Part shown: one piece after another, positions 1 through 64,000 of the stretch
Layout of the letters: each line of letters opens with the position of its first letter
Position numbering within the stretch: position 1 is the stretch's first letter
Source: a virus
Strand: one strand, 5' to 3'
DNA: 64,000 nt
IMG/VR virus record: IMGVR_UViG_3300020183_000007
Coordinates: 1-64,000 of that record
Position numbers and translations under genes: made by a program
The notes under the pieces: generated by a model
Databases searched by the model: none
Seen by the model: only the letters and a program-made list of their open reading frames with translations
What the model was told of the DNA's origin: nothing

Positions 1-279
1 AACTCTTCCATACTTTTCTTTCTTATCAATAATAGTTTCAATTTTGACTTTATGATTTGCTGCGGTTAGCCATTGGTCAGTAAATTCTTTTGCCGCTAAT
101 CCCATTTTCTTTTCTTCAACATTAGAAGTTCTACTTTCAGGTGTATTAACTCCATATAATCGAACTCTACCCTTCTTCAACACATCAAAGCCAAGATCAA
201 TAATGATATCAAAAGTATCACCATCAACAACCTTTTTTACTTCAGCATTATATATCCACGGGTTTAATTTATCTGACAT
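1..279 (-). CDS. SNase-like (thermonuclease) nuclease, truncated by the window edge
   Basis: Not in the ORF track; translated by hand from ATG at 279: MSDKLNPWIYNAEVKKVVDGDTFDIIIDLGF...RVRLYGVNTPESR...EKYGRV. Contains the SNase motifs DGDT, RL-x-G-x-x-TPE and KYGR. Confidence 0.88.
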   Translation of the reverse strand, partial: MSDKLNPWIYNAEVKKVVDGDTFDIIIDLGFDVLKKGRVRLYGVNTPESRTSNVEEKKMGLAAKEFTDQWLTAANHKVKIETIIDKKEKYGRV

Positions 280-1173
280 TTATATCTCCTTAATTTGATT
301 AACTATCCAATATATTACAGGGGAAACAGCCCCATTGCCACACATTTTATATCTAACATTATCAGAATTATATTTACCATCAGCTCTATATAGAGTATGA
401 TTATCTGGCCAACCCATCAATCTTTCGCATTCTAAAGGTGTAAATTCTCTAACGCATAGACTGTTATTGTCTTCTACTACAATTAAATTTTCTCCTCTAC
501 TTGAGGGCTTTCCTCCTTTGCCACCGCTTCTAAGGCAGCTAGCAATCTTTTCGGAAAAATACTCTTGTTTGCTAACATTCTTCTGAGAATTCCCCGAGCC
601 GCTTTTGCTGACAGGTAATATTTTTTCGGGACATCTTTGTGCTGTTGCATGATCGAAGACAGATATAAGGTATATTCTTTTTCTTCGCTGGGGCACTCCA
701 AAGTATTGTGCATCCAGGACTGCCCATTCCGAGAAATGCGCCCCTGCTTCATCCATTTCGTAGAGGACTTGCCCAAAGTCGGCACCTGCGTTGGATGATA
801 AGGCGCCCGTAACATTTTCCCAGATTGAAATTTTTGGATATTCTCCATTTGTCTTTTCTCTCATCTCTTTAATTATTCTAATCGCCTCATAAAATAAAAC
901 AGATTGCTCTGCATTTAATCCAATTTTATTACCGGCACTTGATAAATCTTGACAAGGTGAACCAAAAACTATCAAATCTACTGCGGGGAGATCATATCCG
1001 TTAACATCTTTTATATCACGATACTTTGGAACATTGGGCCAGTGATATGATAACACTTGTTGACAATTTTGATCAATTTCAACCTGAAAAGTGCACTGAA
1101 GACCTGCAAAGTCTAAGCCTATATCTATCCCACCAGCCCCTGCAAACAAAGAGCCATAGCTTTTTATGGGCAA
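280..1173 (-). CDS. dcm: DNA (cytosine-5) methyltransferase
   Basis: Motif I SLFAGAGG, catalytic GSPCQDLS, motif VI ENV, motif VIII QRRKRIY, motif X RYKMCGNGAV. Confidence 0.95.
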   Translation of the reverse strand: MPIKSYGSLFAGAGGIDIGLDFAGLQCTFQVEIDQNCQQVLSYHWPNVPKYRDIKDVNGYDLPAVDLIVFGSPCQDLSSAGNKIGLNAEQSVLFYEAIRIIKEMREKTNGEYPKISIWENVTGALSSNAGADFGQVLYEMDEAGAHFSEWAVLDAQYFGVPQRRKRIYLISVFDHATAQRCPEKILPVSKSGSGNSQKNVSKQEYFSEKIASCLRSGGKGGKPSSRGENLIVVEDNNSLCVREFTPLECERLMGWPDNHTLYRADGKYNSDNVRYKMCGNGAVSPVIYWIVNQIKEI

Positions 1174-1174
1174 T

Positions 1175-1966
1175 TTAATCTCTTTCTATTCCCATGAAAT
1201 CACAAGCTTTTCTAAATATATCTCTGCTGATTGGAAACTTACCATCTGCCTCACTTCCAACACTCGATGACTTATGCCAGCTATGTCCTATAGAAATAGA
1301 TCCATCATAAAAAACCTTATAGCCTTTATGTCTAGCAAAATAAGAGCACCAAGTTTCTTCATAATAATGTGGCGTAGGAAGAAATGCTCCTGTAGCGTAT
1401 GGATACATCTTTCTATATTGCTCATCATTTGTTAGCGAATCCCAAACGCTTCGCCTAATAAAGTAAGCTGAACCAGAAACAGTAACGCATTCAACCATAT
1501 CTCTATATAAAATATCATTAGGGTCATGCTCTTTCCAGCCCCTATGCTTTGGATCAACATTGGACCCAACAATGCCAGCGTGAGTTATGAAACCATTTTC
1601 GTCTCTTTGCTTTGGTCCAAGAATATCTATAAACGTATTTTGCGAAAAAGAATCCATAGCCGCGCTAACAGAATAACTGTCCATCCATACATCAGCATTT
1701 AGAAGACATATAATTTCAGAACTACCTATAGCAGCTAGCTGATTACATGCAGCCGAATAACCTACGTTATCATTAAATTTAACATCATCAATATGATATC
1801 TTTTATCATTTGATTTTATCCACTTTTGCGTGTCATCAGAAGAATTATTATCTGCTATATAAAGATTCCACTTTTTGTCTACCAGATGCAAGTCGTTATG
1901 AAGACAATCTAAAAATCTATTTAGCAGATGCCTAGTATTATAATTAACTATACATAAATCAATCAT
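1175..1966 (-). CDS. GT2-family glycosyltransferase (WbbL/rhamnosyltransferase-like)
   Basis: CIVNYN, IADNNSSDDT, NVGYSAACN, LLNAD, VSGSAYFIRRSVW, YYEETW, GHSWHKS. Likely start is M14 (1966) of the 1175..2005 ORF. Confidence 0.9.
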   Translation of the reverse strand: MIDLCIVNYNTRHLLNRFLDCLHNDLHLVDKKWNLYIADNNSSDDTQKWIKSNDKRYHIDDVKFNDNVGYSAACNQLAAIGSSEIICLLNADVWMDSYSVSAAMDSFSQNTFIDILGPKQRDENGFITHAGIVGSNVDPKHRGWKEHDPNDILYRDMVECVTVSGSAYFIRRSVWDSLTNDEQYRKMYPYATGAFLPTPHYYEETWCSYFARHKGYKVFYDGSISIGHSWHKSSSVGSEADGKFPISRDIFRKACDFMGIERD

Positions 1967-2228
1967 TGATTGCTCTTTCTGTATCGGTAATTGCAGTGAA
2001 TGCATTCTGTGGACTCATACCAAAATCAACTAAATGAAGAAACTCGTCTTCAGCATATCCTATGGTCTTTGAACCGTAAAATTCAGTTAAACGATTAAGG
2101 TACTGCGCAATATTTGGTTGATTGTTTTTTTGTATTAGTCTCTTTTGAGAACTTAATCTACCAATAACTGATCCTATAGCAAACATGGCTAACAAGAATG
2201 CTGCTTTTTCACCATTCTTCATATTCAT
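1959..2228 (-). CDS. Hypothetical protein with an N-terminal hydrophobic helix (start uncertain; ORF open to 2336)
   Basis: AAFLLAMFAIGSVIG segment; packs tightly between its neighbours. Confidence 0.55.
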   Translation of the reverse strand: MNMKNGEKAAFLLAMFAIGSVIGRLSSQKRLIQKNNQPNIAQYLNRLTEFYGSKTIGYAEDEFLHLVDFGMSPQNAFTAITDTERAIND

Positions 2229-2442
2229 CATCTTGCATTTCGTGACGATTTTCATAAGCTTGCGCCCTAACCATATCTGCAACATCTTTATAGTATTGAA
2301 CATATTGCTCTTCTGCGTCCATGGAAACATAGTCATAAGTTTCCGCTATATGCAGGGCTATGTCATACGGCATGACAATTGCTGTATCATCTACGTTTAG
2401 TTTTAAGCTAATTTTTTTCTTGTACGATTGCTTCTTGCTCAT
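2209..2442 (-). CDS. Hypothetical protein, acidic C-terminus
   Basis: 77-aa ORF, co-oriented and tightly packed. Confidence 0.6.
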   Translation of the reverse strand: MSKKQSYKKKISLKLNVDDTAIVMPYDIALHIAETYDYVSMDAEEQYVQYYKDVADMVRAQAYENRHEMQDDEYEEW

Positions 2443-2641
2443 TGCTTTCTTCCTGATTATTTACTCTATGTATACTAATGCTGCCGGTGTCTGGTTCAAA
2501 TGTTATAAAAAAAACATTTTTATCATTTGCCGAATAACCTTCTGGCGGCGGACTTTCCAACGCAATCTTTTTAGAAGAACAACCATATATTTGACTATGC
2601 TCTTTATAGACTAGAATATAGTTTAATTTAGCTGCTGGCAC
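2408..2641 (-). CDS. Hypothetical protein
   Basis: 77-aa ORF with a GTG start preceded by AGAGG. Confidence 0.6.
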   Translation of the reverse strand: MPAAKLNYILVYKEHSQIYGCSSKKIALESPPPEGYSANDKNVFFITFEPDTGSISIHRVNNQEESNEQEAIVQEKN

Positions 2642-2708
2642 TTTTTACCTCTATAGTTTATATTCAGCGTATTGCCACAATAAATATCTTTTATTAAAGT
2701 GAAGTTAA

Positions 2709-2882
2709 TTACCATATTAGCAGAATCCCAGCTATAAATCCACTTATAATTGCTAATGCAACAGCAACTCTTCTTGATGCTACCTTAGTAGAGTCTAAGG
2801 ATTGCTGAAATACTTGCAACGATATGCACCAATTAATCATAAATGAAAATAAGATTAGCTTTAATATATCTAGGGCAATCAT
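2709..2882 (-). CDS. Small two-TM membrane protein (57 aa)
   Basis: Not in the ORF track; hand translation MIALDILKLILFSFMINWCISLQVFQQSLDSTKVASRRVAVALAIISGFIAGILLIW*. The ATG overlaps the thyX stop (ATGA). Confidence 0.65.
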   Translation of the reverse strand: MIALDILKLILFSFMINWCISLQVFQQSLDSTKVASRRVAVALAIISGFIAGILLIW

Positions 2883-3580
2883 AATTCACCAATAAGTAGT
2901 GGTATAGAAACTGGAAACTTATCTATTATTAAATCTCTTACTGCAAGGGCGTAAAGTTGTATTTCTTTTTGCGAGTCTTCGGCCAATCTCTGAGAGAGAA
3001 ACAATGCTATCGACTGAAGACTGCAAGACCATCTATAAATTACATACATACCATAAGCTGGCAAAAACAATCTTGCTTGCTCAGGTGCTACACCAGAATT
3101 TATTGCCATAGCATAGTGTGCCTCCCCCTGCTCTACGTAATCCAGCAGTTGTTGGGTCAATATTGCCCCAGTCCAAGGATCTACGGGGCCACCAGATCCC
3201 TGCTTTTTATTATCTGCAGCTAATCTCCAGTCATCTTTTAGCGGTACATAAAACTCTGGATCCATGGTAATATAACGTCTACTAGATTCATTCCAGGAAT
3301 CCATTGTATGATCTGCGCCAACAACATATTTCCAATGCTGACGCGCAACCATTAAAGGTGCCTTTAACTCAAAGGTGGCAAAGGCGTGTCTGAAGGGGGA
3401 CATATGATTTTCCCTAGCCAAAAAATGCAGTAATCGTCCATCTGCTACAGACATCTCTGTAGACTCTTTGGCAAATGAAGCTCTTGCTGCATTCACTATG
3501 GAAAGGTCAGAGCCCATAACATCTACAAGTCTAACATAGCCTTTATCTAAAACTTCTATAGAATTAATAACTTTCTCCAT
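2879..3580 (-). CDS. thyX: Flavin-dependent thymidylate synthase (variant signature)
   Basis: LDKGYVRLVD, IVNAARASF, HMSPFRH, PLMVARQ, WNESSRRY, PEQARLFLP, SQKEIQLYA. Likely start 3580 (MEKVINS). Confidence 0.9.
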   Translation of the reverse strand: MEKVINSIEVLDKGYVRLVDVMGSDLSIVNAARASFAKESTEMSVADGRLLHFLARENHMSPFRHAFATFELKAPLMVARQHWKYVVGADHTMDSWNESSRRYITMDPEFYVPLKDDWRLAADNKKQGSGGPVDPWTGAILTQQLLDYVEQGEAHYAMAINSGVAPEQARLFLPAYGMYVIYRWSCSLQSIALFLSQRLAEDSQKEIQLYALAVRDLIIDKFPVSIPLLIGEL

Positions 3581-3917
3581 TTTCAGATTCATCCTCTTCA
3601 AAATCTTCATCATCATCAATTGTAAAAATAATAAAATTTTCACTTATAGAATCATTGAAATCTTCAGACATTCTATACAGTAAACCTAACTTTTCAAACT
3701 CTTCACTACCAGGTTGAGCCAAATTAGACTCACCCTCATTCATTCCTTCTATTATTTCTGCTATGTTATTCAGAGCGTCAATTAATGATCTTTGTATCAA
3801 CAACAAGTCTTTGATTGCTAACGGACCATCTTTGAAGCAACTTTCGGAAAAGTCTTTTAATTCCTCTGAATTAATTATCTCAGAAAACTTTTTTTCAAAA
3901 TCAGGATCTTCGGGCAT
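3564..3917 (-). CDS. Highly acidic hypothetical protein
   Basis: 117 aa; about 34 D/E versus 8 K/R by hand count. Confidence 0.75.
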   Translation of the reverse strand: MPEDPDFEKKFSEIINSEELKDFSESCFKDGPLAIKDLLLIQRSLIDALNNIAEIIEGMNEGESNLAQPGSEEFEKLGLLYRMSEDFNDSISENFIIFTIDDDEDFEEDESENGESY

Positions 3918-3918
3918 A

Positions 3919-5976
3919 TCACACCTTTAAATTATCTTTTATAAACCTAATTTCGCATGAATCAGTTGTGCAATACTGCTCCCCTATAGCATCAGCAGCA
4001 AGCCCAGCGTATATTCCATCTAAATCTATCGGTAATAGGTTTTTTGAGCAGTTATCATAATCATTTTCATCTATCTGCGTATAAGGCATTTGTGGATAAA
4101 CAAAATTTCCCTGGGGCAAAAATGACACAGTCTTCAGCTGGCCATCGTACATGTGAAGAACTGTACCAACATGATGTTTTTCTTCTTTTGCATCAAATGA
4201 TATTGTAACTGAAACAGAATTGTCAGACCAATATCTCTGAGCTGTTGCAGCTAGGGACATTTTTTCAAAGATTGTTACATCTTTTTCTGATCTACGAGAA
4301 TCTGACTTTATTGGGAAAAAAACAACAGATGTAGTATCTGGTGATTCAGAAGCTGGCTCTACTATATAATTAGCCATTTTAAATAGCGGTAACATTGCAT
4401 CGTCGTTTGCGAATCTAATCGCTCTCAGAAAATATTTACCACCAGGGGTCCAATGTACTCCTGGAGATTCTCCGGCCAAAATAGAAACTGTACCAGAGGG
4501 TTTTATGGTAGTGGTTTTGATTGACTCACGTATACCTAACCATTCTGAATAAATATTGTCATATCTTTGAACAGTTTGATAACCATTATCCAACCACTCT
4601 CTTAATACGGGCAAGCCTAGTCTATCGGCAAAGTTTGCAACACCGGAAACTGATGTACCGATTCTACGGTTTCTTTGCATGATAGCATTTGTTTCTTCCC
4701 AATGAGTTGGAAGAAGCGTTACCGTTTTAGCATATAGGTACGCAAACTTCAAAGTTCTCTTAAAATCCTCCAAAGAATCATGCCTATTCAAGTATGTTTC
4801 AACTAGTGTGCAGCATTCATAAGACTCAAGGGATTGCTCTGCGCATGGATTATATCCTGCTACACGATGATCTTTATTATTTGGTGGATCCGCTAATCTT
4901 CCATATTTTCGTGACATGTCCATCCAAATTACACCTGGCTCACCGTTTCTAGATATTCCATCAACGATACTTGACAAATCTGTTCCAACAGATGTTTCTA
5001 CAGAGTTATTGGACATCCATCCCCAACCAGGAGCTTCTGCTAAATAGGAGTTTCTTTCCGGAAACTTTTCAGAATTCTTAAGATTTAAAAAGTTTTGGTC
5101 ATCCAAGCGCCCAATCAATAGCTCTGCCGATCTACGAACATTTCCAGATACAACACAAACACCTATAGTGTTACCAATATCAGCTATGTCAACTCTAGTT
5201 AATTTTTGCCCAGCTCTACCTTCAAACATCTTTCTAACATGATTGTGGAGCCTAATAAGTGGATCTGCGCCTGCTGCAGTGCCGCCAAATGTTTTAATTG
5301 CAGTACCCAAGGGCCTAATTAAGGAGTAATCAAATTCTAATGGGTTTTGATCTGGCTTTAAATACGAATTGATTAGAGCAACAACAGAGTTAACCCAACC
5401 TTCACGAGAATCCTCGATGGTATCTATGACCATTGGTCTGGTAGGCTCATAGATATTAAAATCTTTATCAGCGCCTTTGTCGTCAAATCCTACGCCCACA
5501 CCCAGCATTGATGCCTCCATAAGAAAGCCGAATGGCTTAGCGGGATTTGCTTTTGTCATTTCTGAGGTGCTAACAAAAGCGCAGTTCTGCAAAGCAGCAG
5601 AGTTTCTTTGCACCATCACCAGAGGGGTGCCCATAACCCAAAGCCCTCGACCAGGAGGTGTCCACTTTAAATTAAACAATCTATCAAAAGCTTCTTTGGC
5701 AGACGCTTGAGCCTTGATATCATTCCATGGTAGTCTATTTTTTTTGCAGTGTTCTTTTTGCAGAGAATACATTCCGTTAATTACTCGTTCACATACATCA
5801 ACCCAAGTTTCTTTAGTGCCATTTTCTTTGATTCTAGAATATGTTCTTAGAAATGTAATTTCTCCGACAGAATTACCTGCAGCATCTGCATAGCCGAACG
5901 GCGCCTTAACCTTTTTGTATGTCTCCACAAAATCATCACTTAAACGAAAAGTGAATAAAGATAAACCCTCAGACAT
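3919..5976 (-). CDS. nrdJ: Class II (adenosylcobalamin) ribonucleotide reductase, monomeric RTPR type
   Basis: TPPGRGLW, NCAF, GNVRRSAE, NPCAEQ..ECCTLVE, TTIKPSGTVS, C-terminal CTTDSC. Confidence 0.95.
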   Translation of the reverse strand: MSEGLSLFTFRLSDDFVETYKKVKAPFGYADAAGNSVGEITFLRTYSRIKENGTKETWVDVCERVINGMYSLQKEHCKKNRLPWNDIKAQASAKEAFDRLFNLKWTPPGRGLWVMGTPLVMVQRNSAALQNCAFVSTSEMTKANPAKPFGFLMEASMLGVGVGFDDKGADKDFNIYEPTRPMVIDTIEDSREGWVNSVVALINSYLKPDQNPLEFDYSLIRPLGTAIKTFGGTAAGADPLIRLHNHVRKMFEGRAGQKLTRVDIADIGNTIGVCVVSGNVRRSAELLIGRLDDQNFLNLKNSEKFPERNSYLAEAPGWGWMSNNSVETSVGTDLSSIVDGISRNGEPGVIWMDMSRKYGRLADPPNNKDHRVAGYNPCAEQSLESYECCTLVETYLNRHDSLEDFKRTLKFAYLYAKTVTLLPTHWEETNAIMQRNRRIGTSVSGVANFADRLGLPVLREWLDNGYQTVQRYDNIYSEWLGIRESIKTTTIKPSGTVSILAGESPGVHWTPGGKYFLRAIRFANDDAMLPLFKMANYIVEPASESPDTTSVVFFPIKSDSRRSEKDVTIFEKMSLAATAQRYWSDNSVSVTISFDAKEEKHHVGTVLHMYDGQLKTVSFLPQGNFVYPQMPYTQIDENDYDNCSKNLLPIDLDGIYAGLAADAIGEQYCTTDSCEIRFIKDNLKV

Positions 5977-5977
5977 T

Positions 5978-6676
5978 TTATACTCCTACCTTTTTAATAT
6001 ATTTATTGTTTGTTTTATTCAACTCTGCTAATTTTATTTTTTTTATTTCATTTATAGAATACACTTTGTGTATTTGTTTCTCAAAAAAGTATCCACTTCT
6101 CCAATTGAATACTTTGTCCACATTTTGCTTATGATTCATAAATATGTTACAAATAACTGCTCCACCATACACCTTAACTAAATTAGAAAACTTGACTTTT
6201 AAACTCTCCATATCTATTTTAAAACAATTTTCGTTTTCTTCCGTTCTTTGGTAAAGCCAATTATAAGCCTGCCTAGTTATTGGCGAAACATCAATTGGAT
6301 CTATGACTCCAATCTCTATTGCCTGATTTCTAAGTTCAACAACCTTTAAATCTTCTTTGAGAATATCTATATACATCGAAAACCAATCATGCTTATTAAA
6401 TTGAGCCCAACCGGTACACCAAAAAAGCAAATTAGTTGGCGGATCTGGTATAGTCGTATTTTCCATGAATGGCAGTATTGTTGCGCAACTAATTGCCTTT
6501 TTAACATGTTCTTTAGCTAGCTCTTGATCATGAAGTTTATTAATAGAATTAGTCCATAAAGTATTTATTGATTGCTCCCAACTAACATCAGCAACATATA
6601 GTTTTAAATATTTTTCTGCAACGGGAAAGGGCAGAGACTTGTTTGCTATTGCTTCTCGAAGCTCTTGTATAGACAT
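5978..6676 (-). CDS. Hypothetical protein
   Basis: 232-aa ORF, AGGA-like RBS, co-oriented. Confidence 0.8.
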   Translation of the reverse strand: MSIQELREAIANKSLPFPVAEKYLKLYVADVSWEQSINTLWTNSINKLHDQELAKEHVKKAISCATILPFMENTTIPDPPTNLLFWCTGWAQFNKHDWFSMYIDILKEDLKVVELRNQAIEIGVIDPIDVSPITRQAYNWLYQRTEENENCFKIDMESLKVKFSNLVKVYGGAVICNIFMNHKQNVDKVFNWRSGYFFEKQIHKVYSINEIKKIKLAELNKTNNKYIKKVGV

Positions 6677-6732
6677 CTTTAATCCTAAATAACCTCACAT
6701 AAATTAGTTTAAACATATATATTTGCCAGTAT

Positions 6733-6773
6733 AAAGAGACAGCCCCGTCAACTTCAGACGGGGCCGCTCCTCT
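6733..6773 (-). terminator. GC-rich hairpin; intrinsic terminator or small-RNA 3' end
   Basis: GCCCCGTC-N7-GACGGGGC perfect core, extendable to about 17 bp with G-U pairs on the minus strand and ending in CUCUUU. Confidence 0.75.
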
Positions 6774-6793
6774 ATCGACTTTCTGACAGATAC

Positions 6794-6822
6794 ATTATAT
6801 CACGTCATAGCCACTATGTAAT
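6794..6822 (-). promoter_or_regulatory. Sigma70/SigA-type promoter (extended -10)
   Basis: ATTACA-N17-TATAAT with TG at the extended -10 position (TGATATAAT). Confidence 0.65.
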
Positions 6823-6828
6823 ACTAAA

Positions 6829-7029
6829 TTAACTCTTTATAGTTGCTGCGCTTTTTGCATCACCAATTTTTGTAGCGGCAAAACCTTTGATAACGCTAAT
6901 CCCAGCAGCAACTGCTGCGGTTGTAGCGGACTTAAGTTCATCAACCCCGCCAACAGTATAAACTGCCACAAAAGCTTGAACCGCAGTCCATATTGCTCTT
7001 TCAATAATATCTTTGTGTAATTTAGTCAT
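6829..7029 (-). CDS. Holin, r1t-like family
   Basis: 66 aa, ERAIWTAVQAFVAV...AAVAAGISVIKGFAA; two TM segments. Confidence 0.8.
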   Translation of the reverse strand: MTKLHKDIIERAIWTAVQAFVAVYTVGGVDELKSATTAAVAAGISVIKGFAATKIGDAKSAATIKS

Positions 7030-7397
7030 ATAACTCCCTTGTTAAGAATACTTTTTCTAACCAGCTTCTCTATAAGAAGATGAAAAGTTAAACCTAACCA
7101 CACTCCTACTGGTATAATTGCTGTTAATGGTTTTTCAGTTAATCTCCAAAAAGATCTAGTTAAAGTTTCAATCTTTCTGGACTTTATAGCGTACACGTCG
7201 TAAGCTATAATTCCTAATACTAATGCGCCCCAAGCGGTTATCCCGCTTTTTCTTTCCTCTTTTTCAAGAATTAAGGGAGCGCATGTAATATTAGAGAGCT
7301 TTAGCCGAAGGCACTCCGTACCACTCTTGAACTTTTTCACGACCATAATCTCCAGTTGTATTAGCTTGACCGTAATTACTGGTAAACACTGTAGCAC
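7026..7397 (-). CDS. Small membrane protein resembling actinophage DUF7427-type proteins (start uncertain)
   Basis: AWGALVLGIIAYDV...ETLTRSFWR...VWLGLTFHLL. Confidence 0.6.
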   Translation of the reverse strand: MLQCLPVITVKLIQLEIMVVKKFKSGTECLRLKLSNITCAPLILEKEERKSGITAWGALVLGIIAYDVYAIKSRKIETLTRSFWRLTEKPLTAIIPVGVWLGLTFHLLIEKLVRKSILNKGVI

Positions 7398-7923
7398 TAT
7401 CTACGCCATGAAATTCAGTGGGCTTAAAAACGCCGAATGACGATGGCGCACCATTAGCTTCGGTTCTTGGTCCGTGACCAGTATCAGAAAATATATTAGC
7501 GGATGCCACACCGTCAAAGATGTAGTTATTATACAGGGAGTAATTTGTATCTGCTGTTGGCGAATGTCCATAGTCTGATGAGAATACCTTTGCCCCATCA
7601 AGACCTTTGTACTCTAGCGGACGGAATCTTGCACCATCGTATGTTGCGCTGCCGTCAGCAAAAGTGCCCGAGAGTGGATGGACGTAAAGAGTGGTTCCAA
7701 TAAATACTTGCGACAAAAATCTATTACCAGGACGTTCACCAGTTCCAGGAATATGATCATTATCTGGGGCACCGTCTAATACGTGACTAGTGCTGTAAAG
7801 CGGGTAAAATGAATAGGTACCAGTACCCTTAGACTTTTCGGTCATAGTGGTGTGTGGGTTGACCATCTCGGATGATGATCTGCCCTTTAAAACTGGTCTG
7901 GGTCCTACGTAAAAAGTGGCCAT
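7291..7923 (-). CDS. Hypothetical protein with internal degenerate repeats, probably virion-associated
   Basis: 210 aa, strong AAGGAG RBS, last gene of the structural block. Confidence 0.75.
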   Translation of the reverse strand: MATFYVGPRPVLKGRSSSEMVNPHTTMTEKSKGTGTYSFYPLYSTSHVLDGAPDNDHIPGTGERPGNRFLSQVFIGTTLYVHPLSGTFADGSATYDGARFRPLEYKGLDGAKVFSSDYGHSPTADTNYSLYNNYIFDGVASANIFSDTGHGPRTEANGAPSSFGVFKPTEFHGVDSATVFTSNYGQANTTGDYGREKVQEWYGVPSAKAL

Positions 7924-7952
7924 TTATTTTCTCCTTGTCAGAAATCTATATA

Positions 7953-7962
7953 CTTATAGTAA
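7953..7962 (-). promoter_or_regulatory. Candidate late-promoter motif TTACTATAAG
   Basis: Intergenic; the same TTACTATAA core lies upstream of the sheath gene. Confidence 0.4.
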
Positions 7963-7969
7963 TTTTAAA

Positions 7970-9235
7970 TTAGATATATTCAATAATTAAATCGGAAAGA
8001 ACTGGCGCAGTTTTGTCATCTAACTGATTCAGGGTGACTTCTATCCATACATGATTAGAGGCACCGGGATTGATTAAGCTATATGTCCCAGCATCGTCGT
8101 ATATAATTCTGTAGCTAAAAGCTTCATCAAGCTGACTTTCCGCTACATTATATATCTTGGGCGAGACATTTGTCACTTCTTGTACAACGGTGCCGACGGG
8201 GGCGGAATACTTTATAATTATTTTACCAGTTTGTAAATATTTCTCATATTTAACGTCCAAATCAGAAAGACCATATGTGTAAATATACTTTCCTGTTTCT
8301 GTTAAATAATTTTTTTGATTCATCTTAATTCTTATGGCTGTTATATTTGTTTCCGGAAAATGGAAACATAGTGGTCCAGAATTTTTAATAGAATCAGAAC
8401 CAAGAGATGACCACCCACCAGGCGCTACCTTTCCTATGGCTGAGGCGACTGAATCGTAAAAACTATTTTTATTTAAAGGTATCCAAGTATCTGCTGGAGT
8501 CAATGAGGGATTAGCGACTGTCGTATATTCAATCGAATATATCTCACAGCCAAAAGCCGGAAATGGGTTTAGCTTAATAACATTAGATTTCAATATCCCA
8601 ACAGCGTCGTTGGGTATTGCCACATATAACATAAGCTGTGCACCAGTTGTGGGATTTGTATTAGAAACTACTGTTCTTCTCCAAACTTTATCAGCAGCAT
8701 CTAAGATGCAATTATATATTGGGGTACTGTCAATTACCGCACCAGGAGTATCCACACCTGCATAGGAAATGTCTATTCTGGTTTTAAAATAATCTGGGAC
8801 TACCTGTCCAACACCAGCCTGACCAAACTTTAGCTTTGAGAATGATCCACTAGACACTTTTGGTAGAGTTATTGCGTTATATGAGGGGTCAAAGCTTAAT
8901 AACTCCGTTCCGGCAATTGAAAAGCTTGTTCCAACAAAATTATTATAATCCAACTGTGAAAAAGAATATATTGACAATGTATTAGAATTTGACTCTAAGG
9001 CAGAAACCCTATCGCTTAGATCCTGTATTGCATTAGCTAAAAATATGTGATCTTTTAAAACTCTTTCAAAAGCACTAGACAACTTAGCGTCTATGATATT
9101 TGCCCTATTATAAAGGTAAACTAAATCTTCATAATTTTCCTGTATCCTCGAATTATAGTCCGAGCTATCCACGGGGCCATTGTATTTATAGTCTCTTTTT
9201 TTAGTTTTTAATACATAAGTCATATCATCCACCAT
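7970..9235 (-). CDS. Virion structural/fibre protein (paralogue family member)
   Basis: N-terminal coiled coil, beta-rich body, YTYGLSDLDV and C-terminal PVLSDLIIEY patterns shared with its neighbours. Confidence 0.7.
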   Translation of the reverse strand: MVDDMTYVLKTKKRDYKYNGPVDSSDYNSRIQENYEDLVYLYNRANIIDAKLSSAFERVLKDHIFLANAIQDLSDRVSALESNSNTLSIYSFSQLDYNNFVGTSFSIAGTELLSFDPSYNAITLPKVSSGSFSKLKFGQAGVGQVVPDYFKTRIDISYAGVDTPGAVIDSTPIYNCILDAADKVWRRTVVSNTNPTTGAQLMLYVAIPNDAVGILKSNVIKLNPFPAFGCEIYSIEYTTVANPSLTPADTWIPLNKNSFYDSVASAIGKVAPGGWSSLGSDSIKNSGPLCFHFPETNITAIRIKMNQKNYLTETGKYIYTYGLSDLDVKYEKYLQTGKIIIKYSAPVGTVVQEVTNVSPKIYNVAESQLDEAFSYRIIYDDAGTYSLINPGASNHVWIEVTLNQLDDKTAPVLSDLIIEYI

Positions 9236-9620
9236 TTTCTAATCTAGAAACTTTATTGATTAATCTAGACAATTTTCCACTTAACTTATTAGTAGTGTCA
9301 ATTGTCAGCGTTTCCAATGAAGGACTTGCCTCATCTATATACCTTTGCAAGGAAGCAAAATCGTAGGAAATGCCATCGTCTATTTTTGCTTGCTCTGTAT
9401 AATCTGTTATATCCCCAATAAAATATGTTAACTTATCTAAAATAGAATTATCAACTTCATTTAAATGATTTAATATTCTAGAAAAATCTATCTTTAATAA
9501 ATTACTCTCTAGATTTTCCATTAAACTATTTCTAGGAGATTTAAATTTTGCTCTATCAATCTGATAAAGTGGTTCAATAATTCTATTTATTTTATTGGAA
9601 TTTCTATAGCTAATAGCCAT
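9225..9620 (-). CDS. Small coiled-coil structural protein
   Basis: 131 aa, overlapping start/stop within the structural operon. Confidence 0.65.
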   Translation of the reverse strand: MAISYRNSNKINRIIEPLYQIDRAKFKSPRNSLMENLESNLLKIDFSRILNHLNEVDNSILDKLTYFIGDITDYTEQAKIDDGISYDFASLQRYIDEASPSLETLTIDTTNKLSGKLSRLINKVSRLENGG

Positions 9621-9621
9621 C

Positions 9622-11766
9622 TTATCCTTCTTCGTTGTGCTTGAATCTTATTCTTATATTATCTATTATTGGAGAAACTAATGGGTTTTTATCCCTATAC
9701 AAATCAGCCCTATATCTAACGGCCTTGACTAGTTTAGAATTTTCCCCATAATAAACTATTTTTGACTTACCCGATAAATGTCTAGAGCTTATTACTTCAC
9801 GAGCACCAAAAGCTTGATCTACGGTAAATACATAGTTTGTTTGTGCGACTCTCTGCCTAAACTCATATGGATCAAGGTATGAGTAATAGTCTAAAAATAT
9901 GGTACCATAATCAGATAATCTTCTTCCAGACATGATATTAAATGTAATTAAACCTTCAAAATTTTTGTCATATGTTATCTTAATATAGTTAATTCCAGTT
10001 TTGAAATTCCATTCAATATCTTGAGACAAAATACCAGATGGAAGATCCGCAATCAAAACATCGTTTAAATATATTGCTAATGTAAAATCTTCCCTACTTT
10101 TAGTTACAGTATGTATTACAGTATTATCTCTTGTGGCAGAAAGACTGGTTTCTAATAAGCCGGAACAAATTCCATTAAACCCAGGACTTATTGCGTTTAA
10201 CTGATTTTCAATAGGACTTGTTTGCGTAATATCTGAGGAAGACTGTGAGATTTTTTGTGACCATATATTTAAAGACTTATAATATTGCTCTGTTATGTTT
10301 GAATTAGAGGATCTAAGCATTGCGTAGTTTCTTATGGAATTTATACCATTTAGAATAAATGGCTGCTTTACTTCCTCTGCGCCAATATTGCAAACTCTAT
10401 AAACAGTTTTACCAGAATATATATTTGTATTTGGATTTAATTCATTAATATTTCCAGAAGTAGAATTTAAATCTATTAGCTCAAAACCGCCTACTTGTCC
10501 AGCACCGTCGTAAATTAATTTATTATTTTTATCGGTTGCTTGTAGATTTGCAATTGTTGAATTTGAATTAGATGAGGCATTTTCTGGATCAATTGCTATC
10601 CAATTAAAAGCGTCAATTCCGCTTGCTCCAGGAATATCTGCCGCAACAAAGTAGTTTACATCATATCCAGGACCAACCTGATGTTGGACGCTTAAGCCAA
10701 CAGATTCTATTGCCAATAAACCATTGTCCACTTCTGGTATTGATATTGGAGACGAAACTATTATAGCTGCTTTATCATGATATTTTGATCCAATATAAAT
10801 GTCTCTCAATCCAAATTCATAAATATAAGGTTTATTAGAGTTGTTTAAAACCTCATCAGGAAATGTTTTAAACAAAATTAAAGTAATACTTGAATAATTA
10901 AGAGGATTTAAATTGAAAGAAAATCTATCGTAGTCAGATCTAGTATCTTTAATGATATTTTGTTCTGGAACTTCTTTATTTAATGGTTTTGCTAAAATTC
11001 CAATTCCAACTCCAGAAGACGCCAATAAAGTACCTTCGATTTTAGAGATAGTATAATTAGAATTAACTGGTATAGTCATTATTGCGCTTACTACACCTAA
11101 TTCAGCGGATTCATATCTACATGACCAATATGTGTCGCTAAGTCCATCTGTTATATTTTCCAATTCAGAAATGACATATGGCGCAACAACTTGTACGCCA
11201 TTTAGGTCAACGGACAATGTAACACTGGAAGGATTGATCAATGAAGATGTTATCATATCAAATATGCCAGAATGTATAATTGGTATAGTCACGTTTCCAG
11301 CTTTGACATCAACAAACGCATCTGTTAAGGTTAAATCAATGTTTTTAGTTGATGTGAAGTTTTCTAAGTAAGAGTAATAAAATCCATCAGAATTATTTAT
11401 AGAAAAGATTAATTCATCAACTTTTCCTTCTAATTCTCGACGCTTAGATTTTAGATTATCCAACTTTTTATTAAGAGCTGTAATAGTCTCCATCATTTGA
11501 TAATTATTTTGAGTTGTACAATCATAAGCTACTTCTAAATTAAATAATGCCTTAATCATTAGCTCATTTAAATCTTCATGATCAAAAATATTTTTTCTTG
11601 TAAAAATATCATAATCCATAGGTATAGGATAACCTAGTTTATAGATAGAAAAATAATCATTAAAAAGTTTTCTTATCTCTATTTCACTTGGTCTAGTTCC
11701 AGATGAGTAAAGTAGTTTATTTACATTATTTAAAAACTTTATTTTCTGCATGCTTGCTATGTTCAT
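9622..11766 (-). CDS. Virion structural/fibre protein with a discoidin-like domain
   Basis: NITDGLSDTYW, YEFGLRDIYI, WIAIDP, PIIDNIRIRF. Confidence 0.7.
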   Translation of the reverse strand: MNIASMQKIKFLNNVNKLLYSSGTRPSEIEIRKLFNDYFSIYKLGYPIPMDYDIFTRKNIFDHEDLNELMIKALFNLEVAYDCTTQNNYQMMETITALNKKLDNLKSKRRELEGKVDELIFSINNSDGFYYSYLENFTSTKNIDLTLTDAFVDVKAGNVTIPIIHSGIFDMITSSLINPSSVTLSVDLNGVQVVAPYVISELENITDGLSDTYWSCRYESAELGVVSAIMTIPVNSNYTISKIEGTLLASSGVGIGILAKPLNKEVPEQNIIKDTRSDYDRFSFNLNPLNYSSITLILFKTFPDEVLNNSNKPYIYEFGLRDIYIGSKYHDKAAIIVSSPISIPEVDNGLLAIESVGLSVQHQVGPGYDVNYFVAADIPGASGIDAFNWIAIDPENASSNSNSTIANLQATDKNNKLIYDGAGQVGGFELIDLNSTSGNINELNPNTNIYSGKTVYRVCNIGAEEVKQPFILNGINSIRNYAMLRSSNSNITEQYYKSLNIWSQKISQSSSDITQTSPIENQLNAISPGFNGICSGLLETSLSATRDNTVIHTVTKSREDFTLAIYLNDVLIADLPSGILSQDIEWNFKTGINYIKITYDKNFEGLITFNIMSGRRLSDYGTIFLDYYSYLDPYEFRQRVAQTNYVFTVDQAFGAREVISSRHLSGKSKIVYYGENSKLVKAVRYRADLYRDKNPLVSPIIDNIRIRFKHNEEG

Positions 11767-13919
11767 GATCTTTTTACCTTAGCTATTAATTGGTACGAAT
11801 ATATATTAGGCGTAAAATTATATGTACCTTTTTTGTTCGCAACTATTTTAACAACAATTTCTTTAACTTCTTTTGGAATAGTTGGAAAGGATAAATATGA
11901 TGCGCCAGATAATCTATATTCATTAAGTATAGATTGATTAAAGAACACTATTTCAGGAACACCATTAAAGTCTAATTGCACCGGAGAAATCTCTATCCAA
12001 TTGGATCCTTGATCTGCAGATATGTATGTTTCAATATTTATTTTTGTAGAATGAACCTGATTTATAGTAGCTTGTACGTCAAGCATTACAGATTCAATAG
12101 GATAATCAAACTTAAATGGAAAAGAAATTATCTGCATTTCATCCTTGTATTTCTCCCTATACACATCTATATCTCTAATTCCTATCGCCCATCTTTTAGC
12201 ATTATATAATTCTTCTGCCTGCTGAAGAATAACTCTATGAGAAATTTCTTTTTGCACAGGTACAAATGACTGTTGCACAATCGAAATATCTTGCATTACC
12301 CCTAACTCTGGATGCGAAAATGGAGTGGCACCTAAATATAAATCCAAAAGATCATTCAAATCTTCTTGAGCAGCTGCTGCGGTATCATAGTTTTTTGTTA
12401 TGTAACTATCTTCATCTTTAACTGGCTCAGAAACAAATTGAGCCTCTTCTCCAGTTGTTGTCCATCTATGAAAATAAACCGTAGAACTAGTTGGAGTAGC
12501 TGAATCGCTAAAGAATGAGGCAGCTATGAAATAAGCCGTTAGGGATGTTGGCTTCTTTTTTAAGCTAACATTTATATCTGTTACATTTTGTGTAGTAGTT
12601 TTATATTTAGTTGGATTAGATAGTGTTGGTATTAATTGATATTTATTGTATTTAATTGATTCGTATATATCCCTGCTCAAGGCATCTGGGTTGAATCTTG
12701 ATAAATTGACAAAAGGATTATTAGCGTTTATTGAGCTTGGTTTCCAATAAACGTGTTTTATTTCTACGTTTGAATAAGCCGTCTGCCTAAAAGATATTTC
12801 TATTTTAGAAACTTCTCTTTCAGGAAATCTTACTGTAGCTTTGTTGTAAAAATAGTTTTGCGCAATTTCAATATTCAATGGGATTAATGATGAGCCAATA
12901 AAAATATTTTCCTTTAAAACATTTTCTGAAGAACCATTTTTAGCAAAAACTACAACTTCTGTAACTTCTATATATTTAGAGGAACCAAAAAATGGAGTTA
13001 TATCAATACTATTTGCAATTCTTCCGGAATTAGAAGTTAGTTTTAGTTTCAAAGTTAAGGGATCAGCTATTGGATGCGAAGACCAATCTACTACATTGGA
13101 CTCATTAGAATTAGAACTATTCATTTCTGTTTTAAGAAACTTAAATTCATTCTCCTGAGGCGCAATAGTAAATGGTGGTTTTGCTATTGACTTATCTACA
13201 TTTAAACTTTCATATTCAAAATATGTAAGAGGATTATTGTCATTAATGCTTCTTAGGTTATTTAATGTTTTATTATTCTCAAAAACATATTTATATTGAG
13301 ATGTATTTTCATCATTATTAGACTTTATAATTTGATGACTATTGCCAATAAAACCATTTCCAGATAAAACTTCTATTGAATCAATGGTCCATCGTTTAGA
13401 GGATTCTATCGCTAACGACGCAGCCCCGCCCTTAATAAGTGGATTTGAGCCTTTTGTTATTTTTGTATAATCAATTAAATCATCATTTTCAAATGAATCA
13501 CCAACATAAATTAGATCATCAGATGGACTACGAGAATACATTTGCAAAATTTTACACTTGGAAACTATTCTTTCCGAGTACCTTTTTTCTCCTTCAACTT
13601 CTTTAGAAAAAAGATTAAATATATTAATGGTCTTGGCGTTGAGGTAATCTATTTGCTTTGACAAAATAGATACGTCTTGTGCATACTCTGTAAAAAATTT
13701 ATTAAACTTTTCAGATCTTGGTGGCTCACCTTTTATGAAGGGCGAATAAGATGCCAAAGGGGCTCCTATTTGATTCTTAATTTCATTTAATATTTTTAAA
13801 TATTGTTCTGCTATTTCATCTTTTGTAATTAATGACGCAGAGTTTATTGCGGTAATTAACTGAGCCACCTTATGTAGCATTTGCTGATACGGCATAGTGT
13901 TTGCTGATAGTTGTGTCAT
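11763..13919 (-). CDS. Virion structural/fibre protein with a discoidin-like domain
   Basis: SINDNNPLTYF, WAIGIRDIDV, WIEISP, PNIYSYQLIAK. Confidence 0.7.
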   Translation of the reverse strand: MTQLSANTMPYQQMLHKVAQLITAINSASLITKDEIAEQYLKILNEIKNQIGAPLASYSPFIKGEPPRSEKFNKFFTEYAQDVSILSKQIDYLNAKTINIFNLFSKEVEGEKRYSERIVSKCKILQMYSRSPSDDLIYVGDSFENDDLIDYTKITKGSNPLIKGGAASLAIESSKRWTIDSIEVLSGNGFIGNSHQIIKSNNDENTSQYKYVFENNKTLNNLRSINDNNPLTYFEYESLNVDKSIAKPPFTIAPQENEFKFLKTEMNSSNSNESNVVDWSSHPIADPLTLKLKLTSNSGRIANSIDITPFFGSSKYIEVTEVVVFAKNGSSENVLKENIFIGSSLIPLNIEIAQNYFYNKATVRFPEREVSKIEISFRQTAYSNVEIKHVYWKPSSINANNPFVNLSRFNPDALSRDIYESIKYNKYQLIPTLSNPTKYKTTTQNVTDINVSLKKKPTSLTAYFIAASFFSDSATPTSSTVYFHRWTTTGEEAQFVSEPVKDEDSYITKNYDTAAAAQEDLNDLLDLYLGATPFSHPELGVMQDISIVQQSFVPVQKEISHRVILQQAEELYNAKRWAIGIRDIDVYREKYKDEMQIISFPFKFDYPIESVMLDVQATINQVHSTKINIETYISADQGSNWIEISPVQLDFNGVPEIVFFNQSILNEYRLSGASYLSFPTIPKEVKEIVVKIVANKKGTYNFTPNIYSYQLIAKVKRS

Positions 13920-13929
13920 AGTGTTCTCT

Positions 13930-16524
13930 TTACAATGTTAAAGAATTTAGCTTCTCATAATATGGATCATTATTAATGGTTTTCATTTTGACAATAACGC
14001 TATCGACGGATATTGGATCAGAAGAGTCAATAATGTTTTTTCTTATCACTAATCTAAATCGCAAATCATTAGGTATATATTGATAGTAAACTGTAAATGG
14101 CTGATTAATCGGCCTGTTGAAAACGACATTTTTACCATTTTGGATAAATAGTGTTTCAGTCGTAGAATAAAATGAAACCTTTTCTACGGAAAGAGAGTAA
14201 TTAGTTAGATTAATTGCCACTGTTCCATCTGAAAGAATAATTTTTACAGGGTTGTACCCAGCATTGTTGCTAATAAAATTTGTTCCTGTTGATTTATTAT
14301 AAATTATTCTAGCATAACTATCCCTATCCACATAAGGAGAATAACTTAATCTGATTGATGCATTGAAATCAGTCGAAGAAAAAGTTTCACCCGAACCATC
14401 GTCTGAAGAATAGTTTTTTAAAGATTGAAGAATTACATTTCTTTTTATAAAATCAACCTCATCAGGCGCAGTGAATGCGAAATCTAAATCATAAGAAACT
14501 ATAAATCTGCTATTTACATTAAATTGACTTTGCGAAATAGAAATGGTATTTTCATCAATCGAATAACTATAGTTAGTAGAAATTCTGGGCAACAAAACTC
14601 CGTCTTTATATACAATAATTGAATCATTTTTAGGTTTAAATCTTAATTTAGCTTTTCTAGTGACATTATTTGTAAACAAAATTTCAGATTGAACAATTTT
14701 ATTGCCATAAGTTGATATTGGTATCCAGTCAGATTCACTTAATGGCAGTGGCTTATTGGATATAGATATCTCGTATGATGCCGGAGCTAGTATGTCTCTA
14801 TTTACATTGGAAACACCGGCATTATTGTTAAAGAAATATGGCTTTACTTTAGCTGCAATAATTTGCCCATTAACAGGAATTTTTTTGCTAACAAAAACAG
14901 CTTTATTAGTATCTTGATTTAATGTTTCTATGAACTCTATTGATCTAAGAGAAAAACTGTATTCATAGCTAGAATTGGATTCTAGCACAGATAATTGAGA
15001 GTTTAACGAAGCTACTGGAGTAGCTAGAATTCCAGTGTTATATTGTTGATCAGATTGGGACCTGACGTTAGTGCTCGAACCCATGATGAATCCGGACGCA
15101 AATAAAGAAGATCCTGCTGTTATGCCTTCAATATATTTATCAGAATCAAATATTTTGTATTTTCCAGAAAAAGTATTCAACATAGAATTAATTGCATTAA
15201 CGAATACAGGGGTATTAGTAAATACGTTTTTATCTTCAATAATTAGATTATTAAATTCTTTAATTTGCTCATCTAAATTATTTATGTAGCTATCAAATTC
15301 CTGCGGAAACCTGTATGTGTAGTAGTCTATATCTGTTTTTTTATTTTTAGATATTCCTTTTACCGTACTTTTTCTTTTGAAAAACCAATAAATAATATCT
15401 TGAAATCTACTAAAACTTTTTTTGCGCTCATCTATTACAGCTTTCACAAATGAATCCAAAACTTTAGAGTTTAGCTCAGAATTAATTGGTGGCCTATTAT
15501 TCTTAATGTAATCTTGCTGATTAAATATCAGAATAATCTTATTAACTGATTTCTTATTAAATCTTAAATCAAAAACTCTATTTAGCAATGCTGGCCTGTT
15601 TAGTAGAATGGTATAGTTTTCTGACGGCGTAATATTATTCGCATCTATAGGAGAATTGTGGTATACAACAGCCTGTAATAGCTTAAAATTAGTTGATTGA
15701 TTAGACTGAAATCTAATTGTATCTATATTAATAGGTCTTTGTAAGACTATTTCAACAGCTGCGATTGCTCCACTAACAGTAGAATAATCATAGTTAAAAT
15801 ATTTTATATAATCTTTTAGCTGTGCAGATAAAATAGCTGGAGACTTTATTGTCACTGACCATGAATCAGAAAAATTATCATTAAATAAATTTTCAAAATT
15901 AGAATTTGTTGTCACATAATTATTATAATTAGTAGCAATTTTTATAGACTTTATATTTCTAATGATATTTTTTACATCTTGTCCCTTACCAATTTTTAAA
16001 GCACCGCTGACAGGATCTATGAAGGCATTATTTGTTTCCGAAAAAGGTATGCCATCCCTATCTGGAATTGCAAACTGAACTCCATCTGCCCTATAGTCAT
16101 TAAGGAAGCTATCAAATTTCTCTATATAGTTTGCGTTAAACAAATCATCTTTACCAGAAATAAATTCATAGTTATCTATAAACACTTGTAGCTTATCTAA
16201 ATCTTCTTCTACTTTTTGTATTTCAGAATCAAAAACGCTAACAATAGAATTTAAAGCTATACCGGTAGCATTGGCTGCATTAAATAAATTTTGCATTCTT
16301 AGGTAGGCGTTTCTGAACGCATCCACCATTGCTTCTTTTGTTAGAAGGGAAAAAGACGCAACTTTAGCTCCCGTATAATTTAGATCTACTGTCATATTTG
16401 ACATTTTTGTTACTAAAAAATTTAAATCTGTTTTTTCAAGCCTCATATCTCTTATGAGAGACGAAACAGTCGCCCTAGAGGCGGAAGAATATAAGCTAAT
16501 TGTTTCCGGTAATGCGTGTATCAT
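13930..16524 (-). CDS. Virion structural/fibre protein
   Basis: NLFNDNFSDSW, YSFSLRSIEF, WIPIS, ISVDSVIVKMK. Confidence 0.7.
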   Translation of the reverse strand: MIHALPETISLYSSASRATVSSLIRDMRLEKTDLNFLVTKMSNMTVDLNYTGAKVASFSLLTKEAMVDAFRNAYLRMQNLFNAANATGIALNSIVSVFDSEIQKVEEDLDKLQVFIDNYEFISGKDDLFNANYIEKFDSFLNDYRADGVQFAIPDRDGIPFSETNNAFIDPVSGALKIGKGQDVKNIIRNIKSIKIATNYNNYVTTNSNFENLFNDNFSDSWSVTIKSPAILSAQLKDYIKYFNYDYSTVSGAIAAVEIVLQRPINIDTIRFQSNQSTNFKLLQAVVYHNSPIDANNITPSENYTILLNRPALLNRVFDLRFNKKSVNKIILIFNQQDYIKNNRPPINSELNSKVLDSFVKAVIDERKKSFSRFQDIIYWFFKRKSTVKGISKNKKTDIDYYTYRFPQEFDSYINNLDEQIKEFNNLIIEDKNVFTNTPVFVNAINSMLNTFSGKYKIFDSDKYIEGITAGSSLFASGFIMGSSTNVRSQSDQQYNTGILATPVASLNSQLSVLESNSSYEYSFSLRSIEFIETLNQDTNKAVFVSKKIPVNGQIIAAKVKPYFFNNNAGVSNVNRDILAPASYEISISNKPLPLSESDWIPISTYGNKIVQSEILFTNNVTRKAKLRFKPKNDSIIVYKDGVLLPRISTNYSYSIDENTISISQSQFNVNSRFIVSYDLDFAFTAPDEVDFIKRNVILQSLKNYSSDDGSGETFSSTDFNASIRLSYSPYVDRDSYARIIYNKSTGTNFISNNAGYNPVKIILSDGTVAINLTNYSLSVEKVSFYSTTETLFIQNGKNVVFNRPINQPFTVYYQYIPNDLRFRLVIRKNIIDSSDPISVDSVIVKMKTINNDPYYEKLNSLTL

Positions 16525-19269
16525 TTAAGACCAATCTTCCCCTTCCATGTTTTGCAAATCGAAAACAATTCCGGCTGTTAAGTTATTTCTAATAATATTA
16601 TATATTTCTTTTGGTGAAGTAAAGTTTTGCTTAACATTTTCAGGTATTTTAATTATAACATATCCGCCATTCATATATGCAGTTGCATTTGCGGGATATA
16701 CGTCCCAGTGAGACAGAATTTCAGGAACTTCATTAACTATATCTGAATTTTCTATATCAGCCCGAATCCCACCACCCCTTAATCTAAGGTCGGACAGTTT
16801 AGGCTTAACTTTATTTGGGTTGTTAGTAACATATATTATTGCTATGCAAAGCGCAAATGGATCGTAGTCTATGGATGTTTCATCAAAAATAGTAGAACTA
16901 TATGTAAAATTAATCAAATTTGGATATTGAAATTCAGTTATTTTTTCATAGCTAAATACATTTACCTCAGATTGATTAGGTGTGTTTTTCTTATATATAT
17001 TTCGTGGTGTCAGATATATATACATAGGTTTATCAAACTGTACACTGTCAGAATTTAAGAATGGATTCAAAGGTATAGGGTCTCCATTAATTTGTCTGAC
17101 TAAAGAATTTTTATTTACAGTTGAATAATTTACTTTAATTAAAGATGGATCACTTGGAATTATTCGTTTTTTAAATTTTATTAATCCATTATCACAATCT
17201 ACATCTAATATAAGAGAGTCCTCAACTTTTACCCAAGCTGATGTTACACTTGCCCTAGTATACACTTCTACTTGTTGGCGGACTATTCCACCTATCGACT
17301 GCATATAGTCAGTTTTGTGATTCCAACTTAAAATTGGAGTTTTTCTTAATTTAATTGATTTATTATCAACAACTATAGGATGTTCATTAGATATATCATA
17401 ATATCCATATCCATATATTTTTGACCAAGAAACTCCCGGTAGATCCATGGTGGAGTATTCGGCTAACATTTCTTGCCCAGAATATATTGACTTCCAATCA
17501 GTATATTGGATAAGGGAATCAATTTTTACCTTTTTATTAAAAGAACCATTTGTCACCGGCAATTCCCATGCATCGTATTTTGATAGATTAGCATTAATAT
17601 TATTAACTTGTATTCCAGATCCATTGTTATATTTAACTGAATATATAGGGGTTAAATACTTTAATGGAATTCTTACAGGGATAAACGTAGTGGAATTATT
17701 TTGGCCAACAAAATCATTATCTCCATTAGCACCATCCGCGTCCAACGCACAAACTGCTATATAGATATTTTCAAAATTAGTAAAAGATGATCTCGTATAG
17801 AAATCAATATAGCTTAGAGAACTTCCAAGCATTTCTTGAGTGTTTAGATCATAAAAGCCATACCTCAACCCATCTGCGGGCAGCTCATTAACTAACGAAA
17901 AATATCCGTAAGCAATGTCTCTCTCCTCCTGAGAAAGCGTTGCCGGATTTGATATTGACGCAGATATCTGCGCTAATGTTGGCAGACCGACTGGTTTGCC
18001 GCTCGAATCGCACAACAGCAATACACCGTCTCCATAATTAATAGAGTTTTTTCCTTCAGGAAACATTTGACCAAGACGATTCTTTAGTCTGTAACCGGAA
18101 GACAAGTCTATTACGGTCGTCCTAGTAAGGGCATCGCCGTAAAATGTACTTGAGGTTTCTAACACTACATTATTTTCCTGTGTCTGCCTAATTGATATGG
18201 GTGATCCGGATACAGTTTCGCCAAGGCTCACTGTGTCAGATAGGCTTAAATTTGCTAAAGCAAAGGTTCCAGATACTACATTGCTTCTAAAATTAGGAAT
18301 TTTTATTTCATATTCTCCAGTTGAAATATAGTCAATGCTGTTAAGATTTATTCCTGAACCAGAAGTAAATGTTAACTGTCTTTGATTAATGCCATCTGGA
18401 TAATATGTTAATCGCGATATATATTGTGTTTGTTGCGCAGATACTCTTTCTACACTTGAAAGATTTATTAAAGCTGGAGAAGATGGAGTGACATCATTTA
18501 GTGACGTAATAAAATTAGCTTTTACAGTAATTGTAATAGGATCATCATAATCTACAACCTGTGTTATATCTGGATCTTGCGCTAAAGCTAATACATTTAT
18601 TTCCGATATACCGAACCCTTCACCTTGACCTAGTCCATATATTGGTCCGCCCACAAGATTAACCCATATATATCTGGCACTTTCGCCAGATCTGCCATTC
18701 ATTGGTATCTCTATATTTCCGGTTGCAGCAGAGAGATCTAGCGCCTCGATATTCGGATAGTGAAATATATTTGAAGAAAAAGAAGAATGCCAACCGAAAG
18801 AAATAGCCTTATAATTCCTCCATCTAATATCCTGATCTGGAACTATAATAATTTTTTCAATACCAATAATAGATTGTGGTATCTCGAAAAATATTACATC
18901 AGAGGCAGAACTTGGACCGGCTACTCCTGTAAATGTTGTTTTTCTATATACTTTTCCAGTATTAATATCTGGGGCTAAACCCATCTCTTCAACCTTTTGT
19001 ATATATTTCCTAATATCTTCAGACGCAAAGGACTTCCAACTTTCAAACAAACTATTATTAGTCGTTTTTAAGTTCAACCAATATTTAGCTAAATACCATT
19101 TAGTTTCACTATCAACCTTACCATCAATATATCTCTGATTATTTGATATCTGAAAAGATCTAACAGCAGACGCAGTCGAAGAACCATAATCGCCATCTAT
19201 TGCTTTTGAATAGAAGCCCGAGGCACCGAGCGTATATTGTATGTATTTGACATATTCATGTGTTGCCAT
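16525..19269 (-). CDS. Baseplate/fibre protein with an N-terminal peptidoglycan-binding (PG_binding_1) domain
   Basis: VKYIQYTL...IDGDYGSSTASAVRSFQ...IDGKVDSET is the PG_binding_1 pattern. Confidence 0.75.
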   Translation of the reverse strand: MATHEYVKYIQYTLGASGFYSKAIDGDYGSSTASAVRSFQISNNQRYIDGKVDSETKWYLAKYWLNLKTTNNSLFESWKSFASEDIRKYIQKVEEMGLAPDINTGKVYRKTTFTGVAGPSSASDVIFFEIPQSIIGIEKIIIVPDQDIRWRNYKAISFGWHSSFSSNIFHYPNIEALDLSAATGNIEIPMNGRSGESARYIWVNLVGGPIYGLGQGEGFGISEINVLALAQDPDITQVVDYDDPITITVKANFITSLNDVTPSSPALINLSSVERVSAQQTQYISRLTYYPDGINQRQLTFTSGSGINLNSIDYISTGEYEIKIPNFRSNVVSGTFALANLSLSDTVSLGETVSGSPISIRQTQENNVVLETSSTFYGDALTRTTVIDLSSGYRLKNRLGQMFPEGKNSINYGDGVLLLCDSSGKPVGLPTLAQISASISNPATLSQEERDIAYGYFSLVNELPADGLRYGFYDLNTQEMLGSSLSYIDFYTRSSFTNFENIYIAVCALDADGANGDNDFVGQNNSTTFIPVRIPLKYLTPIYSVKYNNGSGIQVNNINANLSKYDAWELPVTNGSFNKKVKIDSLIQYTDWKSIYSGQEMLAEYSTMDLPGVSWSKIYGYGYYDISNEHPIVVDNKSIKLRKTPILSWNHKTDYMQSIGGIVRQQVEVYTRASVTSAWVKVEDSLILDVDCDNGLIKFKKRIIPSDPSLIKVNYSTVNKNSLVRQINGDPIPLNPFLNSDSVQFDKPMYIYLTPRNIYKKNTPNQSEVNVFSYEKITEFQYPNLINFTYSSTIFDETSIDYDPFALCIAIIYVTNNPNKVKPKLSDLRLRGGGIRADIENSDIVNEVPEILSHWDVYPANATAYMNGGYVIIKIPENVKQNFTSPKEIYNIIRNNLTAGIVFDLQNMEGEDWS

Positions 19270-19281
19270 AATATTCCTTAA

Positions 19282-22200
19282 TTAAGATGCTGTTCTATCT
19301 AAAAATTCAGCTGGAATAACAATTGTCGAACCCAACTTTTGTCTGAGCTGTTGCAAGGTCATTAGTGGGTAGATAAGCAAGATCTTTACCCCATCACCTT
19401 CTGGCCGCCCTATTTCCAAACTATATTGACTCAAGCTGTTTTTCGTAACAGTTCCGATATTGTAATCTTTACCATCAAGTGAGCCATCGTTTATCCAATA
19501 TCTCCATGTTGCAATTGGAAAAGGGGTAGAGCCTGGTCCGGGTAACTGGACTCTGCCTATATTTAATTGTTGGACCCATAATGATCTAAAATTAGTAGAA
19601 GAAGTCATTTGAGGAACTGCTGTGGCAACAACTTCAGTTGGGGTTGGTATTCTATTTTGAGGAACTGTTGTGGCAACAACTTCAGTTAGGGTTGGTATTC
19701 TATTTATTCTTTGCTCAATTCTATCTGGAGATTGATAAATATCAGGAGCAGCAGGGGGATTTAACTGATAGTAATTTGATTCATACAACGAAGATATATA
19801 ATCGCCAACAGCCTGTGCGTCTTCTGTCGACAAGAGTCTTTTATCACTACCTCCAGAGGAATCCCAACCTTGTTTCCAAATTCTAGTTTGACCATGAATA
19901 TCTATATCACCAGTATAAGGAAAAACATTAGATGTTTCAGATGTAGACTTAGCTCTTAATAAATCATAGTCATCAATTGCAGATTTAATAGAAGATGTTC
20001 TTAACGTTCTAATTGCTGGCTCTGGCGTTACAACAGTTGTTCTAGTTCTCTTAATTGTTCCCATTAAATCATAAACTAATTCACCATTTAATTTAGTTTG
20101 AAAAACTGTTGGTTGATCTATTCCCTCATAAGAAACAAAAGAAGACTTTAATCTAAATGAATAAGAATGAAAACCAGAAGATTGATTGAACCCACTTAAT
20201 AACTGTCTACTTGACGAGCTATTAATTGGTCTCTCCAATAACGTATAAGGTCCCATACCAGAAATAGGAGAAAGAGATCTTGAATATTTTATCGTATAAG
20301 CGTATAACGCTGCGTTTGCTGGATGTGCGGTATTCCCAGTCGGTTGATTAATCTGATGTAGATAATAAGAAGACGGTATATTTACTGTTAAAGAATTATT
20401 ATTATCTATTTTTGTCGCATCTTTAATCGAAACGTCGGGATTTGTTACTTCAATAAAGAAATCTATATCATTAACCGACACCTCAGATAGTATCGAAACC
20501 TGCGTTGCTGGAAGCTTTAATGACATTTTTTCTTTAAAATAATTTAATACACTAGTGTTATTAGAGGCAGAGTTTTTTGTAAGAACACGTGCATAAACAA
20601 ATGTTGAAGATGATATTGGTGTTACTTCAAAATCGTCTTTTTCAGAATCGTCTAGTGCATCACTGTACATTACCCAGGAAGAATTCCAGTCTGTAACAAG
20701 GTTGGTTAAAGAAGATATTGTAGAAGTAGACTGTTGAGCTCTAGCTTTAGAGTACATTGCATAAGAAACCGCATTATATAATAACTTAAACGGTCCCTCT
20801 ATTATTGCTGGTAATACATTTTCTGTCTCAATATTTCCAGCATGCGTGTTTTCATTGTTGTCGTTAACTGGAATTTCGGATCCAGATAAAGAATAGACTT
20901 TATTACAGTATTCCATTACTGGGAAAGTAGTAGCTATAACGTTGCCTTTTGACAAATTATCAACAGCCGGAGAGTATGATATCGCAGCGCCAATAGATTT
21001 CTGAGATCCTGAAGTGGGACCAACTTTAACAAAACTATTATCAGATACAATATTTGAAAAATATTTATAAGTTTTAGGGTTTAAATCTCTTGTGTATCTA
21101 GATCCAAATACTCCATAATAATTTTTTTCAAAAATGTTATCGTTGATATCCCAGCCACCATTTTTATTTGAATTAATAAGATAGCTGTCAGAATTTATAG
21201 AAGCCGTAGTGGCTGACGATGATTCTACCATCTGTAGTTGTGAGCCACAAAAAAGCCTTTGAGCATCAGGGCAATTAGTTAAATCTAAAAATAAGGTACC
21301 AAATTTATTGGTAATATAATCATTGATTTTTTGTGCTTGAAGCGGAGTAATAGAAATATCGGGTGACCAAAAAACAATGTCAAACCTAGACAGATCTTGT
21401 ATCGTGACTGTGTCTATATCTATTAACCAATGTGATTTTGTATTCTTACTTTGTGTATTAATTAATGGATTTTCAAAATTAAAATTAGATAAATTAAATG
21501 GCGAATTTTCTAGCCTATATATTACATACGGGCTAATATTAGATCCCGAGACACTACCGGAATATAGTATGCAAGCATTAACAGTTCTATTGGCTCCGAA
21601 GTTTACCTGTGTTAAATTGAGAGCTCTTCTTACTCTGCCCACAATTCTCCAATTAAATACCTCGTAAGTTCTATAATCTTTTATTGCTTTGCTGGGCACT
21701 ATAGCTTGATACCCATTTTTGACTATATTTGATTGACCAGATGTATTAACAAATCTATTGTCTACTTTCTTTATAGAAAAAGTATTAGAACCCAAATAAT
21801 TAGGGTCTATAACAAAAGATTCTTCAGGGACTTCCTTAAACATTGGTACAGCATTAATATTTTCTGTATATCTAAGCTGATGATTGTGCCTCTTACCTTT
21901 TTCGTCTACCTCAAACTTATTATAGATTATTTTTAAACCAACAGGTGTAGTGGAGTCTAGAAATACAAGAATTCTGTAAGGTAATTCTGTATCATTTAGA
22001 TTGTAGTCTGTTTTAAATGGCTCTAAAAGAATTTTATACTTTGGCTTATTTGTATCTTTATCAACATAATCTTTGCCATATTGATCGATTATTTTAATTC
22101 CCACATCAGAAATCCGTGTGCTGTCCAGATAATCATTTAAAGTAATAACCGAAAAGACAGCTTGAGCGACAGTAAAATATCTACTTACATAATAGTGATG

Positions 22201-22548
22201 GGCAAAATTATTACTATCTATCTCAGAAGAGATAAATTTTTGAGATGATGTAATTCTATTGGTGAAAATATTACTTACGCTAATATCATTATTGGCAATG
22301 GTTGAGGAACCATCCGACCTCGTCAATATGCCAAATTCATCTGCGTACATTAATTCCGACTGATCAGAAAGCGAAATCCTATTTTCCAATATTGTTCCAG
22401 ATAGATCAAATATTGTGATATTTTTTTCTGGAGAAATTGGATCAACATTAAACCACCCTAAAACAACAGAATCTTTAGGTGCATTTTGACCAATCTTAAC
22501 TGATTTCTCATTATTGGAATTTGTTAAATTAACAAACTTTTCCATCAT
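19282..22548 (-). CDS. Large virion structural protein
   Basis: 1088 aa, N/S/T-rich, in the baseplate-fibre block. Confidence 0.7.
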   Translation of the reverse strand: MMEKFVNLTNSNNEKSVKIGQNAPKDSVVLGWFNVDPISPEKNITIFDLSGTILENRISLSDQSELMYADEFGILTRSDGSSTIANNDISVSNIFTNRITSSQKFISSEIDSNNFAHHYYVSRYFTVAQAVFSVITLNDYLDSTRISDVGIKIIDQYGKDYVDKDTNKPKYKILLEPFKTDYNLNDTELPYRILVFLDSTTPVGLKIIYNKFEVDEKGKRHNHQLRYTENINAVPMFKEVPEESFVIDPNYLGSNTFSIKKVDNRFVNTSGQSNIVKNGYQAIVPSKAIKDYRTYEVFNWRIVGRVRRALNLTQVNFGANRTVNACILYSGSVSGSNISPYVIYRLENSPFNLSNFNFENPLINTQSKNTKSHWLIDIDTVTIQDLSRFDIVFWSPDISITPLQAQKINDYITNKFGTLFLDLTNCPDAQRLFCGSQLQMVESSSATTASINSDSYLINSNKNGGWDINDNIFEKNYYGVFGSRYTRDLNPKTYKYFSNIVSDNSFVKVGPTSGSQKSIGAAISYSPAVDNLSKGNVIATTFPVMEYCNKVYSLSGSEIPVNDNNENTHAGNIETENVLPAIIEGPFKLLYNAVSYAMYSKARAQQSTSTISSLTNLVTDWNSSWVMYSDALDDSEKDDFEVTPISSSTFVYARVLTKNSASNNTSVLNYFKEKMSLKLPATQVSILSEVSVNDIDFFIEVTNPDVSIKDATKIDNNNSLTVNIPSSYYLHQINQPTGNTAHPANAALYAYTIKYSRSLSPISGMGPYTLLERPINSSSSRQLLSGFNQSSGFHSYSFRLKSSFVSYEGIDQPTVFQTKLNGELVYDLMGTIKRTRTTVVTPEPAIRTLRTSSIKSAIDDYDLLRAKSTSETSNVFPYTGDIDIHGQTRIWKQGWDSSGGSDKRLLSTEDAQAVGDYISSLYESNYYQLNPPAAPDIYQSPDRIEQRINRIPTLTEVVATTVPQNRIPTPTEVVATAVPQMTSSTNFRSLWVQQLNIGRVQLPGPGSTPFPIATWRYWINDGSLDGKDYNIGTVTKNSLSQYSLEIGRPEGDGVKILLIYPLMTLQQLRQKLGSTIVIPAEFLDRTAS
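19608..19705. repeat. Tandem 48-bp duplication (two copies, in frame, 16 aa)
   Basis: Encodes NRIPTLTEVVATTVPQ / NRIPTPTEVVATAVPQ. Confidence 0.9.
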
Positions 22549-25500
22549 TGTTCCTCATGATCTGGATGCACTAGCTCATAATCAGCTATATGGTTTGGCG
22601 TTGACCCAAAAATGCCCATTTGATACTGATCGTACTTTCTCAAAGGCACCCATCTTGGGGGCGTCCAATTGGGTGTTGCACTGTTATATATAATAGTATT
22701 TGAATCATTGTGTTTATAAACAAAGTTTGGTGTTGCTATAATATCTGATTTTTCCTGCTTATTTGATGTGTAAATATTGGGCAGTGGGGGACTCAGTTCC
22801 TGGTCATACTGGACTGTATCGTAGGACTCATACCAGTAAATAACATCTCCAGATATAGTAACATTTTGGCCAGCATTAATTTCCTGATCTGCCAGCAAAA
22901 TAGTCTTGGCATAGTCTTCATCTGCTATATTTACTCTTGCGAACCAATATCCAGGAGTAGCCGAATCTTGAGCTGTTGCCACACTTGCTATTTCCAACTT
23001 TCCATCAGAAGATGTATAAGCCGTATAATCTGGTGTCGCAGCAAAAAGATCCTTTAAGGTTCTAGCTTTATTCCAGGAAACACGTAAGATTTTACCCCAT
23101 GGCTGATTATTCCATAAAACCTGTCCGACTATAGACACTGACTGATCAGAGCCGGCATTTATTATTAATGAGGATGGCGCAGCTTTTAGTCTTAGTATTT
23201 CCGAATCTGCGATATTAATATCAAATGGTACAAATGTTACATATCCTTGGGTCTGACTATTGACATTGCCGTACGGAGTTGCAGAGCCAATTCCAGAAAT
23301 GAACACATTGCTTGACTGATATTTCTCTTCACCAGTGTAGGAATAGCGAATTATAGTTTTGGCTATACCATTATCATTAGTGGTAACATAGGCTGGTGTA
23401 GCTGAAACTATATCGCCATAAACATGAAAAGTTTGACCTGGCTTAAAATTATTATTTTCATCATAAGAAACAATGGTCAAATACATTAAATCATCTTGTA
23501 AGTTAGAGATATTTCCTGGAGACAAAACTGCTTTTGCGCTAGCAAAATTGTAATCTGTCTTTGAAATATACACAAACCCTTCGTCTAATGGATTTAACGA
23601 GGGCAGCAATGAAAGATCTATCGAATGACTATTATCATTCAATGAAGACTCATACGTAACAGAGTAGACTTGATCTGTATTTGGGGTAGAGCTAAAGTAA
23701 ACTGATGAACTAAAAATTTCGGTATTAGGGTTGTATACGTTTTTGTCAACATACCAGGCATTTCTGACATCGTAACTGACATTATACTTTCTGCCATATA
23801 CAGAAGGTGTTGCAGCGCTGAAGCAATTCAACTCATTTGTGGAAGTAGATAAATTATCAAATAGTACAACACCAGTGTAGGAATCTGTAACAGATATATT
23901 TTCAACATTTTGATAAGCTAGGTAAATAGTGTTGCTAACGTTACCGTAAATTTCTTCAGTATTACTAAATAAAATATTTCCAGGAGTTGCAGCGTCTTCA
24001 AAAAGAATATTTCTATATTCCTCTTCGCCTACTTTGACTATTATTGGGGAACCAGATCTTGGATATCGACTAATCGGCAGGGAGAAAAATCTCCCTGTGG
24101 CGGAATCAGTAATTGGATTGGAATATATATAGTATTCATCTTGATTTAAGTATAGCCAGCCAGTATGAATTGCTGGATTATTTTGCACTACTTCCTGAAT
24201 GTCTCTAGCTATTCTTACGTCAATATCTATATCTTCATTATTACTAAATGCGTTATTAATATTTGTAATTGAAGAATTTTTATCACTTACATATGGCTCT
24301 ATATATTGAGTATCAGATATTAATTGTATATCTTTTATAATATAATTTATTTCAGAATTTAATCCAAAAGAGTCTTTTGATAAATAAATTCTCTTTAGGA
24401 AATCATCTGAATTAAAGAATAGATTATCTGCCGCCTCTGAACTTTCGTAGACATTATCCAAAGAATCTATATACCCACTAAATATTTGAGGTGTTGTTTC
24501 AGAAGTGAAAGGTGAATACTTGGTAAAATAAATGGGATAGAAATTATTACTAGCTGATTCAAATGTTAAATACGATGGTGTCGCATAATAGTTTATTGTA
24601 GCTGAATCAAAGTAATCTGGGCTGGCAATTTCAGCGTTTGAAGAATTATAGGTTTTATATATTATATTTGGAGATGATGGGACAAGATATCTTTCATTAT
24701 CATCTGGATTTATAGCTGCACCGCCATGCAAAGTATTTATAATGCTAGTTTCATTAAAGTAAGTTAGACCAATAGGTTTAATATTGTCTATATATAGATA
24801 TTGAGGTGTTGCTTGAGGCGGAAGGATCAATCTATCTACAAGATCATCTATGTGCATAGAATAATTTTGTGTCCCCGATGCAGTTAAATTGTTGCTTTCA
24901 TTTAAAAAGAATGATGACGTAATCGTTTGAGTATTAAAACTTGCTAGCTTTGTTTCATATACAGTTGATCCTATTCTTATATTGGCATCTGTGTACGTAT
25001 AATTACTTGGAGAAGCCAACTCAACTTGCTGCATATAAGAAGGATTAGTATAATAGGTCGTGCTGGGAGTAGATTTAGAGAATCCTCCTCTGTAGTTTGC
25101 GGTAGCTAAAGACTTATCATATGTTTGTGTAACATAATTCCATCCACCGTTTGAGAAAACTATTTTTACAGAATCTACATCGTCAAAATTAATTGTATTT
25201 ACACTAGGCGAACTTGAGGCATTATAATATAGGTTGTTATAGATCTTATCTTTAAACTGAAGAGTAGATACTGTATACCCATCATCATTAAAAATTTTAA
25301 TTAAATTAAACTCTGGACTGGATGGATGATTCTCTGAAAATCTATTTCCAACATAAAAATCATCTCTATTTAAATAATTTAAATTAGAATAAAAAGTTGA
25401 TGGTGTTGCGTAATTAGCGTGAGCTTTAACACCTATTTCATAAGTTAAACCAACTCCAATTCTAGATGAAGTATTCCTATAAACTCTAACGTGGCCAGCG

Positions 25501-27635
25501 CTACTTCCAGATCCCTCATTGAAAATACCCCCTATAGCTAGAATAGTTCCGTCTGAAGAAAGCGAAACAGAATAACCCGATAGATCGCCAGCTGCTTCTC
25601 CATCTATATCGGAGCCTCTTTGGTTCCAGGATGTTCCGTTCCAAACGTATACTCTAACGTGGCCAGCGTTACTTCCAGATCCATCATTACCCGTAGCCCC
25701 TATAGCTAAAATGGTTCCGTCTGAAGAAAGCGAAACAGAATAACCCGATGTATCGCCAGCTACCTCTCCATCTATATCGGAGCCTCTTTGGTTCCAGGAT
25801 GTTCCGTTCCAAACGTATACTCTAACGTGGCCAGCGTTACTTCCAGATCCATCATTGAAAATACCCCCTATAGCTAGAATAGTTCCGTCTGAAGAAAGCG
25901 AAACAGAATAACCCGATTGATCGCCAGCTACCTCTCCATCTATATCGGAGCCTCTTTGGTCCCAGGACTGAAGAGTCATCCCCGCTGCGTAATCTGGAAC
26001 TCTCTTTAGATAAGAAAGATACCAAGAATAATCAACTTTGATTGGAGCATAAACCTCTTCAATGCCATCCTCGTAGATACCAGATATGCTTACGTATCCA
26101 GAAAAAGACGTTGTAGCCTTTTCTTCAGCCTCTAGTATTAGCTTAGCGTCGGCGTAGTCACCAACACCAGATTGATAATACTGTGGCGAAGAACTGGTAT
26201 CGACATCATATATAGCAGGGATATAGGATATGCCTTCTCCATCCATTCCGCCGTAATCCCAATATCCTTCTTCCCATCTAACATAACCTATATTTGAAGG
26301 ATATCTTTCGTTAATACTTTCGATAAGATCAACGAATGGCTTAAGGGGTTTGCCTGAAGGAGTAAACCATGGAGTACTTTTTTCCATATCAGAAATTTCG
26401 ATAACATCTGGAGTTGCGCCAAGATAATCTGAATCTGGTTCAAGACCATAAGCTTTCCATATATCCAGCTCTCTTCTTACGGTTCTTTTAAATCCATCCG
26501 TATGAGCTGCGGGATAATTTAATGATACATCAAGAATTCTTTTCTTGTATCTGGAATTAGACTCCAACAGCAACCTAGGAAGACCCACCCGTGCACCAAA
26601 TTCATCAAAATTATTTGGTACGTGCAAAGGTTGTTGGTTGTATTCGGTATCATTTATTTTTAATGAAGAAAACTCCCGCATAGATATTATTTGCTTGTTT
26701 GCCTGACTGTAATAATATACGTAGTCAGTTGATTGGCACCTATAGAATGAAGCCAAACTGTCCATCTGAACAAGTGGAACATCGTCTCCTGTAACCTTTA
26801 GAATATTTACAGGTACATCATAGGAAACATAAGCCCAGGCAAGCATGTTTTCATCTGCGCTTGATATATAATGATTAATATCGTAAAGGTTTAATTCATT
26901 ATCAAAATTATCAAGAGTCTCTTGAACTAACGCTGTTAAGAATTTTCCAGCTGTAGAACTCGGAACAAACAATGACGGTGTTGCAGGATTTTCTGAATCT
27001 GCAAACATATCTGTCCAAGTTGGAAACCTCTTTAATATATTTCTAGCGTGTTCGGAAGCAATAGCTGGAACTGGATCGTGTACCCCAACCTCTAAATAGA
27101 ATAGAAGACCTAGATCATTAGTGTTTAATGTTTCAGTAAATATTTCTAGTTCTATTTTTATCCAAGGCTTACAATCTCTTATGAAAATTATATTTGAATC
27201 AAAAGATAATACAGACTTTAACCATGGACCGTCCGCAGAGTCTGATTCATGCATTTGCAAATTAAATGTTGGAACCTCAGTTCCGGGAAGATTGGTGAAG
27301 ACATGTCTATACGCCAATACATCTATTTTTGATGTAGTATCAACAAATCTTAATACAGAAGGAGTGGCCTGCTCGTAAACAATTTCACCAATATCAGTAA
27401 CGTATAATGCGCTATTCGATAAAGGGGTAGCAAGTTCTGCGGTATAAGATGGAGAGGTATATTCTAGCCCAACGTATATATTGTCGCCTATTGTGTTTAG
27501 GCCATATCTTGATCTCACATAGGAATAATTGGTAAAGGAGTCATTTTTATATAGATTTATAGCATTACTTGTCCATGTGTTGCCGGACTTATTGAAGTCT
27601 CCGCTTTTTAAAAGTAACAAATACTGCTTCATCAA
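22545..27635 (-). CDS. Large baseplate wedge/fibre protein with an FG-GAP-like repeat insert and 15 Ala-Thr-Pro motifs
   Basis: Follows baseplate J. NNFDEFGARVGLPRLLLESNSRYKKRIL resembles wedge/tail-protein-I-type segments. Confidence 0.7.
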   Translation of the reverse strand: MMKQYLLLLKSGDFNKSGNTWTSNAINLYKNDSFTNYSYVRSRYGLNTIGDNIYVGLEYTSPSYTAELATPLSNSALYVTDIGEIVYEQATPSVLRFVDTTSKIDVLAYRHVFTNLPGTEVPTFNLQMHESDSADGPWLKSVLSFDSNIIFIRDCKPWIKIELEIFTETLNTNDLGLLFYLEVGVHDPVPAIASEHARNILKRFPTWTDMFADSENPATPSLFVPSSTAGKFLTALVQETLDNFDNELNLYDINHYISSADENMLAWAYVSYDVPVNILKVTGDDVPLVQMDSLASFYRCQSTDYVYYYSQANKQIISMREFSSLKINDTEYNQQPLHVPNNFDEFGARVGLPRLLLESNSRYKKRILDVSLNYPAAHTDGFKRTVRRELDIWKAYGLEPDSDYLGATPDVIEISDMEKSTPWFTPSGKPLKPFVDLIESINERYPSNIGYVRWEEGYWDYGGMDGEGISYIPAIYDVDTSSSPQYYQSGVGDYADAKLILEAEEKATTSFSGYVSISGIYEDGIEEVYAPIKVDYSWYLSYLKRVPDYAAGMTLQSWDQRGSDIDGEVAGDQSGYSVSLSSDGTILAIGGIFNDGSGSNAGHVRVYVWNGTSWNQRGSDIDGEVAGDTSGYSVSLSSDGTILAIGATGNDGSGSNAGHVRVYVWNGTSWNQRGSDIDGEAAGDLSGYSVSLSSDGTILAIGGIFNEGSGSSAGHVRVYRNTSSRIGVGLTYEIGVKAHANYATPSTFYSNLNYLNRDDFYVGNRFSENHPSSPEFNLIKIFNDDGYTVSTLQFKDKIYNNLYYNASSSPSVNTINFDDVDSVKIVFSNGGWNYVTQTYDKSLATANYRGGFSKSTPSTTYYTNPSYMQQVELASPSNYTYTDANIRIGSTVYETKLASFNTQTITSSFFLNESNNLTASGTQNYSMHIDDLVDRLILPPQATPQYLYIDNIKPIGLTYFNETSIINTLHGGAAINPDDNERYLVPSSPNIIYKTYNSSNAEIASPDYFDSATINYYATPSYLTFESASNNFYPIYFTKYSPFTSETTPQIFSGYIDSLDNVYESSEAADNLFFNSDDFLKRIYLSKDSFGLNSEINYIIKDIQLISDTQYIEPYVSDKNSSITNINNAFSNNEDIDIDVRIARDIQEVVQNNPAIHTGWLYLNQDEYYIYSNPITDSATGRFFSLPISRYPRSGSPIIVKVGEEEYRNILFEDAATPGNILFSNTEEIYGNVSNTIYLAYQNVENISVTDSYTGVVLFDNLSTSTNELNCFSAATPSVYGRKYNVSYDVRNAWYVDKNVYNPNTEIFSSSVYFSSTPNTDQVYSVTYESSLNDNSHSIDLSLLPSLNPLDEGFVYISKTDYNFASAKAVLSPGNISNLQDDLMYLTIVSYDENNNFKPGQTFHVYGDIVSATPAYVTTNDNGIAKTIIRYSYTGEEKYQSSNVFISGIGSATPYGNVNSQTQGYVTFVPFDINIADSEILRLKAAPSSLIINAGSDQSVSIVGQVLWNNQPWGKILRVSWNKARTLKDLFAATPDYTAYTSSDGKLEIASVATAQDSATPGYWFARVNIADEDYAKTILLADQEINAGQNVTISGDVIYWYESYDTVQYDQELSPPLPNIYTSNKQEKSDIIATPNFVYKHNDSNTIIYNSATPNWTPPRWVPLRKYDQYQMGIFGSTPNHIADYELVHPDHEEQ
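25483..25967. repeat. Tandem 168-bp repeats (~2.9 copies) encoding 56-aa FG-GAP-like propeller blades
   Basis: Unit starts (actctaacgtggccagcg) at 25483, 25651 and 25819; near-identical DNA. Confidence 0.92.
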
Positions 27636-27661
27636 TCATCCTTAAAATATTAATTTATAAA

Positions 27662-28831
27662 TTAATAATTAGTTCCACCCATTATAACAGAACTCACACT
27701 TATCGCACCTGCTACTGGATATTTTTTAACTGTATCTAATGAGAAATCTGCAATTGGGAGAACTGAACCATCGGCTAACATTGCCGTTATATAGCATCCG
27801 CGAATATAATCTGATGATAACTTAATCTGCCTTTCAATTTCAGAAACTAATACTACATCTCCTACGGTTAATGAATTTAGATACCTCTTTACAAAAAGTG
27901 AAGCCTGATTTCTAATTCCACTAGCAAGATTTTCACTTAAGCCCATTGGTAAACTAACGGTTATCTCTACATTTATGCTAACTCGTTCGGCCATCCTAAC
28001 ATTAAATCTCACTCCAATTGGTTTGACAGCGCTAACTGCTATCATTACTCTTTGAGGTAAATTTGCCATATCAGTAGCTGTTTCTGGCACAATTATGACG
28101 TCACATGATCCAACTCCATATGTACCCTCCCTAATTCTAACGTCCCTAACTCCTCTAACCGCTAAGGCTGCAAATCTAATTGACTCAGCTGTACCTGGAG
28201 CTTTTGCTTTTACAGAAGCTATGATTCTTCTTCTAAAATTAGTATCTGATTCTGCGCTCGTGTTAGAGTGAACCTCTTTTGGATTGGAGCAAAATAATAT
28301 TACTCCAGCCGGAGAAAAAGCATTGTGTTTAGTTAAAGTGCTAACTGGCGCAACATAAGCGTTGTCTGTGAAATTTGGATCAACTCTTCCATAGGCCCTG
28401 GTGGATCCTTTGCCAATAATTACATCTCCAGCTAATTTATATGTGTATTGCTTTGTGATAAAATTAGATACATCATTATAAACTAATGTTCCAGACGGTA
28501 TTGTCACATCTGTACTATGCGGTTTATCAATAAAAAATTGAATATTAAAAGATTCACGATCCTGGCTTGAATAGTCGCTAACATTTCTTCTAGTTATACC
28601 ATACAAATCGCCTATAAGATCTAAATTTCTCCCGGATGCGGTCATAAGATCTCCCTGCATAAGGTTGAATCTCAGTGCCTCATACAAGTCCGACACTTCA
28701 CTGGTGAAGGCTTCAGCAAAAGCTCTAGCTATAGAGCCTGGATAAACAGCCGATATGCCTGCATTTTTTTGTAAACCATTTAAAACGCTGACTAATATGT
28801 CAGCTTTATTTTTTATTCCGTACATTGGCAT
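27662..28831 (-). CDS. Baseplate J-like wedge protein
   Basis: ASGRNLDLIGDLYGITRR, VTIPSGTLV, AESDTNFRRRI, GTAESIRFAALAVRGVRDV. Confidence 0.9.
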   Translation of the reverse strand: MPMYGIKNKADILVSVLNGLQKNAGISAVYPGSIARAFAEAFTSEVSDLYEALRFNLMQGDLMTASGRNLDLIGDLYGITRRNVSDYSSQDRESFNIQFFIDKPHSTDVTIPSGTLVYNDVSNFITKQYTYKLAGDVIIGKGSTRAYGRVDPNFTDNAYVAPVSTLTKHNAFSPAGVILFCSNPKEVHSNTSAESDTNFRRRIIASVKAKAPGTAESIRFAALAVRGVRDVRIREGTYGVGSCDVIIVPETATDMANLPQRVMIAVSAVKPIGVRFNVRMAERVSINVEITVSLPMGLSENLASGIRNQASLFVKRYLNSLTVGDVVLVSEIERQIKLSSDYIRGCYITAMLADGSVLPIADFSLDTVKKYPVAGAISVSSVIMGGTNY

Positions 28832-28832
28832 C

Positions 28833-29213
28833 TCATGCTCCTAAAGTTTGGCTAACGGAAAGAATAATGGGCTCATTGATATCTGATATGATGTGAATAT
28901 CAAATCTGATTATATCCCTACTTGTTGGGACTGCCTTAATTTGAATACCCCTACCCTTAAAAAGACCTTCTTTTTGAATACCAGCCATTATTAAGGCTTT
29001 GCCAAATTCAGCTGTTTCCTTGGTTTGTGGCATTCCATAGAGTCTTGAAAGATCCACCCCTAACTGTGGATAAATATAGAAATCTCCAGGTTCAGTCATA
29101 ATTCTTAAGTAAATCTGCTGGACATCCTCATGCATAGAGGATGGAGCTAGGGCAATATCCCTATTACCATCAAGCATCAGGTCTCCATTTAATGTCAAAT
29201 ACAAATCACTCAT
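28833..29213 (-). CDS. Baseplate wedge / sheath initiator (gp25-like)
   Basis: DLYLTLNGDLML, QQIYLRIMTEPGDF..YPQLGVDL; lies immediately upstream of baseplate J. Confidence 0.8.
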   Translation of the reverse strand: MSDLYLTLNGDLMLDGNRDIALAPSSMHEDVQQIYLRIMTEPGDFYIYPQLGVDLSRLYGMPQTKETAEFGKALIMAGIQKEGLFKGRGIQIKAVPTSRDIIRFDIHIISDINEPIILSVSQTLGA

Positions 29214-29850
29214 TTGTTTCCTTTAATGCAAGATTATGAGCTTGCTCAAAACTACTTCCATCTTTTATTAACTGAATCATCAACAATATATGCTCTTTGG
29301 AGTGATCCGTCTGATATATCTCAAGTAGAGCTATTTGCTCATCGGTTAGCCCAGCTAAATCATATTCCGATTCATATGATTGTTGAGTTTGCTCTTGTTT
29401 TTTGGCAAAACCAAACTCACCTACTATAGTAATAGGAATTTGTGTTTCTTGATCTGCATATTCTTGAGCATTATTTAAATAATAGGCAACACCGTTAGTT
29501 GCTGAATGAATATTTTTATGATTAATCTTTACTAAAGTTGGCTCTATATAAGAGGAGGCGCAATAGTTAAAGTTGTAGCTATTCCATCTTAGCCCGTCTT
29601 CTTTTGTAAATAATCTTACAGAATCTCCAAATAAAGAAATAGATTTGGACTTTGCACTTATAACGATACCAACACCAGGCGCAGCAAATATTTCTATATC
29701 GCCACGATCATTTAATCTTATAAAACTAGATAGATCTGGATGAGTTAGCCCAACTTCTCTTTCGGAAAACTCTTTTCTTTTTCTAATCTCAACCCCTACG
29801 GGAACCGTAGGTTGCTGATAGTTATCTCTTTGTATCGATTCTTTAGTCAT
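29206..29850 (-). CDS. Probable spike-associated protein
   Basis: Beta-strand run SFIRLNDRGDIEIFA..GVGIVIS; positioned between spike and wedge. Confidence 0.55.
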   Translation of the reverse strand: MTKESIQRDNYQQPTVPVGVEIRKRKEFSEREVGLTHPDLSSFIRLNDRGDIEIFAAPGVGIVISAKSKSISLFGDSVRLFTKEDGLRWNSYNFNYCASSYIEPTLVKINHKNIHSATNGVAYYLNNAQEYADQETQIPITIVGEFGFAKKQEQTQQSYESEYDLAGLTDEQIALLEIYQTDHSKEHILLMIQLIKDGSSFEQAHNLALKETNE

Positions 29851-30218
29851 GAGCTAACCATAAAATTAGGAATTCCAGTATTAACAGTATTGTAATATCT
29901 ATAATTCCCCATATTACCTGCATCATTATAAAAGTTTATAATATATGGCTTTGTTTCATTGCTGTCGCGAAAACCAATTAAACATCTACTGCCTGGAGTG
30001 GGAGCCACAGCCTGAACGCCATTGGTTACTGGACAAACAACATTTTTTATAATATTACCTATATTTTGAGAATACTGATCTTCCAATACAACTACAGCCG
30101 TGTTTTGATGTTTGTCATAAGATGCTATAATACCAGGCCTATTCCTGGCTTTTTGCATTTCAGTGGCATCTATTTGATCTTGTATTTTTTTATCGAATTT
30201 AGGGTAATTAACTGGCAT
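29847..30218 (-). CDS. Probable baseplate spike OB-fold protein (gpV/gp45-like)
   Basis: GIIASYDKHQNTAVV...NVVCPVTNGVQAVAPTPGSRCLIGF. Confidence 0.65.
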   Translation of the reverse strand: MPVNYPKFDKKIQDQIDATEMQKARNRPGIIASYDKHQNTAVVVLEDQYSQNIGNIIKNVVCPVTNGVQAVAPTPGSRCLIGFRDSNETKPYIINFYNDAGNMGNYRYYNTVNTGIPNFMVSS

Positions 30219-30226
30219 TTTTGCTC

Positions 30227-32569
30227 CTAACTATCTCCATTTGCGTATTGTCTTGGGAATACTTCTCCGCTAATCCATCTTTCTATATATTTAGCTGAGT
30301 AGTTTGCTACTACTGGCAAAAATACAGATGGATCATTGGCGTATACATTTCTTATCCACCTTTTTAAATGTTCTGCTGTTTTACCCGTTTTATCAGTATA
30401 TACGTCTACTGCGTCCTGAAACTTGACTCCGCTATTCATCCAACCGTAAGCTTTGTATCCATCTCCCCAAACCTGAAATTGATATCCATCAAGTTTAGGT
30501 TCTCCAAAAGTTGGAAGTCTTCCTGTACGAGCAGTATAGGCTAACCAAGCCTGATTTCTAGGTATCCACAATCTTCTGTCCACCAATGGTCTCATCTCTT
30601 CTACTACCTTATTACTGGAATTACCGTTGTAAAATAAAGATAGATGATATTTATCATTTATAATTTTATTATACGTATCTTGAGTTGGCCTAGTTTCGCC
30701 TGGATAAACTGAGTCCCAATTAGCTGAAGCTATGAGCCATCCCTGCATCTGCGTCTTTCCATTTGTATCTGTTAATTCATAGGTTTTAGTTCCATGCGCC
30801 AAACCAGAACTTCTCGTATACCTTGGGGTACCACCAGAATATCCAAATCCACCAGCACCCATATTAATCTGTAAAAAGCCTAAAGAAATAAAATCTGTAT
30901 CACCAATATAAAATCCAGTAGGCCTACAATTACTTTCTCTTACAGCTACTGCTGCCAAACATGCTGCAAGTTCGGGTGTGCACCATGTTTGGGTCAAAAC
31001 ATCATAAACTCCATCTAAACCTAAACTAAAATCCCATTGCCCATAATAGTTTTGATCTAACGAACTAGCTGTAGTGCCGGGGTATAATCCTCTTTCAATT
31101 TGACGCTCCAAACTATCTACGGCACCAGGAAATCCAGATGGACGCGAGGTAACACTGCCACCGGAAACATTTGTCCCAGAAACTGTCATAGCTCCACCAG
31201 GACCAACATATTTACCAGCTCTCATTCCGCTAAAGCTTAAGTGTATGTGATCTCTATGACCTGAATCAGCGTGAAAGTTTAAATATTGTAAATATGGTCT
31301 ATTAAGTTTTATCGCAGCAGTCACTGGTTCTAAATCATCAATTATTCCCATATCAGTCTTAAGTCTATCGCTAATGACAATTAGATCTGGGATAAGGTAC
31401 TGGGGAACCTCGGATAAAGCTTCTAGTAATATATCTAAAGCAGAACCATATATAGTCACATGATTTGGTGAACTATGAGTTGTTTCTACGTCAAACGCTT
31501 CTTCATTAATTCTTCCAACTTTTCTTATATCTATAGCTCTACCGAAAGTATGATCTCCGGGAATAAATTTATCTGGCTTAATGTATTTTTCCTGATCTGG
31601 ATCTCTTCCCGCACCAAGACCACCAGATATATAGTAGTTTTTTTCGTGCAGGAGTATTAATAATTCTATCAAAGATGCTGATAAAAATGCGTTTGCAACA
31701 CCCAAAGTAGGATTTTGAACTATTAGGTCGTCGCTCAAAACTCTTTGGGTATTATCTACTTTAGCATCGGGGAAGTAAGTAAAAGATCCATTATAGACTT
31801 CTCTAGGGTCTGCTGCCCATTCATTCGGAATATCAAATCTAAATCCACCAATACTAGAGTAATCACCTATTTGTCCTTCATATTTTGTTCTAAGCAGATT
31901 CAACCTTTCTCTATACCAGCTTTTTTCTTCTTCTGTCATTTCCGCTATTAAAGCAACATCCCTTCTTCCCGCACTTTGCATCTCACTAATACCCGGGGAA
32001 CTTGATCCACCGGATCCTCTATTATTTTCTAACGGATTTCTGCTTTCAGAGGAAGTAATCATTGTATTTCTTATAATTTGCAAAGAATTTTCAACAAAAG
32101 TATTGCCAATATTTTTTCCGGCCATACTCTTAGATAGTATTTTATTCCATGCCGCAGCTCCGGTTAGAGTGGCATTATTAGAGCCAGTAGGATCCCCCTC
32201 GGGGCCAACACTAAAATCTGTTGCTTCAGGGTTAGCTATTGTAATGGTCGCATTTTCGGGAGTGGTAGCGGATGCAGCTGCAGCTCCGCCAGTAATCAAA
32301 CCATTTAAAGATGCAGATACACTTGCATTCATGGCTGCTATAGGATATTTTTTACTTCTATTTAAAACATCTCCAGCCATAACTCCAGTTACATCAAAAG
32401 AACTTAATGTTCTTCCTGTGGCAGGAGGCGCTAAAGAAGCGCTAGTGTTTAAAACTGGTGATTTTCCACCGGGGTAAAAATCCCCATGTATAGTTTTAGC
32501 AAAAGATGCGCTATCAGAAAGAGATTCATTATTAATATTAAATGACACAATAAACTCCCTATTGCCCAA
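30227..32569 (-). CDS. Tail-associated lysin: M15-like Zn peptidase plus lysozyme-like (SLT) domain
   Basis: DHTFGRAIDI...HRDHIHLSF (M15/LAS-type H-x6-D...H-x-H); AVAVRESNC...LGFLQINM (SLT ES and GxxQ motifs). Confidence 0.75.
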   Translation of the reverse strand: MGNREFIVSFNINNESLSDSASFAKTIHGDFYPGGKSPVLNTSASLAPPATGRTLSSFDVTGVMAGDVLNRSKKYPIAAMNASVSASLNGLITGGAAAASATTPENATITIANPEATDFSVGPEGDPTGSNNATLTGAAAWNKILSKSMAGKNIGNTFVENSLQIIRNTMITSSESRNPLENNRGSGGSSSPGISEMQSAGRRDVALIAEMTEEEKSWYRERLNLLRTKYEGQIGDYSSIGGFRFDIPNEWAADPREVYNGSFTYFPDAKVDNTQRVLSDDLIVQNPTLGVANAFLSASLIELLILLHEKNYYISGGLGAGRDPDQEKYIKPDKFIPGDHTFGRAIDIRKVGRINEEAFDVETTHSSPNHVTIYGSALDILLEALSEVPQYLIPDLIVISDRLKTDMGIIDDLEPVTAAIKLNRPYLQYLNFHADSGHRDHIHLSFSGMRAGKYVGPGGAMTVSGTNVSGGSVTSRPSGFPGAVDSLERQIERGLYPGTTASSLDQNYYGQWDFSLGLDGVYDVLTQTWCTPELAACLAAVAVRESNCRPTGFYIGDTDFISLGFLQINMGAGGFGYSGGTPRYTRSSGLAHGTKTYELTDTNGKTQMQGWLIASANWDSVYPGETRPTQDTYNKIINDKYHLSLFYNGNSSNKVVEEMRPLVDRRLWIPRNQAWLAYTARTGRLPTFGEPKLDGYQFQVWGDGYKAYGWMNSGVKFQDAVDVYTDKTGKTAEHLKRWIRNVYANDPSVFLPVVANYSAKYIERWISGEVFPRQYANGDS

Positions 32570-35500
32570 CTCTTGCGGGCATTATTGCTGATTCTTCGGC
32601 ACTGATGACAGAATTCCCCTCAATTTGAAGCTGCTTAGTATATACTGTAGCCAAGTTATTTGTTACCAATTCCCAATTTAGGGTAACAGGATGGCCATTT
32701 TCATAGTATTCATCCCAGAATATAGTAGGCCATTCTCTAGTTTTATTATAGGTAGATTCTAGTACTTTATACTGCACTAAATCGTTATACAATTTAATTG
32801 TTTCACTATTGGATAATCCATATTTAGTATTTGTATCGAGTGTTATGGATAGTGGCGAAGTGTAAACTAAGCCTAATGCTGAAAGCGCATTTAATATTGA
32901 GTCTTTCTTAACAAAAAGTGGTGAATCTTGATATATAGAGTTAAAGAATAATTGTTTTATTTTTTGCTCTGCGCCGGCGCCAATTTGATTATCTATAAAA
33001 CATTTTTCAACAAAATCTTTTGCTGCCTGGACTATAGACTCTGGCTGATAATACCATACTGTACCAAGGATTCTATTTGACTCTGTAACATCTTTAGTAT
33101 AGTTTGCAACAGTATTTTGCTCTGCCCCAGCCTCGAAATCAGATTCAGAAATAACAGAACTCGACGCTGCGTTGTTAATTCTTATTCTTAAAACTACTAA
33201 TCTGTTTTCTAATTTAGATTGTACGAATATCTTAGCTTTACCACCAGGAGTATTGATTGCAGTCATTTTCGTTGATGGCGTTGAGTCATTACTATAGCTA
33301 ACTCCTAAATCGCCATCATTTGATGTAACAGTAAATGTATTAATTTCGCCAGAGTCTATTCCATCAAATCTGACAGTAAATTTTGCCCCAGAAATAACAT
33401 CCTGTACATCAAATGTGTCACCATCTTTAAATTTTATAACTTTAGCAATAACGCTAAATAGTGAAGGTTGGAGATTAGTTTTATCTGGACCTAGCCCACT
33501 TAATTGTAGCACTCTTGCATGAACTAGAGCATTCTCGTAATCTATGTATCTTATTAGATCTGTTGTCTGCCTTTCTTGCCAACCTAAACTCTTCAAAAGA
33601 TCGTCGCTTCTAATAAAAATATTTCCTTCTGGTGTTCTAACTTTTGTCCTTGCACCGAGCAGGCCGGGGAGCAATACTTTAGAGTGATGCCTGCCAACAA
33701 CCATACCCTGATTATAAGATAGTCCAGCATCCATCGGCTGACCATTCTTGCTAAGATATTGAACATAACATCCGTGTTGGTCAAGAACATTGTCTCTAAT
33801 CCATTTCCAACCCTTCCATGCCAATTGACCAACTATTGGCACAGACAAACCCATAGCAAAGCCTGCTACTCCGGTAGCGCCAGCGCCAGCTGCAGCCGCT
33901 GCGATGCCCACTCCGCCAGTTAAGGCAGTAGTCATTCCCTGAAAAACAGATCTGCTAGCAGAAGAACCATATTGCTTAATCACAGCTTCTGCTTTTTGGG
34001 GAAGAGTTGTAGCTGTTTGATTTGCCATAATATCCTTAATTAAAGCAGTAGATCCATGAGTGTATTGTAATCCACCAATCATCTGGGGGCTTAAGGCGTC
34101 GGATAAAGCATCTACTGATACCATTCCGCCTAAATTAATGCCGCTGTTGGATGCCATTATATTATCCATATAGAAACGTGTATCATTTCTTAGGTTTTGC
34201 ACAGTGAACCATGAGTTAATCCATGAGCTCAAAAACCATCTGGCAGGATCGTTAACGGTCACCAAAGCATTTGGTGTAATCGATGTAATATAGCCCATTT
34301 CTGGAGTAAAGTGATGTACTATTTGTTCAACTTCAAAAATGCCGTACATTCTTTCATAAACATCCGACAAGTAAACCAGGTCATGCGGACGTATATCAGC
34401 ATTCCCGATTATAATTAATTCCCCACCATATATATCTTTAATTGATTCTCTCAGGTGCGCTAACGCTATTCTTCTAGCAGATAGTTCGTCAGGTGTGCCC
34501 TGAATATTTTTTGCTATACCCCTGACTGTTTCCAGGGGATGCATTAGTGGATGCAGCACACCGAGAAATCCAGATCCAACGAAATTATCGTAATACAAAC
34601 CTGTTTCAACAGTTTTTTCAGTTTGACGCTCTGCTGGCGCGCCTTTGTCTAGGGCTACTGTAATTGGATACTTGCCATCTGAGACAGCTGTAACAACAGT
34701 AGAAACTCCATTTAGGTTTTCTTGAATCTGATTAGATATAATATGAGAAAATGAACTTAAATAATGCAATCTTTGGAATGATTGCCTAACTTCCACAACT
34801 GGCTCACCATACTCACGAGTAAACGGATTATCTACAGCCCTCAATAGGCTACCCTCTCTTCCAAGCGAATAATAAATAGAATCATTTAGAACTTTATTTA
34901 ATATATGAGCTTGCCTACTAAAATTACCAACTTCGGTGATAGCATATCCCATTTGCATCATGGCCAATTTAAACATACCTAAAAGACCAGAAAGACCGTC
35001 GCCTATTGCACTCATAATTGGCCCTATGTTTCTATCATAGAAATTACCAACGCTTTCTGATATTCCACTAATAAAAGTAGAAGAACCAGTTCCTTCCGAT
35101 TTTGTGGAAACTAAAAGCTTCAGAAATTTATTTTTATCCTTAGCGTATTCACCATAAGGATTTATAAAAGCTTCAAAAATTTTATCAACAGGTTTGAATG
35201 ACCATTGCCCCTCAGAACCGCCTCCACCACTTGTTATAATTCCCCTTTTACGGTTGGGCTTTAATACTAACCATGCTCTACCATAAGCTGTACTCCAAAG
35301 ATTTTGTCTAAATATTCCAACCATTAAAAGAAATAATTGTTTTGGAGTTTTAATTTTTTCACTTAGAGCAATAGCCTCTTCAGGATTTTTTTTATTTTCT
35401 AAAGCGTACTCTAATATCGAGTTTGTAACTCCAGACTCAAAAAAGTTTTCTTTGATTCCATTAAGAGCGTCAGCAATAGTAGCATTAAAAAATTGTATTA

Positions 35501-38500
35501 TCCCTGTATCAGATTCTTTTTCTGCTGCTATTAAGTCTATATAGTTTTTTCTTATAAACTCTACTGCGTTTCTTCTTTGAGTAGCGTTTGTTGACGGAAC
35601 ACCTTGACCACCCATCTGTGGATTATTGGGTATATTAAAATAATCTGCACCTAACAAAATAGCTAATTCATCTACTGCGGTATTTTCAGTGTTAGATAAA
35701 CCTGCGATTGGAATGTTTGAATCCTCAAAATTACTAAATGAGTTTTCGTTTGAGGATCCTAATATTCTAGCAAATTCTTCTGGAAATGCGTCCGTTGAAT
35801 CTGGGTCCATTCCATAAATTCTTGCAAAAATAGCTTTAACGCTATCATATGTATGATAACCAAATCTGAACTGATCCCATATATCATTTGCTTGATTCAG
35901 ATTTCTTCCATTACCAGCTATAACTGATACATTCGGGTCAAAATTTTCATCATAATAAGATCGAGCTTCAACTGAAACAGAGTCCAAAGGGTCATATACA
36001 CTTAAGAATGCAGCTCTGCCCTTACTTGTCTTTACATCTCCGGTTGTACTCAGCTCTTCATCTAAAACGTCATATAAATAACTTCTAGAAAGTTGTTCAT
36101 TTCCTACTAGATCGGAATCTTCACTTGATCCTAAACCACCAGACTCTGCTGAGGAATTAAAGTTTGTAGCATCTAATAGTGCATTAAAGTAACCTATAAA
36201 TGGTTTATCTCTTCCGTCTGGAACTGCTAAAGCATTGCCGCCAAAATCAAATCTGCTAGAAGATATTTCCGCATTTATAGGAATCCACTCCGAGAATATA
36301 TTTGGAGGATCTACCATGTCCTCATCATAAACCTTAAATCTAGAGCCAGCTCCACCTTGAAGTTCATTTATTAAATCCTGAGAAGTTGTGCGTCTTGCTG
36401 TCAGTTCTGATAACTGACCATCTTCTGTCATTGTGTAATTTCCAAAACCAAGGATCATGCTGTCATCCGGAGATCTGGCTCCTCTTTCAAGGAATCTTTT
36501 TATCGGAGCTGCTGCTGAAGATATTACACCTACAGGAACATCGTCTGGCACAAATGCAAACATACATTCCACTGGCTGTGGATTTATACTTAATCCACTT
36601 TCATTTTCATAATTTAACTCATCTTCATTACCAAAAATAGATACATTTAATCTATCGGTAATTCTATTTCCTATATATATAGGAGCGCTAATATATTGCG
36701 AAACGTTTAAAGCATAACCAAGCGCAGTGCCTGCAGCGCTGCCTACAGCGCCAGCTGCACTTGCCATTGTATTTATCCATGATGGCAATTGGTTTAATAT
36801 ATCGGATTCCTCTGAGTTAGCGGTTAATTTAAAACTTAAATTTTTTGATATGAAGTTACCCAAATACCATGCAGCGTCTGGAGAAACTACAGCTGCCGCC
36901 GTATCATCATCATCTCCCCATAGGAAATATGCTGGAGCGCAAACAACAGCCCTATTAGTTCTGGGACTATAAACTAAGACTTTTCTCTTTTTATAATCTT
37001 CTGCTGTTCCATATAAATCCGTAAATCCATACTTTTCTTTGAACTTTTCCAATGTTTCATCATAGACAGTTATGTTATTAAAGCCCGAAGGAGCTTGCGT
37101 AGAAGAGAATCCAGGATTATATGGCCATTTCATAGCAATGTAAAATTGTTCTGCCTCTGCTGCTGTTTGCTGAGAGGCAGGGAGGTCACCGGGAGATCCC
37201 CATTCTTCATAAGATATCTGATTTGATATCTCATACTCAAACGAATAATCATCAGCATTTCTCTTTGCCTCAGAAGAGCTAACTGAGTATTGTGTAATTG
37301 CAGCTGGGTCAACAGATATGCTTAATCTATTAGCTAAAACAGAGGGCAGAGGCATTCTTACATACTTTGTATTTGCTCCACCAATAAAAGACAAACCATC
37401 TACATCAATAATATTATCAATAAAAGTTGAGAACCCCAAAGGACGATCTAACTCTAATATTCCAGAAGATGGCACTAGAGTTAGTTCATTATTTAAAATG
37501 AACTTGCTTTCATACTGAAGCAGGGTAAACATGTTGGCCATAAAAGTTGCGCCACCAAAAGATCTTCTATCTTCTGCCATTGCCTCATTGACAAACCCTT
37601 GAAATTCTTCGGCGTCCATTGGAACTTCGCCTTCATTATCTAGAAACTTTCTTCCAGATTTGCCAATATCCTTAAAATGACTGGCTGCGTTCTGAAAAAC
37701 TCCGCCGTCTCTAATACTATAAGATGTAGAGTCTAATATAATAGTTTCATTGATTGTGTAAAACGGGTACCTAAATCTTGGCGGAAGATTATCCAACTGA
37801 GCATGGGCTTTTGTCATTGGAGCAATAGTTGTAGTCGGATCTCCAACAGGAAGGTGGAAACCAACTCTTGTTAAGCCAACTACTGTTGGTAGTTTTGCTA
37901 CTACCACTTTAGTTCCGTCGTCTTGTGTTTCAGAAAAGCTTGAAGCTAATGGTGAGTTAAAGTTAATTAATTTTTCTTTCAAAAATGCCGTAGGCTTATA
38001 AATGCCCTGTGAATTAACTTGATCACTAGCTAAGCTTGCCATTGTATCTGACAGTTCATTAGATCTTTTAAATGCTTCATAATCAGCAAGTGTGTTACTG
38101 GATCTATTTATATTACTCATAATATTTTGAATATCTTCATCTGCCGAACGATATTTTGGATAGCCAGGTAATTCTAGTTCAGAGCCTCTTTGCGTACTAG
38201 GAAAACCAGTAGTTACAGGTACTACGCCCGAAGTGTAAAGCCAGTGAGGCTTACCATAAAATATTGTAGATCTATCTTCAAAAGGTCTAATGGCTACAAT
38301 ATAATTGGGTAACAATCTAGCGCAAACCTGGAATAAATCCCATACAGTTCTCATATATGTTTGAGCCCTGAAGGAGACTTCGTCAAAACCTGGTAGGTCA
38401 TCATCATCGTTTGGTGAAATAATACCCATTGTTCGGAAAAGATTGGTGCCACCTCTTCCTCTTAATATTCCAAATAATCCACCACCAGCTATTCCAGAAC

Positions 38501-41500
38501 CTATAGCAAAATTTACTCCAGGTATTAGACCTACAGCTCCAGCCAATCCACCCATAAGTATATTTTTAGTTGCGTTTGCCCTACCCTCACTAGATACTAG
38601 TTGATTTCCGGCAGTCATTGTTGAAATTGCTGTTTTGGCTGACACGGACTCATTTTGAGCTTCTACTATAAGACGATTCCAAGATCTGTCTCCGGCTCTT
38701 TCCAAATACGCTTGTCCTTTTAGTTTTTTACTATCTTCCTCCACTAAAGACGAAGCTGTCAACCATCCATCATCTATGTCTCCACCAAGGAACTGAGCAA
38801 AGCCTGTTCCATTTCCTGGATAAATATTTCTTTTGAAAATTTCTAAATCAACCTCTGCACAGAAGTTAGACATTAACTGCCCCATGCTAGTCATTATTCT
38901 TCCATCTCCAAAGAATGTGCTAACAGGGTTTCTTGTAAAAACATTAGTTGCCAACTTGAATGATGCCGCATTGGCAGCTCCGCCAACATCTCCTTGACCA
39001 AGATTAGAATAAACGCTTGCTACAACATTTCTTATTCCATCAGCTCTTGCCCTCTCTGATTCGCTTAATGGTTCGTATAGTGTTGAGCCAAAATGTCTAA
39101 TACCAAATCTATTTTCAGAAAAGACTGTTCCATTTGTAGCTCTAGCAAAAGCTTCCCTAAATCTTGATGCGCCCATTGAAAGCAATCTAACCATTAGGTC
39201 TCTAGGTTCAGACAAATACATGCCAGTATCTACGCCACCATCTATTTTACCTGTGTCGCCTTTTTTATTTGTAGAGTTAACTATTGCACTAAGCTCAATT
39301 GCATCAGACTGTGCTGTTACTGTAACAATTTCACCTTGCTCCACATTTGTTATCACACCATTGAAAACTGTTTGCAAAGAGTTTGGATTAGCACCATATC
39401 CAACCCTAAGATGAACGCGAACTCCAGGCTTTAATCTAATATTATTAATATCTACAACATAATCATTTCTCATTCCTGAGACAATATTTTTAGCTATATT
39501 CAAAGTTCTATCCAAAATAGATTCAATACCTTGAGTAAAGTCTATTGGAGCATCATTTGGTTGGTTATCTCTAGAATTAAAAATTTCAGTAGAAGGACGT
39601 GTAGTCAATTTTGAATACATATTTGATACTCTAAATATTAAAGTATCACCCAAGAGATCCTCTGAGGAAACAACGGAAAAATCTACTATAGACTGCAACC
39701 CATAAAAGTTATCGAATAATTTAACACCAGCAAAAAAACCACCTTCGTCAATTAACCATAACATGTAGGTGGGAAATGCCCTGATCATTCTTCCAGATAT
39801 ATCTCTATACTGTACATCGTTCATCATCTTTTGAATATGGCTACCAAAGGATCCATCATAAGCTTTTTGATACTTATTTAATGACTGAACACCTTCTACG
39901 CCGGTAAGGGCATTTTTGCAACCTCTATCTGGCGTTTGTGTATCCTCAACCTGATTCTCTACTAGTCTCTTGTCTCCATGGTCATCTATCAAAACATTGG
40001 CTCCATCAACTGTTAAATAAAATCTTCCATTGTCTTTATTAATATAGCCAAAATGAGTCCCTAATGCTGATTGCATCATTGCCGGAATGTCTGATCCGGA
40101 TCCAGCTTCTTGCGGATTTGTTGCTGGAATCAAGTATATAACTTTATGAAAATCAACTTCATCTGGATTAAAGCTGACTTCTGTTTCAGTTGCTAAATGA
40201 GAATTTGTCAAAACCTGTTTGATTAAATTTAGCGTTTCTGCACTACTATAATTTACATTACCAACGGAATAACCGGCTCCAGAAATTTCTTCAAATACTG
40301 GATTATCTTCAGTTGATTGTGCAGAAATAAAAACATAATCGGTTAATAAGGCTTGCTTTTCTGAAGTTTGAAACTCAGAAGTTTCTGCTTGTACCACTTC
40401 TTGGAAAAGACTAATAAAGTTATGAACGCTTATGCCGCTACTGTTCACATAGTCTATGATTTCGTCAATTAATATTTTATTATTATTTGCTCTTAAAAGC
40501 TGCGGCAATGGCTCATTGGCAATATCCTTATAAGCGTATCTTCTAAGAAAATCTGTAATTCTATTTTTAACTTGATTTTTTCTTATTTCTATACCACGCG
40601 CATCTCCCAGCTTAGCCCAATTATCACTATAATCAAATTTAAAATCTTTTGTTATATCTGGTTGATAAGTAAAGTTATTAATGACATCTCTGTCAAACAT
40701 TTCAAAACTTCTAAAATAGAAGTCTGGATCCAAATTGCCAACTATTTCATTTTCTTTATCACGAACTTCCAGCGGCATATCGGGATATGCATTAAATGCT
40801 CCCCACAACTGCTTAATTCTTAAAAATGGATTTCTTTTTGACCCAAAGTGGTCAATAAAATCTTTTTGCTGCTTTGATGAAAGCTTTTCTCTTTTTTGCT
40901 GAAATATGTCAAAGTCAACAAAACTTAATTGAACATTGTAAACATGTGGATAATTTGGTATTGTATCGACTTTGAAGTTTAATGGAATAACATATTTGAT
41001 TCCACATAGTGCGCTAATAATATTTTTAATTCCAAGGAAACCAATAACTCCCGTAGAGTGTTCAAGCCTTGCTAATGAATTGATATGATCAAAAATTGCT
41101 CTAATTTTATAAAGCTCTCTTTCACCAAAAACAGTCATTGATATATTGACATATGAATCTTTTCCACCTATATACTGATATGTTGGTTCCTCCTGCATTT
41201 GCACTTGCAACTTCGAAAGGTTGTTTCCAAGACTTACGCTTACACCATTAACTATAGCTTTTTTAGGGTCTAAATCAACTCTGTTCATTGGGACTTCCCA
41301 TTCCTGGAAATGGTAATCTCCCTCCCTTAAACGCTTTGCCTCCATAAGATTTTGGATATAGCCATCAGAAAAAAAGCGATCATACAGTGATAATAAGAAT
41401 GCATCAGTTACTTGTTGACGAATTTTTTTTTCGTCAGGCACGGCTGTTTCGGTGCCTAAAACTTTTCTTTTTTCAATCTCTTCGACAATCAAAGTTTCAA

Positions 41501-43715
41501 TAATATTACCAGAAGAATAAACTGAATCCCAAATACTTTTTTTGATAAAGTTTAAACTAACACTATTATTTTTATTATTGAAAACTGGATCATTCAATAT
41601 ATATGATCCTTCTGTTGGATATAGGGTAAAGTAGTCTACATCAAATGGCATTTGGTCTGGAGTTAGGTAATTCAACAACCATTCTTTTTCTTGTGTCGTC
41701 AACTTTAATATGTTGCTTGATATAAATGACTGTACCTTGTATTTATAGATTCCAGCCCTGTAGTCACTTTGATTAATACCAGCAGTAATTATATCTACAG
41801 ATTGCCTAACAGCTGTCTTAATAGAAGGGGGGAATGTTGGCTCTAGAGAAAGAGACTTGATTTGATCTAAATCACGAATTGCTGGTGTATTTGGAGAAAT
41901 TTCAATTCCGAATTTTGCCAGCAAACCATTCCACAGTCCAAAACTTTGTTGATTAAGAATTTTTTCCTGCTCACTTCTGAAAGAAGAAGTATCAGGTAAG
42001 AACATTTTTGTTTGAGTTTCAGCTGGAGTATAAAAAGTTAAGTTACTACCGTCTCTCCACTGAGCAACTATATTGGTATATAAAACATCATTTTCATACG
42101 TGTTAAGCAGTTCTACTGTGTCATCCGTTAAAGAAGAATCTACTAGCGCAGATTCATCGATTAAAATAGGTCCATGTGGATTTTTCTGATATATATATGA
42201 GTCACTACGAATTATTCCAGTATTATCTTCTGTCTCTTGGACATTTTTATTATCGGACGTCTTTAGTAAGAAGGATTCGTTTGCGTATTTATGCATTGCA
42301 CCCGCTGCTTTACCCATGTACTGCCTGTATTTACCCCAATGAATTGCTTGATTAAAGTCTTTGAGCATTGGCAAAAATGGTTTGTGATTATAAGCGAGCA
42401 GCTCTAAATCAACCATTAAAGAAAATGGATAATTAGGAACTGTAGAAACAGACATAGAAGATAATGCCACAGCTGAAATTCCATGGACAGAATTTATATA
42501 ATCATTTTTTATTGGAAGTATTGGAGAGTATTTAAATGCTGCTACTAATCCACGCAAAGAAGAAAGAAACTTATCTATTTTTTCTTCCGAATCTCCAGTA
42601 TTCTTAAAATCTATTTTAAAATTTTCCTTAAGATCTATTGCCGAAGCATCGCTTATATGCATGCCCCATATTTCTTCATAGTTTGGAAAGAATAATCTTA
42701 AAGAGATTGAAGTTTCTTTATAGCCAGCATTATATTTGGGAGTATTTCTTTGTCTGATTGCTCCGCCAGTAAGTGATCCAGTTTTAAATGCAGAATTAAC
42801 CGTGATAGAAATAGGCGGTACATAAAAATTAGCTGCGCCTAAACGCAAATGAAAAATATCAGGTTTTTTGGGAGGTATATGAGCTCTATATGGAAAGTCT
42901 TCTATTGCCTTACGAATTCTTTCGGAAGTGTTACCTCCAATTCTAAAAGCCATAGTAAATATTGGCTCACCATTTGGAGCAAGACCAAAAGCTTTTTCCA
43001 ATTCATCAATAGCATCCTCTTCCCTATTGAGGGTATCCTCTTTTCCGCCACCCTTGCCTGCATTTGAGTAGTCGCCTGTTACAGCCAACGCATCAAAAAC
43101 AAACGTCATTAAACCCGGCAGGTAGTGATTTATAATAGAGAAAGATATAGGATCCGCTTGAAGATTGTAAACTACTTGGCTTAATAAAGTAAGCCATTCG
43201 GTATCAACCGCTGGATCTATGTGATAATCTAAAGACTTTTGTGTAATATACACATTTTGTAGTCTTTTCTTGCCCAATTCACTTATTTCATAGGCGAATG
43301 ATGCTAGATATAGTAGGCCGGTAGATTCTAGCCTTTTATACAAATTTACCAGAAGAGTATTGTCGTCAATGATTGAAGACAATGTGCCCCCAAGCGTAAA
43401 AACTCTAGTAGTAGCTTCTACCCTTTTCTGATAGTTATCTTTCGCTTCTTCCAGACCAGATGAATAATCTGCAAGGGTTGCATAATGATCTATATCAAGT
43501 ATGGGAAGAATTTCAGGCCTAGTTAAAGAAAAAAACCTTTCAAAAGCTTCTTCTGAGTTTTTGTACCGAGACTTAGGTAAATAATCATCGGTTAGATTAA
43601 GCGGACCAACCGTCATCATATTCACAAAAGCTTTTTGACTGTAATTATATGACAATGGGTCTGCGGAGTTTAAATTCTGTTCTTCTTGATTTTCCGATTG
43701 TTCGATATTAGACAT
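32559..43715 (-). CDS. Giant fused baseplate hub (3718 aa) with a C-terminal SNase-like nuclease
   Basis: Hub motifs RLKPGVRVHLRVGYG, FNGVITNVEQGE and IIIGNADIRPHDLVYL...FEVEQIVHHFTPEMGYITSI; SNase motifs near the C-terminus. Confidence 0.75.
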   Translation of the reverse strand: MSNIEQSENQEEQNLNSADPLSYNYSQKAFVNMMTVGPLNLTDDYLPKSRYKNSEEAFERFFSLTRPEILPILDIDHYATLADYSSGLEEAKDNYQKRVEATTRVFTLGGTLSSIIDDNTLLVNLYKRLESTGLLYLASFAYEISELGKKRLQNVYITQKSLDYHIDPAVDTEWLTLLSQVVYNLQADPISFSIINHYLPGLMTFVFDALAVTGDYSNAGKGGGKEDTLNREEDAIDELEKAFGLAPNGEPIFTMAFRIGGNTSERIRKAIEDFPYRAHIPPKKPDIFHLRLGAANFYVPPISITVNSAFKTGSLTGGAIRQRNTPKYNAGYKETSISLRLFFPNYEEIWGMHISDASAIDLKENFKIDFKNTGDSEEKIDKFLSSLRGLVAAFKYSPILPIKNDYINSVHGISAVALSSMSVSTVPNYPFSLMVDLELLAYNHKPFLPMLKDFNQAIHWGKYRQYMGKAAGAMHKYANESFLLKTSDNKNVQETEDNTGIIRSDSYIYQKNPHGPILIDESALVDSSLTDDTVELLNTYENDVLYTNIVAQWRDGSNLTFYTPAETQTKMFLPDTSSFRSEQEKILNQQSFGLWNGLLAKFGIEISPNTPAIRDLDQIKSLSLEPTFPPSIKTAVRQSVDIITAGINQSDYRAGIYKYKVQSFISSNILKLTTQEKEWLLNYLTPDQMPFDVDYFTLYPTEGSYILNDPVFNNKNNSVSLNFIKKSIWDSVYSSGNIIETLIVEEIEKRKVLGTETAVPDEKKIRQQVTDAFLLSLYDRFFSDGYIQNLMEAKRLREGDYHFQEWEVPMNRVDLDPKKAIVNGVSVSLGNNLSKLQVQMQEEPTYQYIGGKDSYVNISMTVFGERELYKIRAIFDHINSLARLEHSTGVIGFLGIKNIISALCGIKYVIPLNFKVDTIPNYPHVYNVQLSFVDFDIFQQKREKLSSKQQKDFIDHFGSKRNPFLRIKQLWGAFNAYPDMPLEVRDKENEIVGNLDPDFYFRSFEMFDRDVINNFTYQPDITKDFKFDYSDNWAKLGDARGIEIRKNQVKNRITDFLRRYAYKDIANEPLPQLLRANNNKILIDEIIDYVNSSGISVHNFISLFQEVVQAETSEFQTSEKQALLTDYVFISAQSTEDNPVFEEISGAGYSVGNVNYSSAETLNLIKQVLTNSHLATETEVSFNPDEVDFHKVIYLIPATNPQEAGSGSDIPAMMQSALGTHFGYINKDNGRFYLTVDGANVLIDDHGDKRLVENQVEDTQTPDRGCKNALTGVEGVQSLNKYQKAYDGSFGSHIQKMMNDVQYRDISGRMIRAFPTYMLWLIDEGGFFAGVKLFDNFYGLQSIVDFSVVSSEDLLGDTLIFRVSNMYSKLTTRPSTEIFNSRDNQPNDAPIDFTQGIESILDRTLNIAKNIVSGMRNDYVVDINNIRLKPGVRVHLRVGYGANPNSLQTVFNGVITNVEQGEIVTVTAQSDAIELSAIVNSTNKKGDTGKIDGGVDTGMYLSEPRDLMVRLLSMGASRFREAFARATNGTVFSENRFGIRHFGSTLYEPLSESERARADGIRNVVASVYSNLGQGDVGGAANAASFKLATNVFTRNPVSTFFGDGRIMTSMGQLMSNFCAEVDLEIFKRNIYPGNGTGFAQFLGGDIDDGWLTASSLVEEDSKKLKGQAYLERAGDRSWNRLIVEAQNESVSAKTAISTMTAGNQLVSSEGRANATKNILMGGLAGAVGLIPGVNFAIGSGIAGGGLFGILRGRGGTNLFRTMGIISPNDDDDLPGFDEVSFRAQTYMRTVWDLFQVCARLLPNYIVAIRPFEDRSTIFYGKPHWLYTSGVVPVTTGFPSTQRGSELELPGYPKYRSADEDIQNIMSNINRSSNTLADYEAFKRSNELSDTMASLASDQVNSQGIYKPTAFLKEKLINFNSPLASSFSETQDDGTKVVVAKLPTVVGLTRVGFHLPVGDPTTTIAPMTKAHAQLDNLPPRFRYPFYTINETIILDSTSYSIRDGGVFQNAASHFKDIGKSGRKFLDNEGEVPMDAEEFQGFVNEAMAEDRRSFGGATFMANMFTLLQYESKFILNNELTLVPSSGILELDRPLGFSTFIDNIIDVDGLSFIGGANTKYVRMPLPSVLANRLSISVDPAAITQYSVSSSEAKRNADDYSFEYEISNQISYEEWGSPGDLPASQQTAAEAEQFYIAMKWPYNPGFSSTQAPSGFNNITVYDETLEKFKEKYGFTDLYGTAEDYKKRKVLVYSPRTNRAVVCAPAYFLWGDDDDTAAAVVSPDAAWYLGNFISKNLSFKLTANSEESDILNQLPSWINTMASAAGAVGSAAGTALGYALNVSQYISAPIYIGNRITDRLNVSIFGNEDELNYENESGLSINPQPVECMFAFVPDDVPVGVISSAAAPIKRFLERGARSPDDSMILGFGNYTMTEDGQLSELTARRTTSQDLINELQGGAGSRFKVYDEDMVDPPNIFSEWIPINAEISSSRFDFGGNALAVPDGRDKPFIGYFNALLDATNFNSSAESGGLGSSEDSDLVGNEQLSRSYLYDVLDEELSTTGDVKTSKGRAAFLSVYDPLDSVSVEARSYYDENFDPNVSVIAGNGRNLNQANDIWDQFRFGYHTYDSVKAIFARIYGMDPDSTDAFPEEFARILGSSNENSFSNFEDSNIPIAGLSNTENTAVDELAILLGADYFNIPNNPQMGGQGVPSTNATQRRNAVEFIRKNYIDLIAAEKESDTGIIQFFNATIADALNGIKENFFESGVTNSILEYALENKKNPEEAIALSEKIKTPKQLFLLMVGIFRQNLWSTAYGRAWLVLKPNRKRGIITSGGGGSEGQWSFKPVDKIFEAFINPYGEYAKDKNKFLKLLVSTKSEGTGSSTFISGISESVGNFYDRNIGPIMSAIGDGLSGLLGMFKLAMMQMGYAITEVGNFSRQAHILNKVLNDSIYYSLGREGSLLRAVDNPFTREYGEPVVEVRQSFQRLHYLSSFSHIISNQIQENLNGVSTVVTAVSDGKYPITVALDKGAPAERQTEKTVETGLYYDNFVGSGFLGVLHPLMHPLETVRGIAKNIQGTPDELSARRIALAHLRESIKDIYGGELIIIGNADIRPHDLVYLSDVYERMYGIFEVEQIVHHFTPEMGYITSITPNALVTVNDPARWFLSSWINSWFTVQNLRNDTRFYMDNIMASNSGINLGGMVSVDALSDALSPQMIGGLQYTHGSTALIKDIMANQTATTLPQKAEAVIKQYGSSASRSVFQGMTTALTGGVGIAAAAAGAGATGVAGFAMGLSVPIVGQLAWKGWKWIRDNVLDQHGCYVQYLSKNGQPMDAGLSYNQGMVVGRHHSKVLLPGLLGARTKVRTPEGNIFIRSDDLLKSLGWQERQTTDLIRYIDYENALVHARVLQLSGLGPDKTNLQPSLFSVIAKVIKFKDGDTFDVQDVISGAKFTVRFDGIDSGEINTFTVTSNDGDLGVSYSNDSTPSTKMTAINTPGGKAKIFVQSKLENRLVVLRIRINNAASSSVISESDFEAGAEQNTVANYTKDVTESNRILGTVWYYQPESIVQAAKDFVEKCFIDNQIGAGAEQKIKQLFFNSIYQDSPLFVKKDSILNALSALGLVYTSPLSITLDTNTKYGLSNSETIKLYNDLVQYKVLESTYNKTREWPTIFWDEYYENGHPVTLNWELVTNNLATVYTKQLQIEGNSVISAEESAIMPARVGQ

Positions 43716-43723
43716 GCTTCACC

Positions 43724-44170
43724 TTAGGTAAACGTCATATTATTTTTGATAATCTTAGACAATCTTTCACTAGAAGAATCTTTCATAGTGGAAGAACTAT
43801 AATTATCTATTATACTACTTCTTGTTTCTTTTGTAAAAGAATTAAAGTTAAAATTACCACTTAATTTTGTATTAAAATTTTTAGAATATCTAGCCTTTTG
43901 ATGTCTCTTGCCACTATAACCACTTTCATCCATCAAAATATGTGCGGGAGATGAATTCTCTAAACCCTCAAAAGAGCCCCTAACCTTATCCGACTGACCA
44001 GATGCTTGAATCTTTTGGCGTGACTCAGACACAACATTCTTAGTAGGGCTTTTACTCGAAGCTATTTTTGCTGCATACTTATTAGCTGTAATGCTTCTAT
44101 GAGATGTATCTTTTGGCTGTTTTGCAGCGGAGGCTAAAGTTTTATTTTGATCTTTAACACTTAATATCAT
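43724..44170 (-). CDS. Lys/Ser-rich basic hypothetical protein
   Basis: 148 aa, between the RNAP-like gene and the hub gene. Confidence 0.7.
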   Translation of the reverse strand: MILSVKDQNKTLASAAKQPKDTSHRSITANKYAAKIASSKSPTKNVVSESRQKIQASGQSDKVRGSFEGLENSSPAHILMDESGYSGKRHQKARYSKNFNTKLSGNFNFNSFTKETRSSIIDNYSSSTMKDSSSERLSKIIKNNMTFT

Positions 44171-44180
44171 CTAATCAACC

Positions 44181-47100
44181 TTAAAATGAGCTAGCGAGCT
44201 GCTGATATGGATCAGACGTCACACTTGGGATCCTATTATACATAGTACTGTTAATCGGTCCATTAGTAAGTCCAGAAGCTGCTTGTTGAAATCTTTCAAC
44301 ATCCTGCCTAGAACCATATAAGGAAACCTTGTAACTCATTCCAGAAGCAGATGCCTGTCCACCAATTTGGGGAACAGAAACATTAGAAGTTGGATATCCC
44401 TGCTCATAAGCTGATCCACCAGGAAGAAGCGGAGGACCCGCAGCGTCTTCTGTTGTTTTATCTTTTTTATTTTGATATAAAAAGCTTCCCGCTATCAATA
44501 GTCCTGCTGCGATGGCAGTTTTTTGAACAGATGGCTTAGAAAACTGCTCTGTTAAATAATCCATATCTAAACGTTTAAATTTAGATGGATTTACATTGGA
44601 TGGAGATTGATCTTCAAGATCTCTCAAAACATTACCAACTATACCCTTTGGTTTATCTTTGCGTCCGACGACTTTATCTGCAGATATTTGACCATTCAAA
44701 AAATCGTCTATTGCGGGATCCAAAATGTCTCTTTCATATAGAGCCCTAGATCTTATGGCATTAGATATGGTTTTTATAGTTTCATCTGTAGTATCTTCCA
44801 CACCTTTTCCTACAGCTTGACTTAATTGTTGCATGTCGATACCTAAATCTGCAAACATTCCAGAAACATCGCCATATTGAGAAAGGTCTAAAGCCCTTTG
44901 TTTGGTGTTGCCTTCAATAATATCCGTAAGCAGTAACTCCCTCGTGGATGATGTGGCGCTAAAGAAATTGTCAACAATATTTTTGACTTGTAAATTTGAA
45001 GTTGCCTTTGTGTAGGCTGCTTTATTCCTTTTCGCCATGTTAAGTCTGGCAAAAAGATTAGCAAATTCTTCATTTGAATCCTCGGTAAGATCAGTTAACT
45101 GCTCAAAAACATATGAGCTCATTCCACGATCTGAAGCTTCTAATTGAAGTGCATTTAATAAATTAAATCCAGTTAAAGGTCTTTGTGATCTAACTTCATC
45201 AATTCCTCTTAATAAATTGTCTCCTAATTCAGTTTTTAATATTTCAGCTCTTAATCGAGCCTGTTCAAAGCCCATAGATAGCTCTTGCCTTCTGGCAGCA
45301 TCGATAAACTGTCCATCCTCTATGCCTTCTCTAAATAATTTTTGTGCGTCTCTATAAGCTGCATTGGCTTCCATAAGTTCGTCAAAAATATTCTGATTTG
45401 CATCTAAAATAGCTTTTGCAGATAATTGTGCTTCAGTAGCGTTTTTGCCCATGCCAGCAGTAAGCGTATCTCTTAGTTCTTTCATATTATCGCCAAATCT
45501 TTTTCTCGCTGCGTTGAAACTATCTTGAGCTTGCTGAGCAATTTCAATTGTTTTAGAAAGATTACCTCTACCAATAACTCCTATATCTGTTAGGGCCGTT
45601 ATTATTTTAGCTTTAGAAGGGGCATCTCCGCCTTCAAACAGATTCTTTAATTTACTAAGATCTTCATCAGTTTGTATTCCTTCAGCAATCCTAGCCTCAG
45701 CGCCCTTTATATAACTCTCAGCAAAAGCTGTAAGGTCATCTTTGTTTAACTTTCCAAAATCAATGAGAGCCTTGTCGAGAACAAACTGTTGCCCCCCTCT
45801 ATGTTGTAGATATCCGAACATTTCCCCATATTGACTCACAGCTTCTGCGCCGCTTGTTTCTAGATCAAAATTATTTCCATACATTCTTCTAAAAATATCC
45901 ATGCCATATCTAGTATCTGCTGCTGCTTCTGCCTCCATTTTTAATTTCAGTCTTCCAGAAGTAAATGTTTGGGTCATGTCTACTGCGGTTTCCGATGATG
46001 GAAAACCTACCAATAGCCCTTTCCCATTGTCATATCGCCTAAGTGCATCGTTAATTGCTTGATCAGATCCAAAAGCTTTTTCAAATTGAGCCAAACCATC
46101 TGCAATTACCGTAGCTCTGTTAACATGCTTACCAAGATTGTTAGCGTTTTCCGTAGATGCTTTTTCCATGCTTTCAAGATAGAATTTATTAAATGCAATA
46201 GCTTTTTTATTTTTATCTAATTGAAAACTATCTAAAGTTTCACGAAAAGCTTTTGAAGCTTTCTTTATATCTGCCTGTGCCTGTTCTAATGCCGCCAGCT
46301 GCACTGGATCATCGTAAACAGAACCAGGTATAAACTGACCGGAATATGCCGGACCTTTTAATGCTTGTATCTGATCTCTGATAGCACCTAGTTGCGTTTT
46401 TTGCTGATCTGTCATAAGATGCTCATACATCCGATAAATATCATCTTCAAGATTCATTTCCATAACTTCAGTCTTTAACTTTTGAAAGCCAAGGGAAGTT
46501 AAGCCCGGATCAACGCCAGCAAAATCAACTAATCTAGATCCTGCAAAAAAATCAACTGTACTAGCACCCTGCTTTAGGACGCCTAGTGATTCGAAATATG
46601 CTCTATCAAAAGTTCTTGCTTTTCCACCATACAATCTATCTCTAACATCTATAATTGTTTCCTCAAGTTCATCTAATAATGCAGACTGATCAATTCGTGT
46701 CATTTCTTCTGATGTGAATTTTCCAGATAAATTTTGCTGTAAAATATTTAATCTGTCTAAGGTTGGAGAACTACCAGAACCTGCCAATTTTTCTTTTTCA
46801 TCTAAAATCATTTGATCTAAAGTTTTCATAAAATCTGCGTTATGACCAAATAATTCTTGATAACTTTCTATATCATTAAAGCGAACAAACCCAATCATTT
46901 CGCCTGCACCCGTGGGCTGACGAGCCATGGCCATAGCCAAACGTCTTTTGCCATTAGACATGTAGGTTCCCAAAACTGGTAGCCCTTTGTCGTCAAGGTC
47001 GAATCCACCAAGAGCATGGTGGAACCTAATAACATCCCTTTCGCTCATTAATAAGTTGTGATTAGAAAATCTTACACGAGTTGTACTGAGACTGAATCCT

Positions 47101-49256
47101 TCATCCATCATTATATTTTGATCAGTCATATCCAAGAACATTCTGCCACTTGATATACCAATCTGGGTAGATTCTGCGTTCAAAGCAAATCTATACACAT
47201 CGGGCATTACTGGTAGTGGTATTCCCTTTTTAATCTTAAAAAATTCTTTTTGAGCAAAATCTATAATTCTATTCATAGCCCTGGGATGCTGATCTAGCGG
47301 AATGCCACTTCTATGGATTTCAAGTATCTCTTGCGCCATATTCCTATTCATTAGTTGAGAAAATTGCTGAGTGTCTAATATATCTTCAGATTGGAAATTT
47401 GCAGCGCTTAATAGGGATTGATAAAATTTTCCATTCTCATCAATCCTATTTGCTTTTAACATCTCGTTAAATTCTTTTTGTAAAGCAAGAGAATACTCTC
47501 TACCCAATTGTTGCGATTGTGGCGAACCAAATACTGCTGCATGAAACGCATCAAGCATAGGATCGGCATAGACTGCACCTTTAGACTCTCCGGTACCAGA
47601 AATGTTTAGAATGTCTGTTAAACCAGATATTCTAGTTTCTCTTTTCGTTGTTGCCTTTGGTGCAATAATAGAATATTTTGTATATCTTCCAGTAAACTCA
47701 ACACTCATTGCTGCGCCTTTTAGAGAGAATATTCTAGCGGGGCGCGCTTGATCTCCCGCATCAAAGACAACATTTCCACGAACAGTTATTTGAGACAAGC
47801 CCTTAGATTTATCTAATTGGCTCGAGGATCTCTGAATTTCTCTTTTTTTCAAAAGAATATCTTGTTTTTCTAATCTACTAGTAGCCTGTGCATACTGTTT
47901 ATCTAATTCATCTATCTCAGATTGATACCCTTTTCGAATAGCTTTAGTATAGGAATCATTTATCAACATAGAACCATCTGACCCCTTTTCCATCTCATCA
48001 AGTAAAACGTCAATAATGTTAAACTTTTTATCTATTTCACTTAAAGCCTTTTCATCGCCAGCTGCACCTTTTTCTAACCTATCTTTCAATAAACCAAGCT
48101 TACTTTTCAAAACATCTGTACCATATTTGCCAACAGTAATATCTACATCTCCACTGTCTATAGCGTCTTGCATAGCTATCTTTAGATAATTGCCAATATC
48201 AGAATATACTTCAGTTTTTATTGGCCCTGGCCCAGTCTGTCCACGAATTACCTCATCTAAAATTATTTTATAAAAATCCTTAGATCTATCTTGACCCCCA
48301 ATCATCCAAGAATCTCTTATTCTTTGCGCTGCGTCTGCGGCTTTTTCTGCATTGTTCATTCCTGAAACATTTTTCAATGTATCAATATCTAGAGCTAACC
48401 CCAGTGCCTCAAAAACTGGATCAGTGTTAAGAATTGAATCAGCGAATGATAACCCAGGCTTACCAACTTCATCCAATATTGATTCTAGAGCACCACCAGA
48501 AACAGAAACCTCTCTTGGAGACAAAACGCCACGCAATCTTTTATCCAACTTTTGAATTAAAGAAGCTACTTTTTTATTTCCCGACCTCAAAGCGTCCTCT
48601 AAAACATCTGGATCTATAGCAGATACATTTGCTGCCTGCATCACTTCCAATGTTTGATCTAAACCTAGAACTTGTTTTTTGCCAGCAATTGTCGCAACCA
48701 AGTTCAAAGCAATTCCGCCATCATCCGTAGGTAAGAGTAAACCATAGCCTTTTTGCTTCTGTGCATCAAAAAAGGCTTTTAGCGCTTCAGTGCCCTGCTG
48801 AGTATCTAGTCCACCTTTATGAATAGCGATATTCATCTCTAAAGCTTCTATACCAAAAAGATTTTGCTGTATGGCGACTTTTTCCATATCCCTTAAAACC
48901 TGACCATATCCCCTATATACAACGGGGACATCATCTTTTGATAATCTGTAAACTTCAGTAATATGCAGCGAAGAAAAATATTCTATAGCGTCGTTAACAG
49001 AGTTAAATACTTTCCTGCCTTCATCTGGATCAAAATAAGATGACCTATATTTTAAAATGTTATCTGCTGGATCGACAAACGGTTCTATTAACCTTTTTTG
49101 GCCAGTAGGTATTTTTCCTATTATTCTTCTAGCTGCTCTAACTTGTTTCTCTGGAGATAAAGGAGACAAGTACGCAGACAAATAGTCGCTAAAGGATTCA
49201 TACTCAGGAATCTCTTGTCTTCGTTTTTCTAGAAAACTAGCTATTTTCCCCAACAT
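44181..49256 (-). CDS. Putative single-subunit two-barrel (YonO/RdRP-like) RNA polymerase, probably virion-associated
   Basis: SDG (D427), QITVR (R493), KG (K513), TTK (K538), GGFDLDD (D753-D756), RQP (R779), NLGKHVN..VIAD (N1040), SETAVD (D1093). Confidence 0.68.
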   Translation of the reverse strand: MLGKIASFLEKRRQEIPEYESFSDYLSAYLSPLSPEKQVRAARRIIGKIPTGQKRLIEPFVDPADNILKYRSSYFDPDEGRKVFNSVNDAIEYFSSLHITEVYRLSKDDVPVVYRGYGQVLRDMEKVAIQQNLFGIEALEMNIAIHKGGLDTQQGTEALKAFFDAQKQKGYGLLLPTDDGGIALNLVATIAGKKQVLGLDQTLEVMQAANVSAIDPDVLEDALRSGNKKVASLIQKLDKRLRGVLSPREVSVSGGALESILDEVGKPGLSFADSILNTDPVFEALGLALDIDTLKNVSGMNNAEKAADAAQRIRDSWMIGGQDRSKDFYKIILDEVIRGQTGPGPIKTEVYSDIGNYLKIAMQDAIDSGDVDITVGKYGTDVLKSKLGLLKDRLEKGAAGDEKALSEIDKKFNIIDVLLDEMEKGSDGSMLINDSYTKAIRKGYQSEIDELDKQYAQATSRLEKQDILLKKREIQRSSSQLDKSKGLSQITVRGNVVFDAGDQARPARIFSLKGAAMSVEFTGRYTKYSIIAPKATTKRETRISGLTDILNISGTGESKGAVYADPMLDAFHAAVFGSPQSQQLGREYSLALQKEFNEMLKANRIDENGKFYQSLLSAANFQSEDILDTQQFSQLMNRNMAQEILEIHRSGIPLDQHPRAMNRIIDFAQKEFFKIKKGIPLPVMPDVYRFALNAESTQIGISSGRMFLDMTDQNIMMDEGFSLSTTRVRFSNHNLLMSERDVIRFHHALGGFDLDDKGLPVLGTYMSNGKRRLAMAMARQPTGAGEMIGFVRFNDIESYQELFGHNADFMKTLDQMILDEKEKLAGSGSSPTLDRLNILQQNLSGKFTSEEMTRIDQSALLDELEETIIDVRDRLYGGKARTFDRAYFESLGVLKQGASTVDFFAGSRLVDFAGVDPGLTSLGFQKLKTEVMEMNLEDDIYRMYEHLMTDQQKTQLGAIRDQIQALKGPAYSGQFIPGSVYDDPVQLAALEQAQADIKKASKAFRETLDSFQLDKNKKAIAFNKFYLESMEKASTENANNLGKHVNRATVIADGLAQFEKAFGSDQAINDALRRYDNGKGLLVGFPSSETAVDMTQTFTSGRLKLKMEAEAAADTRYGMDIFRRMYGNNFDLETSGAEAVSQYGEMFGYLQHRGGQQFVLDKALIDFGKLNKDDLTAFAESYIKGAEARIAEGIQTDEDLSKLKNLFEGGDAPSKAKIITALTDIGVIGRGNLSKTIEIAQQAQDSFNAARKRFGDNMKELRDTLTAGMGKNATEAQLSAKAILDANQNIFDELMEANAAYRDAQKLFREGIEDGQFIDAARRQELSMGFEQARLRAEILKTELGDNLLRGIDEVRSQRPLTGFNLLNALQLEASDRGMSSYVFEQLTDLTEDSNEEFANLFARLNMAKRNKAAYTKATSNLQVKNIVDNFFSATSSTRELLLTDIIEGNTKQRALDLSQYGDVSGMFADLGIDMQQLSQAVGKGVEDTTDETIKTISNAIRSRALYERDILDPAIDDFLNGQISADKVVGRKDKPKGIVGNVLRDLEDQSPSNVNPSKFKRLDMDYLTEQFSKPSVQKTAIAAGLLIAGSFLYQNKKDKTTEDAAGPPLLPGGSAYEQGYPTSNVSVPQIGGQASASGMSYKVSLYGSRQDVERFQQAASGLTNGPINSTMYNRIPSVTSDPYQQLASSF

Positions 49257-49258
49257 TT

Positions 49259-52200
49259 TTATCTAACCCCTGCACTTATGTCAATTTGTTGACCACCAAA
49301 TGGATTCATTACCGGAGTAACAGAACCGCTAACTCCCATGCCATTCATTAAAGAGCGCAACCTATATGACACATCAGCATTGGAGTTCGAAGAGTAGTCA
49401 AACCGAGGATAACTCGGATTAGCCAAATTAGCTTCTCTTATTTGTTGAGGATAGTAACCCATTTGAGACATTTCAAGACCCATGTGCTGACCTATTTTAA
49501 TCTTAACAGAGTCCATATTTGTATTGGGATGCCAGCCCTCCCACCCCTCACCGGGAAGTTCGTGTCTACTAAAATAATCTGTTAACTCTGGACGCTTCTC
49601 AACAGGCATCCCCCATGCTGCTTCGTATATTCTTCTTTCTAATCTTCCAGCTGTAGAAAGTATCCTTTCCCTATCTTCTTCTGGAGCATTAATCATTGCC
49701 TTAAAATGCTCTCTCTTCCTTTTTGGAATCGCTAAAGATAAAGATTCTACATCACTTCCATATTTACCTGTACCAATAGCTTCTATTGGTGCTCCATACA
49801 TTGTTCTTTTTGCTGCTGATCTAAACTGAAAAGCTGCTGCTGCGTCTCCGGAAGATTCTGCCATGTTAGCTAACCTTGTATTTTTTACATAACTTAGAAT
49901 ATCAGCATACTCTTCAAGGGCTAATTCCTTTTTTCTTTCTATTGGTATAAATCTATCTCCAGTTATTGCCTCTTGAAGATTTGCCCCAGTAGAAGCTACT
50001 AAACCAGTCGCGGCACCTAGGCCAGACATGACTAATTTTCCAGGCTGCGTTCTACCTGCAAAGAGTCCGAAAGCAGCTAAGCTTGCAGAAGCAGCTAATG
50101 GATTTCTATCTGCAGCTTTGTTAAGCATTGGTTCTATAAAGCTTTCAAATGGCCTTTGCCATTCGGGGAATGTAGCCCCATAAACATTATTTCTTTCCCA
50201 ATCTTCTACTGCTGTCTGTTTATTAATAAATTTTCTATTGATAAAAGTATCTCTGTGAGCAATGTATTCTGCAGCTCTGGATAGATTGTGGACTAATGGA
50301 TTAGTTCCAGCTTCTTGAGCGGTTTTGCCCACATGACTGTATTCAGAAAAGCTTTCCTTCTGCTGTATAGATGCCACTCTCTCTCTAATGCTGTCTGCTT
50401 GCAGTCTTTCTGATGGATCATCTAAATAGCTGTTAATTTTTTTATCTAAATATCTATACTGCTTAGAATATGGAGCGACATCACCAAGTATTTTAAACTG
50501 ATCCAATAAACCATATCTTCCAGTTTCGTCTGAATGTAACTGGTTTAATCTTTCATAAGCGACTCCGGGTAAACGCAATTCGCCTTCTTGAACTTTTGTA
50601 AAAGGATCTCCCCTAGTAAAATCTAAATAATATTCTGGTCCTGGCAAAAATGGATACTGTTTGCCCATGGTGTTTTGTATTGGATTAAGGTAATCCACAC
50701 CAGTTCTTTCTTTTGGTATAAATCTTCTAGTTATTTCGGAAAATTCTATCGAACCAAAATTTCTTCCACCCAACATTGGAACGTCGCCAAGTCCACCAAG
50801 ATTATAATCCCAGAACTGCCTACTCATACCGTATGCTTTAGAGGCAGACTGTAGAACAGCTCTTTGTGGTTCAAAGTCTCCTTGACCATATCCAAAAGAT
50901 TCTCTGAATGTTGCGCTAGCAAAACCATAGATACCTAAGGCCTCTTGGGTTCTGTACCCAAATTCTTGAAGCTGCACCTGTGGATCGCTAACTGAAATTG
51001 GCGAACCTGCACCAACAATTCTTGGCGGCATCATCCCAGGAGTTTTTGGTGGACCATATGCCATCTGAGTATACTGATTATTTATTTGACCTATATTTTG
51101 CATAGTCGAATATTTAGCAGTATTTAAAGCTCCTGCCCTGCCTGCCAACTGAGCATTTATTGATGCCTGCATTCCTGGTCCGGGCCCACCAGAAGAAACA
51201 CCCATTGACATCATAGGCATTCCCCCCTGCGCTGATCCGCCAATAAAAGCTTGACCAGATTGCTGCTGCGCAGCTTGCCCTGGCAGCATTGGCATGGCTG
51301 CTTGCTGCAAATAAGCGCTTGCATCATATGCTCCAGACTGCCCTGCTGGAGCATAGTTTGATAAGGCTTGGGAAACTTCTTGTTCGTGCATTTTTACTTG
51401 AGGCTTTAATACTCTACCCAAAGTGGCATTTAGAGCAGGAGTTAGCGGACCAAAAGGACCAGAAAAATACTCTCCACTCACAGGATAAGGTCTGTCCTCA
51501 TAATGTTTTCTTTCAAAACGATATGGATCCAATGGACGCAGTGGAGATACATCTGTATAAAATAACGCTCTTTCAATAGGTGAACCATACGTGTCAGAAG
51601 TAAACATCGACCCTGTTTCAATCTTACGATAAATGCTAGGCCTATAATACATTATCTTTCCGCCCATAAAAGGCGTATTACCTAATGGCCAAAAACGACC
51701 TTGTCTTATGGGTACTTCGCCCTCAAAAAGCTGTTCTCTTTTTTCTTCATAGCTCATTCCGCCAGGCATAATTCCCGCACCTAATGCATGAACTTCGCCT
51801 ACAGCTTTTGCGGCAGCGCCAACAAAGAATGGAGAATAAACCCTTTCTCCTCTTGCATCTTTTTCGTTTACCATTCCACCAATTGTTCTATCAGCAGTCA
51901 TAAACGCTAATCCACCGGCATATAGTGGTAATACTCTTTTGCCTATCATACCTCGCGCAAAAAGATCCAATGGAGAGCCATACTGATTTACGTCTAGTTG
52001 CAAACCAACTGTGCCAAAATATTTATTTAATCTTTCCACACCATGAGAAACTGCGGCAGAGAGATTAGAATAATTTTCCGGACTACTATAAGTATTTATC
52101 CCTGCAACACTCTTTAATGCGCCTACAGGATTTCTAGAAAATACGCTACCAAAAGTAGGAACCAATAAAACGTCTGCTCCAGGCCCAGTAGCAGAACCCA

Positions 52201-55200
52201 GTGGGTCTGTAGCTAAATGAGATATCTTAAACGATGCGGTGCTTAGTGAGGGATATAATAATTTTTTAGCTAAACCCAGCTTACCTATTTCTCCAACTCT
52301 TTCAATTGAACCTGTTGCAAATGGCTGAATTAGTTCAGGGGCAGCTTCTAATGATTCTATTGTATTTGCAAGTGCTCTTCTTTGAACCTGAATTTCTTTT
52401 AGAAAGGATCTGTTAGCTCTTACTGAGTTTAGATTGGTTAGAGCTCCAAATGCTGCGGCTTGTGCTTCGGCCAATTCGCCAGCTGGCATTTCTTTAGCCA
52501 TCTGTGCTAAAGCTTGGTTTATTTTAATAAAATTTTGACCAAATGTTTGACTCGTACTATTTGCAATTAATTCATTTCTTTGAATTAAAAACTTAAATAA
52601 TTCGTTTGTTAACTCATCTTCTCTTGTAATAATTGTTGGGCTAACCGAACGAATTTGTGAACCAGATAAAAGATCTGATTCTTCTAATACTTTCCTAATT
52701 CTAGATTCACTTTGGTACAACGTTGCGGGATCAATGCCCTGTCTTCTTAAAACATTTGCATCTCTTTCGATATTTCTAAGTAAGACATTAGCGAAGTCTA
52801 TTTTGTCTTGCACATTCTGAAGATCAGTTATTCTCCTACCATTAAATGTAGCTAAGGCCGGATCTGCTACTTCAATTTTTTGCATTGCACGTCGAGAAAA
52901 ACCGGCTTTAAATGTTCTTCTTCTAAAACCTTCAAAAGCTTCTAGCAAAGCTTTTTCTGAAACCATTTCTTGACCAGTTTCGGCATTGATTACATTTACC
53001 TTTTGAACATTGCCATCTACATCTTTAATGATGTTCCTTCTTAAGGTGCCGGCTTTTGTGATGATATCTTTTCCGGCTATTACTTCTGCAAAAAATCTAG
53101 GATTTTCTGGATCGATATTTCTTCTAGAAAATCTAGACATGAAACCAAATATTGAGTTTGGCTGGTCATAGTTTATATCAAAAGCTTGTCTAAATCTCAA
53201 TTCTTTTTCTGGCGTTACACCAAATCTAGATAGAGCAGAAAAGAATTTACTTCTAAATGTATTTTCCTGATAGTTTAAAGAGTTAAGTGACTCAGCATCT
53301 CTTTCGGCAGCAGCGTTTCTGGCTGCACGAGTTAAAAGCTGCGAACTGTTTTTCTTTAAAGGTCTAAAAGTTCCATCTAATGTTCTAGAAGTGTATTGTT
53401 GAGCCATGACGTTGTAATTAAACGCCATAACATTGCCTTTGGTTTTTCCACCACTAAAAAATAAATAGAAGTCAGCAGATTTATCTGCTTCCTGCAAAAA
53501 CGGCTGAGAAATTTTACCTTGGATAAATTGGAATGGTGCTCGTCCAGACATTTCATTAAACGACTGCTTAGCGGCTAAATCTGCTGGATTAAAACCAAGA
53601 ACTGGTATTCTTAAATCATTAGCTAAAAAGTTTCCAACATTTCTTACAGACTGTTTTATTCCAGAAACATCTAAAATATTACCTGTTTTAGTGATAAAGA
53701 TATCAGGAAGAACAGAAACACTCGAAGCTGTTTTTGTTGGATCAGCCCTAACCATACTGGATGATAATTGATTAATAAAACTTTGAGTTTCCTCATCTAG
53801 ATTTGCGAACACTCCACGTTGAGTTGCCTCGTCAACAGTTATTTGCCTTAAACCTAAAAGATTAAAACCGCTAGCAAAAACACCAGAGCTTATTTGCTTT
53901 TCTCTAACAAGAAAACTTCTTAGCTGACCAAGGTTTTTTACATCAAGACCAACCTTACCTAAAGACTCCCCTAACTCACCCCTAGTTAAGTCTGTGCCAT
54001 CAGCTGATTTTAGTTTCATTCCTAATCTTTGAGCAGATCTTTTAATTAGAAAATCTTTTTGTGCGTAAGATAAGTTATCCAAATCAAGAAAATCTTCAAA
54101 ATCTGCTTTCTTAGTTTTTAAAACTTTTCCAGCTACCTTAAACATTCCTTGTTCCTGGAATGCCTTATACCCCTTTGTGGCTTTAGCTTTTATGGCGGCC
54201 TGAAACTCTGCTCCTGCGAAGAGTCTGTTTGCATCAATGATTGATTGCTGTAGAACATCAGAATTGCCAACTTTTTGAACAAATTCATCTGCTCTATTTT
54301 TTGATAAAGTTCCTTTAAATCTATTTATTATTTCGTCAAATGGCTCATCGCCATCAAGGAGTATTTTAGTTTCGCCTATAGTTATTCTTCTTGATGGCTC
54401 CATAGCGGTTTTATTGATATCTATATCGTCAATAAACTTTGCTATAGTTTTTGCAAAATCATCTCTATCTGACGTTGCAGTTTTTTCCATCAAAGATCTA
54501 TATAAGACCTTCTTATACTCGGTTTGCTCTATTCCCTTATAGAACTCTGACGAATAAAAACTCTCAGAACCCATTGGTCCACCAAATGTTCTAGCCATTT
54601 TGCTAGCCATAGTGGCCATTCTATTGGAAGAGTTAGCTTGAAGATTTTCTATAATTCCTTTTAGCTGCCTTCTGTAGGCGTCAGGATTTGCAGCGCCATA
54701 TTTTTGAACAGCAGCATCAAAGTCAATGGCTCTAGTTACGACATCGTAACCTTGACCTACTTTACGGAATTGATTTATACCCTGTCTAACGGCACTGCCA
54801 ACGCCTCTAAGTCCAGGAAATAAATCTATATATCCAGAATTTCCATTAACGTCATTACCAAATGCGTATTGGGTCGCTACATTTCTTGCCCTTTTAAGCT
54901 TAGACCCCTTGGAATCTTCATAGATTTGCTTTGCTCTAAGATTTCTTGTTCTTGAAAGAATCGTATTAATATCAACTCTTTGTTGATTATATTCTGTAGT
55001 AGCAGCTTTTATCGCTCCACTGGTTTGAGCAGAAACTTTTATAGCTTTTTGAGTTATATTTGCTAAATCATGACCAACTTCAGACATAATATCTGCCAAA
55101 TTAACAAACATTCTTGAAGAAGTTGTTTTCAGATCTGTCGTGCCAGTCGACCTTGCCAAGTCTGACATTGAATATCTAAAATTAGACAGTGAAGATCTAG

Positions 55201-55954
55201 CATTCCCGATGGCAGCGCCACCGACTTCGAACGGAATCATCATTGAGACTAGGTTAATTGTGGAATCTTTAACAAAATCTGTAACTACGTCAACAGGATT
55301 ATACCATTTAACCTTAGAATCGTCTCTACCGCCAAAAATTGGATCAACTATAGCTTTCTGACCAACATACATCGCCGGCAGTTCGTAGGGCATTCTACGG
55401 GCCATAGAGACTAAGCGAGACTGAGATTCCTCTCGGAAACCCCATACTCCAGCTGTCTCATACTCTATCCCTTTTCCACTTCTTCTAATTTCTCCAGCAG
55501 TCCAGTGATAACCTCTGTCTGTGTGCTTGATCACGCCGGTAGTAAGCTTGCCTTCTGCTGTCTCAAAGACAAGTCGGGAATACGGATCTAGTTGATCGGG
55601 AGTATTCCCATCAATCATTCGGCTAACACCAGAAAGCTCGTCTAACTCTTTTCTGATTTTAGGAAATACATTAACAATATTAGAAGAAAATCTGCTAGCA
55701 CCACTGTCAGCTCTATCCTGAACAGTCTTGGCCAGCCTTAGTCCACCCTCTTTTGTTAGCTTTGACAAAACAAAAGCCGAAGCCATTGTTGTTGCTGCAG
55801 TAGATATAAATCTTAGAACAGGGTGATCATTTAAAGCTTTTGTAATAAAAGACGAATTAGGGGCATCTCCCCTTTCTTCATCAACCATAGTTGGGACGTC
55901 TCTAGACGTCACGCTGTAGCCTAGATTATGAATAGGTCCCGGATCTCTAATCAA
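49259..55954 (-). CDS. Tape-measure-like / ejected protein (2231 aa)
   Basis: Directly follows the chaperone pair; largely helical, A/G/K/R-rich, with several hydrophobic segments. Confidence 0.72.
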   Translation of the reverse strand: MIRDPGPIHNLGYSVTSRDVPTMVDEERGDAPNSSFITKALNDHPVLRFISTAATTMASAFVLSKLTKEGGLRLAKTVQDRADSGASRFSSNIVNVFPKIRKELDELSGVSRMIDGNTPDQLDPYSRLVFETAEGKLTTGVIKHTDRGYHWTAGEIRRSGKGIEYETAGVWGFREESQSRLVSMARRMPYELPAMYVGQKAIVDPIFGGRDDSKVKWYNPVDVVTDFVKDSTINLVSMMIPFEVGGAAIGNARSSLSNFRYSMSDLARSTGTTDLKTTSSRMFVNLADIMSEVGHDLANITQKAIKVSAQTSGAIKAATTEYNQQRVDINTILSRTRNLRAKQIYEDSKGSKLKRARNVATQYAFGNDVNGNSGYIDLFPGLRGVGSAVRQGINQFRKVGQGYDVVTRAIDFDAAVQKYGAANPDAYRRQLKGIIENLQANSSNRMATMASKMARTFGGPMGSESFYSSEFYKGIEQTEYKKVLYRSLMEKTATSDRDDFAKTIAKFIDDIDINKTAMEPSRRITIGETKILLDGDEPFDEIINRFKGTLSKNRADEFVQKVGNSDVLQQSIIDANRLFAGAEFQAAIKAKATKGYKAFQEQGMFKVAGKVLKTKKADFEDFLDLDNLSYAQKDFLIKRSAQRLGMKLKSADGTDLTRGELGESLGKVGLDVKNLGQLRSFLVREKQISSGVFASGFNLLGLRQITVDEATQRGVFANLDEETQSFINQLSSSMVRADPTKTASSVSVLPDIFITKTGNILDVSGIKQSVRNVGNFLANDLRIPVLGFNPADLAAKQSFNEMSGRAPFQFIQGKISQPFLQEADKSADFYLFFSGGKTKGNVMAFNYNVMAQQYTSRTLDGTFRPLKKNSSQLLTRAARNAAAERDAESLNSLNYQENTFRSKFFSALSRFGVTPEKELRFRQAFDINYDQPNSIFGFMSRFSRRNIDPENPRFFAEVIAGKDIITKAGTLRRNIIKDVDGNVQKVNVINAETGQEMVSEKALLEAFEGFRRRTFKAGFSRRAMQKIEVADPALATFNGRRITDLQNVQDKIDFANVLLRNIERDANVLRRQGIDPATLYQSESRIRKVLEESDLLSGSQIRSVSPTIITREDELTNELFKFLIQRNELIANSTSQTFGQNFIKINQALAQMAKEMPAGELAEAQAAAFGALTNLNSVRANRSFLKEIQVQRRALANTIESLEAAPELIQPFATGSIERVGEIGKLGLAKKLLYPSLSTASFKISHLATDPLGSATGPGADVLLVPTFGSVFSRNPVGALKSVAGINTYSSPENYSNLSAAVSHGVERLNKYFGTVGLQLDVNQYGSPLDLFARGMIGKRVLPLYAGGLAFMTADRTIGGMVNEKDARGERVYSPFFVGAAAKAVGEVHALGAGIMPGGMSYEEKREQLFEGEVPIRQGRFWPLGNTPFMGGKIMYYRPSIYRKIETGSMFTSDTYGSPIERALFYTDVSPLRPLDPYRFERKHYEDRPYPVSGEYFSGPFGPLTPALNATLGRVLKPQVKMHEQEVSQALSNYAPAGQSGAYDASAYLQQAAMPMLPGQAAQQQSGQAFIGGSAQGGMPMMSMGVSSGGPGPGMQASINAQLAGRAGALNTAKYSTMQNIGQINNQYTQMAYGPPKTPGMMPPRIVGAGSPISVSDPQVQLQEFGYRTQEALGIYGFASATFRESFGYGQGDFEPQRAVLQSASKAYGMSRQFWDYNLGGLGDVPMLGGRNFGSIEFSEITRRFIPKERTGVDYLNPIQNTMGKQYPFLPGPEYYLDFTRGDPFTKVQEGELRLPGVAYERLNQLHSDETGRYGLLDQFKILGDVAPYSKQYRYLDKKINSYLDDPSERLQADSIRERVASIQQKESFSEYSHVGKTAQEAGTNPLVHNLSRAAEYIAHRDTFINRKFINKQTAVEDWERNNVYGATFPEWQRPFESFIEPMLNKAADRNPLAASASLAAFGLFAGRTQPGKLVMSGLGAATGLVASTGANLQEAITGDRFIPIERKKELALEEYADILSYVKNTRLANMAESSGDAAAAFQFRSAAKRTMYGAPIEAIGTGKYGSDVESLSLAIPKRKREHFKAMINAPEEDRERILSTAGRLERRIYEAAWGMPVEKRPELTDYFSRHELPGEGWEGWHPNTNMDSVKIKIGQHMGLEMSQMGYYPQQIREANLANPSYPRFDYSSNSNADVSYRLRSLMNGMGVSGSVTPVMNPFGGQQIDISAGVR

Positions 55955-55967
55955 TTTCTTTCCCTAC

Positions 55968-56597
55968 TTATCTTATACCCCACAGCTTTTGGGCAATAGG
56001 ATCTTCATATACAGCCTCGCCATCTTTCTTGGAAAGATTATGTCTAGCTGCAGAAATCTTCTGTTTTTGCTCTTCTTCTTCGGGATCTATCAACTGAATC
56101 TTTAAGTCAGTAGATTCCATACCATTAGCATTTTGTTTTATTTCAATTATCTTTTCAGATAAAGCTACTTTTTCTGCTAATTCAGAGAAAGTCATATTCT
56201 CCAAATCTTCTGGAGTATATGATGTTATAGTAGCTAAAACAAATGCTTTCATTAAATTTTTAACTTCAGTTGCTTCAAACCTTTTTTCATCAAGAATTCT
56301 CTTAGCAATTGAAGCACTGAAGAAGCCAGATATATCTAATATTTCGGAAGACAAGTTGGCAACAATACCCGGGGGTATCGTCATCGTATCGAAACCCTCC
56401 GGGTATATTACGGCAAATTCGAGAATAATATCTTCGATGTCAGAAGAGTCAACATCTTCTAGGGTTTTTAGATAAAGAATTTTATCGTATTCTTTGAAGG
56501 TTAATTCTCTGAAAACAACAGTTTCATTTTTTATATTAACACTATAAATGTTGCCGTATTTATTTTTCAAAGAAAAAATAAAATCAGCTGTTAACAT
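55968..56597 (-). CDS. Tail assembly chaperone paralogue 2 (C-terminally extended)
   Basis: KNKYGNIY..VVFRELTFKEY..AVIYP..GIVANLSSEILDISGF. Confidence 0.7.
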   Translation of the reverse strand: MLTADFIFSLKNKYGNIYSVNIKNETVVFRELTFKEYDKILYLKTLEDVDSSDIEDIILEFAVIYPEGFDTMTIPPGIVANLSSEILDISGFFSASIAKRILDEKRFEATEVKNLMKAFVLATITSYTPEDLENMTFSELAEKVALSEKIIEIKQNANGMESTDLKIQLIDPEEEEQKQKISAARHNLSKKDGEAVYEDPIAQKLWGIR

Positions 56598-56598
56598 T

Positions 56599-57156
56599 TT
56601 ATAACTGTCTTACCTCTAGCGCTACGAATCCAGAAGCCTCTAATACCTCCTGGGATATTAGTGATGGCAAGCCAGCCATAAACCCTACTGCATTGGTCTT
56701 ATCAAATCTAGGGTAGAGCATACACAGTTCAGCTATAGTTTCTTCGTTCCAAAGATTAGCCTCAGCTGTAGATAACTGACCAGACTGAACCAATTGCTCC
56801 ATCTTCTTAACAATTTGCTTGTATTCAGCTCTATTAAGAACACGCCACACAACATGCTTATCATATGTGATTGAGGTGACATAAATGTCGCCGTACTGCT
56901 TTTTCCACTCTTTGACAATACCGGCTTTAGGACCGTCTTTCCAGATTTCTTCTTCGTCTGGGACCTGTTCTATGTCGGTATACTGCTTTTGTTCCTCTTC
57001 AGCGATATCTGCCAAAAACTGCTCATCATCTTCCAATTCAACATCCATAGAATTTATATCATCAGATCCTGAAAGGGTAAAATTAATTTCCTGAGAAGTA
57101 TTTGTATCTTCTATTTCTAGATTCTGTAAAACAACTTTTCTTTTATTTTCCATCAT
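56599..57156 (-). CDS. Tail assembly chaperone paralogue 1
   Basis: WKKQYGDIY..VVWRVLNRAEY..CMLYP..GLPSLISQEVLEASGF; acidic N-terminus. Confidence 0.72.
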   Translation of the reverse strand: MMENKRKVVLQNLEIEDTNTSQEINFTLSGSDDINSMDVELEDDEQFLADIAEEEQKQYTDIEQVPDEEEIWKDGPKAGIVKEWKKQYGDIYVTSITYDKHVVWRVLNRAEYKQIVKKMEQLVQSGQLSTAEANLWNEETIAELCMLYPRFDKTNAVGFMAGLPSLISQEVLEASGFVALEVRQL

Positions 57157-57176
57157 ATCTCCTTGAACTAATCATT

Positions 57177-57189
57177 ATACATTATATCA
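57177..57189 (-). promoter_or_regulatory. Extended -10 promoter element TGATATAATGTAT
   Basis: The 13-mer is identical to the one at 6790..6802; intergenic, upstream of an AAGGAG RBS. Confidence 0.55.
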
Positions 57190-57192
57190 TAA

Positions 57193-58194
57193 TCATATTA
57201 TAGGAGCTAAACCACCTAGTGTTTGACCCAAATTTGTTACATAATTTAAATTCTCCGCAATTGCCAAAGGTGCCAACGGACCAGAAGAAACATTTTCAGC
57301 CGAAGCTCTCTTTATAAAAGTTGTGTCTACCTCTGTGAAATAATGATCTCTTGCCATAAATTGATAAGTTTCCACAACTGGCTGCCCACCTGGGGCATAT
57401 ACTGTTGACATATTAATCAGGTTTACTTCTTGTATTACAATTTTCATTGGAGAACTTAAAGAAGTGGATTTAACCACTCTTTGATTAACGTCAGAAAGCA
57501 TTGTTCTAGAAAGATTATCTAAAGAACCATTAAATTCTAGATCATTTGTATCTGTCTGAAATAGGTTTTTGGGCGACAAAGCGACTTCCTCCATGCCATA
57601 AACTATAACAAGGTTAAAAGGAGGATGTGCGCTAAATATATTTCTATTAGAGTCTATGATATTCTTAAAATATGGATCATCTGTAATTCTGTCTAACTGA
57701 CCTCTTTCCCAATATTTATCAATTAAAGCCTCATCTTCTTCTGTTTCTAATTGGCTTCTTAAATTAGATAGAACTCTGCCTGGAGCACTTTTGTTATTTG
57801 CTAGTGCAGATCTAGTTGATGCTGCCTTCTCTAGTAATTCCGTCATCCTTCTCGGGTATCTAGTGTATAAGGCTATTTCTCCAGTTATAATTCTAGTTCC
57901 ATACATTATAGCATCGTAATTGTATGACCAAAATCCATATAATGGCTGTTTTTCTTGACGTACATTGAAAGCAAAAGTTGCTATATCTAATTCATCATTG
58001 GGATCAAATAATCCATCAATAAAAATTTTGATATCCTCTCCGCTAAAGTAATAATCGTAATAGTTGCTAAATCTTCGATCTGTAGAATTACCACCACTCC
58101 AAGTTAAGTCTAGTCTTTCATTGATTGGATTAAATTCTTTTCTAGCGTTACTGGAAAAAATTCCAGGAAAAACCTGTGCAATTGGTGCTGGCAT
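57193..58194 (-). CDS. Tail tube paralogue 3 (minor/initiator)
   Basis: YFSGEDIKIFIDG, FAFNVRQEKQPLYGF, GTRIITGEI, PPFNLVIVYG, EQ/ET-Y-x-FMARD-type C-terminal motif. Confidence 0.7.
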   Translation of the reverse strand: MPAPIAQVFPGIFSSNARKEFNPINERLDLTWSGGNSTDRRFSNYYDYYFSGEDIKIFIDGLFDPNDELDIATFAFNVRQEKQPLYGFWSYNYDAIMYGTRIITGEIALYTRYPRRMTELLEKAASTRSALANNKSAPGRVLSNLRSQLETEEDEALIDKYWERGQLDRITDDPYFKNIIDSNRNIFSAHPPFNLVIVYGMEEVALSPKNLFQTDTNDLEFNGSLDNLSRTMLSDVNQRVVKSTSLSSPMKIVIQEVNLINMSTVYAPGGQPVVETYQFMARDHYFTEVDTTFIKRASAENVSSGPLAPLAIAENLNYVTNLGQTLGGLAPII

Positions 58195-58206
58195 GATATT
58201 ACCTTT

Positions 58207-59004
58207 CTAGAGACGGAATCTTCGAGGAGGCACAACCTCAACCGGAACTGTTGGTCTATTGTAGTTTGTATTATAATATTCAGTTTCTTCAACTTGCTCC
58301 TGCAGAGCAGCTAGATCAGCAATAATTAAATCACCAAAAACATTTGTACTGATTTGATCCCTAGCTTTCATCTCATCAGTGTAGGATGTGTCCCTGGAAA
58401 CTGTACTATCATCAGGCATTCTGACCAGAGGTTGTATGCCCCTAGCCATATAGGTGTATGTTTGTTCGGTAATTAAGTCATCTATAGATAGAGTCTGCCC
58501 TTCATCGACTATTGTTACTCCAAATATTTTCATCTTTGAACCAATACCATATTCATTGAAGAATGTTATAACAATATCAAATGGGGGCAACATATCTGCC
58601 AATGGAGCAAAGTACCCGGTTTTTCTTGCTAAATATTGCTTAAATTCTTTTATACGATAAAAAGCGTACTCGTTAAAAACTGTAAATATTAAGCTTCCAG
58701 CAATTGTTCTGCCACCTTTTATAAATCCCCTAACGTTAACATGACCTAGCGTTCTTACTGGAGAATTCTCTCTGTGTATAGAATAGGAAATTGTTTGCAG
58801 TTCTCCAAGATTTATAGAATCTCCTTGAGACTCGACATTTCCATCTGGACCTATTACTGGTAAAACAATTGTGGCAACAGCGTCTGCGCCAGAATATGAC
58901 ATTGTAGATAAATATTTTTCCCAGTCATAAAGATCATTGCCACTTTGCGGAGCGGGTTCTTGTTGTTTACTTTTTCTAAAAGTATATGTTTTAATTTGTC
59001 CCAT
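58207..59004 (-). CDS. Tail tube paralogue 2
   Basis: SYSGAD, LQTISYSIHRENSPVRTLG, GGRTIAGSLIFTVF, PPFDIVITFFNEYG, EQTYTYMARG. Likely start 59004 after GGAG. Confidence 0.78.
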   Translation of the reverse strand: MGQIKTYTFRKSKQQEPAPQSGNDLYDWEKYLSTMSYSGADAVATIVLPVIGPDGNVESQGDSINLGELQTISYSIHRENSPVRTLGHVNVRGFIKGGRTIAGSLIFTVFNEYAFYRIKEFKQYLARKTGYFAPLADMLPPFDIVITFFNEYGIGSKMKIFGVTIVDEGQTLSIDDLITEQTYTYMARGIQPLVRMPDDSTVSRDTSYTDEMKARDQISTNVFGDLIIADLAALQEQVEETEYYNTNYNRPTVPVEVVPPRRFRL

Positions 59005-59014
59005 TAAAATCTCC

Positions 59015-59059
59015 AAAAAATAAATAAATGCATGGAAGATACCTCCCATGCACTTATTT
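59015..59059 (-). terminator. Intrinsic terminator after the major tube gene
   Basis: AAAUAAGUGCAUGGGAG-GUAU-CUUCCAUGCAUUUAUUU stem followed by AUUUUUU on the minus strand. Confidence 0.8.
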
Positions 59060-59077
59060 CGGCGACACTAGAAATTA

Positions 59078-59740
59078 TCAGGGTCTGATGATTGTTGTGT
59101 TCAATCCCTCAGGTGGTATTCCTGCCAAGTTAGTTGGATCAACAAGAGTGTCATTTCTAATTGTGTACATGGGACCAAGTTCACGGGCAACATATGTCAT
59201 TGTTTCTTCGATAACAATGTCATCCATTGAGGCGCCAGAACCCTCGTTGAGAAGCTCTACACCGAAGATCGATCTAACGGCAGCCTGGCCATACTCATTG
59301 GCAAATGTTACAGTAATGTCAAAGGGTGGAATTTGGTCAGCGTAGAAAGGAACCTTTCTAACTACTCCAGTCTTCTGCTCGTTTACTTCAGCGATGCCTC
59401 TTCTATGGCCATTATCGCCAGGAAGGGTATTGTGACTTCTGGTATAGAAGTCCATAGGTCTGTTTTGCGAGTAGTTCTGATCTAACATCTTGTATAGAGC
59501 TGGGCGATCAAAGACTGTAAAAATTAATGAACCAGCGATACCTCTTTTGCCTCTCGAAAAAGAGCGTGGGTTAGGTGATCCCATGGTGTAGATTGGGGCC
59601 TTTTCTCTGGTGACCGAGAAAGTAATGCCGGAAAGGGCACCTATTTCTACTCCACCAAATGTAGCTACAATGTCTGCACCTGAGAATGTGGTATAAGTAT
59701 TAAGATACTTGTTAACTGATGTATATTCCTCTGCTGCCAT
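59078..59740 (-). CDS. Major tail tube protein
   Basis: TFSGADIVATF, ITFSVTREKAPIYTMGS, GKRGIAGSLIFTVF, PPFDITVTFANEYG, EETMTYVAR; follows the sheath gene; strong GGAGG RBS. Confidence 0.85.
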   Translation of the reverse strand: MAAEEYTSVNKYLNTYTTFSGADIVATFGGVEIGALSGITFSVTREKAPIYTMGSPNPRSFSRGKRGIAGSLIFTVFDRPALYKMLDQNYSQNRPMDFYTRSHNTLPGDNGHRRGIAEVNEQKTGVVRKVPFYADQIPPFDITVTFANEYGQAAVRSIFGVELLNEGSGASMDDIVIEETMTYVARELGPMYTIRNDTLVDPTNLAGIPPEGLNTTIIRP

Positions 59741-59768
59741 TTTGTTTTACCCTCCTAATCGGTAATTG

Positions 59769-61031
59769 TTATAGATTAATGGCTACTCTGACTTCGATCT
59801 CCTTGAGCTCGAAGGCAGGTGTTAAAATGAGGTCTACAATCGCCTTGTTTTCGTTTGGTATGTATGATACTGTAAAGTCGCTACCAAGCAAGGCTCCTAC
59901 GATTTGCATACCTCTCAAGCCAGAAGTGATAGCTGTTTCCATCGCATTTCTTGTTTGAATGTTTGATGGTTCGCCAACAAATCTCTGGCAAGCTTGTCTT
60001 ACAATAGATGTTGCGTCGTCTATAATTCTCTTTGTTGAAAGACGAGTATAGTCTGATGTTGCCCAAGCAAATGTTAAGCCTTCTCCGAATACTGGAATCT
60101 TATTAAAGTTTATAATAACAGTATTTACGCCCTTGCCTCCAAGAGTGCTCTGCTGAGTTCTTGAGGGGGCATAACGAACAGCCTCTACGTTGAAAAGAGC
60201 TTTATTTACTAGTGAACTAAATGAAGGAAGTAAACTTAGAGCGCCAGCTACATGGGCTGCACCGTTAGAGTAACCAAACTCTGTTGTACCAGACTGGTAA
60301 TTTACAGGCTTAATCTCTGCTGCGACTACAACAACATATGGTCCAGTTTCCTTGAAAAGCGCGCTAGCGTTTCTGTTAGGTAGGTCTGTCAAAGCTAAGT
60401 GCGCAGAAACCTGACCGGGTGTCATAACCTCTGTTGTGCTGTAGTATGGCTTTATGCCCATAATTGCAATGCAAGGATTAATATTTTCTGAGATATCCTT
60501 AACTTTTGCGGCGACCTGGTAAGCCCAGTTGCTTAGAACTGTTGAGGTATTGTCTGCAACGAAGCCGTATGATGCATCATCGCTGGGTGTAGCTGGGTTT
60601 TGCCAGTCGTTTGGATGAGCCCCTCTACCCCAAGGAATAATCATGTCTGGGATAGCAGCTTCGGCAGCAGTAAATGCTGCATCGAAAACTGATCCACCAT
60701 AAGAAGAACTTGTTACAGTTCCTGTGGCTGCAGGGCTAGTGGGGTCGGTATCCCATTTGGTGTCAGAAGGAAGTGGAACAATAAAAATTCTTCCAGCTCC
60801 AGCTAAAACAAGCTCCAAATAAGCTCGGTGAGCGTCTGAGCCGTCACCAAATGCGGTGATAGCATCTGCCTCATTGGTAACTCTGACGACGTCAAGATCT
60901 GCTACTGAACCAGTATTATTTGCTGTGCTACGACGTGCTATTGCAACTATTCTAGGACCAACAGGTGTATCCTGACGTGATACACTGTAGAAGCGATCTC
61001 TAATTAATGTTTTTACTCCAGGTATAGCCAT
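59769..61031 (-). CDS. Tail sheath protein
   Basis: MAIPGVKTLIRD N-terminus; C-terminal RLSTKRIIDDATSIVRQACQRFVGEP...VDLILTPAFELKEIEVRV. Confidence 0.88.
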   Translation of the reverse strand: MAIPGVKTLIRDRFYSVSRQDTPVGPRIVAIARRSTANNTGSVADLDVVRVTNEADAITAFGDGSDAHRAYLELVLAGAGRIFIVPLPSDTKWDTDPTSPAATGTVTSSSYGGSVFDAAFTAAEAAIPDMIIPWGRGAHPNDWQNPATPSDDASYGFVADNTSTVLSNWAYQVAAKVKDISENINPCIAIMGIKPYYSTTEVMTPGQVSAHLALTDLPNRNASALFKETGPYVVVVAAEIKPVNYQSGTTEFGYSNGAAHVAGALSLLPSFSSLVNKALFNVEAVRYAPSRTQQSTLGGKGVNTVIINFNKIPVFGEGLTFAWATSDYTRLSTKRIIDDATSIVRQACQRFVGEPSNIQTRNAMETAITSGLRGMQIVGALLGSDFTVSYIPNENKAIVDLILTPAFELKEIEVRVAINL

Positions 61032-61074
61032 ATTAGTTTCAATCCTCCAAATAATAAACTTTTTTGAATCTTCA

Positions 61075-61086
61075 ATTATAGTAACA
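61075..61086 (-). promoter_or_regulatory. Candidate late promoter GTGTTACTATAAT upstream of the sheath gene
   Basis: Intergenic; TTACTATAA core shared with 7953..7962. Confidence 0.45.
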
Positions 61087-61143
61087 CATAACTTATAAAA
61101 ACAACTACAAAGTTACCTTCAGAGCGTTTTTATATATACCATT

Positions 61144-62007
61144 TCACGTGTTTGGAGTTGCCGTCTGGAACAGATCTATTATATTACCACTTGTACCTCG
61201 ATAATTGGGCGTTGCTAGCTGATTCACTAACAGCTCCTTCTCGTAGGCCATCCAAGTTCTTGCATCAACAACAATTTTTTCGATTCTTCTATTGGACATC
61301 GCAAATGTTTTTTCTGTTGTCAACATATAGGTCACAGTTCTTTTATGAACGTCTTTAGCATCTCTGTTAATTTCAGAGTCAGATAAACGCCTAGAGTAAA
61401 CTAATTCAGAAGCGCCTGCAGCTTTAAAAATAGATGTATATTCTAACATAAAATTCTCAAATGCCTCAATTACCTGATCACATAAAACCGCTGCATCAAG
61501 GTCATCTCTGGTAGTTAAGCCATTGGCGCCTTGGAAAGTGCCAACTTTAGACATAACGGTAAAACCAATAATGTTTTGAAAACGCTGGCCATAAATGGTC
61601 ACAGTGTTAGATAATACATTTTGCCTCATTCTTGGTTTGGGTTCAGTTGTATGTGCTTTTCTTAACTCTAAATGATATCCTATGATTGCGGGGAATTCAT
61701 CAAGACCAACATAGGTCGAAGATGGAGCGGAAGATAGATCCCCAGAGGTGACATCTGTCCCGCCATTATCTTTATAGGTCACATAAGTTTCTCTATTTAC
61801 ACTCGATGGAAGTATGGGTATTGCTGGATAGCTTTCTTCCCATATTTTCTTAACTAAACCAATAAATTCTAAATAACTTAAATTACCAGAATAAATTTCC
61901 TCAATACCATGTTCATCTAGTCTTCTGTACCCAGGTGCCTGCAACTGAGGATATGCATATCTAAGGTTTTCGGAAAAACTAGGAAAATCTCTATTAATAT
62001 ATCCCAT
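61144..62007 (-). CDS. Probable neck / tail completion (terminator) protein
   Basis: Position upstream of the sheath; tube-terminator-like alternation of helices and strands. Confidence 0.55.
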   Translation of the reverse strand: MGYINRDFPSFSENLRYAYPQLQAPGYRRLDEHGIEEIYSGNLSYLEFIGLVKKIWEESYPAIPILPSSVNRETYVTYKDNGGTDVTSGDLSSAPSSTYVGLDEFPAIIGYHLELRKAHTTEPKPRMRQNVLSNTVTIYGQRFQNIIGFTVMSKVGTFQGANGLTTRDDLDAAVLCDQVIEAFENFMLEYTSIFKAAGASELVYSRRLSDSEINRDAKDVHKRTVTYMLTTEKTFAMSNRRIEKIVVDARTWMAYEKELLVNQLATPNYRGTSGNIIDLFQTATPNT

Positions 62008-62008
62008 T

Positions 62009-63604
62009 TTAAGCTCCTGGACCAGCTGCTAAAGAAAAGTTAATTTTCTTAAGAGCAAAATATGATATTAATTCTATATCAAAAATTAATTTACCTTTTG
62101 TTGAATCAGAGAACTTTGCATTAAAAGAATAGTCTAAAATAGCTTTATTAGTCTTTAGAAATTGCAAATATTTCTTTGACTCATCAATAATATTATCAAA
62201 TGCCAATAAATCATGACCAGCTGCTGCAATACCTTTTATTTCGCTAACAACTGCTGCAACTAATCTCATTTGGAATAGTTTACTAAAAACAGAATCTTGA
62301 TTTGCCATAGTATATTCATTAGTTGCATAAGTTTCAAAAGGAATAGCTCTTCTAGTTTTTCTTCCCCTGTAAACTGTATTTATCCCTAGAGTTTCCAATC
62401 TTTCATATTCCAAATAAGTTAGATCTGAACCAAATAGCGATAATGCGCCAGGTATTCTAGTTCTGATTAATGCTTTTGCCTGTTGATTTGCCGCAACCAT
62501 CCCAGCGTAAGCTGCAGCTGCAGCTGACGTGTAGCTAATTTTAAGTTGTGGATGTTGAAAAACCAATTCGCCATAAATAGGTATCACATACCTACCTTTA
62601 TCCGATGATATTTGTCCGTCCAAATAGGTGGTAAATTTATTGGTAAATAATGAATTAGCTTCTAAGATATCTATATCAGATGGCTTTATTCCATCTGATC
62701 TTGAACCAATAATCCCCATCTGAACAAATCCCGTAGAATTATGAAAAGACGAACAATAGTTTGCCAGTTGAGTAATAAAATCAACTCCACCAGTATTCAT
62801 AATACTAGTCTCCAATGGTACAACTATATCAACAAAATCTAAATCGATTATATCCTCATATGTTTGAGTCAATCTATCATAGTATCTTTCATAAAAAGTA
62901 CTCTGAGTGCCTGGTGTAGCATCATTGATGGCAAAAACTGTGGTTGATAAATTTTTTTGAGCGTAACCCTCTACATATTCTGACATTGGCGCAACAGCAC
63001 AAATCATAATATCCCTAGCGCCACAGGAATAGGCATCTAGCACTCCCCTCAAAAGGGGACTATTGGTATTTGCACCTATTAAATCTACTGCATGTTGAAT
63101 GGAATTAATTCTAATTGGGTAGTTTAATTGCATTCCATCAGCGTGACCGAGAAGTAGTATAGTGCTTGTATTTCTTTTGTCCAATTGCTGATAAGTTGGC
63201 TTGTAGTTTATGACAGAAGATTTTGGTGAGGCAATAGTCACTGATGAAACTTCATTTGTGGAGTTTTTTACTTGAAAAGTTGCTGTTGCATTTATATTTT
63301 GAACAGTGCTACTTGTTCTAGCTATAATAGTATAAACGTATTCATATAAGTTTTGTGGAACCTTATAGGTAAACGTGTACTCACCAACTGCAGATCTAAC
63401 TATAGAATTATTATTTTGATTTGCATTGTCTAGCAATAATGAGAAGGGTCCATCGATTACTGGCCCAGAGCCAGTATCTCCCCTGAGAACATAAACAACA
63501 ACATCTACCGGAGTAGACAAATTGCCAGGATCATAAATAGATCCATCATAATCAGTAAAAACAAATTTAAATTCTGCTGTCTGTCCTTTTGATAAAACTA
63601 TCAT
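62009..63604 (-). CDS. Second sheath-like protein with an N-terminal Ig/BppU-like domain
   Basis: LLRGVLDAYSCGARDI, GINTV, KLFQMRLVAAVVSEIK, FDIELISYFALKKINFSL parallel the sheath motifs. Confidence 0.7.
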   Translation of the reverse strand: MIVLSKGQTAEFKFVFTDYDGSIYDPGNLSTPVDVVVYVLRGDTGSGPVIDGPFSLLLDNANQNNNSIVRSAVGEYTFTYKVPQNLYEYVYTIIARTSSTVQNINATATFQVKNSTNEVSSVTIASPKSSVINYKPTYQQLDKRNTSTILLLGHADGMQLNYPIRINSIQHAVDLIGANTNSPLLRGVLDAYSCGARDIMICAVAPMSEYVEGYAQKNLSTTVFAINDATPGTQSTFYERYYDRLTQTYEDIIDLDFVDIVVPLETSIMNTGGVDFITQLANYCSSFHNSTGFVQMGIIGSRSDGIKPSDIDILEANSLFTNKFTTYLDGQISSDKGRYVIPIYGELVFQHPQLKISYTSAAAAAYAGMVAANQQAKALIRTRIPGALSLFGSDLTYLEYERLETLGINTVYRGRKTRRAIPFETYATNEYTMANQDSVFSKLFQMRLVAAVVSEIKGIAAAGHDLLAFDNIIDESKKYLQFLKTNKAILDYSFNAKFSDSTKGKLIFDIELISYFALKKINFSLAAGPGA

Positions 63605-63605
63605 C

Positions 63606-63977
63606 TTATTTCTCTCTTGTAGCGCCTACAATCCAATAGCTTACCTTACCCATACGCCCTCTTACCGCAGTAACAGCATCTATTGTAAACATGGTATATT
63701 TTTTGTTTACTTTCAAAGAAAAATTTTCGTATATTCTGTCACCCTCTTTGGGGCTAATATTATCTTCGAAATAATATACGGCATCGTATTTTGTGAATAG
63801 CCCATCTTGGGCTTCTGAGGCTGAAAGAGAATTGGTTACACCTGATTGACCTACCTGCCTAGTCGTGACTCTTTCAAATTTATTAGAATGATTTCCATTT
63901 AATAATATTCTTTGAATATAGATATCATGACCCCATTCTCGAAGAACTTTTTTAAAACTCCTTTTTACATCAATCAT
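63606..63977 (-). CDS. Probable head closure / head-tail joining protein
   Basis: FKKVLREWGHDIYIQR...YYFEDNISPKEGDRIYE...YTMFTIDAV (gp16-like size and pattern). Confidence 0.65.
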   Translation of the reverse strand: MIDVKRSFKKVLREWGHDIYIQRILLNGNHSNKFERVTTRQVGQSGVTNSLSASEAQDGLFTKYDAVYYFEDNISPKEGDRIYENFSLKVNKKYTMFTIDAVTAVRGRMGKVSYWIVGATREK

Positions 63978-64000
63978 ACTTCTTGAGGCCCCTTCTTGGC

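Follow-up and report, generated by a model that had tools for sequence, protein, structure and literature searches.

Modified virion proteins and adhesins

Virions of mycobacteriophages are glycosylated by phage-encoded glycosyltransferases (Freeman et al. 2023, Cell Host Microbe, as cited in PMC10568470 and PMC12582341). A mycobacteriophage tail protein is methylated in a host-dependent manner, the trans-acting modifying enzyme is needed for infectivity, and the abstract of that work describes no repeated sequon (PMC13445384). Beyond a few actinophages, post-translational modification of phage particles is hardly charted, and no tail protein of a phage was found to have a described short sequon.

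The phage considered here is an uncultured myovirus of ~180 kb, unrelated to actinophages, with a contractile tail and 169 ORFs in an 85%-complete genome; the window, the whole stretch of DNA analysed, covers 64,000 nucleotides (positions 1 to 64,000 of IMG/VR record IMGVR_UViG_3300020183_000007). It resembles the glycosylated mycobacteriophages in encoding glycosyltransferases of its own (three GT2 genes and a probable GT-A enzyme in the head operon), and the proposed substrates are likewise virion proteins. It differs in its candidate substrate, a baseplate fibre in which a strict tripeptide, Ala-Thr-Pro (ATP), recurs internally at ~20 sites, and in that the glycan is one we infer. The chemistry and enzyme would also be other than in tail methylation.

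In bacteria, dedicated cytoplasmic transferases glycosylate adhesins at many sites, as HMW1C does with HMW1, and Aah or TibC with AIDA-I or TibA. The protein described below is comparable in being very long, beta-rich and adhesin-like, with tens of putative acceptor sites regularly placed in its structure, and in that a single trans enzyme is proposed. The adhesin systems, however, use N-X-S/T or, in beta-helix repeats, Ser as the acceptor, and their adhesin and transferase genes are neighbours, whereas here the motif is A-T-P in an Ig-like chain with no adjacent transferase gene.

The tandem Ig domains of invasin and intimin (Big_1-like) offer a structural likeness. Residues 1363-1476 superpose on them at Z 10.7-11.3 with rmsd 1.8-2.1 Å over 94-96 residues, and neighbouring domains are similar; the Big_1-like fold comes without a family profile match, no Pfam Ig-like family being found on the 1696-aa sequence at E 0.01. 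We know of no A-T-P motif in invasin or intimin adhesins.

Among phages, a likeness exists to ORF162 and ORF163 of Bacillus phage 0305phi8-36. The N-terminal modules are homologous (E 2e-18, ~24% identity over ~300 residues), and both loci place this module beside a J-like baseplate gene, followed by a very long Ig/FN3-rich protein; the two parts are separate ORFs in 0305phi8-36 and fused as one gene here. ORF163 has one ATP versus 0.42 expected and seven TP versus 8.1, and no GT2 gene occurs in the 0305phi8-36 genome. The Ig/FN3-rich proteins in the same slot of 0305phi8-36 and of a Moorella phage are without the motif.

Gene and domain architecture

The ATP-rich protein is encoded on the minus strand (22545..27635) and has 1696 aa when read from the TTG at 27635. 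It is 100% identical to the database copy P0001, which has 1695 aa and begins MKQY, so that translation probably begins from the ATG at 27632, giving 1695 aa. The gene directly upstream encodes a baseplate wedge J/gp6-like protein (27662..28831, minus strand; phrog_6, E 1e-36), which places the ATP-rich protein in the baseplate module; a homolog also adjoins an annotated J gene in Bacillus phage vB_BceM_WH1. Downstream, the stop codon overlaps the start of the next gene (1088-aa product) by 4 nt, and the two are probably co-translated. From sequence comparison and models, the protein is predicted to join a baseplate module and a chain of Ig-like domains in one polypeptide. As a baseplate-attached fibre it would consist of an ORF162-type N-terminal module, a swappable binding-domain slot, filled here by three FG-GAP repeats, and the Ig-like beta-sandwich chain.

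The N-terminal module (residues ~1-560; 25956..27635, minus strand, as are all features of this gene) has ATP at residues 69-71 (27423..27431), 90-92 (27360..27368), 218-220 (26976..26984) and 407-409 (26409..26417), and family-level TP sites at ~398 and 420. Residues ~170-525 are homologous to ORF162, a baseplate-associated virion protein (tblastn E 2e-13 to 2e-18). The AF2 model of the module (m86edf77c09ef) is poor (pLDDT 60.5) and gave no match in a fold search; in this low-confidence model the ATP sites fall between helices, not at strand starts. Three near-identical FG-GAP repeats follow (residues ~570-730; 25446..25928; PF14312, 31 bits versus a curated cut-off of 23, residues 626-663). 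They are a lineage-specific insertion and lack the motif.

The beta-rich Ig-like chain (residues 735-1606; 22818..25433) was modelled with a mean pLDDT of 76.7 (AF2 model m82fa71f183c5), and the model resembles invasin/intimin, complement MG domains and S-layer proteins (Foldseek and VIA). It has ATP at residues 743-745 (25401..25409), 942-944 (24804..24812), 1018-1020 (24576..24584), 1216-1218 (23982..23990), 1275-1277 (23805..23813), 1412-1414 (23394..23402), 1452-1454 (23274..23282), 1533-1535 (23031..23039) and 1559-1561 (22953..22961), and STP or TTP at 855, 1047 and 1316. The highly conserved C-terminal tail (residues 1607-1696; 22548..22817), with a low-confidence fold, has ATP at 1634-1636 (22728..22736) and 1653-1655 (22671..22679) and STP at 1678.

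Motif residues lie in coil at strand junctions in the model (T at 11 and P at all 12 of 12 modelled sites, versus a background of 0.59), and the sites recur at matching places in three successive Ig-like domains, delimited from the AF2 model and structure matches. In domain X (residues ~1221-1346; 23598..23975), site 1216 stands just ahead of the first strand, 1275 ahead of a middle strand and 1316 ahead of a late strand. Domain Y (1363-1476; 23208..23549) is intimin-like (Z 11.3, rmsd 1.8 Å, 95 residues) and has LSP at the A-A' junction, SATP ahead of the TTNDNG strand (1412) and SATP past strand F (1452). Domain Z (1479-1606; 22818..23201) has AAP at the A-A' junction, where six orthologs have ATP, AATP ahead of the TSSDG strand (1533) and SATP ahead of GYWF (1559).

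Enrichment of the motif

Fifteen occurrences of ATP had been counted by hand in the original prediction, and exactly 15 are present versus 0.33 expected by composition. ATP is the top-enriched tripeptide of the protein (Poisson p=3.9e-20); a first-order Markov model predicts 3.85, and none of 20,000 shuffles exceeds four. Across the genome the protein is the sole extreme outlier of 169 ORFs ([AS]TP, p=2e-18). The near-variants, previously called frequent, are mildly enriched (STP 4 versus 0.64, SSP 4 versus 1.01, ASP 2 versus 0.53 expected). In its extended form the motif reads [A/S]-T-P-x-[aromatic/aliphatic], at about twenty sites along the whole protein. The codon variety noted earlier is borne out, and GCN-ACN-CC matches the gene 15 times, always in frame, which puts the signal at the peptide level. 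Profile self-comparison reveals no internal repeat ancestry that would explain the motif.

Conservation and lineage-specific loss

The motif is a family trait. Relatives share 21 majority-conserved [A/S/T]-T-P columns, and 84 family representatives, reaching ~25% identity, contain 937 ATP versus 43.6 expected. The T and P columns (0.83 and 0.89) are better conserved than their flanks (about 0.6), and the sites are conserved in >100 homologs. Sites turn over among homologs, yet each protein keeps about 17-22 in all, and insertions in the family are enriched as well (19 versus 5.8). Ser seldom replaces Thr at most sites. Thr alternates with I/V at site 223, F/M at site 407 and A at site 1485; the hydroxyl cannot be essential at these sites, and the I/V and F/M exchanges make part of the signal structural.

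Counts per protein are bimodal, either 0-1 or at least 8. Six homologs have 0-1 ATP and the same conserved blocks, at 27-30% identity, the level of ATP-rich remote members; no replacement motif was found in them. They are interspersed with ATP-rich sisters on the tree and represent at least three well-supported independent losses (at least four parsimony changes, two key nodes with support 0.998), all inside one 13-member sub-clade in which several nodes are weakly supported.

In these six proteins motif Thr is kept at 13 of 75 positions (17%), versus 134 of 223 (60%) for control conserved Thr (Fisher 6e-11), and motif Pro is kept at a normal rate, 46 of 73 (63%) versus 199 of 274 (73%). The Thr is thus dispensable for the fold, being gone while Pro stays. 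The ATP-less lineages show a drop for two residues only, T and A, out of 518 conserved columns; Q, K, N, D, E and H columns hold steady there, and no cis partner residue is lost. An intramolecular Thr-Gln ester or Lys-Asn isopeptide cross-link was rejected on this ground, no Gln/His/Asp or Lys/Asn/Glu being lost alongside Thr. That several lineages dropped Thr and kept Pro suggests, from these alignments, that an outside enzyme or partner acts on the motif Thr.

A second carrier and candidate enzymes

Conserved ATP sites recur in a second, unrelated protein (257 aa) whose gene neighbours that of the capsid; one of these sites has been relocated. The GT2 glycosyltransferase gene of the window (1175..2005, minus strand) is a weak candidate for the writer. 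ATP-rich relatives conserve the gene in synteny; its neighbours are DNA-metabolism genes (Dcm methylase, ThyX, RNR), and the enzyme may act on DNA. An ORF of the head operon falls in a Glyco_tranf_2_4/Anp1-like Atlas cluster by feature similarity only; it has no match to the PF13704 HMM nor to any Pfam family at E 0.001, and is probably a GT-A glycosyltransferase. ATP-rich relatives have both the GT2 gene and this ORF, and two ATP-free cultured phages have neither, a comparison confounded by great phylogenetic distance. No transferase gene adjoins the ATP-rich gene.

Possible roles of the motif

The best explanation, to which we tentatively give somewhat less than an even chance, is a structural A-x-P scaffold that holds out a Thr to be read or modified by a factor acting in trans, O-glycosylation being the most plausible case. 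The Ala and Pro layer would close one strand and open the next; the Thr layer would have a separate role reliant on a factor outside the protein, and where this factor is absent all motif Thr would decay jointly with Pro retained. Covalent modification of the Thr hydroxyl would be the likeliest role, with O-glycosylation by a phage GT-A-type glycosyltransferase as the leading candidate, and the glycans would cover the fibre and the capsid-associated protein. The earlier proposal of a Thr-modification sequon or docking site stands in part, in so far as comparative evidence favours a Thr-centred motif reliant on an outside factor.

The stronger claim, that A-T-P is a dedicated O-glycosylation sequon written by a phage GT-A on ~20 loop Thr of the baseplate fibre and the capsid-associated protein in widespread uncultured large aquatic myoviruses, is rather unlikely to hold in full. 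If true, it would be the first sequon defined for phage tail glycosylation, and the adsorption apparatus would have a glycan coat repeatedly abandoned by some lineages, which would also have a bearing on the means by which large aquatic phages shield or adjust their adsorption organelle. The family is a well-defined test case: hundreds of environmental phages share its ~20 conserved sites, and the ATP-less lineages form a natural "knock-out" set in which the scaffold is kept and Thr alone is lost. Were the Thr glycosylated, the same family would supply sequon, substrate and candidate enzymes.

A purely structural role is possible, if on balance doubtful. Here [small]-Thr-Pro would serve to cap or connect strands of the beta-sandwich and would be retained since Thr, being beta-branched, favours extended conformation when it precedes Pro; the ATP-less lineages would have relaxed or re-solved their junctions. 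The junction positions, equivalent in three consecutive domains, agree with this, as do the strong conservation of the motif positions, the survival of Pro, the most conserved position, in ATP-less proteins, the exchange of Thr for I/V/F/M at some sites and similar ATP-x-F strings in fibre repeats. Selection acting site by site, however, predicts unimodal counts and not a bimodal distribution with all sites lost in at least three well-supported lineages, and the ATP-less proteins retain fold-level blocks and control Thr columns. The placement of N-terminal sites between helices (low-confidence model), the lack of enrichment in comparable Ig/FN3-rich proteins of the same slot and the missing repeat ancestry also argue against it. 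If purely structural, the motif would be an unusually strict strand-junction signature that helps to recognise and model this baseplate family.

Non-covalent docking, in which A-T-P-x-aromatic is read by a fibre-assembly chaperone, prolyl isomerase or decoration protein whose loss would entail the loss of Thr, is improbable. It shares with the sequon the argument from Thr-specific lineage-wide loss, the lack of a cis partner and the second carrier, and the overlapping, probably co-translated 1088-aa gene is in its favour; but ~20 sites over 1500 residues, in helical and beta contexts, would demand many partner copies, nothing in the neighbouring tail genes correlates with the motif, and no candidate reader was found.

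Phosphorylation by a proline-directed Ser/Thr kinase of host or phage is very improbable. Phosphosites and acidic residues exchange in evolution, and in the ATP-less homologs Asp/Glu is the preferred replacement of motif Thr (23 of 75 versus a background of 0.17, p=0.003). Ser, however, seldom stands in for Thr, no Hanks-type Ser/Thr kinase (PF00069) is matched in the 85%-complete genome, a host kinase being possible, and to our knowledge proline-directed kinases are not a feature of bacteria or phages. Chance, composition or a DNA-level motif, for which nothing speaks beyond the small counts in other proteins, was rejected as practically excluded by the enrichment (p about 4e-20), the varied in-frame codons and the conservation across >100 homologs.

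The motif elsewhere in the genome

The ATP counts given earlier for other proteins are exact (718 aa, 2; 864 aa, 1; 420 aa, 1; 287 aa, 2; 531 aa, 1), with a total of 22. The 3718-, 1691- and 2231-aa proteins, taken in the original prediction as putatively ejected and motif-free, indeed contain no ATP, but only 1.32 are expected in their ~7640 aa and zero has a probability of 0.27. The motif had further been thought confined to outer structural proteins; the other ORFs of the window jointly have 7 ATP versus 3.24 expected (p=0.047), and in the genome-wide [AS]TP scan the proteome minus the 1696-aa protein has 20 versus 10.5 expected (p=0.006). Tail and baseplate neighbour genes in 33 related loci (178,923 aa) have 25 ATP versus 29.4 expected, without enrichment. 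The motif as a mark of outer structural proteins in general is not supported. The names 'neck' and 'second sheath' used in the original prediction are provisional, and tail-sheath families are matched only by the ORF at 59769-61031. ATP-x-F is also present inside ordinary-looking tail-fibre repeats of this phage group.

Enrichment of the Ala-Thr-Pro tripeptide

The tripeptide Ala-Thr-Pro (ATP) occurs exactly 15 times in the 1696-aa baseplate protein (22545–27635, minus strand), as counted in the original prediction, where 0.33 are expected from composition, and no other tripeptide of this protein comes close to it in enrichment (p = 3.9e-20). The first-order Markov expectation is 3.85, and none of 20,000 shuffles of the protein gives more than four copies. 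Fifteen of its 22 TP dipeptides are part of an ATP, as are 15 of its 21 AT dipeptides. The codons differ between sites, as had been claimed, and each of the 15 matches in the DNA lies in the reading frame, which rules out a motif acting at the DNA level.

The motif had also been thought to be confined to outer structural proteins. The ATP counts given for other proteins are exact but without weight as evidence, the window ORFs other than the 1696-aa protein having 7 against 3.24 expected (p = 0.047), and the flanking tail genes of 33 related loci have 25 against 29.4. On these numbers the motif is specific to the 1696-aa protein and does not mark an outer structural class. In the whole record this protein is the sole extreme outlier (remaining proteins, 20 vs. 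10.5), and the same pattern is found in three whole relatives. The lack of ATP in the three giant proteins of 3718, 1691, and 2231 aa, to which meaning had been attached as they were taken to be putatively ejected, has a probability of 0.27 by chance. For a single protein family the enrichment is genuine, and it is strikingly strong and deep.

A word-indexed search identified about 60 orthologs (34–86% identity) with 6–17 ATP each; matches sharing only the FG-GAP repeats have none. Exhaustive phmmer searching extended the set to representatives of about 25% identity, and 84 full-length proteins contain 937 ATP against 43.6 expected, so that conservation in relatives, proposed as a check, is borne out. 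All 15 sites of the 1696-aa protein fall in conserved columns. The family has 21 majority-conserved [A/S/T]-T-P columns, with T and P conservation of 0.83 and 0.89 compared to about 0.6 in the flanks, and one third of the conserved prolines directly follow a Thr. Besides these columns, at least 15 sites are shared within sub-clades and 31 occur sporadically, lineage-specific insertions are ATP-enriched (19 vs. 5.8 expected), and the total per protein is steady at about 17–22 sites.

Gene setting and domain architecture

All large ORFs of the window are on the minus strand. PHROG matches to a tail sheath (59769–61031) and a baseplate wedge J/gp6-like protein (27662–28831) indicate a contractile-tailed phage and rule out a crAss-like phage, the first guess from the giant ORFs. 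The record is a single 179,608-bp contig with 85% completeness (CheckV). The gene for the 1696-aa protein is directly downstream of the J-like gene, and at its stop it overlaps the beginning of the following gene, which encodes 1088 aa. The ORF caller used TTG 27635 as the start; the identical (100%) database copy P0001, of 1695 aa, begins MKQY at an ATG one codon later (window 27632–27635), which is more likely the true start. A 914-aa tail-module protein (16525–19269, minus strand) has an N-terminal peptidoglycan-binding domain (PF01471, E = 7e-10) and matches endolysin PHROGs, and is likely a virion-associated cell-wall-binding or lytic protein. The 3718-aa protein (32559–43715, minus strand) matches phrog_20474, annotated as endolysin (E = 8e-121), in five stretches, the best being residues 1292–1545.

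Residues about 170–525 of the 1696-aa protein share homology with ORF162 of Bacillus phage 0305phi8-36, as well as with the corresponding proteins of related Bacillus and Moorella phages; the vB_BceM_WH1 homolog is encoded next to an annotated baseplate J gene. Phage 0305phi8-36 (locus L057, 80597–88159) has split genes, ORF162 for the baseplate module (372 aa) followed by ORF163 for an FN3-rich virion protein of 2143 aa, whereas a single fused gene is present here. Three near-identical FG-GAP repeats (25446–25928, minus strand; residues about 570–730) form an insertion that separates the baseplate module from the Ig-like chain. This insertion is absent in most orthologs (about 1530 aa), and others have PF07603 or PF02018 instead according to precomputed annotation; the position looks like a swappable slot for predicted binding domains. 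The repeats are 60–73% identical to FG-GAP proteins from Bacteroidota (Roseivirga, Leeuwenhoekiella, T9SS-sorted proteins) and were perhaps acquired from the host, which would be a hint to its identity.

The model of the C-terminal 962 residues (mean pLDDT 76.7) matches tandem Ig-like domains, with residues 1363–1476 superposing on intimin (Z 11.3, rmsd 1.8 Å, 95 residues) and similar domains on both sides. Pfam Ig families do not match the sequence, a PDB sequence search gave no matches, and the N-terminal model is poor and without a match in the fold search. A relic of tandem domain duplication is rejected, the hhalign self-comparison of the family profile having no significant off-diagonal match (best E 0.24); a blastp self-search of the protein gave nothing useful.

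Location of the motif in the model

Where the model is confident, 11 of 12 sites have their Thr in coil and all 12 their Pro, compared to a background of 0.59. The sites lie between strands, at matching places in three consecutive Ig-like domains: at the A-A' junction (ATP/LSP/AAP), at the junction that leads into the T-T-x-D-x-G strand (SATPAYVTTNDNG vs. AATPDYTAYTSSDG), and at a late junction. N-terminal sites are placed between predicted helices at low model confidence. A simple "strand start" rule is not sustained, only five of 12 sites having a strand of at least three residues that starts within three residues of the Pro (p = 0.10); what does hold is the weaker claim of a coil position at junctions for the modeled sites. 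The Thr position shows mixed substitutions (T/S at sites 808 and 874, T/I/V at 223, T/F/M at 407). Coil at junctions and mixed substitutions together argue for a motif that is partly structural, chiefly through its Pro.

Lineages lacking the motif

Six representative homologs (P0170, P0171, P0177, P0196, P0198, P0228) have 0–1 ATP, and no other tripeptide takes its place. Their alignment to the 1696-aa protein covers the same conserved blocks at 26–30% identity, which is the level of remote ATP-rich members. A FastTree phylogeny places them all in one sub-clade of 13 members, in among ATP-rich sisters, with at least four changes by parsimony; support is 0.998 for two key nodes and weak for others. 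All six come solely from Logan/ENA assemblies. Three single-protein scans of viral contigs for these proteins gave no matches, a metagenome scan and a profile scan of viral contigs recovered ATP-rich loci only, and the deposited phage collection has only very distant homologs.

In these six proteins, Thr of the motif columns is kept in 13 of 75 cells, compared to 134 of 223 in control Thr columns that are equally conserved and not followed by Pro (Fisher p = 6e-11), the column assignments being approximate as alignments at about 30% identity were made in the fast MAFFT mode. Motif Pro is kept in 46 of 73 cells and control Pro in 199 of 274. In place of the Thr mostly E, V, and D are found, and acidic residues are over-represented there (23/75 vs. 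background 0.17, p = 0.003).

Loss of the Thr could in principle reflect selection acting on the structure of each site independently, with which the coil positions and mixed substitutions agree in part. ATP counts are bimodal, and the loss concerns all sites together, which is what a shared trans-acting factor would predict and independent per-site structural selection would not. Intramolecular cross-linking would need a partner residue lost alongside the Thr. In a scan of 518 conserved columns, T and A alone are retained less (T, 0.78 to 0.51; A, 0.76 to 0.60), with no change for Q, K, N, D, E, H, and S, so that there is no sign of a cis partner for an ester or isopeptide bond, and this explanation is ruled out. 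A global compositional or acidification shift is ruled out by the retention of conserved S, N, and Q and of control T columns.

The best reading makes the motif a structural A-x-P junction, which would present its Thr to a trans-acting factor, with O-glycosylation of the Thr as the leading guess. The modification sequon or docking site is still a proposal, but one that has gained real comparative support.

Candidate modifying enzymes

The genome contains three GT2 genes. The one in the window (1175–2005, minus strand) is a candidate writer, and every informative ATP-rich genome has an ortholog of it (53–66% identity) whose distance downstream from the baseplate gene is about 20–27 kb; this position may be mere conserved gene order. 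A PDB sequence search with the GT2 gave no matches. Its block (280–5976, minus strand) includes a Dcm-type cytosine methylase (280–1173), ThyX (2879–3643), and a B12-dependent class II ribonucleotide reductase (3919–5976). The GT2 may act on modified DNA rather than protein, and these DNA-metabolism neighbors weaken its standing as the obvious writer.

A 259-aa ORF in the head-assembly operon (genome 72525–73304, corresponding to 8525–9304 of locus L004; minus strand) belongs to virus-specific ESM-Atlas clusters annotated as Glyco_tranf_2_4/Anp1-like glycosyltransferase and has orthologs in three relatives (48–59% identity); no Pfam HMM matches it at threshold. Two cultured phages with motif-free homologs, both very distant, have neither the GT2 nor the 259-aa ORF. 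Searches of the 85%-complete genome revealed neither a Hanks-type kinase nor a GT-B enzyme.

Other proteins with the motif

Just past the window, a 257-aa protein without family match (genome 68041–68814, L004:4041–4814, minus strand) adjoins the major capsid gene (L004:4948–6006, Phage_capsid_4) and has 3 ATP against 0.05 expected. One site is kept in all six orthologs (34–60% identity); another is kept in four and reads DTP in a fifth, and the two most distant have it relocated to a neighboring insertion. It is possibly a capsid accessory protein sharing the motif.

In the complete 210.8-kb relative G003, a 925-aa repetitive fiber (101457–104234, L068:1457–4234, plus strand) has 8 ATP (p = 3e-8), largely from internal repeats (three NNSGxGATPTISI and two SATPTFxG), and an adjoining 125-aa ORF (104943–105320) has 3. 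Conservation is loose, the homolog of this fiber in the present genome (65355–67283) keeping one ATP.

Follow-up and report, generated by a model that had tools for sequence, protein, structure and literature searches.

The window, a stretch of 64,000 nucleotides (64 kb), stems from an uncultured jumbo phage whose virus record comprises 179.6 kb with a GC content of ~36%. It contains a giant open reading frame (ORF), a set of baseplate genes downstream of it, and a separate gene of the staphylococcal nuclease (SNase) family. These features and the segments of the giant ORF are as follows, with the basis of the assignments in parentheses.

1..279, minus strand: stand-alone gene of the SNase family, separate from the hub ORF and truncated by the record start, with its first 93 aa present (PF00565)
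27662..32569, minus strand: downstream baseplate genes, i.e., ORFs of 780, 123, and 214 aa and the two listed next
27662-28831, minus strand: gp6/J-like wedge ORF, 389 aa (phrog_6 "baseplate wedge subunit," E 1e-36)
28833-29213, minus strand: gp25/W-like ORF, 126 aa
32559..43715, minus strand: giant ORF (P0001), a hyper-expanded baseplate-hub-like virion protein (single open frame, 3,718 aa plus stop)
39081..39842, minus strand: best-conserved hub-core stretch, aa 1292-1545 (matches phrog_20474 positions 911-1149)
33933..34793, minus strand: distal hub-core stretch, aa 2975-3261, holding IVHHFTPEMGYITSI (phrog_20474 and phrog_8809 matches)
33816..33932, minus strand: hydrophobic segment rich in Gly and Ala, resembling a glycine zipper, aa 3262-3300; WKGWKW comes next (Kyte-Doolittle)
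33465..33815, minus strand: conserved linker module, aa 3301-3417, containing LDQHGCYVQYLSKNGQPMDAGL and then a long helix (column conservation)
33048..33464, minus strand: predicted SNase-fold domain, N-terminal part, aa 3418-3556 (AF2 model, VIA, hhalign, residue census)
32736..33041, minus strand: helical insert of ~100 aa, aa 3559-3660 (AF2 helices, pLDDT 80-93)
32628..32735, minus strand: predicted SNase-fold domain, C-terminal part, aa 3661-3696, WP..WDEYYENG.PVTLNWELVTNNLATVY (conservation, alignment to the SNase P0195)

Homologues of the giant protein were found in metagenomes; the 112 sequences analyzed, representatives of clusters at 90% identity, are 2,098 to 4,026 aa long. The same domain order recurs in homologues of 3,300 to 4,000 aa, which rules out a gene-call artifact or a fusion of two genes. 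That the carrier is a baseplate hub, as the earlier note had proposed, is borne out by its homology to gp147, the hub of Bacillus phage 0305phi8-36 and a member of the family phrog_20474, in searches with phrog_20474, in tblastn, and in gene order. The profile phrog_20474 matches in five collinear stretches (E 8e-121; profile positions 134-1656), among which the best-conserved one may correspond to gp27 "domain 1" after the description of Hardies 2007 (PMC2147016). The distal hub-core stretch, which is 64 to 92% identical among 16 relatives, matches phrog_20474 at positions 1278-1656 (E 1e-25) and phrog_8809 (E 1e-10), and in tblastn it retrieved ORF147 of 0305phi8-36 (E 1e-11), a "virion structural protein" of vB_BceM_WH1, and a "baseplate hub protein" of ME3. 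These cultured-phage hub homologues align as far as the distal hub core, and no alignment was obtained over the SNase part. The ORFs resembling gp25/W and gp6/J lie 3 to 5 genes downstream of the hub ORF, in the order of ORF147-151 of 0305phi8-36, and weaker matches to phrog_120 and phrog_975 were found among the downstream baseplate genes. gp147 has been described as a "hyperplastic homologue of the T4 gp27 hub" and linked to gp27/gpD (Hardies, Thomas & Serwer 2007, PMC2147016). In other approaches to the hub, the Pfam family Phage_GPD (PF05954) gave nothing at E<=10 over the whole 179.6-kb record, hub profile searches of the PDB returned chance-level matches only, and AF2 modeling of aa 2906-3305, the distal hub core, from alignment A3 gave a pLDDT of 33.9, too low for use. 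An origin of the hub from a phage of a Gram-positive host was considered and is unsupported: one homologue is labeled Flavobacterium sp. at NCBI, the GC content is ~36%, and the host is only inferred.

The C-terminal part of this hub carries the nuclease motifs. The four motifs quoted in the earlier note, together with its hub motif, share one reading frame, that of the minus-strand ORF 32559-43715, and their coordinates were correct. Their positions and those of the residues equivalent to the SNase catalytic set are the following.

33405-33443, minus strand: KVIKFKDGDTFDV, aa 3425-3437
33345-33374, minus strand: VRFDGIDSGE, aa 3448-3457
33051-33077, minus strand: NRILGTVWY, aa 3547-3555
32640-32681, minus strand: LNWELVTNNLATVY, aa 3679-3692
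34278-34322, minus strand: hub motif IVHHFTPEMGYITSI, aa 3132-3146
D3431: equivalent of D19
33417-33419: D3433, equivalent of D21
33369-33371: R3449, equivalent of R35
33354-33356: D3454, equivalent of D40
33345-33347: E3457, equivalent of E43
33072-33074: R3548, equivalent of R87

Equivalents of D19, D21, R35, D40, E43, and R87 are thus all there, in agreement with the claim that the site is intact, and nuclease activity is predicted from these residues. D21, R35, D40, and E43 were assigned by hhalign and R87 by a multiple alignment with P0195, a bona fide SNase (PF00565, 73.7 bits). In SNase, D21 and D40 bind Ca2+, R35 and R87 bind phosphate, and E43 is the general base (PMC8436206). The residues K84 and Y85, which contact the nucleotide in SNase, are not recognizably retained in the clade of the hub domain, where "TESNR" is found. 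The composite signature D[GA]DT..R..G[IVLM][DN]..E matches twice in the six frames of the window, in the hub domain and in the SNase gene at 1-279, and was absent from 200 shuffled sequences, so that a chance match of short motifs is ruled out.

Two checks of the nuclease assignment had been suggested beforehand, a search with PF00565 and an AlphaFold model. The first came out negative for the window's own protein, which gives no match at E<=1; an SNase match was absent for the whole protein, for ten overlapping pieces of 420 aa, and for the C-terminal 346 aa. Of 16 close relatives, one gives a match at E 0.0057, and among distant relatives of the hub, P0192 (22.1 bits) and P0178 (22.2 bits) exceed the Pfam gathering threshold of 21 bits; the C-termini of distant hub giants also match phrog_452 and phrog_20876 "nuclease." The second check was positive. 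The AF2 model, built from 16 relatives, has a moderate mean pLDDT of 63.8, with ~80 in the core strands and low confidence in the most conserved block, WDEYY…LNWELV, and it shows the SNase fold. All top Foldseek matches in the PDB were SNase or SND1 (E 2.5e-3), and when all 48,161 chains were compared exhaustively by VIA-align, SNase-fold proteins took each of the ranks 1 to 13 (Z 7.2-10.5), including SND1 (Z 10.5, 107 aligned, rmsd 3.0) and SNase 1sta (Z 9.7, 106 aligned, rmsd 3.4, 26% identity). With the domain model, a viral library search retrieved a "Baseplate hub protein" (E 1.6e-21) and then TNase-like proteins. The family profile A2, run against 1.84 billion representatives, found 88 proteins, mostly C-termini of the giants or short pieces covering part of the profile; it also matches the SNase P0195 (E 7e-4). 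In hhalign, the hub domain aligned with P0195 at 95.4%, with DGDT and R..GID.PE in register, and the C-terminal part (aa 3661-3696) aligns with "DG..LNGELVKLGLANVY" of the same protein. Searching the PDB by sequence (phmmer and hmmsearch, with the domain, the whole protein, and the profiles of domain and hub as queries) yielded no match beyond chance level, and none of 50,697 cultured phage records matched the C-terminal domain in tblastn. From the structural model and the profile alignments, we conclude that the C-terminal ~300 residues (aa 3418-3696) adopt a predicted SNase fold and derive from SNase-family sequences.

The domain shares with SNase/thermonuclease (PF00565; PDB 1sta and 1stn; SN domains of SND1) this fold and, in the same order and spacing, DGDT, R-x4-D-x2-E, the R87 strand, and the "DG..N.ELV..GLA.VY" helix. 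It differs from SNase in that (i) it is fused to a structural protein of 3,400 aa and falls below the Pfam score, (ii) the D40 position is Asn in most hub relatives and K84 and Y85 are not kept, and (iii) it has two inserts, of ~30 to 45 aa and ~117 aa. The smaller one follows E43 and is modeled at low confidence. The larger one, which the earlier note had put at roughly 120 aa, measures ~117 aa from the R87 strand to the "DG...LNWELV" element, and ~100 aa of it (aa 3559-3660) are modeled as helical, within the hairpin formed by the R87 strand and the "DG" turn. A search for a specific structural relative of this helical insert gave generic helical-bundle matches only (Z<=6.5). The insert comprises ~40 aa in the distant giants and is lacking in stand-alone SNase.

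The stand-alone gene at 1..279 scores above the PF00565 cutoff (28.3 bits, E 5.4e-7), reads VVDGDTFDI…VRLYGVNTPE…KYGR, and aligns with A2 at 79.5% in hhalign; by sequence, it is a putative paralogue of the hub domain, either its source or a sibling. A C5-methyltransferase-like ORF adjoins it.

Conservation across the family differs markedly between positions. The D19 equivalent is retained in 111/111 homologues, that of D21 in 109/111, and that of R35 in 110/112, and the equivalents of E43 and R87 are each found in 96 of the 112. At the D40 position, Asp is a minority state, with 19 of the 112 homologues as against 74 with N; a further 3 have Q. When D, N, or Q is allowed there, 95/112 homologues have the full catalytic set. 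In the set of 16 sequences, 6/7 key positions fall in invariant columns, which make up 15% of all columns; our own binomial estimate of the chance probability is ~8e-5. The most conserved block of the domain is its C-terminal part (aa 3661-3696), many columns of which are invariant in the 112 sequences. Over the same homologues, mean column conservation is 0.72 in the linker module and lowest, at 0.39, in the helical insert. The linker module occurs in the distant giants as well, and a family search with it returned no match. One clade of 16/112 homologues has I/V, S/P, and K in place of D40, E43, and R87 and keeps the full-length domain, so that at least one lineage can do without catalysis. 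Since this subclade keeps the domain after the loss of three catalytic residues, the SNase-fold domain probably has an additional, noncatalytic role in structure or assembly.

The closest well-described relative is gp147 of 0305phi8-36, which belongs to the same protein family (collinear phrog_20474 matches, tblastn to ORF147) and lies in the same gene neighborhood, with the hub followed by a spike region and a gpJ-like gene. In both proteins, exchangeable enzyme domains are attached to a conserved hub core, and a hydrophobic segment lies ahead of the C-terminal cargo. However, gp147 has 1,903 aa, so that the window's hub, at 3,718 aa, is twice as long, and it ends in NlpC/P60 and M23 peptidases without a nuclease there, whereas the window's hub has the SNase domain. 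This domain thus occupies the slot of the cell-wall peptidases of gp147, after the distal hub core and the hydrophobic segment. The latter has a Kyte-Doolittle peak of 1.54; nine close relatives and some of the distant ones have a counterpart at the equivalent place, as does gp147, before the peptidase domains. Among the prophage-like homologues of gp147, BtI1 and BwK1 (PMC2147016), an SNase-related domain was reported in 2007 for the BtI1 hub homologue, at its N terminus (PMC2147016), whereas that of the window is C-terminal, below the Pfam threshold, and split by the ~100-aa helical insert. A further homologue is the hub ME3_37 (AND75198.1) of the cultured Acinetobacter jumbo phage vB_AbaM_ME3, which has, next to an M23 peptidase, a compact SNase domain of ~116 aa by its Pfam match (PF00565, 53.2 bits, aa 1126-1241). 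That domain is internal, whereas the window's lies C-terminal behind the hydrophobic segment, and the two are only remotely similar (hhalign 57.6%, 38 columns). An SNase on this hub family is therefore already known from BtI1 (2007, PMC2147016) and also present in ME3, and only the C-terminal placement is new. In our literature search for virion- or tail-borne SNase or thermonuclease, the 2007 paper (PMC2147016) was the sole find; the Goslar structure preprint mentions nucleases as host defenses only. The protein had also been called evolved-VgrG-like. As an analogy this is fair, in that a contractile-machine hub with an enzyme at its C terminus resembles, in outline, an evolved VgrG of the type VI secretion system (T6SS). 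Membership in that family did not stand: matches to VgrG, Phage_GPD, or gp5 families were not found, and a gp5-like OB/beta-helix spike part was not detected in the chain.

We consider it rather probable, at about 0.6, that aa 3418-3696 constitute a divergent SNase (OB-fold) domain that is carried on the hub and cuts nucleic acid in a Ca2+-dependent manner at the tail tip, an assignment that rests on the sequence and the model. Three copies would ride on the hub trimer at the center of the baseplate, and sheath contraction would carry them with the tail tip into the envelope, where the Gly/Ala-rich segment may insert into a membrane. The domain would then cut nucleic acid wherever Ca2+ is plentiful, either outside the cell, on extracellular DNA (eDNA) of matrix or capsule, or in the periplasm; the cytoplasm is a less likely site. 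Where the DNA leaves the tail, a nonspecific nuclease would endanger the phage genome itself, unless the two are kept separate or the enzyme is masked.

This last consideration also weighs on the idea of an injected effector, in which the Gly/Ala-rich segment forms or threads a membrane channel and the SNase degrades host chromosome, plasmid, or RNA early in the cytoplasm, as a phage counterpart, by analogy, of an evolved VgrG nuclease effector. The C-terminal position behind a conserved hydrophobic segment and the retention of the catalytic set in ~85% of the family are in favor of it, as is the enzyme cargo of gp147, which occupies the same slot and acts on the host envelope (PMC2147016); the C5-methyltransferase-like ORF beside the stand-alone SNase might, as a weak argument, mark phage DNA. 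Nevertheless, an enzyme without sequence specificity would expose the incoming phage DNA, the translocation signal and cleavage site are only hypothetical, and a catalytically dead clade exists. Moreover, SNase-type enzymes require high Ca2+ and are typically extracellular. We consequently regard cytoplasmic injection as unlikely, and likewise think it improbable that an active nuclease delivered by the contracting tail and threaded via the glycine-zipper segment hits host or competitor nucleic acid at infection. Equally doubtful is a purely noncatalytic module, in which the SNase fold serves as an OB-fold binding or assembly domain, with residues kept by ancestry or for binding Ca2+ or phosphate without hydrolysis; such a module might bind a phosphorylated ligand of the envelope or, within the hub, keep the DNA end or the tape measure in place. 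The 16/112 homologues that keep the full-length domain without D40, E43, and R87 fit this possibility, as do the loss of the substrate contacts K84 and Y85, the presence of noncatalytic SN-like domains of Tudor-SN and eTudor proteins among the nearest structures, and the fact that conservation is highest in the WP..WDEYY.DG.P.TLNWELV block and the upstream linker and not in the active site. It is, however, at odds with the near-invariance of D19, D21, and R35 and with the presence of E43 and R87 in 96/112 homologues at identities down to ~30%. Distant hub giants, in addition, show the more canonical motifs GIDTPE and GVDAPE, which points to long-lasting selection on the active site.

The hub nuclease recurs across a jumbo-phage lineage, in an N-terminal, internal, or C-terminal position, in the last case behind a membrane-like segment, and has been on record since 2007. 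To our knowledge, phage tail-tip enzymes are almost always cell-wall or capsule hydrolases. An active site conserved in more than 95 divergent uncultured phages, the location in a peptidoglycan-hydrolase slot, and the stand-alone paralogue in the genome argue that nuclease activity is selected for. A delivered nuclease, if true, would be the first case of a phage tail with an equivalent of the evolved-VgrG nuclease effectors of the T6SS, and an exchangeable slot that holds peptidases in relatives with Gram-positive hosts and a nuclease here would make jumbo-phage hubs modular effector carriers. The substrate may be host nucleic acid, eDNA of the matrix, or periplasmic or incoming foreign DNA. 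ME3 is in culture and its hub has a related domain, so that this can be tested there, and an answer would extend by a new step what is known of the start of infection by large contractile-tail phages.

The virus record is 179.6 kb in length (estimated completeness of ~85% in IMG/VR), and nearly all long ORFs of the window, its first 64 kb, are located on the minus strand, including giant ORFs of 3,718, 2,231, 1,696, and 1,691 aa. Four SNase-like motifs and a "hub" motif described in the earlier note were all found where it had placed them, in a single frame of the largest ORF. In a six-frame translation of the window, the composite SNase signature D[GA]DT…R..G[IVLM][DN]..E is present at two places only, compared with 0 of 200 shuffles; the second occurrence is the separate SNase gene in the following list.

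Features of the window
32559-43715, minus strand: giant protein of 3,718 aa, the largest ORF; SNase-like part at the 3' end
aa 3262-3300 of the giant protein: Gly/Ala-rich hydrophobic segment, KD peak of 1.54, terminating in WKGWKW
33465-33815, minus strand: linker module (aa 3301-3417), …RDNVLDQHGCYVQYLSKNGQPMDAGLSYNQG…HHS…, then a long helix
1-279, minus strand: stand-alone SNase gene, PF00565 score of 28.3 bits, VVDGDTFDI…VRLYGVNTPE…KYGR, cut by the record start

The carrier is probably a baseplate hub, as previously proposed, judging from three types of sequence evidence. (i) It matches phrog_20474, the family of Bacillus phage 0305phi8-36 gp147, in five collinear stretches (profile positions 134-1656 of 1954, E 8e-121). 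(ii) A tblastn search with aa 2373-3372 retrieved the corresponding proteins of jumbo myoviruses, namely, 0305phi8-36 ORF147 (annotated "baseplate hub protein" or "endolysin"), vB_BceM_WH1 gp094 ("virion structural protein"), vB_AbaM_ME3 ME3_37 ("baseplate hub protein"), and a protein of Moorella phage MTATph1. (iii) The giant gene is followed at its 3' side by ORFs of 780, 123, and 214 aa, a gp25/W-like ORF, and a gp6/J-like wedge ORF (phrog_6, E 1e-36); ORF147 likewise precedes gpV-like and gpJ-like genes. HMM comparisons have placed gp147 in the T4 gp27/P2 gpD hub family, and it was termed a "hyperplastic" hub whose enzyme domains at the N and C termini are exchangeable (Hardies et al. 2007, PMC2147016). 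Pfam Phage_GPD had no match in the 179.6-kb record, a PDB profile search for the hub fold returned chance-level rows only, and the pLDDT of the hub-core model (aa 2906-3305) was 33.9, too low for use. The 780-aa ORF just 3' of the hub (30227-32569, minus strand) had no Pfam match at E<=0.01 and no PHROG match at E<=0.001. Neither of the giants upstream, at 44181-49256 (1,691 aa) and 49259-55954 (2,231 aa), both on the minus strand, had a PHROG match at E<=0.001; from their position, the tape measure is expected to be one of the two.

The earlier note had proposed an HMM search with PF00565 and an AlphaFold model as checks of the SNase domain, and these had opposite outcomes. PF00565 did not match the whole giant protein, overlapping pieces of it, or its last 346 aa at E<=1, and PDB sequence searches with the domain were empty. 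The AlphaFold2 model, based on alignment A2 (16 relatives, 39-91% identity), had a moderate mean pLDDT of 63.8, with barrel strands near 80 and inserted helices at 80-93, and its closest structures were SNase-fold chains. All top Foldseek matches in the PDB were SNase and SND1 chains (best E 2.5e-3). When VIA-align was run exhaustively against 48,161 representative chains, SNase-fold proteins occupied ranks 1-13, including SND1 (Z 10.5, 107 aligned, rmsd 3.0), SNase 1sta (Z 9.7, 106 aligned, rmsd 3.4, 26% identity), and eTudor SN-like domains (Z 7.2-10.4), followed by unrelated helical chains that match the insert (Z<=6.5). The best match in the viral library was an uncultured-phage protein named "Baseplate hub protein" (E 1.6e-21, 32% identity), followed by TNase-like proteins.

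A HMMER search of 1.84 billion representative proteins with the A2 profile found 88 sequences, most of which are giant-protein C-termini or short pieces covering parts of the profile. Among them was P0195 (259 aa; E 7e-4), a bona fide SNase that scores 73.7 bits on PF00565; hhalign aligned it with A2 at 95.4% probability, and DGDT and R..GID.PE are in register in this alignment. The family phrog_20474 also includes more distant giants, with lengths of 2,400-3,250 aa (E about 1e-112 to 1e-121). Their C-termini are more canonical SNases (for example, IDGDT…VRLQGVDAPE or IRFLGIDTPE) with matches to phrog_452 ("endonuclease") and phrog_20876 ("nuclease"); one of these giants reaches the Pfam threshold for PF00565 (22.1 bits). 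In a joint alignment, the order of elements is common to P0195, the distant giants, and the window's protein. Structure, profile searches, and bridging relatives thus agree on an SNase domain, and we put the probability that a hub-family protein carries a genuine SNase-derived domain here at about 0.85.

In the joint alignment, the hairpin after the R87 strand carries an insertion in all hub-borne versions, of ~40 aa in the distant giants versus ~117 aa in the window's protein, close to the 120 aa noted before. In a relative at 32% identity (L023:3001-4248), the loop that follows the E43 position contains an extra segment of ~85 aa and therefore tolerates large insertions.

In micrococcal nuclease, Ca2+ is liganded by D21, D40, and the T41 carbonyl, and substitutions of D40 tend to be the mildest among active-site mutations. 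The functions of R35, R87, and E43 and of the Ca2+ ion in this enzyme have been described (PMC8436206). The equivalent residues of the giant protein are D3431 (D19), D3433 (D21), T3434 (T22), R3449 (R35), D3454 (D40), E3457 (E43), and R3548 (R87). Their conservation was assessed in an L-INS-i alignment of 112 homologues (cluster representatives).

Active-site patterns, in the order D19 D21 T22 R35 D40 E43 R87
DDTRNER: 73 homologues
DDTRDER: 19 homologues, the window's protein among them
DDTRQER: 3 homologues
DDERISK, DDERVSK, or DGEKIPK: 16 homologues together
---RNER: 1 homologue, first three positions gapped

The catalytic set is kept in ~85% of the homologues, if D, N, or Q is accepted for D40. 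At 85-91% identity, the closest relatives have N there versus D in the window's protein, so this residue toggles freely; N (GVNTPE) is also present in the stand-alone, Pfam-scoring SNase of the phage. In the 16-sequence alignment, where 15% of columns are invariant, 6 of the 7 key positions are invariant (chance probability of ~8e-5 by our own binomial estimate). The best-conserved blocks are the C-terminal element WP..WDEYY.DG.P.TLNWELV..NLA.VY and the linker that precedes the domain; the active site is not among them. One clade (16/112, drawn from homologues P0036-P0053, P0075, and P0078, and including the sole organism-labelled one, Flavobacterium sp.) has lost D40, E43, and R87 together, with I/V, S/P, and K in their place and E at T22. 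It retains the domain at full length and, from these residues, looks like a naturally inactivated version. The description "catalytically intact" thus holds for the motif residues, all present in the window's phage, but not for the nucleotide-contact residues K84 and Y85, which are not recognisable in the window's clade in the joint alignment, nor for the 16-member clade. The odds of an active nuclease in the window's phage are even or slightly better.

The homologous counterpart of the distal hub core in gp147 extends to about aa 1415 and is followed by hydrophobic segments (aa 1419-1445 and 1507-1528) and a C-terminal cargo of NlpC/P60 (aa 1633-1741) and M23 (aa 1796-1880) domains. Past its distal hub core, the giant protein has the hydrophobic segment, which recurs at an equivalent position throughout the close family and in some distant giants, then the ~115-aa linker module and the SNase domain. 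Since this order matches that of gp147, the nuclease occupies the slot that holds cell-wall hydrolases in the relatives with Gram-positive hosts. The linker module recurs in distant giants, has no Pfam or PHROG match, and has a conservation of 0.72, exceeded within the SNase domain only by the short C-terminal block (0.76; N-terminal part, 0.50; insert, 0.39). Among the same genomes, identity is 39-91% for the SNase piece versus 64-92% for the hub core, a ~2-fold faster divergence that would be expected of peripheral, host-facing cargo. Another Gly/Ala-rich hydrophobic segment lies mid-protein (aa 1719-1751; 38463-38561, minus strand; NILMGGLAGAVGLIPGVNFAIGSGIAGGGLFGIL; KD peak of 1.67), with a counterpart in most close homologues.

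SNases on hubs have been noted since 2007, when an SNase-related domain was reported with the comment that it was "not obvious why" it occurs, and intragenomic transfer from stand-alone phage genes was suggested as the source of hub enzyme domains (PMC2147016). The separate SNase gene of this phage, which lies directly downstream of a C5-methyltransferase-like ORF (280-1173, minus strand, 297 aa, FGSPCQDLS) and shares Asn at the D40 position with most hub copies, is in line with this idea. The hub protein of the cultured phage ME3 contains an internal Pfam-scoring SNase (53.2 bits, aa 1126-1241) adjoining an M23 peptidase, with only remote similarity to the window's domain. The C-terminal version was absent from 50,697 cultured phage records searched by tblastn; the window adds an instance of this kind that is C-terminal, divergent, insert-split, and located behind a Gly-zipper segment.

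Our analysis shows that a hub-family protein ends in an SNase-fold domain whose active site is conserved and which lies behind a hydrophobic segment, in the enzyme-cargo slot; to this extent the earlier interpretation stands, but without the PF00565 match. A hub trimer at the baseplate centre would place three nuclease domains at or in the tail tip, and contraction would carry them into the envelope together with the tip, where the hydrophobic segment may insert into a membrane. SNase-type enzymes depend on high Ca2+, which favors action outside the cytoplasm, either on periplasmic DNA or on eDNA of the matrix or capsule that surrounds the host. Host DNA in the cytoplasm is a less likely target, and its attack would endanger the entering phage genome as well. 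None of these substrate scenarios is likely when taken singly. The domain probably also has a structural role, since the inactivated clade keeps it.

Follow-up and report, generated by a model that had tools for sequence, protein, structure and literature searches.

The window analysed here, 64,000 nucleotides of the IMG/VR virus record IMGVR_UViG_3300020183_000007, contains a block of tail genes with an open reading frame for a protein of 1691 aa (Table 1). The source phage, contractile-tailed and with a genome of about 180 kb, belongs to a large clade of uncultured myoviruses (180-216 kb) that is distantly related to Bacillus phage 0305phi8-36, and its tail block is related to that of the same phage. 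In 12 of 12 diverse loci we found the same order: sheath, tube paralogues, a chaperone-like pair, the 2231-aa protein, the 1691-aa gene, the 148-aa protein and the 3718-aa hub/lysin. The length of the upstream neighbour is tightly kept (2188-2231 aa). The 1691-aa gene is the fastest-evolving of the block, with 24-35% identity versus 40-62% for its neighbours. A preliminary description, made from the letters alone, had put the gene simply between tape measure and hub. Its location in a conserved tail block was confirmed, but this placement is probably wrong, since the gene occupies the slot of ORF146, annotated as tape measure in 0305phi8-36, downstream of the ORF145-like virion protein.

Table 1. 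The 1691-aa gene, its regions and its neighbours (nucleotide positions in the window; aa, residues of the 1691-aa protein).
Feature	Positions	Strand	Basis
Whole gene, 1691 aa (P0001)	44181..49256	-	Open ORF, stop codon included; 100% self-match in 179.6-kb virus record
N-terminal region, aa 1-400	48057..49256	-	Conserved across family
Polymerase-like core, aa 400-1120	45897..48059	-	AF2 model; QDE-1/RDR2 multi-domain matches
SDGSMLIN strand with D427-G428, aa 426-433	47958..47981	-	Motif, conservation
Barrel B-like beta region (R493, K513, K538, VYxDP), aa 489-566	47559..47792	-	AF2 model, conservation
Barrel A-like beta region with R689, aa 673-792	46881..47240	-	AF2 model, conservation
Acid loop LGGFDLDDK, aa 749-757	46986..47012	-	D753/D755/D756 invariant
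R779-Q-P781...E786, Pro-gate-like R-x-P	46899..46922	-	Invariant R, P, E
Bridge-helix-like NNLGKHVNRATVIAD, aa 1039-1053	46098..46142	-	Conserved G1042, N1046
Trigger-loop-like SETAVDMTQT, aa 1088-1097	45966..45995	-	Conserved D1093
C-terminal region, aa 1120-1691	44184..45899	-	Language-model search
Short hydrophobic helix TAIAAGLLIAGSFLY, aa 1580-1594	44475..44519	-	Sequence
Conserved P/G-rich C-terminal tail, GPPLLPGGSAYE...NSTMYNRIP...DPY	44184..44474	-	Homologue alignment
Upstream neighbour, 2231 aa	49259..55954	-	Homologue of 0305phi8-36 ORF145 virion structural protein
Downstream neighbour, 148 aa	43724..44170	-	Always present after gene
Hub/lysin giant, 3718 aa	32559..43715	-	Homologue of 0305phi8-36 ORF147 endolysin
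Pair of small paralogues (209 aa, 185 aa), tail-chaperone position	55968..57156	-	Position, paralogy

The protein belongs to a large family with 139 IMG/VR loci and 229 representative clusters, of which a search of the accessible literature yielded no published description. At some loci (L064, L027 and others) the gene looks divided in two, but this reflects a shift of frame beyond which the homology carries on, and these cases were not counted as evidence of subunits. Neither Pfam, PHROGs nor INPHARED contained a match to the 1691-aa protein, and Pfam and PHROGs were empty for its neighbours too. The result of tblastn against 50,697 phage records was equally negative, and a profile search of PDB sequences returned chance coiled-coil matches only. 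All 37 aligned family members likewise failed to match any Pfam entry at E-values up to 10. This includes PF05183, which was negative in the genome as well. Using hhalign, probabilities remained below 1% against P23-45 gp96, YonO and the ME3 gp036 family; with a query profile of 127 sequences, the YonO family alignment was assigned a probability of 0.07%. Neither a second canonical polymerase nor a sigma factor was found in the virus record with PF00623, PF05183, PF04542 (sigma-70 region 2) or a scan for DxDxD. Four relatives, two of them 100% complete, likewise gave no hit to PF05183 or PF04542.

Residue conservation was analysed across the core of 127 family representatives, whose median identity to the 1691-aa protein is 23%. 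Only 17 of the 721 core positions were conserved to at least 95%: D427, G428, R493, K513, K538, P658, R689, G750, D753, D755, D756, R779, P781, E786, G1042, N1046 and D1093. The three Asp of the acid loop (D753, D755, D756) were found in 127/127 sequences each, as were R779, P781 and E786. The two Lys of barrel B, K513 and K538, were present in 126/127 each, and R493 in 122/127. Further counts were 125/125 for D427, 124/125 for G428, 124/127 for G1042, 125/127 for N1046 and 125/125 for D1093, which is preceded by V or I at 1092. R689 (121/127), with no Pro beside it, is the sole Arg candidate upstream of the acid loop. The Lys expected in the trigger loop, three residues past D1093, is not conserved among the representatives. 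So few near-invariant positions indicate the pattern of an active site and not that of a structural ruler.

These results bear on the motifs quoted in the preliminary description. All eight strings were present, once each and at the residues given: SDGSMLIN (426-433), QITVR (489-493), SLKG (511-514), IIAPKATTK (530-538), LGGFDLDD (749-756), NNLGKHVNRATVIAD (1039-1053), SETAVDMTQT (1088-1097) and TAIAAGLLIAGSFLY (1580-1594). The spacing of 25 residues between K513 and K538 was correct, and every residue singled out there (D427, R493, K513, K538, D753, D755, D756) is among the 17 positions listed above, an agreement that exceeds chance. Moreover, the bridge-like string contains the near-invariant G1042 and N1046, and the trigger-like string D1093. 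At the C-terminus, a TM-like helix and a P/G-rich tail had been described. The tail was confirmed, and no other stretch of the protein is conserved as well, with about 49% identity even to very distant members; the label 'TM-like' is weak, because the TAIAAGLLIAGSFLY helix is short and its Kyte-Doolittle mean lies below 1.5-1.6 in windows of 18-19 residues.

Outside the core, the N-terminal region contains residues that are invariant among 24 homologues (D178, G180, K236, K239, R240, R248 and D308) and could be slab-like. The C-terminal third resembles tape measure clusters weakly in a language-model search (score 0.87, a lead only). Together with the tape-measure slot, this suggests that the protein may be a polymerase/tape-measure-like fusion of the P23-45 gp96 type instead of the stand-alone virion RNA polymerase that had first been proposed.

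An AF2 model of the core (m0027faa87dd2, aa 400-1120) reached a pLDDT of 72 and a pTM of 0.66. Two independent models ranked QDE-1 of Neurospora and plant RDR2 first among multi-domain fold matches, and the P23-45 gp64-type enzyme was also among the matches; every fold score was below conventional significance. In BFVD, two proteins of uncultured phages matched with E-values of 2e-6 and 5e-6. Giant proteins of crAss-like phages appeared weakly at ranks 6, 7, 20 and 21 (prob 0.08-0.35), and rank 33 was an entry named 'RNA dependent RNA polymerase'. When the 721-aa model was submitted to a VIA wide search, helical hairpins took up the list of matches; Foldseek with a two-barrel sub-model returned nothing, and neither did the ESM Atlas, searched by features and by shape.

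Over about 670 residues, seven conserved elements follow one another as in QDE-1. QDE-1 and RDR2, cellular RNA-dependent RNA polymerases of eukaryotic silencing (PF05183), display the same order of elements: Asp, Arg/Lys/Lys, acid loop and, with putative counterparts here, bridge Gly/Asn and trigger Val-Asp. R493, K513 and K538 compare with R738, K743 and K767 of QDE-1, where the two Lys are 24 residues apart versus 25 here. Judged from the end-points of the matched ranges, D427 lies near D709, the fourth metal-site Asp of QDE-1, the acid loop lies about 3-5 residues off QDE-1 D1007-1011 and RDR2 D830-834, and D1093 lies near D1116 of QDE-1 (V1115-D1116). By range, the long predicted helices that contain G1042 and N1046 fall on the bridge helix of QDE-1, where L1082, N1087 and R1091, and G886 of RDR2, are the residues for comparison. 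In the AF2 model the acid loop is preceded by a helix and followed by a strand, as in known members of the superfamily. The core is predicted to adopt a single-chain two-barrel RNA polymerase-like fold with an unusual acid loop. The assignment to QDE-1/RDR/YonO-type polymerases in the preliminary description is supported by the predicted shape and the near-invariant residues, but not by any sequence or profile link to a polymerase.

The match to canonical motifs held only in part as well: the Lys of barrel B agree, but the acid loop and the side of the loop on which R-x-P lies do not. The loop reads DxDD (G-G-F-D-L-D-D) instead of the DxDxD of the superfamily, with a different spacing of the three Asp; QDE-1 and RDR2 have DYDGD and DLDGD. 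The Pro-gate R-x-P of the superfamily is located upstream of the loop, in barrel A, and in QDE-1 R962-x-P964 precedes the loop by 43-45 residues. Here, in contrast, R779-Q-P781 sits 23 residues downstream. If the Pro-gate R-x-P indeed comes from the hairpin after the loop, the barrel would be permuted or strand-swapped. The trigger Lys, retained in QDE-1 (K1119) and RDR2 (K923), is not conserved here.

These deviations, together with the lost trigger Lys, would suit an exapted, catalytically dead two-barrel fold. The protein would then act in the tail lumen, like a tape measure, or as a pilot protein, and its polymerase-derived domain would serve DNA binding or envelope passage and make no RNA. 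The tape-measure slot, the weakly tape-measure-like C-terminal third and the fast evolution of the gene point in the same direction. Dead domains, however, lose their catalytic residues, yet the loop Asp, the barrel B Lys, D427 and D1093 have been kept at a median identity of 23%. PolD, moreover, is functional although just two Asp are invariant in its corresponding loop. We regard a dead fold as unlikely.

An active two-barrel enzyme might also have another chemistry or role. It could be a primase or DNA polymerase, it could be an RNA-dependent polymerase, or it could be a late enzyme that is not packaged and whose gene lies in the tail operon by chance. Among the members of the superfamily are PolD, a DNA polymerase, and QDE-1, which accepts both DNA and RNA templates, and RNA-dependent enzymes rank highest among the structural matches. 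Sugar selection could shift through the rewired loop and R-Q-P, because R962 of QDE-1 reads the 2'-OH. On the other hand, the two residues by which QDE-1 keeps the ribose in the 3'-endo form have their counterparts in the invariant R779 and D1093, and a virion protein is suggested by the strictly conserved place among the tail genes and by the conserved C-terminal tail. Taken together, we consider this reading quite unlikely. Least probable of all is that the core is no polymerase fold, its likeness to QDE-1 and RDR2 stemming from a medium-confidence model and motif picking, and that it represents a novel fold or another tail enzyme such as a double-psi-barrel lytic transglycosylase (MltA/3D/RlpA type) with a conserved Asp: lytic transglycosylases do include double-psi barrels with a catalytic Asp, tail-tip proteins often bear wall-degrading domains and the fold scores are low, but QDE-1/RDR2 led both independent models with no glycosylase or lytic-transglycosylase-type barrel in the fold lists shown, the conserved elements are collinear with QDE-1, and a lysin module already exists in the neighbouring 3718-aa protein.

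Other phages offer points of comparison, three of them cultured relatives from the same supergroup. In Acinetobacter phage ME3 (gp036) and the Bacillus phages vB_BceM_WH1 (gp095) and vB_BauM_KLEB27-3 (gp034), the slot between the ORF145-like protein and the hub likewise encodes a giant protein. With its 1603 aa, ME3 gp036 comes close to the 1691-aa protein in length; a hydrophobic helix lies some 100 aa before its C-terminal end, and it bears a canonical signature, TREPAQG...GGDHDQD (R-E-P, then GD-x-D-Q-D). WH1 gp095 (ADHDGD) and KLEB27-3 gp034 (ADYDGD) are canonical as well, and give weak matches to PF00623 in its active-site part (E 0.09 and 0.015, respectively). No polymerase is annotated for these slot proteins in their records. 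Their signatures lie in the C-terminal third, and no sequence or profile similarity to the 1691-aa family was detectable: hhalign found none to the three slot proteins or to the N- and C-terminal parts of the ME3 gp036 family, and a weak full-length alignment to the ME3 slot protein leaves the acid loops unpaired.

With the family HMMs, too, there was no match in these slot proteins, in ORF146 of 0305phi8-36 or in CDS0027 of the Moorella phage. ORF146, of 2537 aa, is a 'hypothetical tape measure protein' and, according to its record, a virion protein by mass spectrometry; it contains neither DxDxD nor DxDD and has no similarity to the 1691-aa family. Phage 0305phi8-36, which belongs to the same supergroup as the source phage, has a slot protein without DxDxD, but carries a YonO-like gene elsewhere in its genome. 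The product of this gene and SPbeta YonO are phage RNA polymerases with two barrels in a single chain and fall into the RDR-like branch. Unlike the 1691-aa protein, both carry DNDGD and match PF05183, and their genes are located at a distance from those of the tail. The crAss-like phage phi14:2 packages a single-chain two-barrel enzyme, gp66, that is almost undetectable by sequence. It is ejected cargo of a podovirus and not a tail-operon protein of the tape-measure slot, and it has a DFDxD motif, compared with DxDD here. A parallel in position is gp96 of Thermus phage P23-45, a virion RNA polymerase fused to the tape measure (PMC10770324). There, the two-barrel module is part of a giant protein in the tape-measure position; here the gene lies in the putative tape-measure slot, although the 2231-aa neighbour may be the one that measures the tail, and the module is predicted, and by analogy the role, tail delivery and transcription of the first genes, may be the same.

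On balance, we slightly favour the view that the 1691-aa protein is a tail-associated virion protein with a very diverged two-barrel polymerase core, ejected to transcribe the first phage genes. In its favour are the conservation pattern, the correspondence by range with QDE-1 and RDR2, the BFVD matches, the tail location, the canonical signatures in the slot proteins of cultured phages, and the negative searches for another polymerase or sigma factor; against it stand the failure of all sequence-based methods to detect a polymerase, the DxDD loop, the displaced R-Q-P, the trigger Lys and the fast evolution of the gene. The central ~700 residues would then form a very diverged single-chain nucleotide polymerase, with QDE-1/RDR2 as its nearest counterparts in predicted shape. 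Barrel B would provide R493, K513 and K538, and barrel A the acid loop GGFDLDD, whose DxDD would bind metal, with D427 as the fourth carboxylate. The active site would be closed by the bridge-like helix (G1042, N1046) and the trigger-like loop (V1092-D1093). The conserved C-terminal part may serve as an anchor within the tail, in its lumen or at its tip. When the phage infects, the protein would leave through the contracted tail, either before the DNA or together with it, and the first phage genes would be transcribed without the host polymerase, as by P23-45 gp96. That the product is RNA and not DNA, which type of template is used and when the enzyme acts, we infer. Given the polymerase-like predicted core, the host probably receives a transcription enzyme from the infecting phage. 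A further step, which we put forward as tentative and rather doubtful, is that the family represents a rewired two-barrel branch with a DxDD metal loop, an R-x-P supplied by the post-loop hairpin instead of the first strand of barrel A, and delivery by the contractile tail of an aquatic clade of jumbo-sized myoviruses, perhaps with a promoter specific to the phage, for which the TTGAGGATAGACC array in the GC-rich island is a candidate.

Few phages are known that deliver an RNA polymerase of their own to the host cell, namely N4, phiKZ-like and crAss-like phages and P23-45, and each of these types altered the views of early infection and host take-over. Acinetobacter phage ME3 and the Bacillus phages WH1 and KLEB27-3 are cultured entry points for bench tests. 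A rewired branch with DxDD and a post-loop R-x-P, if true, would be a catalytic architecture unseen in characterised polymerases. If the protein is active, every annotation pipeline has missed an enzyme whose active site falls outside the DxDxD / R-x-P rule. A large and widespread group of uncultured contractile-tailed phages of 180-216 kb would then share the trick of polymerase delivery, and the tape-measure slot of the tail operon would be a recurrent home for injected polymerases.

The window covers the opening 64 kb of a 179.6-kb IMG/VR virus record (completeness estimate 85%), and its structural block is unbroken on the minus strand. The order tube, 185-aa, 209-aa and 2231-aa proteins, 1691-aa protein, 148-aa and 3718-aa proteins was retained at all 12 of the diverse related loci compared, and the small gene pair at the chaperone position in every relative examined. 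Among cultured phages, the terminase and the 2231-aa protein matched only the 0305phi8-36 group, here 0305phi8-36, Moorella MTATph1, Bacillus WH1, Edson, KLEB27-3 and Acinetobacter ME3. In 0305phi8-36, the virion protein ORF145 is the homologue of the 2231-aa protein; ORF146, which comes next, is annotated as hypothetical tape measure and was detected in virions by mass spectrometry, and ORF147 is the endolysin/hub. Because of this order, the 1691-aa gene occupies the tape-measure slot, and its earlier placement between tape measure and hub was too simple. The slot gene evolves by far the fastest in the tail block (24-35% identity versus 40-62% for its neighbours). The C-terminal third of its product is a weak language-model look-alike of tape measure clusters (score 0.87), and the last ~110 residues are its best-conserved part, as expected for a part docking in the tail tip. 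Given the slot and these two C-terminal features, a fusion like P23-45 gp96 is at least as likely as the stand-alone enzyme of the preliminary description. The protein contains no cysteine.

Coordinates of features in the window, in the remainder of its record (loci L076 and L077) and in cultured relatives
Feature	Position	Strand	Remarks
Sheath	59769-61031	-	
Three tube-like paralogues	57193-59740	-	
Two small paralogous genes, chaperone position	55968-57156	-	32% identity over 111 residues, E 1e-6
2231-aa ORF	49259-55954	-	
1691-aa ORF	44181-49256	-	
148-aa ORF			after the 1691-aa ORF
3718-aa ORF	32559-43715	-	matches 'endolysin' PHROG of 1954 positions
Baseplate wedge gene	27662-28831	-	
Fibre-sized ORFs			in the structural block
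ME3 gp036 (1603 aa)	L087:11415-16226		TREPAQG, 42-47 residues, GD-x-D-Q-D (here GGDHDQD); invariant in 8 homologues
KLEB27-3 gp034	L086:13292-20596		ADYDGD; weak match, active-site part of PF00623, E 0.015
WH1 gp095	L085:12562-20109		ADHDGD; weak match, active-site part of PF00623, E 0.09
YonO-like PF05183 gene, 0305phi8-36	L083, record 209484-211547	-	1246-aa frame, E 1e-20; far from tail genes
Pistol ribozyme, short tmRNA-like element, tRNA-Arg(TCT)	L077:5273-5340, 7515-7592 and 10714-10787		Rfam, all above gathering score; Pistol 48 bits, tmRNA-like element 54.6 bits
Full-length RecA	L076:7834-8853 (record 91,834-92,853)	+	PF00154, E 9e-117

The 1691-aa ORF translates cleanly, and the eight motif strings quoted in the preliminary description all lie at the residues assigned to them there. 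Searches of Pfam, PHROGs and PDB sequence profiles returned no match, nor did tblastn against 50,697 phage records. Homologues form 23 clusters in a set of 5.8 billion proteins, and 139 relatives were found in IMG/VR on contigs of up to 216 kb. A profile search of 1.84 billion representatives gave 229 matches (163 below 1e-30), most of them 1500-1750 aa long. We found no published account of this family, called here GGFDLDD after its acid loop; in the literature searched, the terms 'two-barrel' and 'tape measure' come together in the P23-45 paper alone.

Conservation was analysed over the polymerase-like core (aa 400-1120) of 126 representatives and the window protein, to which their median identity is 23%. 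Only 17 of 721 positions were conserved in at least 95% of the 127 sequences: D427, G428, R493, K513, K538, P658, R689, G750, D753, D755, D756, R779, P781, E786, G1042, N1046 and D1093. Each aspartate of GGFDLDD was present in all 127 sequences, K513 and K538 each in 126, and smaller alignments of the family agreed on the conserved residues. The earlier reading was open to refutation by a lack of conservation, and the residues picked for it by analogy with QDE-1 and RDR enzymes are the near-invariant ones of the family. This pattern fits an active site, not a ruler or scaffold.

AlphaFold2 on a 37-sequence core alignment yielded a model (pLDDT 72, pTM 0.66) with beta-rich segments at aa 490-563 and 673-792, helices between and after them, and a helix directly before GGFDLDD with a strand after it. 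When this model was compared with the PDB by Foldseek, QDE-1 entries filled the first seven ranks, the best with E 0.025 and prob 0.57 over about 700 columns; RDR2 came at ranks 9 and 28, and no match reached E 0.001. Folding aa 480-800 on its own gave a second model (pLDDT 68), with which Foldseek retrieved nothing. In BFVD, two proteins of uncultured phages matched significantly, and crAss-like giants appeared in weak rows. The modelled resemblance to QDE-1 and RDR2 is thus reproducible and specific, and only moderate by score alone. It is quite probable that the core has a genuine two-barrel polymerase fold.

We then compared functional residues with those described for QDE-1 in complex (PMC9508822) and for RDR2 (PMC8713982). 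QDE-1 has D709; R738, K743 and K767 in barrel 1; the Pro-gate R962-x-P964; the aspartates D1007, D1009 and D1011; L1082, N1087 and R1091 in the bridge helix; and V1115, D1116 and K1119 in the trigger (PMC9508822). Against this order, the GGFDLDD family has D427; R493, K513 and K538; D753, D755 and D756; L1041, G1042 and N1046; V1092 and D1093, with a lysine spacing of 25 versus 24 in QDE-1. By the end-points of VIA ranges, from which the mapping derives rather than from a residue-level alignment, D427 falls within about 2 residues of QDE-1 D709 and D1093 within about 3 of QDE-1 D1116, and the acid loop falls within 3-5 residues of both QDE-1 D1007-1011 and RDR2 830-834. In the suggested bridge helix and trigger, G1042, N1046 and D1093 are all at least 95% conserved; the trigger lysine is not conserved in the 127 core sequences.

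Several features do not fit, among them the unconserved trigger lysine and the rapid divergence of the gene relative to its block. The acid loop is DxDD, not DxDxD, and an invariant R779-Q-P781 (with E786) follows it by 23 residues, whereas the R-x-P of QDE-1, beta-prime and the ME3 family precedes the loop by about 45; barrel A is possibly permuted or rewired. Profile-profile comparison gave no signal with P23-45 gp96, with YonO or an alignment of its family, or with the family of ME3 gp036. DxDD is not disqualifying, since PolD, a two-barrel enzyme, works with two invariant aspartates in the equivalent loop. Because the defining DxDxD signature is absent, the protein is left outside the RDR/YonO family. 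The gene is split into two overlapping frames in several relatives (L064:11505-11560, L027:11586-11614; also L029, L036, L037, L047 and L057), and a break just after barrel A is common to one subclade. Since homology runs on in the second frame, 5' of any start codon, these cases look like frameshifts, whether real or introduced in assembly, and not like a clean division into subunits.

A dead domain, exapted in a tape-measure-like protein, would accord with the slot and the variable trigger lysine; the conservation pattern of the core speaks against it, and we consider it unlikely. Less likely again is a two-barrel enzyme whose chemistry or role differs, for which the altered loop leaves room and against which stands the conserved place in the tail block. 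A core without any polymerase fold is improbable: it would suit the modest Foldseek E values and sits poorly with the QDE-1 and RDR2 ranks.

In three cultured relatives, the protein in this slot bears a canonical two-barrel signature and is described in its record as no more than hypothetical or structural. This strengthens the polymerase reading of the GGFDLDD family, and the ME3, WH1 and KLEB27-3 proteins are bench-testable candidate tail-delivered RNA polymerases. By contrast, ORF146 of 0305phi8-36 has no DxDxD loop, and this phage carries a YonO-like gene; in the GGFDLDD clade, ME3, WH1 and KLEB27-3 the situation is reversed. PF05183 was absent from WH1, KLEB27-3, ME3, MTATph1, the window's record and four relatives (two complete), sigma-70 region 2 from that record and the four relatives (two complete), and PF00623 from the record, where no other ORF has a DxDxD-type loop. 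That a genome has either a slot protein with a polymerase signature or a YonO-like gene at another site is suggestive across few genomes, MTATph1, with neither, being the exception.

Beyond the window, a GC-rich island (record 95,000-109,000; L076:11000-20000, L077:1-5000) has 46-55% GC versus 36% for the genome. It holds duplicated cassettes, PcfJ-like paralogues among them, and TTGAGGATAGACC occurs there at least 13 times on the plus strand, each copy preceded by a GC hairpin and T-run and followed some 40 nt on by an RBS and ATG. The two closest relatives have TTGAGGATAGACC clustered at the ends of their contigs; distant relatives have no such clusters. As an array the copies are candidate promoters specific to the phage, or candidate terminator-promoter junctions, and a possible template of the tail-module polymerase. 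The three Rfam matches fall within 109,273-114,787 of the record, and the RecA gene opens a plus-strand block directly after a 473-bp divergent intergenic region at 91.4-91.8 kb.

We propose that the 1691-aa protein would be a two-barrel polymerase packaged in the tail, ejected on infection and then carrying out early transcription. Packaging and ejection are fairly likely; catalytic activity is slightly favoured, and the chances that the protein is an injected early-transcription enzyme appear evenly balanced. The original observation stands, and its interpretation as a virion RNA polymerase finds partial support. The GGFDLDD family would add to the virion- or tail-associated two-barrel polymerases a member whose active site may be rewired.

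Follow-up and report, generated by a model that had tools for sequence, protein, structure and literature searches.

An RNA-polymerase-like two-barrel core with an R-x-P loop behind its aspartate triad, encoded at the tape-measure position of a large, uncultured phage from a lake

A DxDxD triad and, upstream of it, an R-x-P loop have served both to discover two-barrel polymerases and to define them; in the known enzymes this loop ends the strand preceding the catalytic half-barrel. To our knowledge, only one tail-associated representative has been published, gp96 of the Thermus siphovirus P23-45. This protein is a tape-measure-fused virion RNA polymerase, paired with a non-virion paralogue, gp64, which gp96 transcribes first (PMC10770324; PDB 8H2M/8H2N). 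Its polymerase is at the extreme N-terminus of a 5,002-residue chain, and its motifs follow the canonical order, with Arg-Asn-Pro 38 residues before DFDGD. The corresponding distance is 44 residues in the PF05183 family that includes gp99, the YonO-like polymerase of Bacillus phage 0305phi8-36, 45 in QDE-1 (R962-x-P964, then D1007-x-D-G-D1011; PMC9508822), and 33-35 in Rpb1 (PMC2919709). In QDE-1, this Pro-gate loop makes hydrogen bonds to the 2'-OH of the NTP and contacts the minor groove, and the P964A substitution cripples the enzyme (PMC9508822).

The window analysed here, 64,000 nucleotides at positions 1 to 64,000 of IMG/VR record IMGVR_UViG_3300020183_000007, comes from an uncultured large lake phage, and encodes a 1,691-residue protein with an RNA-polymerase-like two-barrel core, the gene for which sits in the tape-measure slot (Table 1). 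The likeness to gp96 is threefold. Firstly, both phages have, at the tape-measure position, a gene for a giant protein that includes a single-chain two-barrel core and is, or in the lake phage would be, internal to the tail. Secondly, both phages encode a smaller second paralogue elsewhere in the genome. Thirdly, both proteins have, by eye, a Gly/Ala-rich hydrophobic segment towards the C-terminus. However, the sequence similarity between the two is undetectable, the tail of the siphovirus is non-contractile whereas that of the present phage is contractile, there being up to three paralogues here, and the motif order of gp96 is not that of the lake phage protein.

Table 1. Positions in the window of the polymerase-like protein, its notable elements and its neighbours.
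Feature	Position	Strand	Basis or remark
ORF P0001, 1,691 aa	44181..49256	-	Polymerase-like core in N-terminal half; C-terminal half long, mostly helical
First barrel region, residues ~420-566; D427-G428, Q489/R493, K513, K538	47559..47999	-	Conservation; QDE-1 alignment
Second barrel (DPBB-A), residues ~679-767, collinear in the models with canonical double-psi beta-barrels	46956..47222	-	Structural search
R729, barrel strand 4, 83% conserved; outside canonical Pro-gate position	47070..47072	-	190-sequence alignment
Catalytic-type loop, residues 749-756, Gly-Gly-Phe then D753-L-D755-D756 (DxDD, not DxDGD)	46989..47012	-	190/190 sequences; between helix 739-744 and strand 757-767
Extra beta-hairpin after barrel, residues 770-792; tip loop 779-786 with invariant R779, P781, E786	46881..46949	-	DSSP; pLDDT 81-94 in 501-residue model; invariance
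C-terminal part: Gly/Ala-rich hydrophobic segment (~1579-1594) and conserved Pro/Gly-rich tail	44184..44534	-	Near-invariant columns, 55 homologues
Upstream neighbour, 2,231 aa, 0305phi8-36 gp145 homologue	49259..55954	-	blastp E 1e-48; 2,201-2,240 aa in relatives seen
Two small genes, 209 and 185 aa, one domain in common	55968..57156	-	blastp E 1e-6, one against the other
Downstream baseplate hub, 3,718 aa, 0305phi8-36 gp147 homologue	32559..43715	-	blastp E 2e-24; PHROG match

The departure from the canonical order is confined to a short stretch, positions 46914-47012 on the minus strand, which translates to residues 749-781 of the protein; these begin with Leu-Gly-Gly-Phe and D753-L-D755-D756, and finish with R779-Q780-P781. 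In the AlphaFold model, DSSP assigns a strand at 734-737, a helix at 739-744, the Asp loop, a strand at 757-767, a two-residue turn, a strand at 770-780, the R-Q-P loop, and a strand at 787-792. An earlier note on this DNA, made from the letters and their open reading frames, had placed a DxDD loop ahead of R-Q-P and described the Asp loop as one residue short of DxDGD, and the translation bears out both (753-756, then 779-781), leaving three carboxylates; the secondary structure guessed there around the loops is reproduced by DSSP. Its premise, that known two-barrel polymerases have R-x-P upstream, holds for gp96, the gp99 family, QDE-1 and Rpb1, and it was right that the present arrangement departs from this order, in that the upstream slot is empty and an invariant R-x-P follows the triad. 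The note had also proposed examining D753, D755, D756 and R779 across homologues, and this comparison found no variation at any of them.

That comparison drew on two sets of sequences. In the first, 55 full-length homologues (1,371-1,730 aa, 18-86% identity), all of them metagenomic and unannotated, invariant columns number just 20 out of 1,691, with 12 of them falling within residues 749-786. For the second, a core profile built from six sequences was searched against 1.84 billion representative proteins, yielding 213 cluster representatives; 194 sequences were aligned with hmmalign, of which 190 cover the DxDD and R-Q-P site, and D753, D755, D756, R779, P781 and E786 are each present in all 190. 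The conservation of DxDD and R-Q-P is far above chance. The same DxDD, rather than the DxDxD or DxDGD triad of the two-barrel superfamily, is found in both paralogue families described below, in the correct position for the loop. The Arg and Pro are not at the Pro-gate position of the superfamily, since the invariant R-x-P lies 23 residues downstream of the triad, and the canonical slot (residues 709-718) varies in sequence and has many indels; no residue there exceeds 33%, and neither an Arg nor a Pro is conserved. Hence the combination of DxDD with a downstream R-x-P is a real, invariant and clade-wide anomaly, and a literature search returned no paper coupling two-barrel polymerases with DxDD. 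Two other candidate elements were rejected: R729 as the canonical Pro-gate Arg, being in strand 4, 24 residues before the triad rather than 33-45, and only 83% conserved; and a "degenerate NADF" after the hairpin, which is a chance resemblance (N 38%, D 19%, with only F, at 84%, conserved).

The wider core was modelled with AlphaFold over residues 400-900 (pLDDT 80.9, pTM 0.76; 77-94 over the strands of the second barrel). An exhaustive structural search of 48,161 chains placed QDE-1 first (Z 7.1, 255 residues aligned, rmsd 5.3), with model positions 18..495 against QDE-1 701..1029, and in a second structural comparison the top eight chains, which represent four species, all belonged to QDE-1 or RDR2 (Z 6.4-7.4, 243-256 aligned). 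QDE-1 and RDR2 also came first with Foldseek, weakly (E 0.2); P23-45 gp96 matched the same model at Z 4.1; and in BFVD the best matches were three uncharacterised phage proteins (E 1e-6 to 1e-4), with pieces of crAss-like polymerases lower down. These Z scores are middling, at about 7 for the core, below 8, and about 3 for the isolated domain; on the models, the weight of the match would lie in one family standing alone at the top over a 250-residue span, not in a Z near 7. Hence QDE-1 and plant RDR2 (PF05183; PDB 7Y7P, 7W82, 7EU1) are the closest structural counterparts, having in common with the predicted core both barrels and the connector, the series of first-barrel motifs, and Gly-Gly before the Asp loop. 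Unlike in QDE-1, R-x-P is 23 residues downstream rather than 45 upstream and the triad is DxDD rather than DxDGD, while the protein has no Pfam match and its Z stays below 8. Neither a bridge helix nor a trigger loop could be made out in the core of the ORF.

The first barrel carries its own part of this likeness. The model aligns from about residue 416 with QDE-1 700-701 onward, which by arithmetic on the aligned ranges puts D427 within about two residues of QDE-1 D709, a ligand of cation B (PMC9508822). D427 is present in 160 of 161 sequences and the D427-G428 pair in 99%, K538 in 164 of 172 (95%) and K513 in 143 of 162 (88%), and R493 is conserved; judged from sequence, these motifs appear to be the motif series of QDE-1, RDR and YonO-type enzymes. 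In the superfamily, barrel B brings one acidic and two basic residues to the active centre, a role for which D427 and members of this basic set are candidates. A pair of double-psi beta-barrels within a polymerase-like wider core is therefore the predicted architecture, and one that the models support well.

Sequence searches gave a different kind of result. Neither the ORF nor the family profile matched anything in Pfam (at E<=0.1), PHROGs or the PDB, by phmmer or profile, and 50,697 phage records searched by tblastn contained no match to the paralogue, to the complete 1,691-residue protein or to its C-terminus; for the core of that protein the ESM Atlas likewise gave nothing usable. The YonO-like polymerases, such as 0305phi8-36 gp99 (PF05183), are likewise phage-encoded single chains with two barrels, and the tail module of 0305phi8-36 is common to the present phage, but the gp99 family has the canonical order and DxDGD, and hhalign of the present family against it was not significant (E 0.06-0.26). 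The hhalign comparison with gp96 was not significant either, and the alignments to the gp96 and gp99 families favour neither the hairpin nor the upstream strand as the Pro-gate counterpart. PF05183 itself was absent from a six-frame search of the genome record (85% complete). Hence what points to kinship with PF05183 is the predicted structure and, in the case of the 860-residue paralogue, language-model features.

The position of R-x-P behind the triad had suggested a circularly permuted or strand-swapped barrel to the earlier note, a claim that the structural searches do not support, even as they agree with its expectation that the predicted fold would be a double-psi barrel, which the isolated domain matches end to end. 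Residues 668-810, folded in isolation (pLDDT 68), reached Z>=2 with only 32 of the 48,161 chains, about half of them double-psi barrels. The best match was P23-45 gp96 (Z 3.2), and the others included the N-domains of UFD1, Sec18, NSF, CDC48, VCP and PEX1, barwin and cerato-platanin, and RNA polymerase largest subunits (plastid, mycobacterial, ASFV and Drosophila), the last matched exactly at their barrel-A segments. Two designed symmetric double-psi barrels also matched, with model positions 19..96 against 4..89 of 86-87 residues (50 aligned, rmsd 2.1-2.4). Foldseek of the isolated domain against the PDB returned only noise, mostly NTF2-like folds. Since all the double-psi alignments begin near residue 683 and end near residue 767, leaving strands 770-792 outside the matched barrel, the second barrel (~679-767) would, on this evidence, be a complete six-strand barrel, collinear with known ones from first strand to last, and not circularly permuted. 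The alignments to gp96 stop 9-10 residues past DFDGD (D779-D783), on the model side 9-15 past D756, and those to QDE-1 stop 15-18 residues past D1011. Because these ends correspond, comparison of the ranges places DxDD where the canonical loop lies, after the second helix and before the last strand.

Under a true permutation or strand swap, the R-x-P...E hairpin would instead descend from the Pro-gate strand pair of the ancestor, shifted to a place after the Asp loop but still lying within the real closed barrel, and the AlphaFold barrel would be partly wrong. It would account for the close resemblance of R-x-P-x4-E to the R-x-P-x5-[DE] found ahead of the triad in RDRs and the PF05183 family, for the third paralogue's loop, which even reads Arg-Asn-Pro, and for the empty canonical slot, where the model's strand 713-717 falls in a variable, indel-rich stretch; a pseudo-symmetric barrel could, moreover, mislead aligners. 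Yet more than ten different barrels align to 683-767, first strand to last, and none to 722-802, the N-terminal half-barrel has conserved features of its own (R689, 97%), and model confidence is 77-94 over all the strands concerned. Furthermore, the textbook strand order of the double-psi barrel puts the canonical Pro-gate strand across the barrel from the last strand, whereas the hairpin is linked to that last strand by a two-residue turn, too short to reach across. We consider such a permutation unlikely.

The alternative we prefer is that the barrel is ordinary and the loop has been relocated. The two-residue turn forces an antiparallel return, and hence the tip loop of the hairpin would point back to the end of the barrel that holds the Asp loop, to judge by strand order. 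As the loop's signature resembles the R-x-P-x5-[DE] of the PF05183 clade, we infer that R-x-P-x4-E is a relocated Pro-gate element.

The genomic setting of this core is a tail module. Matches to sheath and baseplate wedge proteins show a contractile-tailed virus, with Moorella phage MTATph1 and the Bacillus phage 0305phi8-36 group its closest cultured relatives by sheath. The genes run in the order chaperonin-like pair, 2,231-residue gene, 1,691-residue ORF, 148-residue ORF and 3,718-residue hub, an order kept in relatives down to 18% identity, in which the small gene encodes 147-154 residues. The 209- and 185-residue pair resembles the two-gene tail chaperonin gp143/gp144 of 0305phi8-36 (PMC2147016), and gp145 of that phage is annotated as a virion protein by mass spectrometry. 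Being flanked by homologues of gp145 and gp147, the 1,691-residue ORF lies where 0305phi8-36 has gp146, its proposed tape measure protein, which was detected in virions by mass spectrometry (PMC2147016). Hence the 1,691-residue protein is probably also present in virions, on the basis of gene position only. The C-terminal layout of the two is similar by eye, but gp146 has 2,537 residues rather than 1,691, and the C-terminal alignments with gp146 and with MTATph1 CDS27 fall short of significance (z 0.8 and 0.5). Unlike the present protein, the slot-equivalent proteins of the cultured relatives, gp146 and the Moorella-phage counterpart, have neither the polymerase motifs nor an HMM match to the family, and the polymerase module therefore appears specific to the uncultured lineage.

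The motif order is not restricted to the tail protein. When the 179,608-bp genome record was scanned for the motifs, a second ORF emerged, of 860 residues (genome positions 117958-120540, plus strand) and located among non-structural, replication genes, with Gly-Gly-x-DxDD, a strand, and then Arg-Ser-Pro-x4-Glu. Its family comprises at least 120 cluster representatives among the matches listed, more than 50% identical and with no Pfam assignment, and 21 of the 30 ESM-Atlas clusters nearest to it carry PF05183 RdRP (score 0.95). Aligned by hhalign, the 162-sequence core profile and the 860-residue paralogue are collinear (E 1.5e-4, probability 51%) over 315 columns, which span the first-barrel Asp-Gly motif at one end and the R-x-P...E loop at the other; full-length profiles of the tail protein and this paralogue gave E 0.015. 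In all four relatives tested, complete IMG/VR genomes of 202-216 kb with terminal repeats, the tail protein has a distant counterpart, 26-29% identical over the core, accompanied by both the 860-residue paralogue and a third paralogue of ~810 to 1,130 residues. The one sequence of this third family that was read (G001, locus L114) has the same order of DxDD then R-x-P, with Arg-Asn-Pro in the loop; the third paralogue was not found in the present genome record, which is 85% complete. That three paralogous families share the DxDD-then-R-x-P order fits the earlier suggestion of a possible distinct clade.

The activity of these proteins is a separate question from their ancestry. Eight residues have been described as invariant throughout the two-barrel polymerases; two of these are out of their canonical place here and the triad spacing differs, and catalysis is therefore not to be assumed. 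The core could be an inactive, polymerase-derived module that binds nucleic acid or protein in the tail, a pseudo-enzyme gripping the DNA end or a partner, for which the non-canonical triad spacing, the empty Pro-gate slot, the unrecognised bridge helix and trigger loop, and the frequency of exapted domains in tail-internal proteins could all be cited. Against this, the carboxylates, R779, P781, E786, D427 and the Lys residues are absolutely or nearly absolutely conserved down to about 20% identity, a pattern typical of catalysis rather than of a relic, and the same set of residues recurs in the non-structural 860-residue paralogue, which is more than 50% identical over at least 120 clusters. 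An inactive module is thus quite improbable, and the degenerate nucleic-acid-binding relic that had been offered as an alternative is unlikely given such absolute invariance.

Lytic domains are common in tape-measure proteins. A double-psi barrel with acidic residues might accordingly belong not to a polymerase but to a cell-wall lytic enzyme of the MltA, RlpA or 3D-domain type, as the barwin and cerato-platanin barrels low in the fold list, and the adjoining hub gene with its lytic domains, would allow. This explanation struggles with the two barrels and connector, matched over about 250 residues only in QDE-1 and RDR2, with the polymerase-like series of first-barrel motifs, and with a paralogue among replication genes whose nearest clusters are RdRP; nor do the lytic families show a Pfam match to the ORF. 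We regard it as very improbable indeed.

On balance, it seems rather probable that this is a tail-module protein in the tape-measure slot, probably carried in the virion, whose residues ~420-800 form a single-chain two-barrel core of the QDE-1, RDR and YonO kind with a rewired active centre. In this proposal, the three carboxylates of DxDD would be in their usual loop, ahead of the final strand of a normal, non-permuted barrel, as modelled. The added hairpin would return towards the catalytic end, where its tip loop would probably supply an Arg and a Pro, the pair that in QDE-1 reads the 2'-OH of the incoming NTP and the minor groove. The protein would then probably work as an RNA polymerase, passing out of the virion by way of the contractile tail to transcribe the earliest genes of the phage, and the 860-residue paralogue would probably be the non-virion polymerase, as in Thermus phage P23-45. 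The broader proposition, that there is a whole clade of active two-barrel RNA polymerases, one tail-delivered and one or two intracellular, with a DxDD triad and R-x-P...E transposed behind it, has in our judgement slightly less than an even chance of being correct.

The significance of these observations lies in three paralogous families that keep catalytic-type residues invariant while the spacing of the triad is altered and R-x-P is relocated. If the clade is active, the rule of eight invariant residues would not be absolute, and searches with the DxDxD motif would have missed a widespread lineage in environmental contractile-tailed phages of about 200 kb; the same rearrangement would be a reason that such enzymes elude profile and motif searches alike. 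The delivery of a polymerase via the tail would also extend to a large group of environmental contractile-tailed phages. Hence these families, if active, would be a measure of how far an ancient active site can be rearranged, and they provide a natural experiment on the catalytic contributions of the third Asp and the Pro-gate loop.

Within the 1,691-aa tail open reading frame (ORF), well downstream of the predicted barrels, a second set of invariant residues (G1042, N1046, D1093, G1148 and D1161) could represent a bridge-helix/trigger-loop region, or serve a separate function. Among relatives of low identity, the neighbouring gp145 homologue is near-constant in length (2,201-2,240 aa), the behaviour that a length ruler would show; either of the two giant proteins may be the one that measures the tail. 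Beside it lie genes for 185-aa and 209-aa proteins, the C-terminus of the former being homologous to the N-terminus of the latter (E 1e-6), which recapitulates the two-gene tail chaperonin arrangement of Bacillus phage 0305phi8-36. In one distant relative, the P0055 contig, the tail-ORF family gene is in two pieces (1,371 and 252 aa), and the hub is likewise present as 1,900 and 880 aa; these may be frameshifts, assembly errors or real splits. Elsewhere in the phage genome are genes for a protein of the tryptophan-halogenase family (Pfam E 1e-100) and for a collagen-repeat protein of 733 aa.

Coordinates of the features discussed (G000, whole genome record; G001-G004, complete related phage genomes)
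Feature	Location	Strand	Remark
Second invariant block of tail ORF	window 44181-46130 (approx.)		residues 1042-1161
gp145 homologue	window 49259-55954	-	
185-aa and 209-aa protein genes	window 55968-57156	-	
860-aa paralogue P0195	G000 117958-120540	+	locus L008/L115; outside window
Tryptophan-halogenase-family protein	G000 159318-160793	-	
Collagen-repeat protein	G000 165531-167732	-	
Third paralogue L114	G001:C1:112875-116099		matching ORFs in G002-G004

The tail ORF also has paralogues. The third occurs in the complete related genomes as open frames of approximately 810 to 1,130 aa, and was not found in the 85%-complete G000 record. Its G001 copy, the one whose sequence was read, contains the first-barrel motif Q-I-R...K-G, and GGxDxDD followed by Arg-Asn-Pro-x4-Glu. 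The 860-aa paralogue carries GGxDxDD and then R-S-P-x4-E, the same order as in the tail ORF; its family is very highly conserved, and had no match in Pfam. It is surrounded by non-structural genes in G000, and is a candidate non-virion polymerase.
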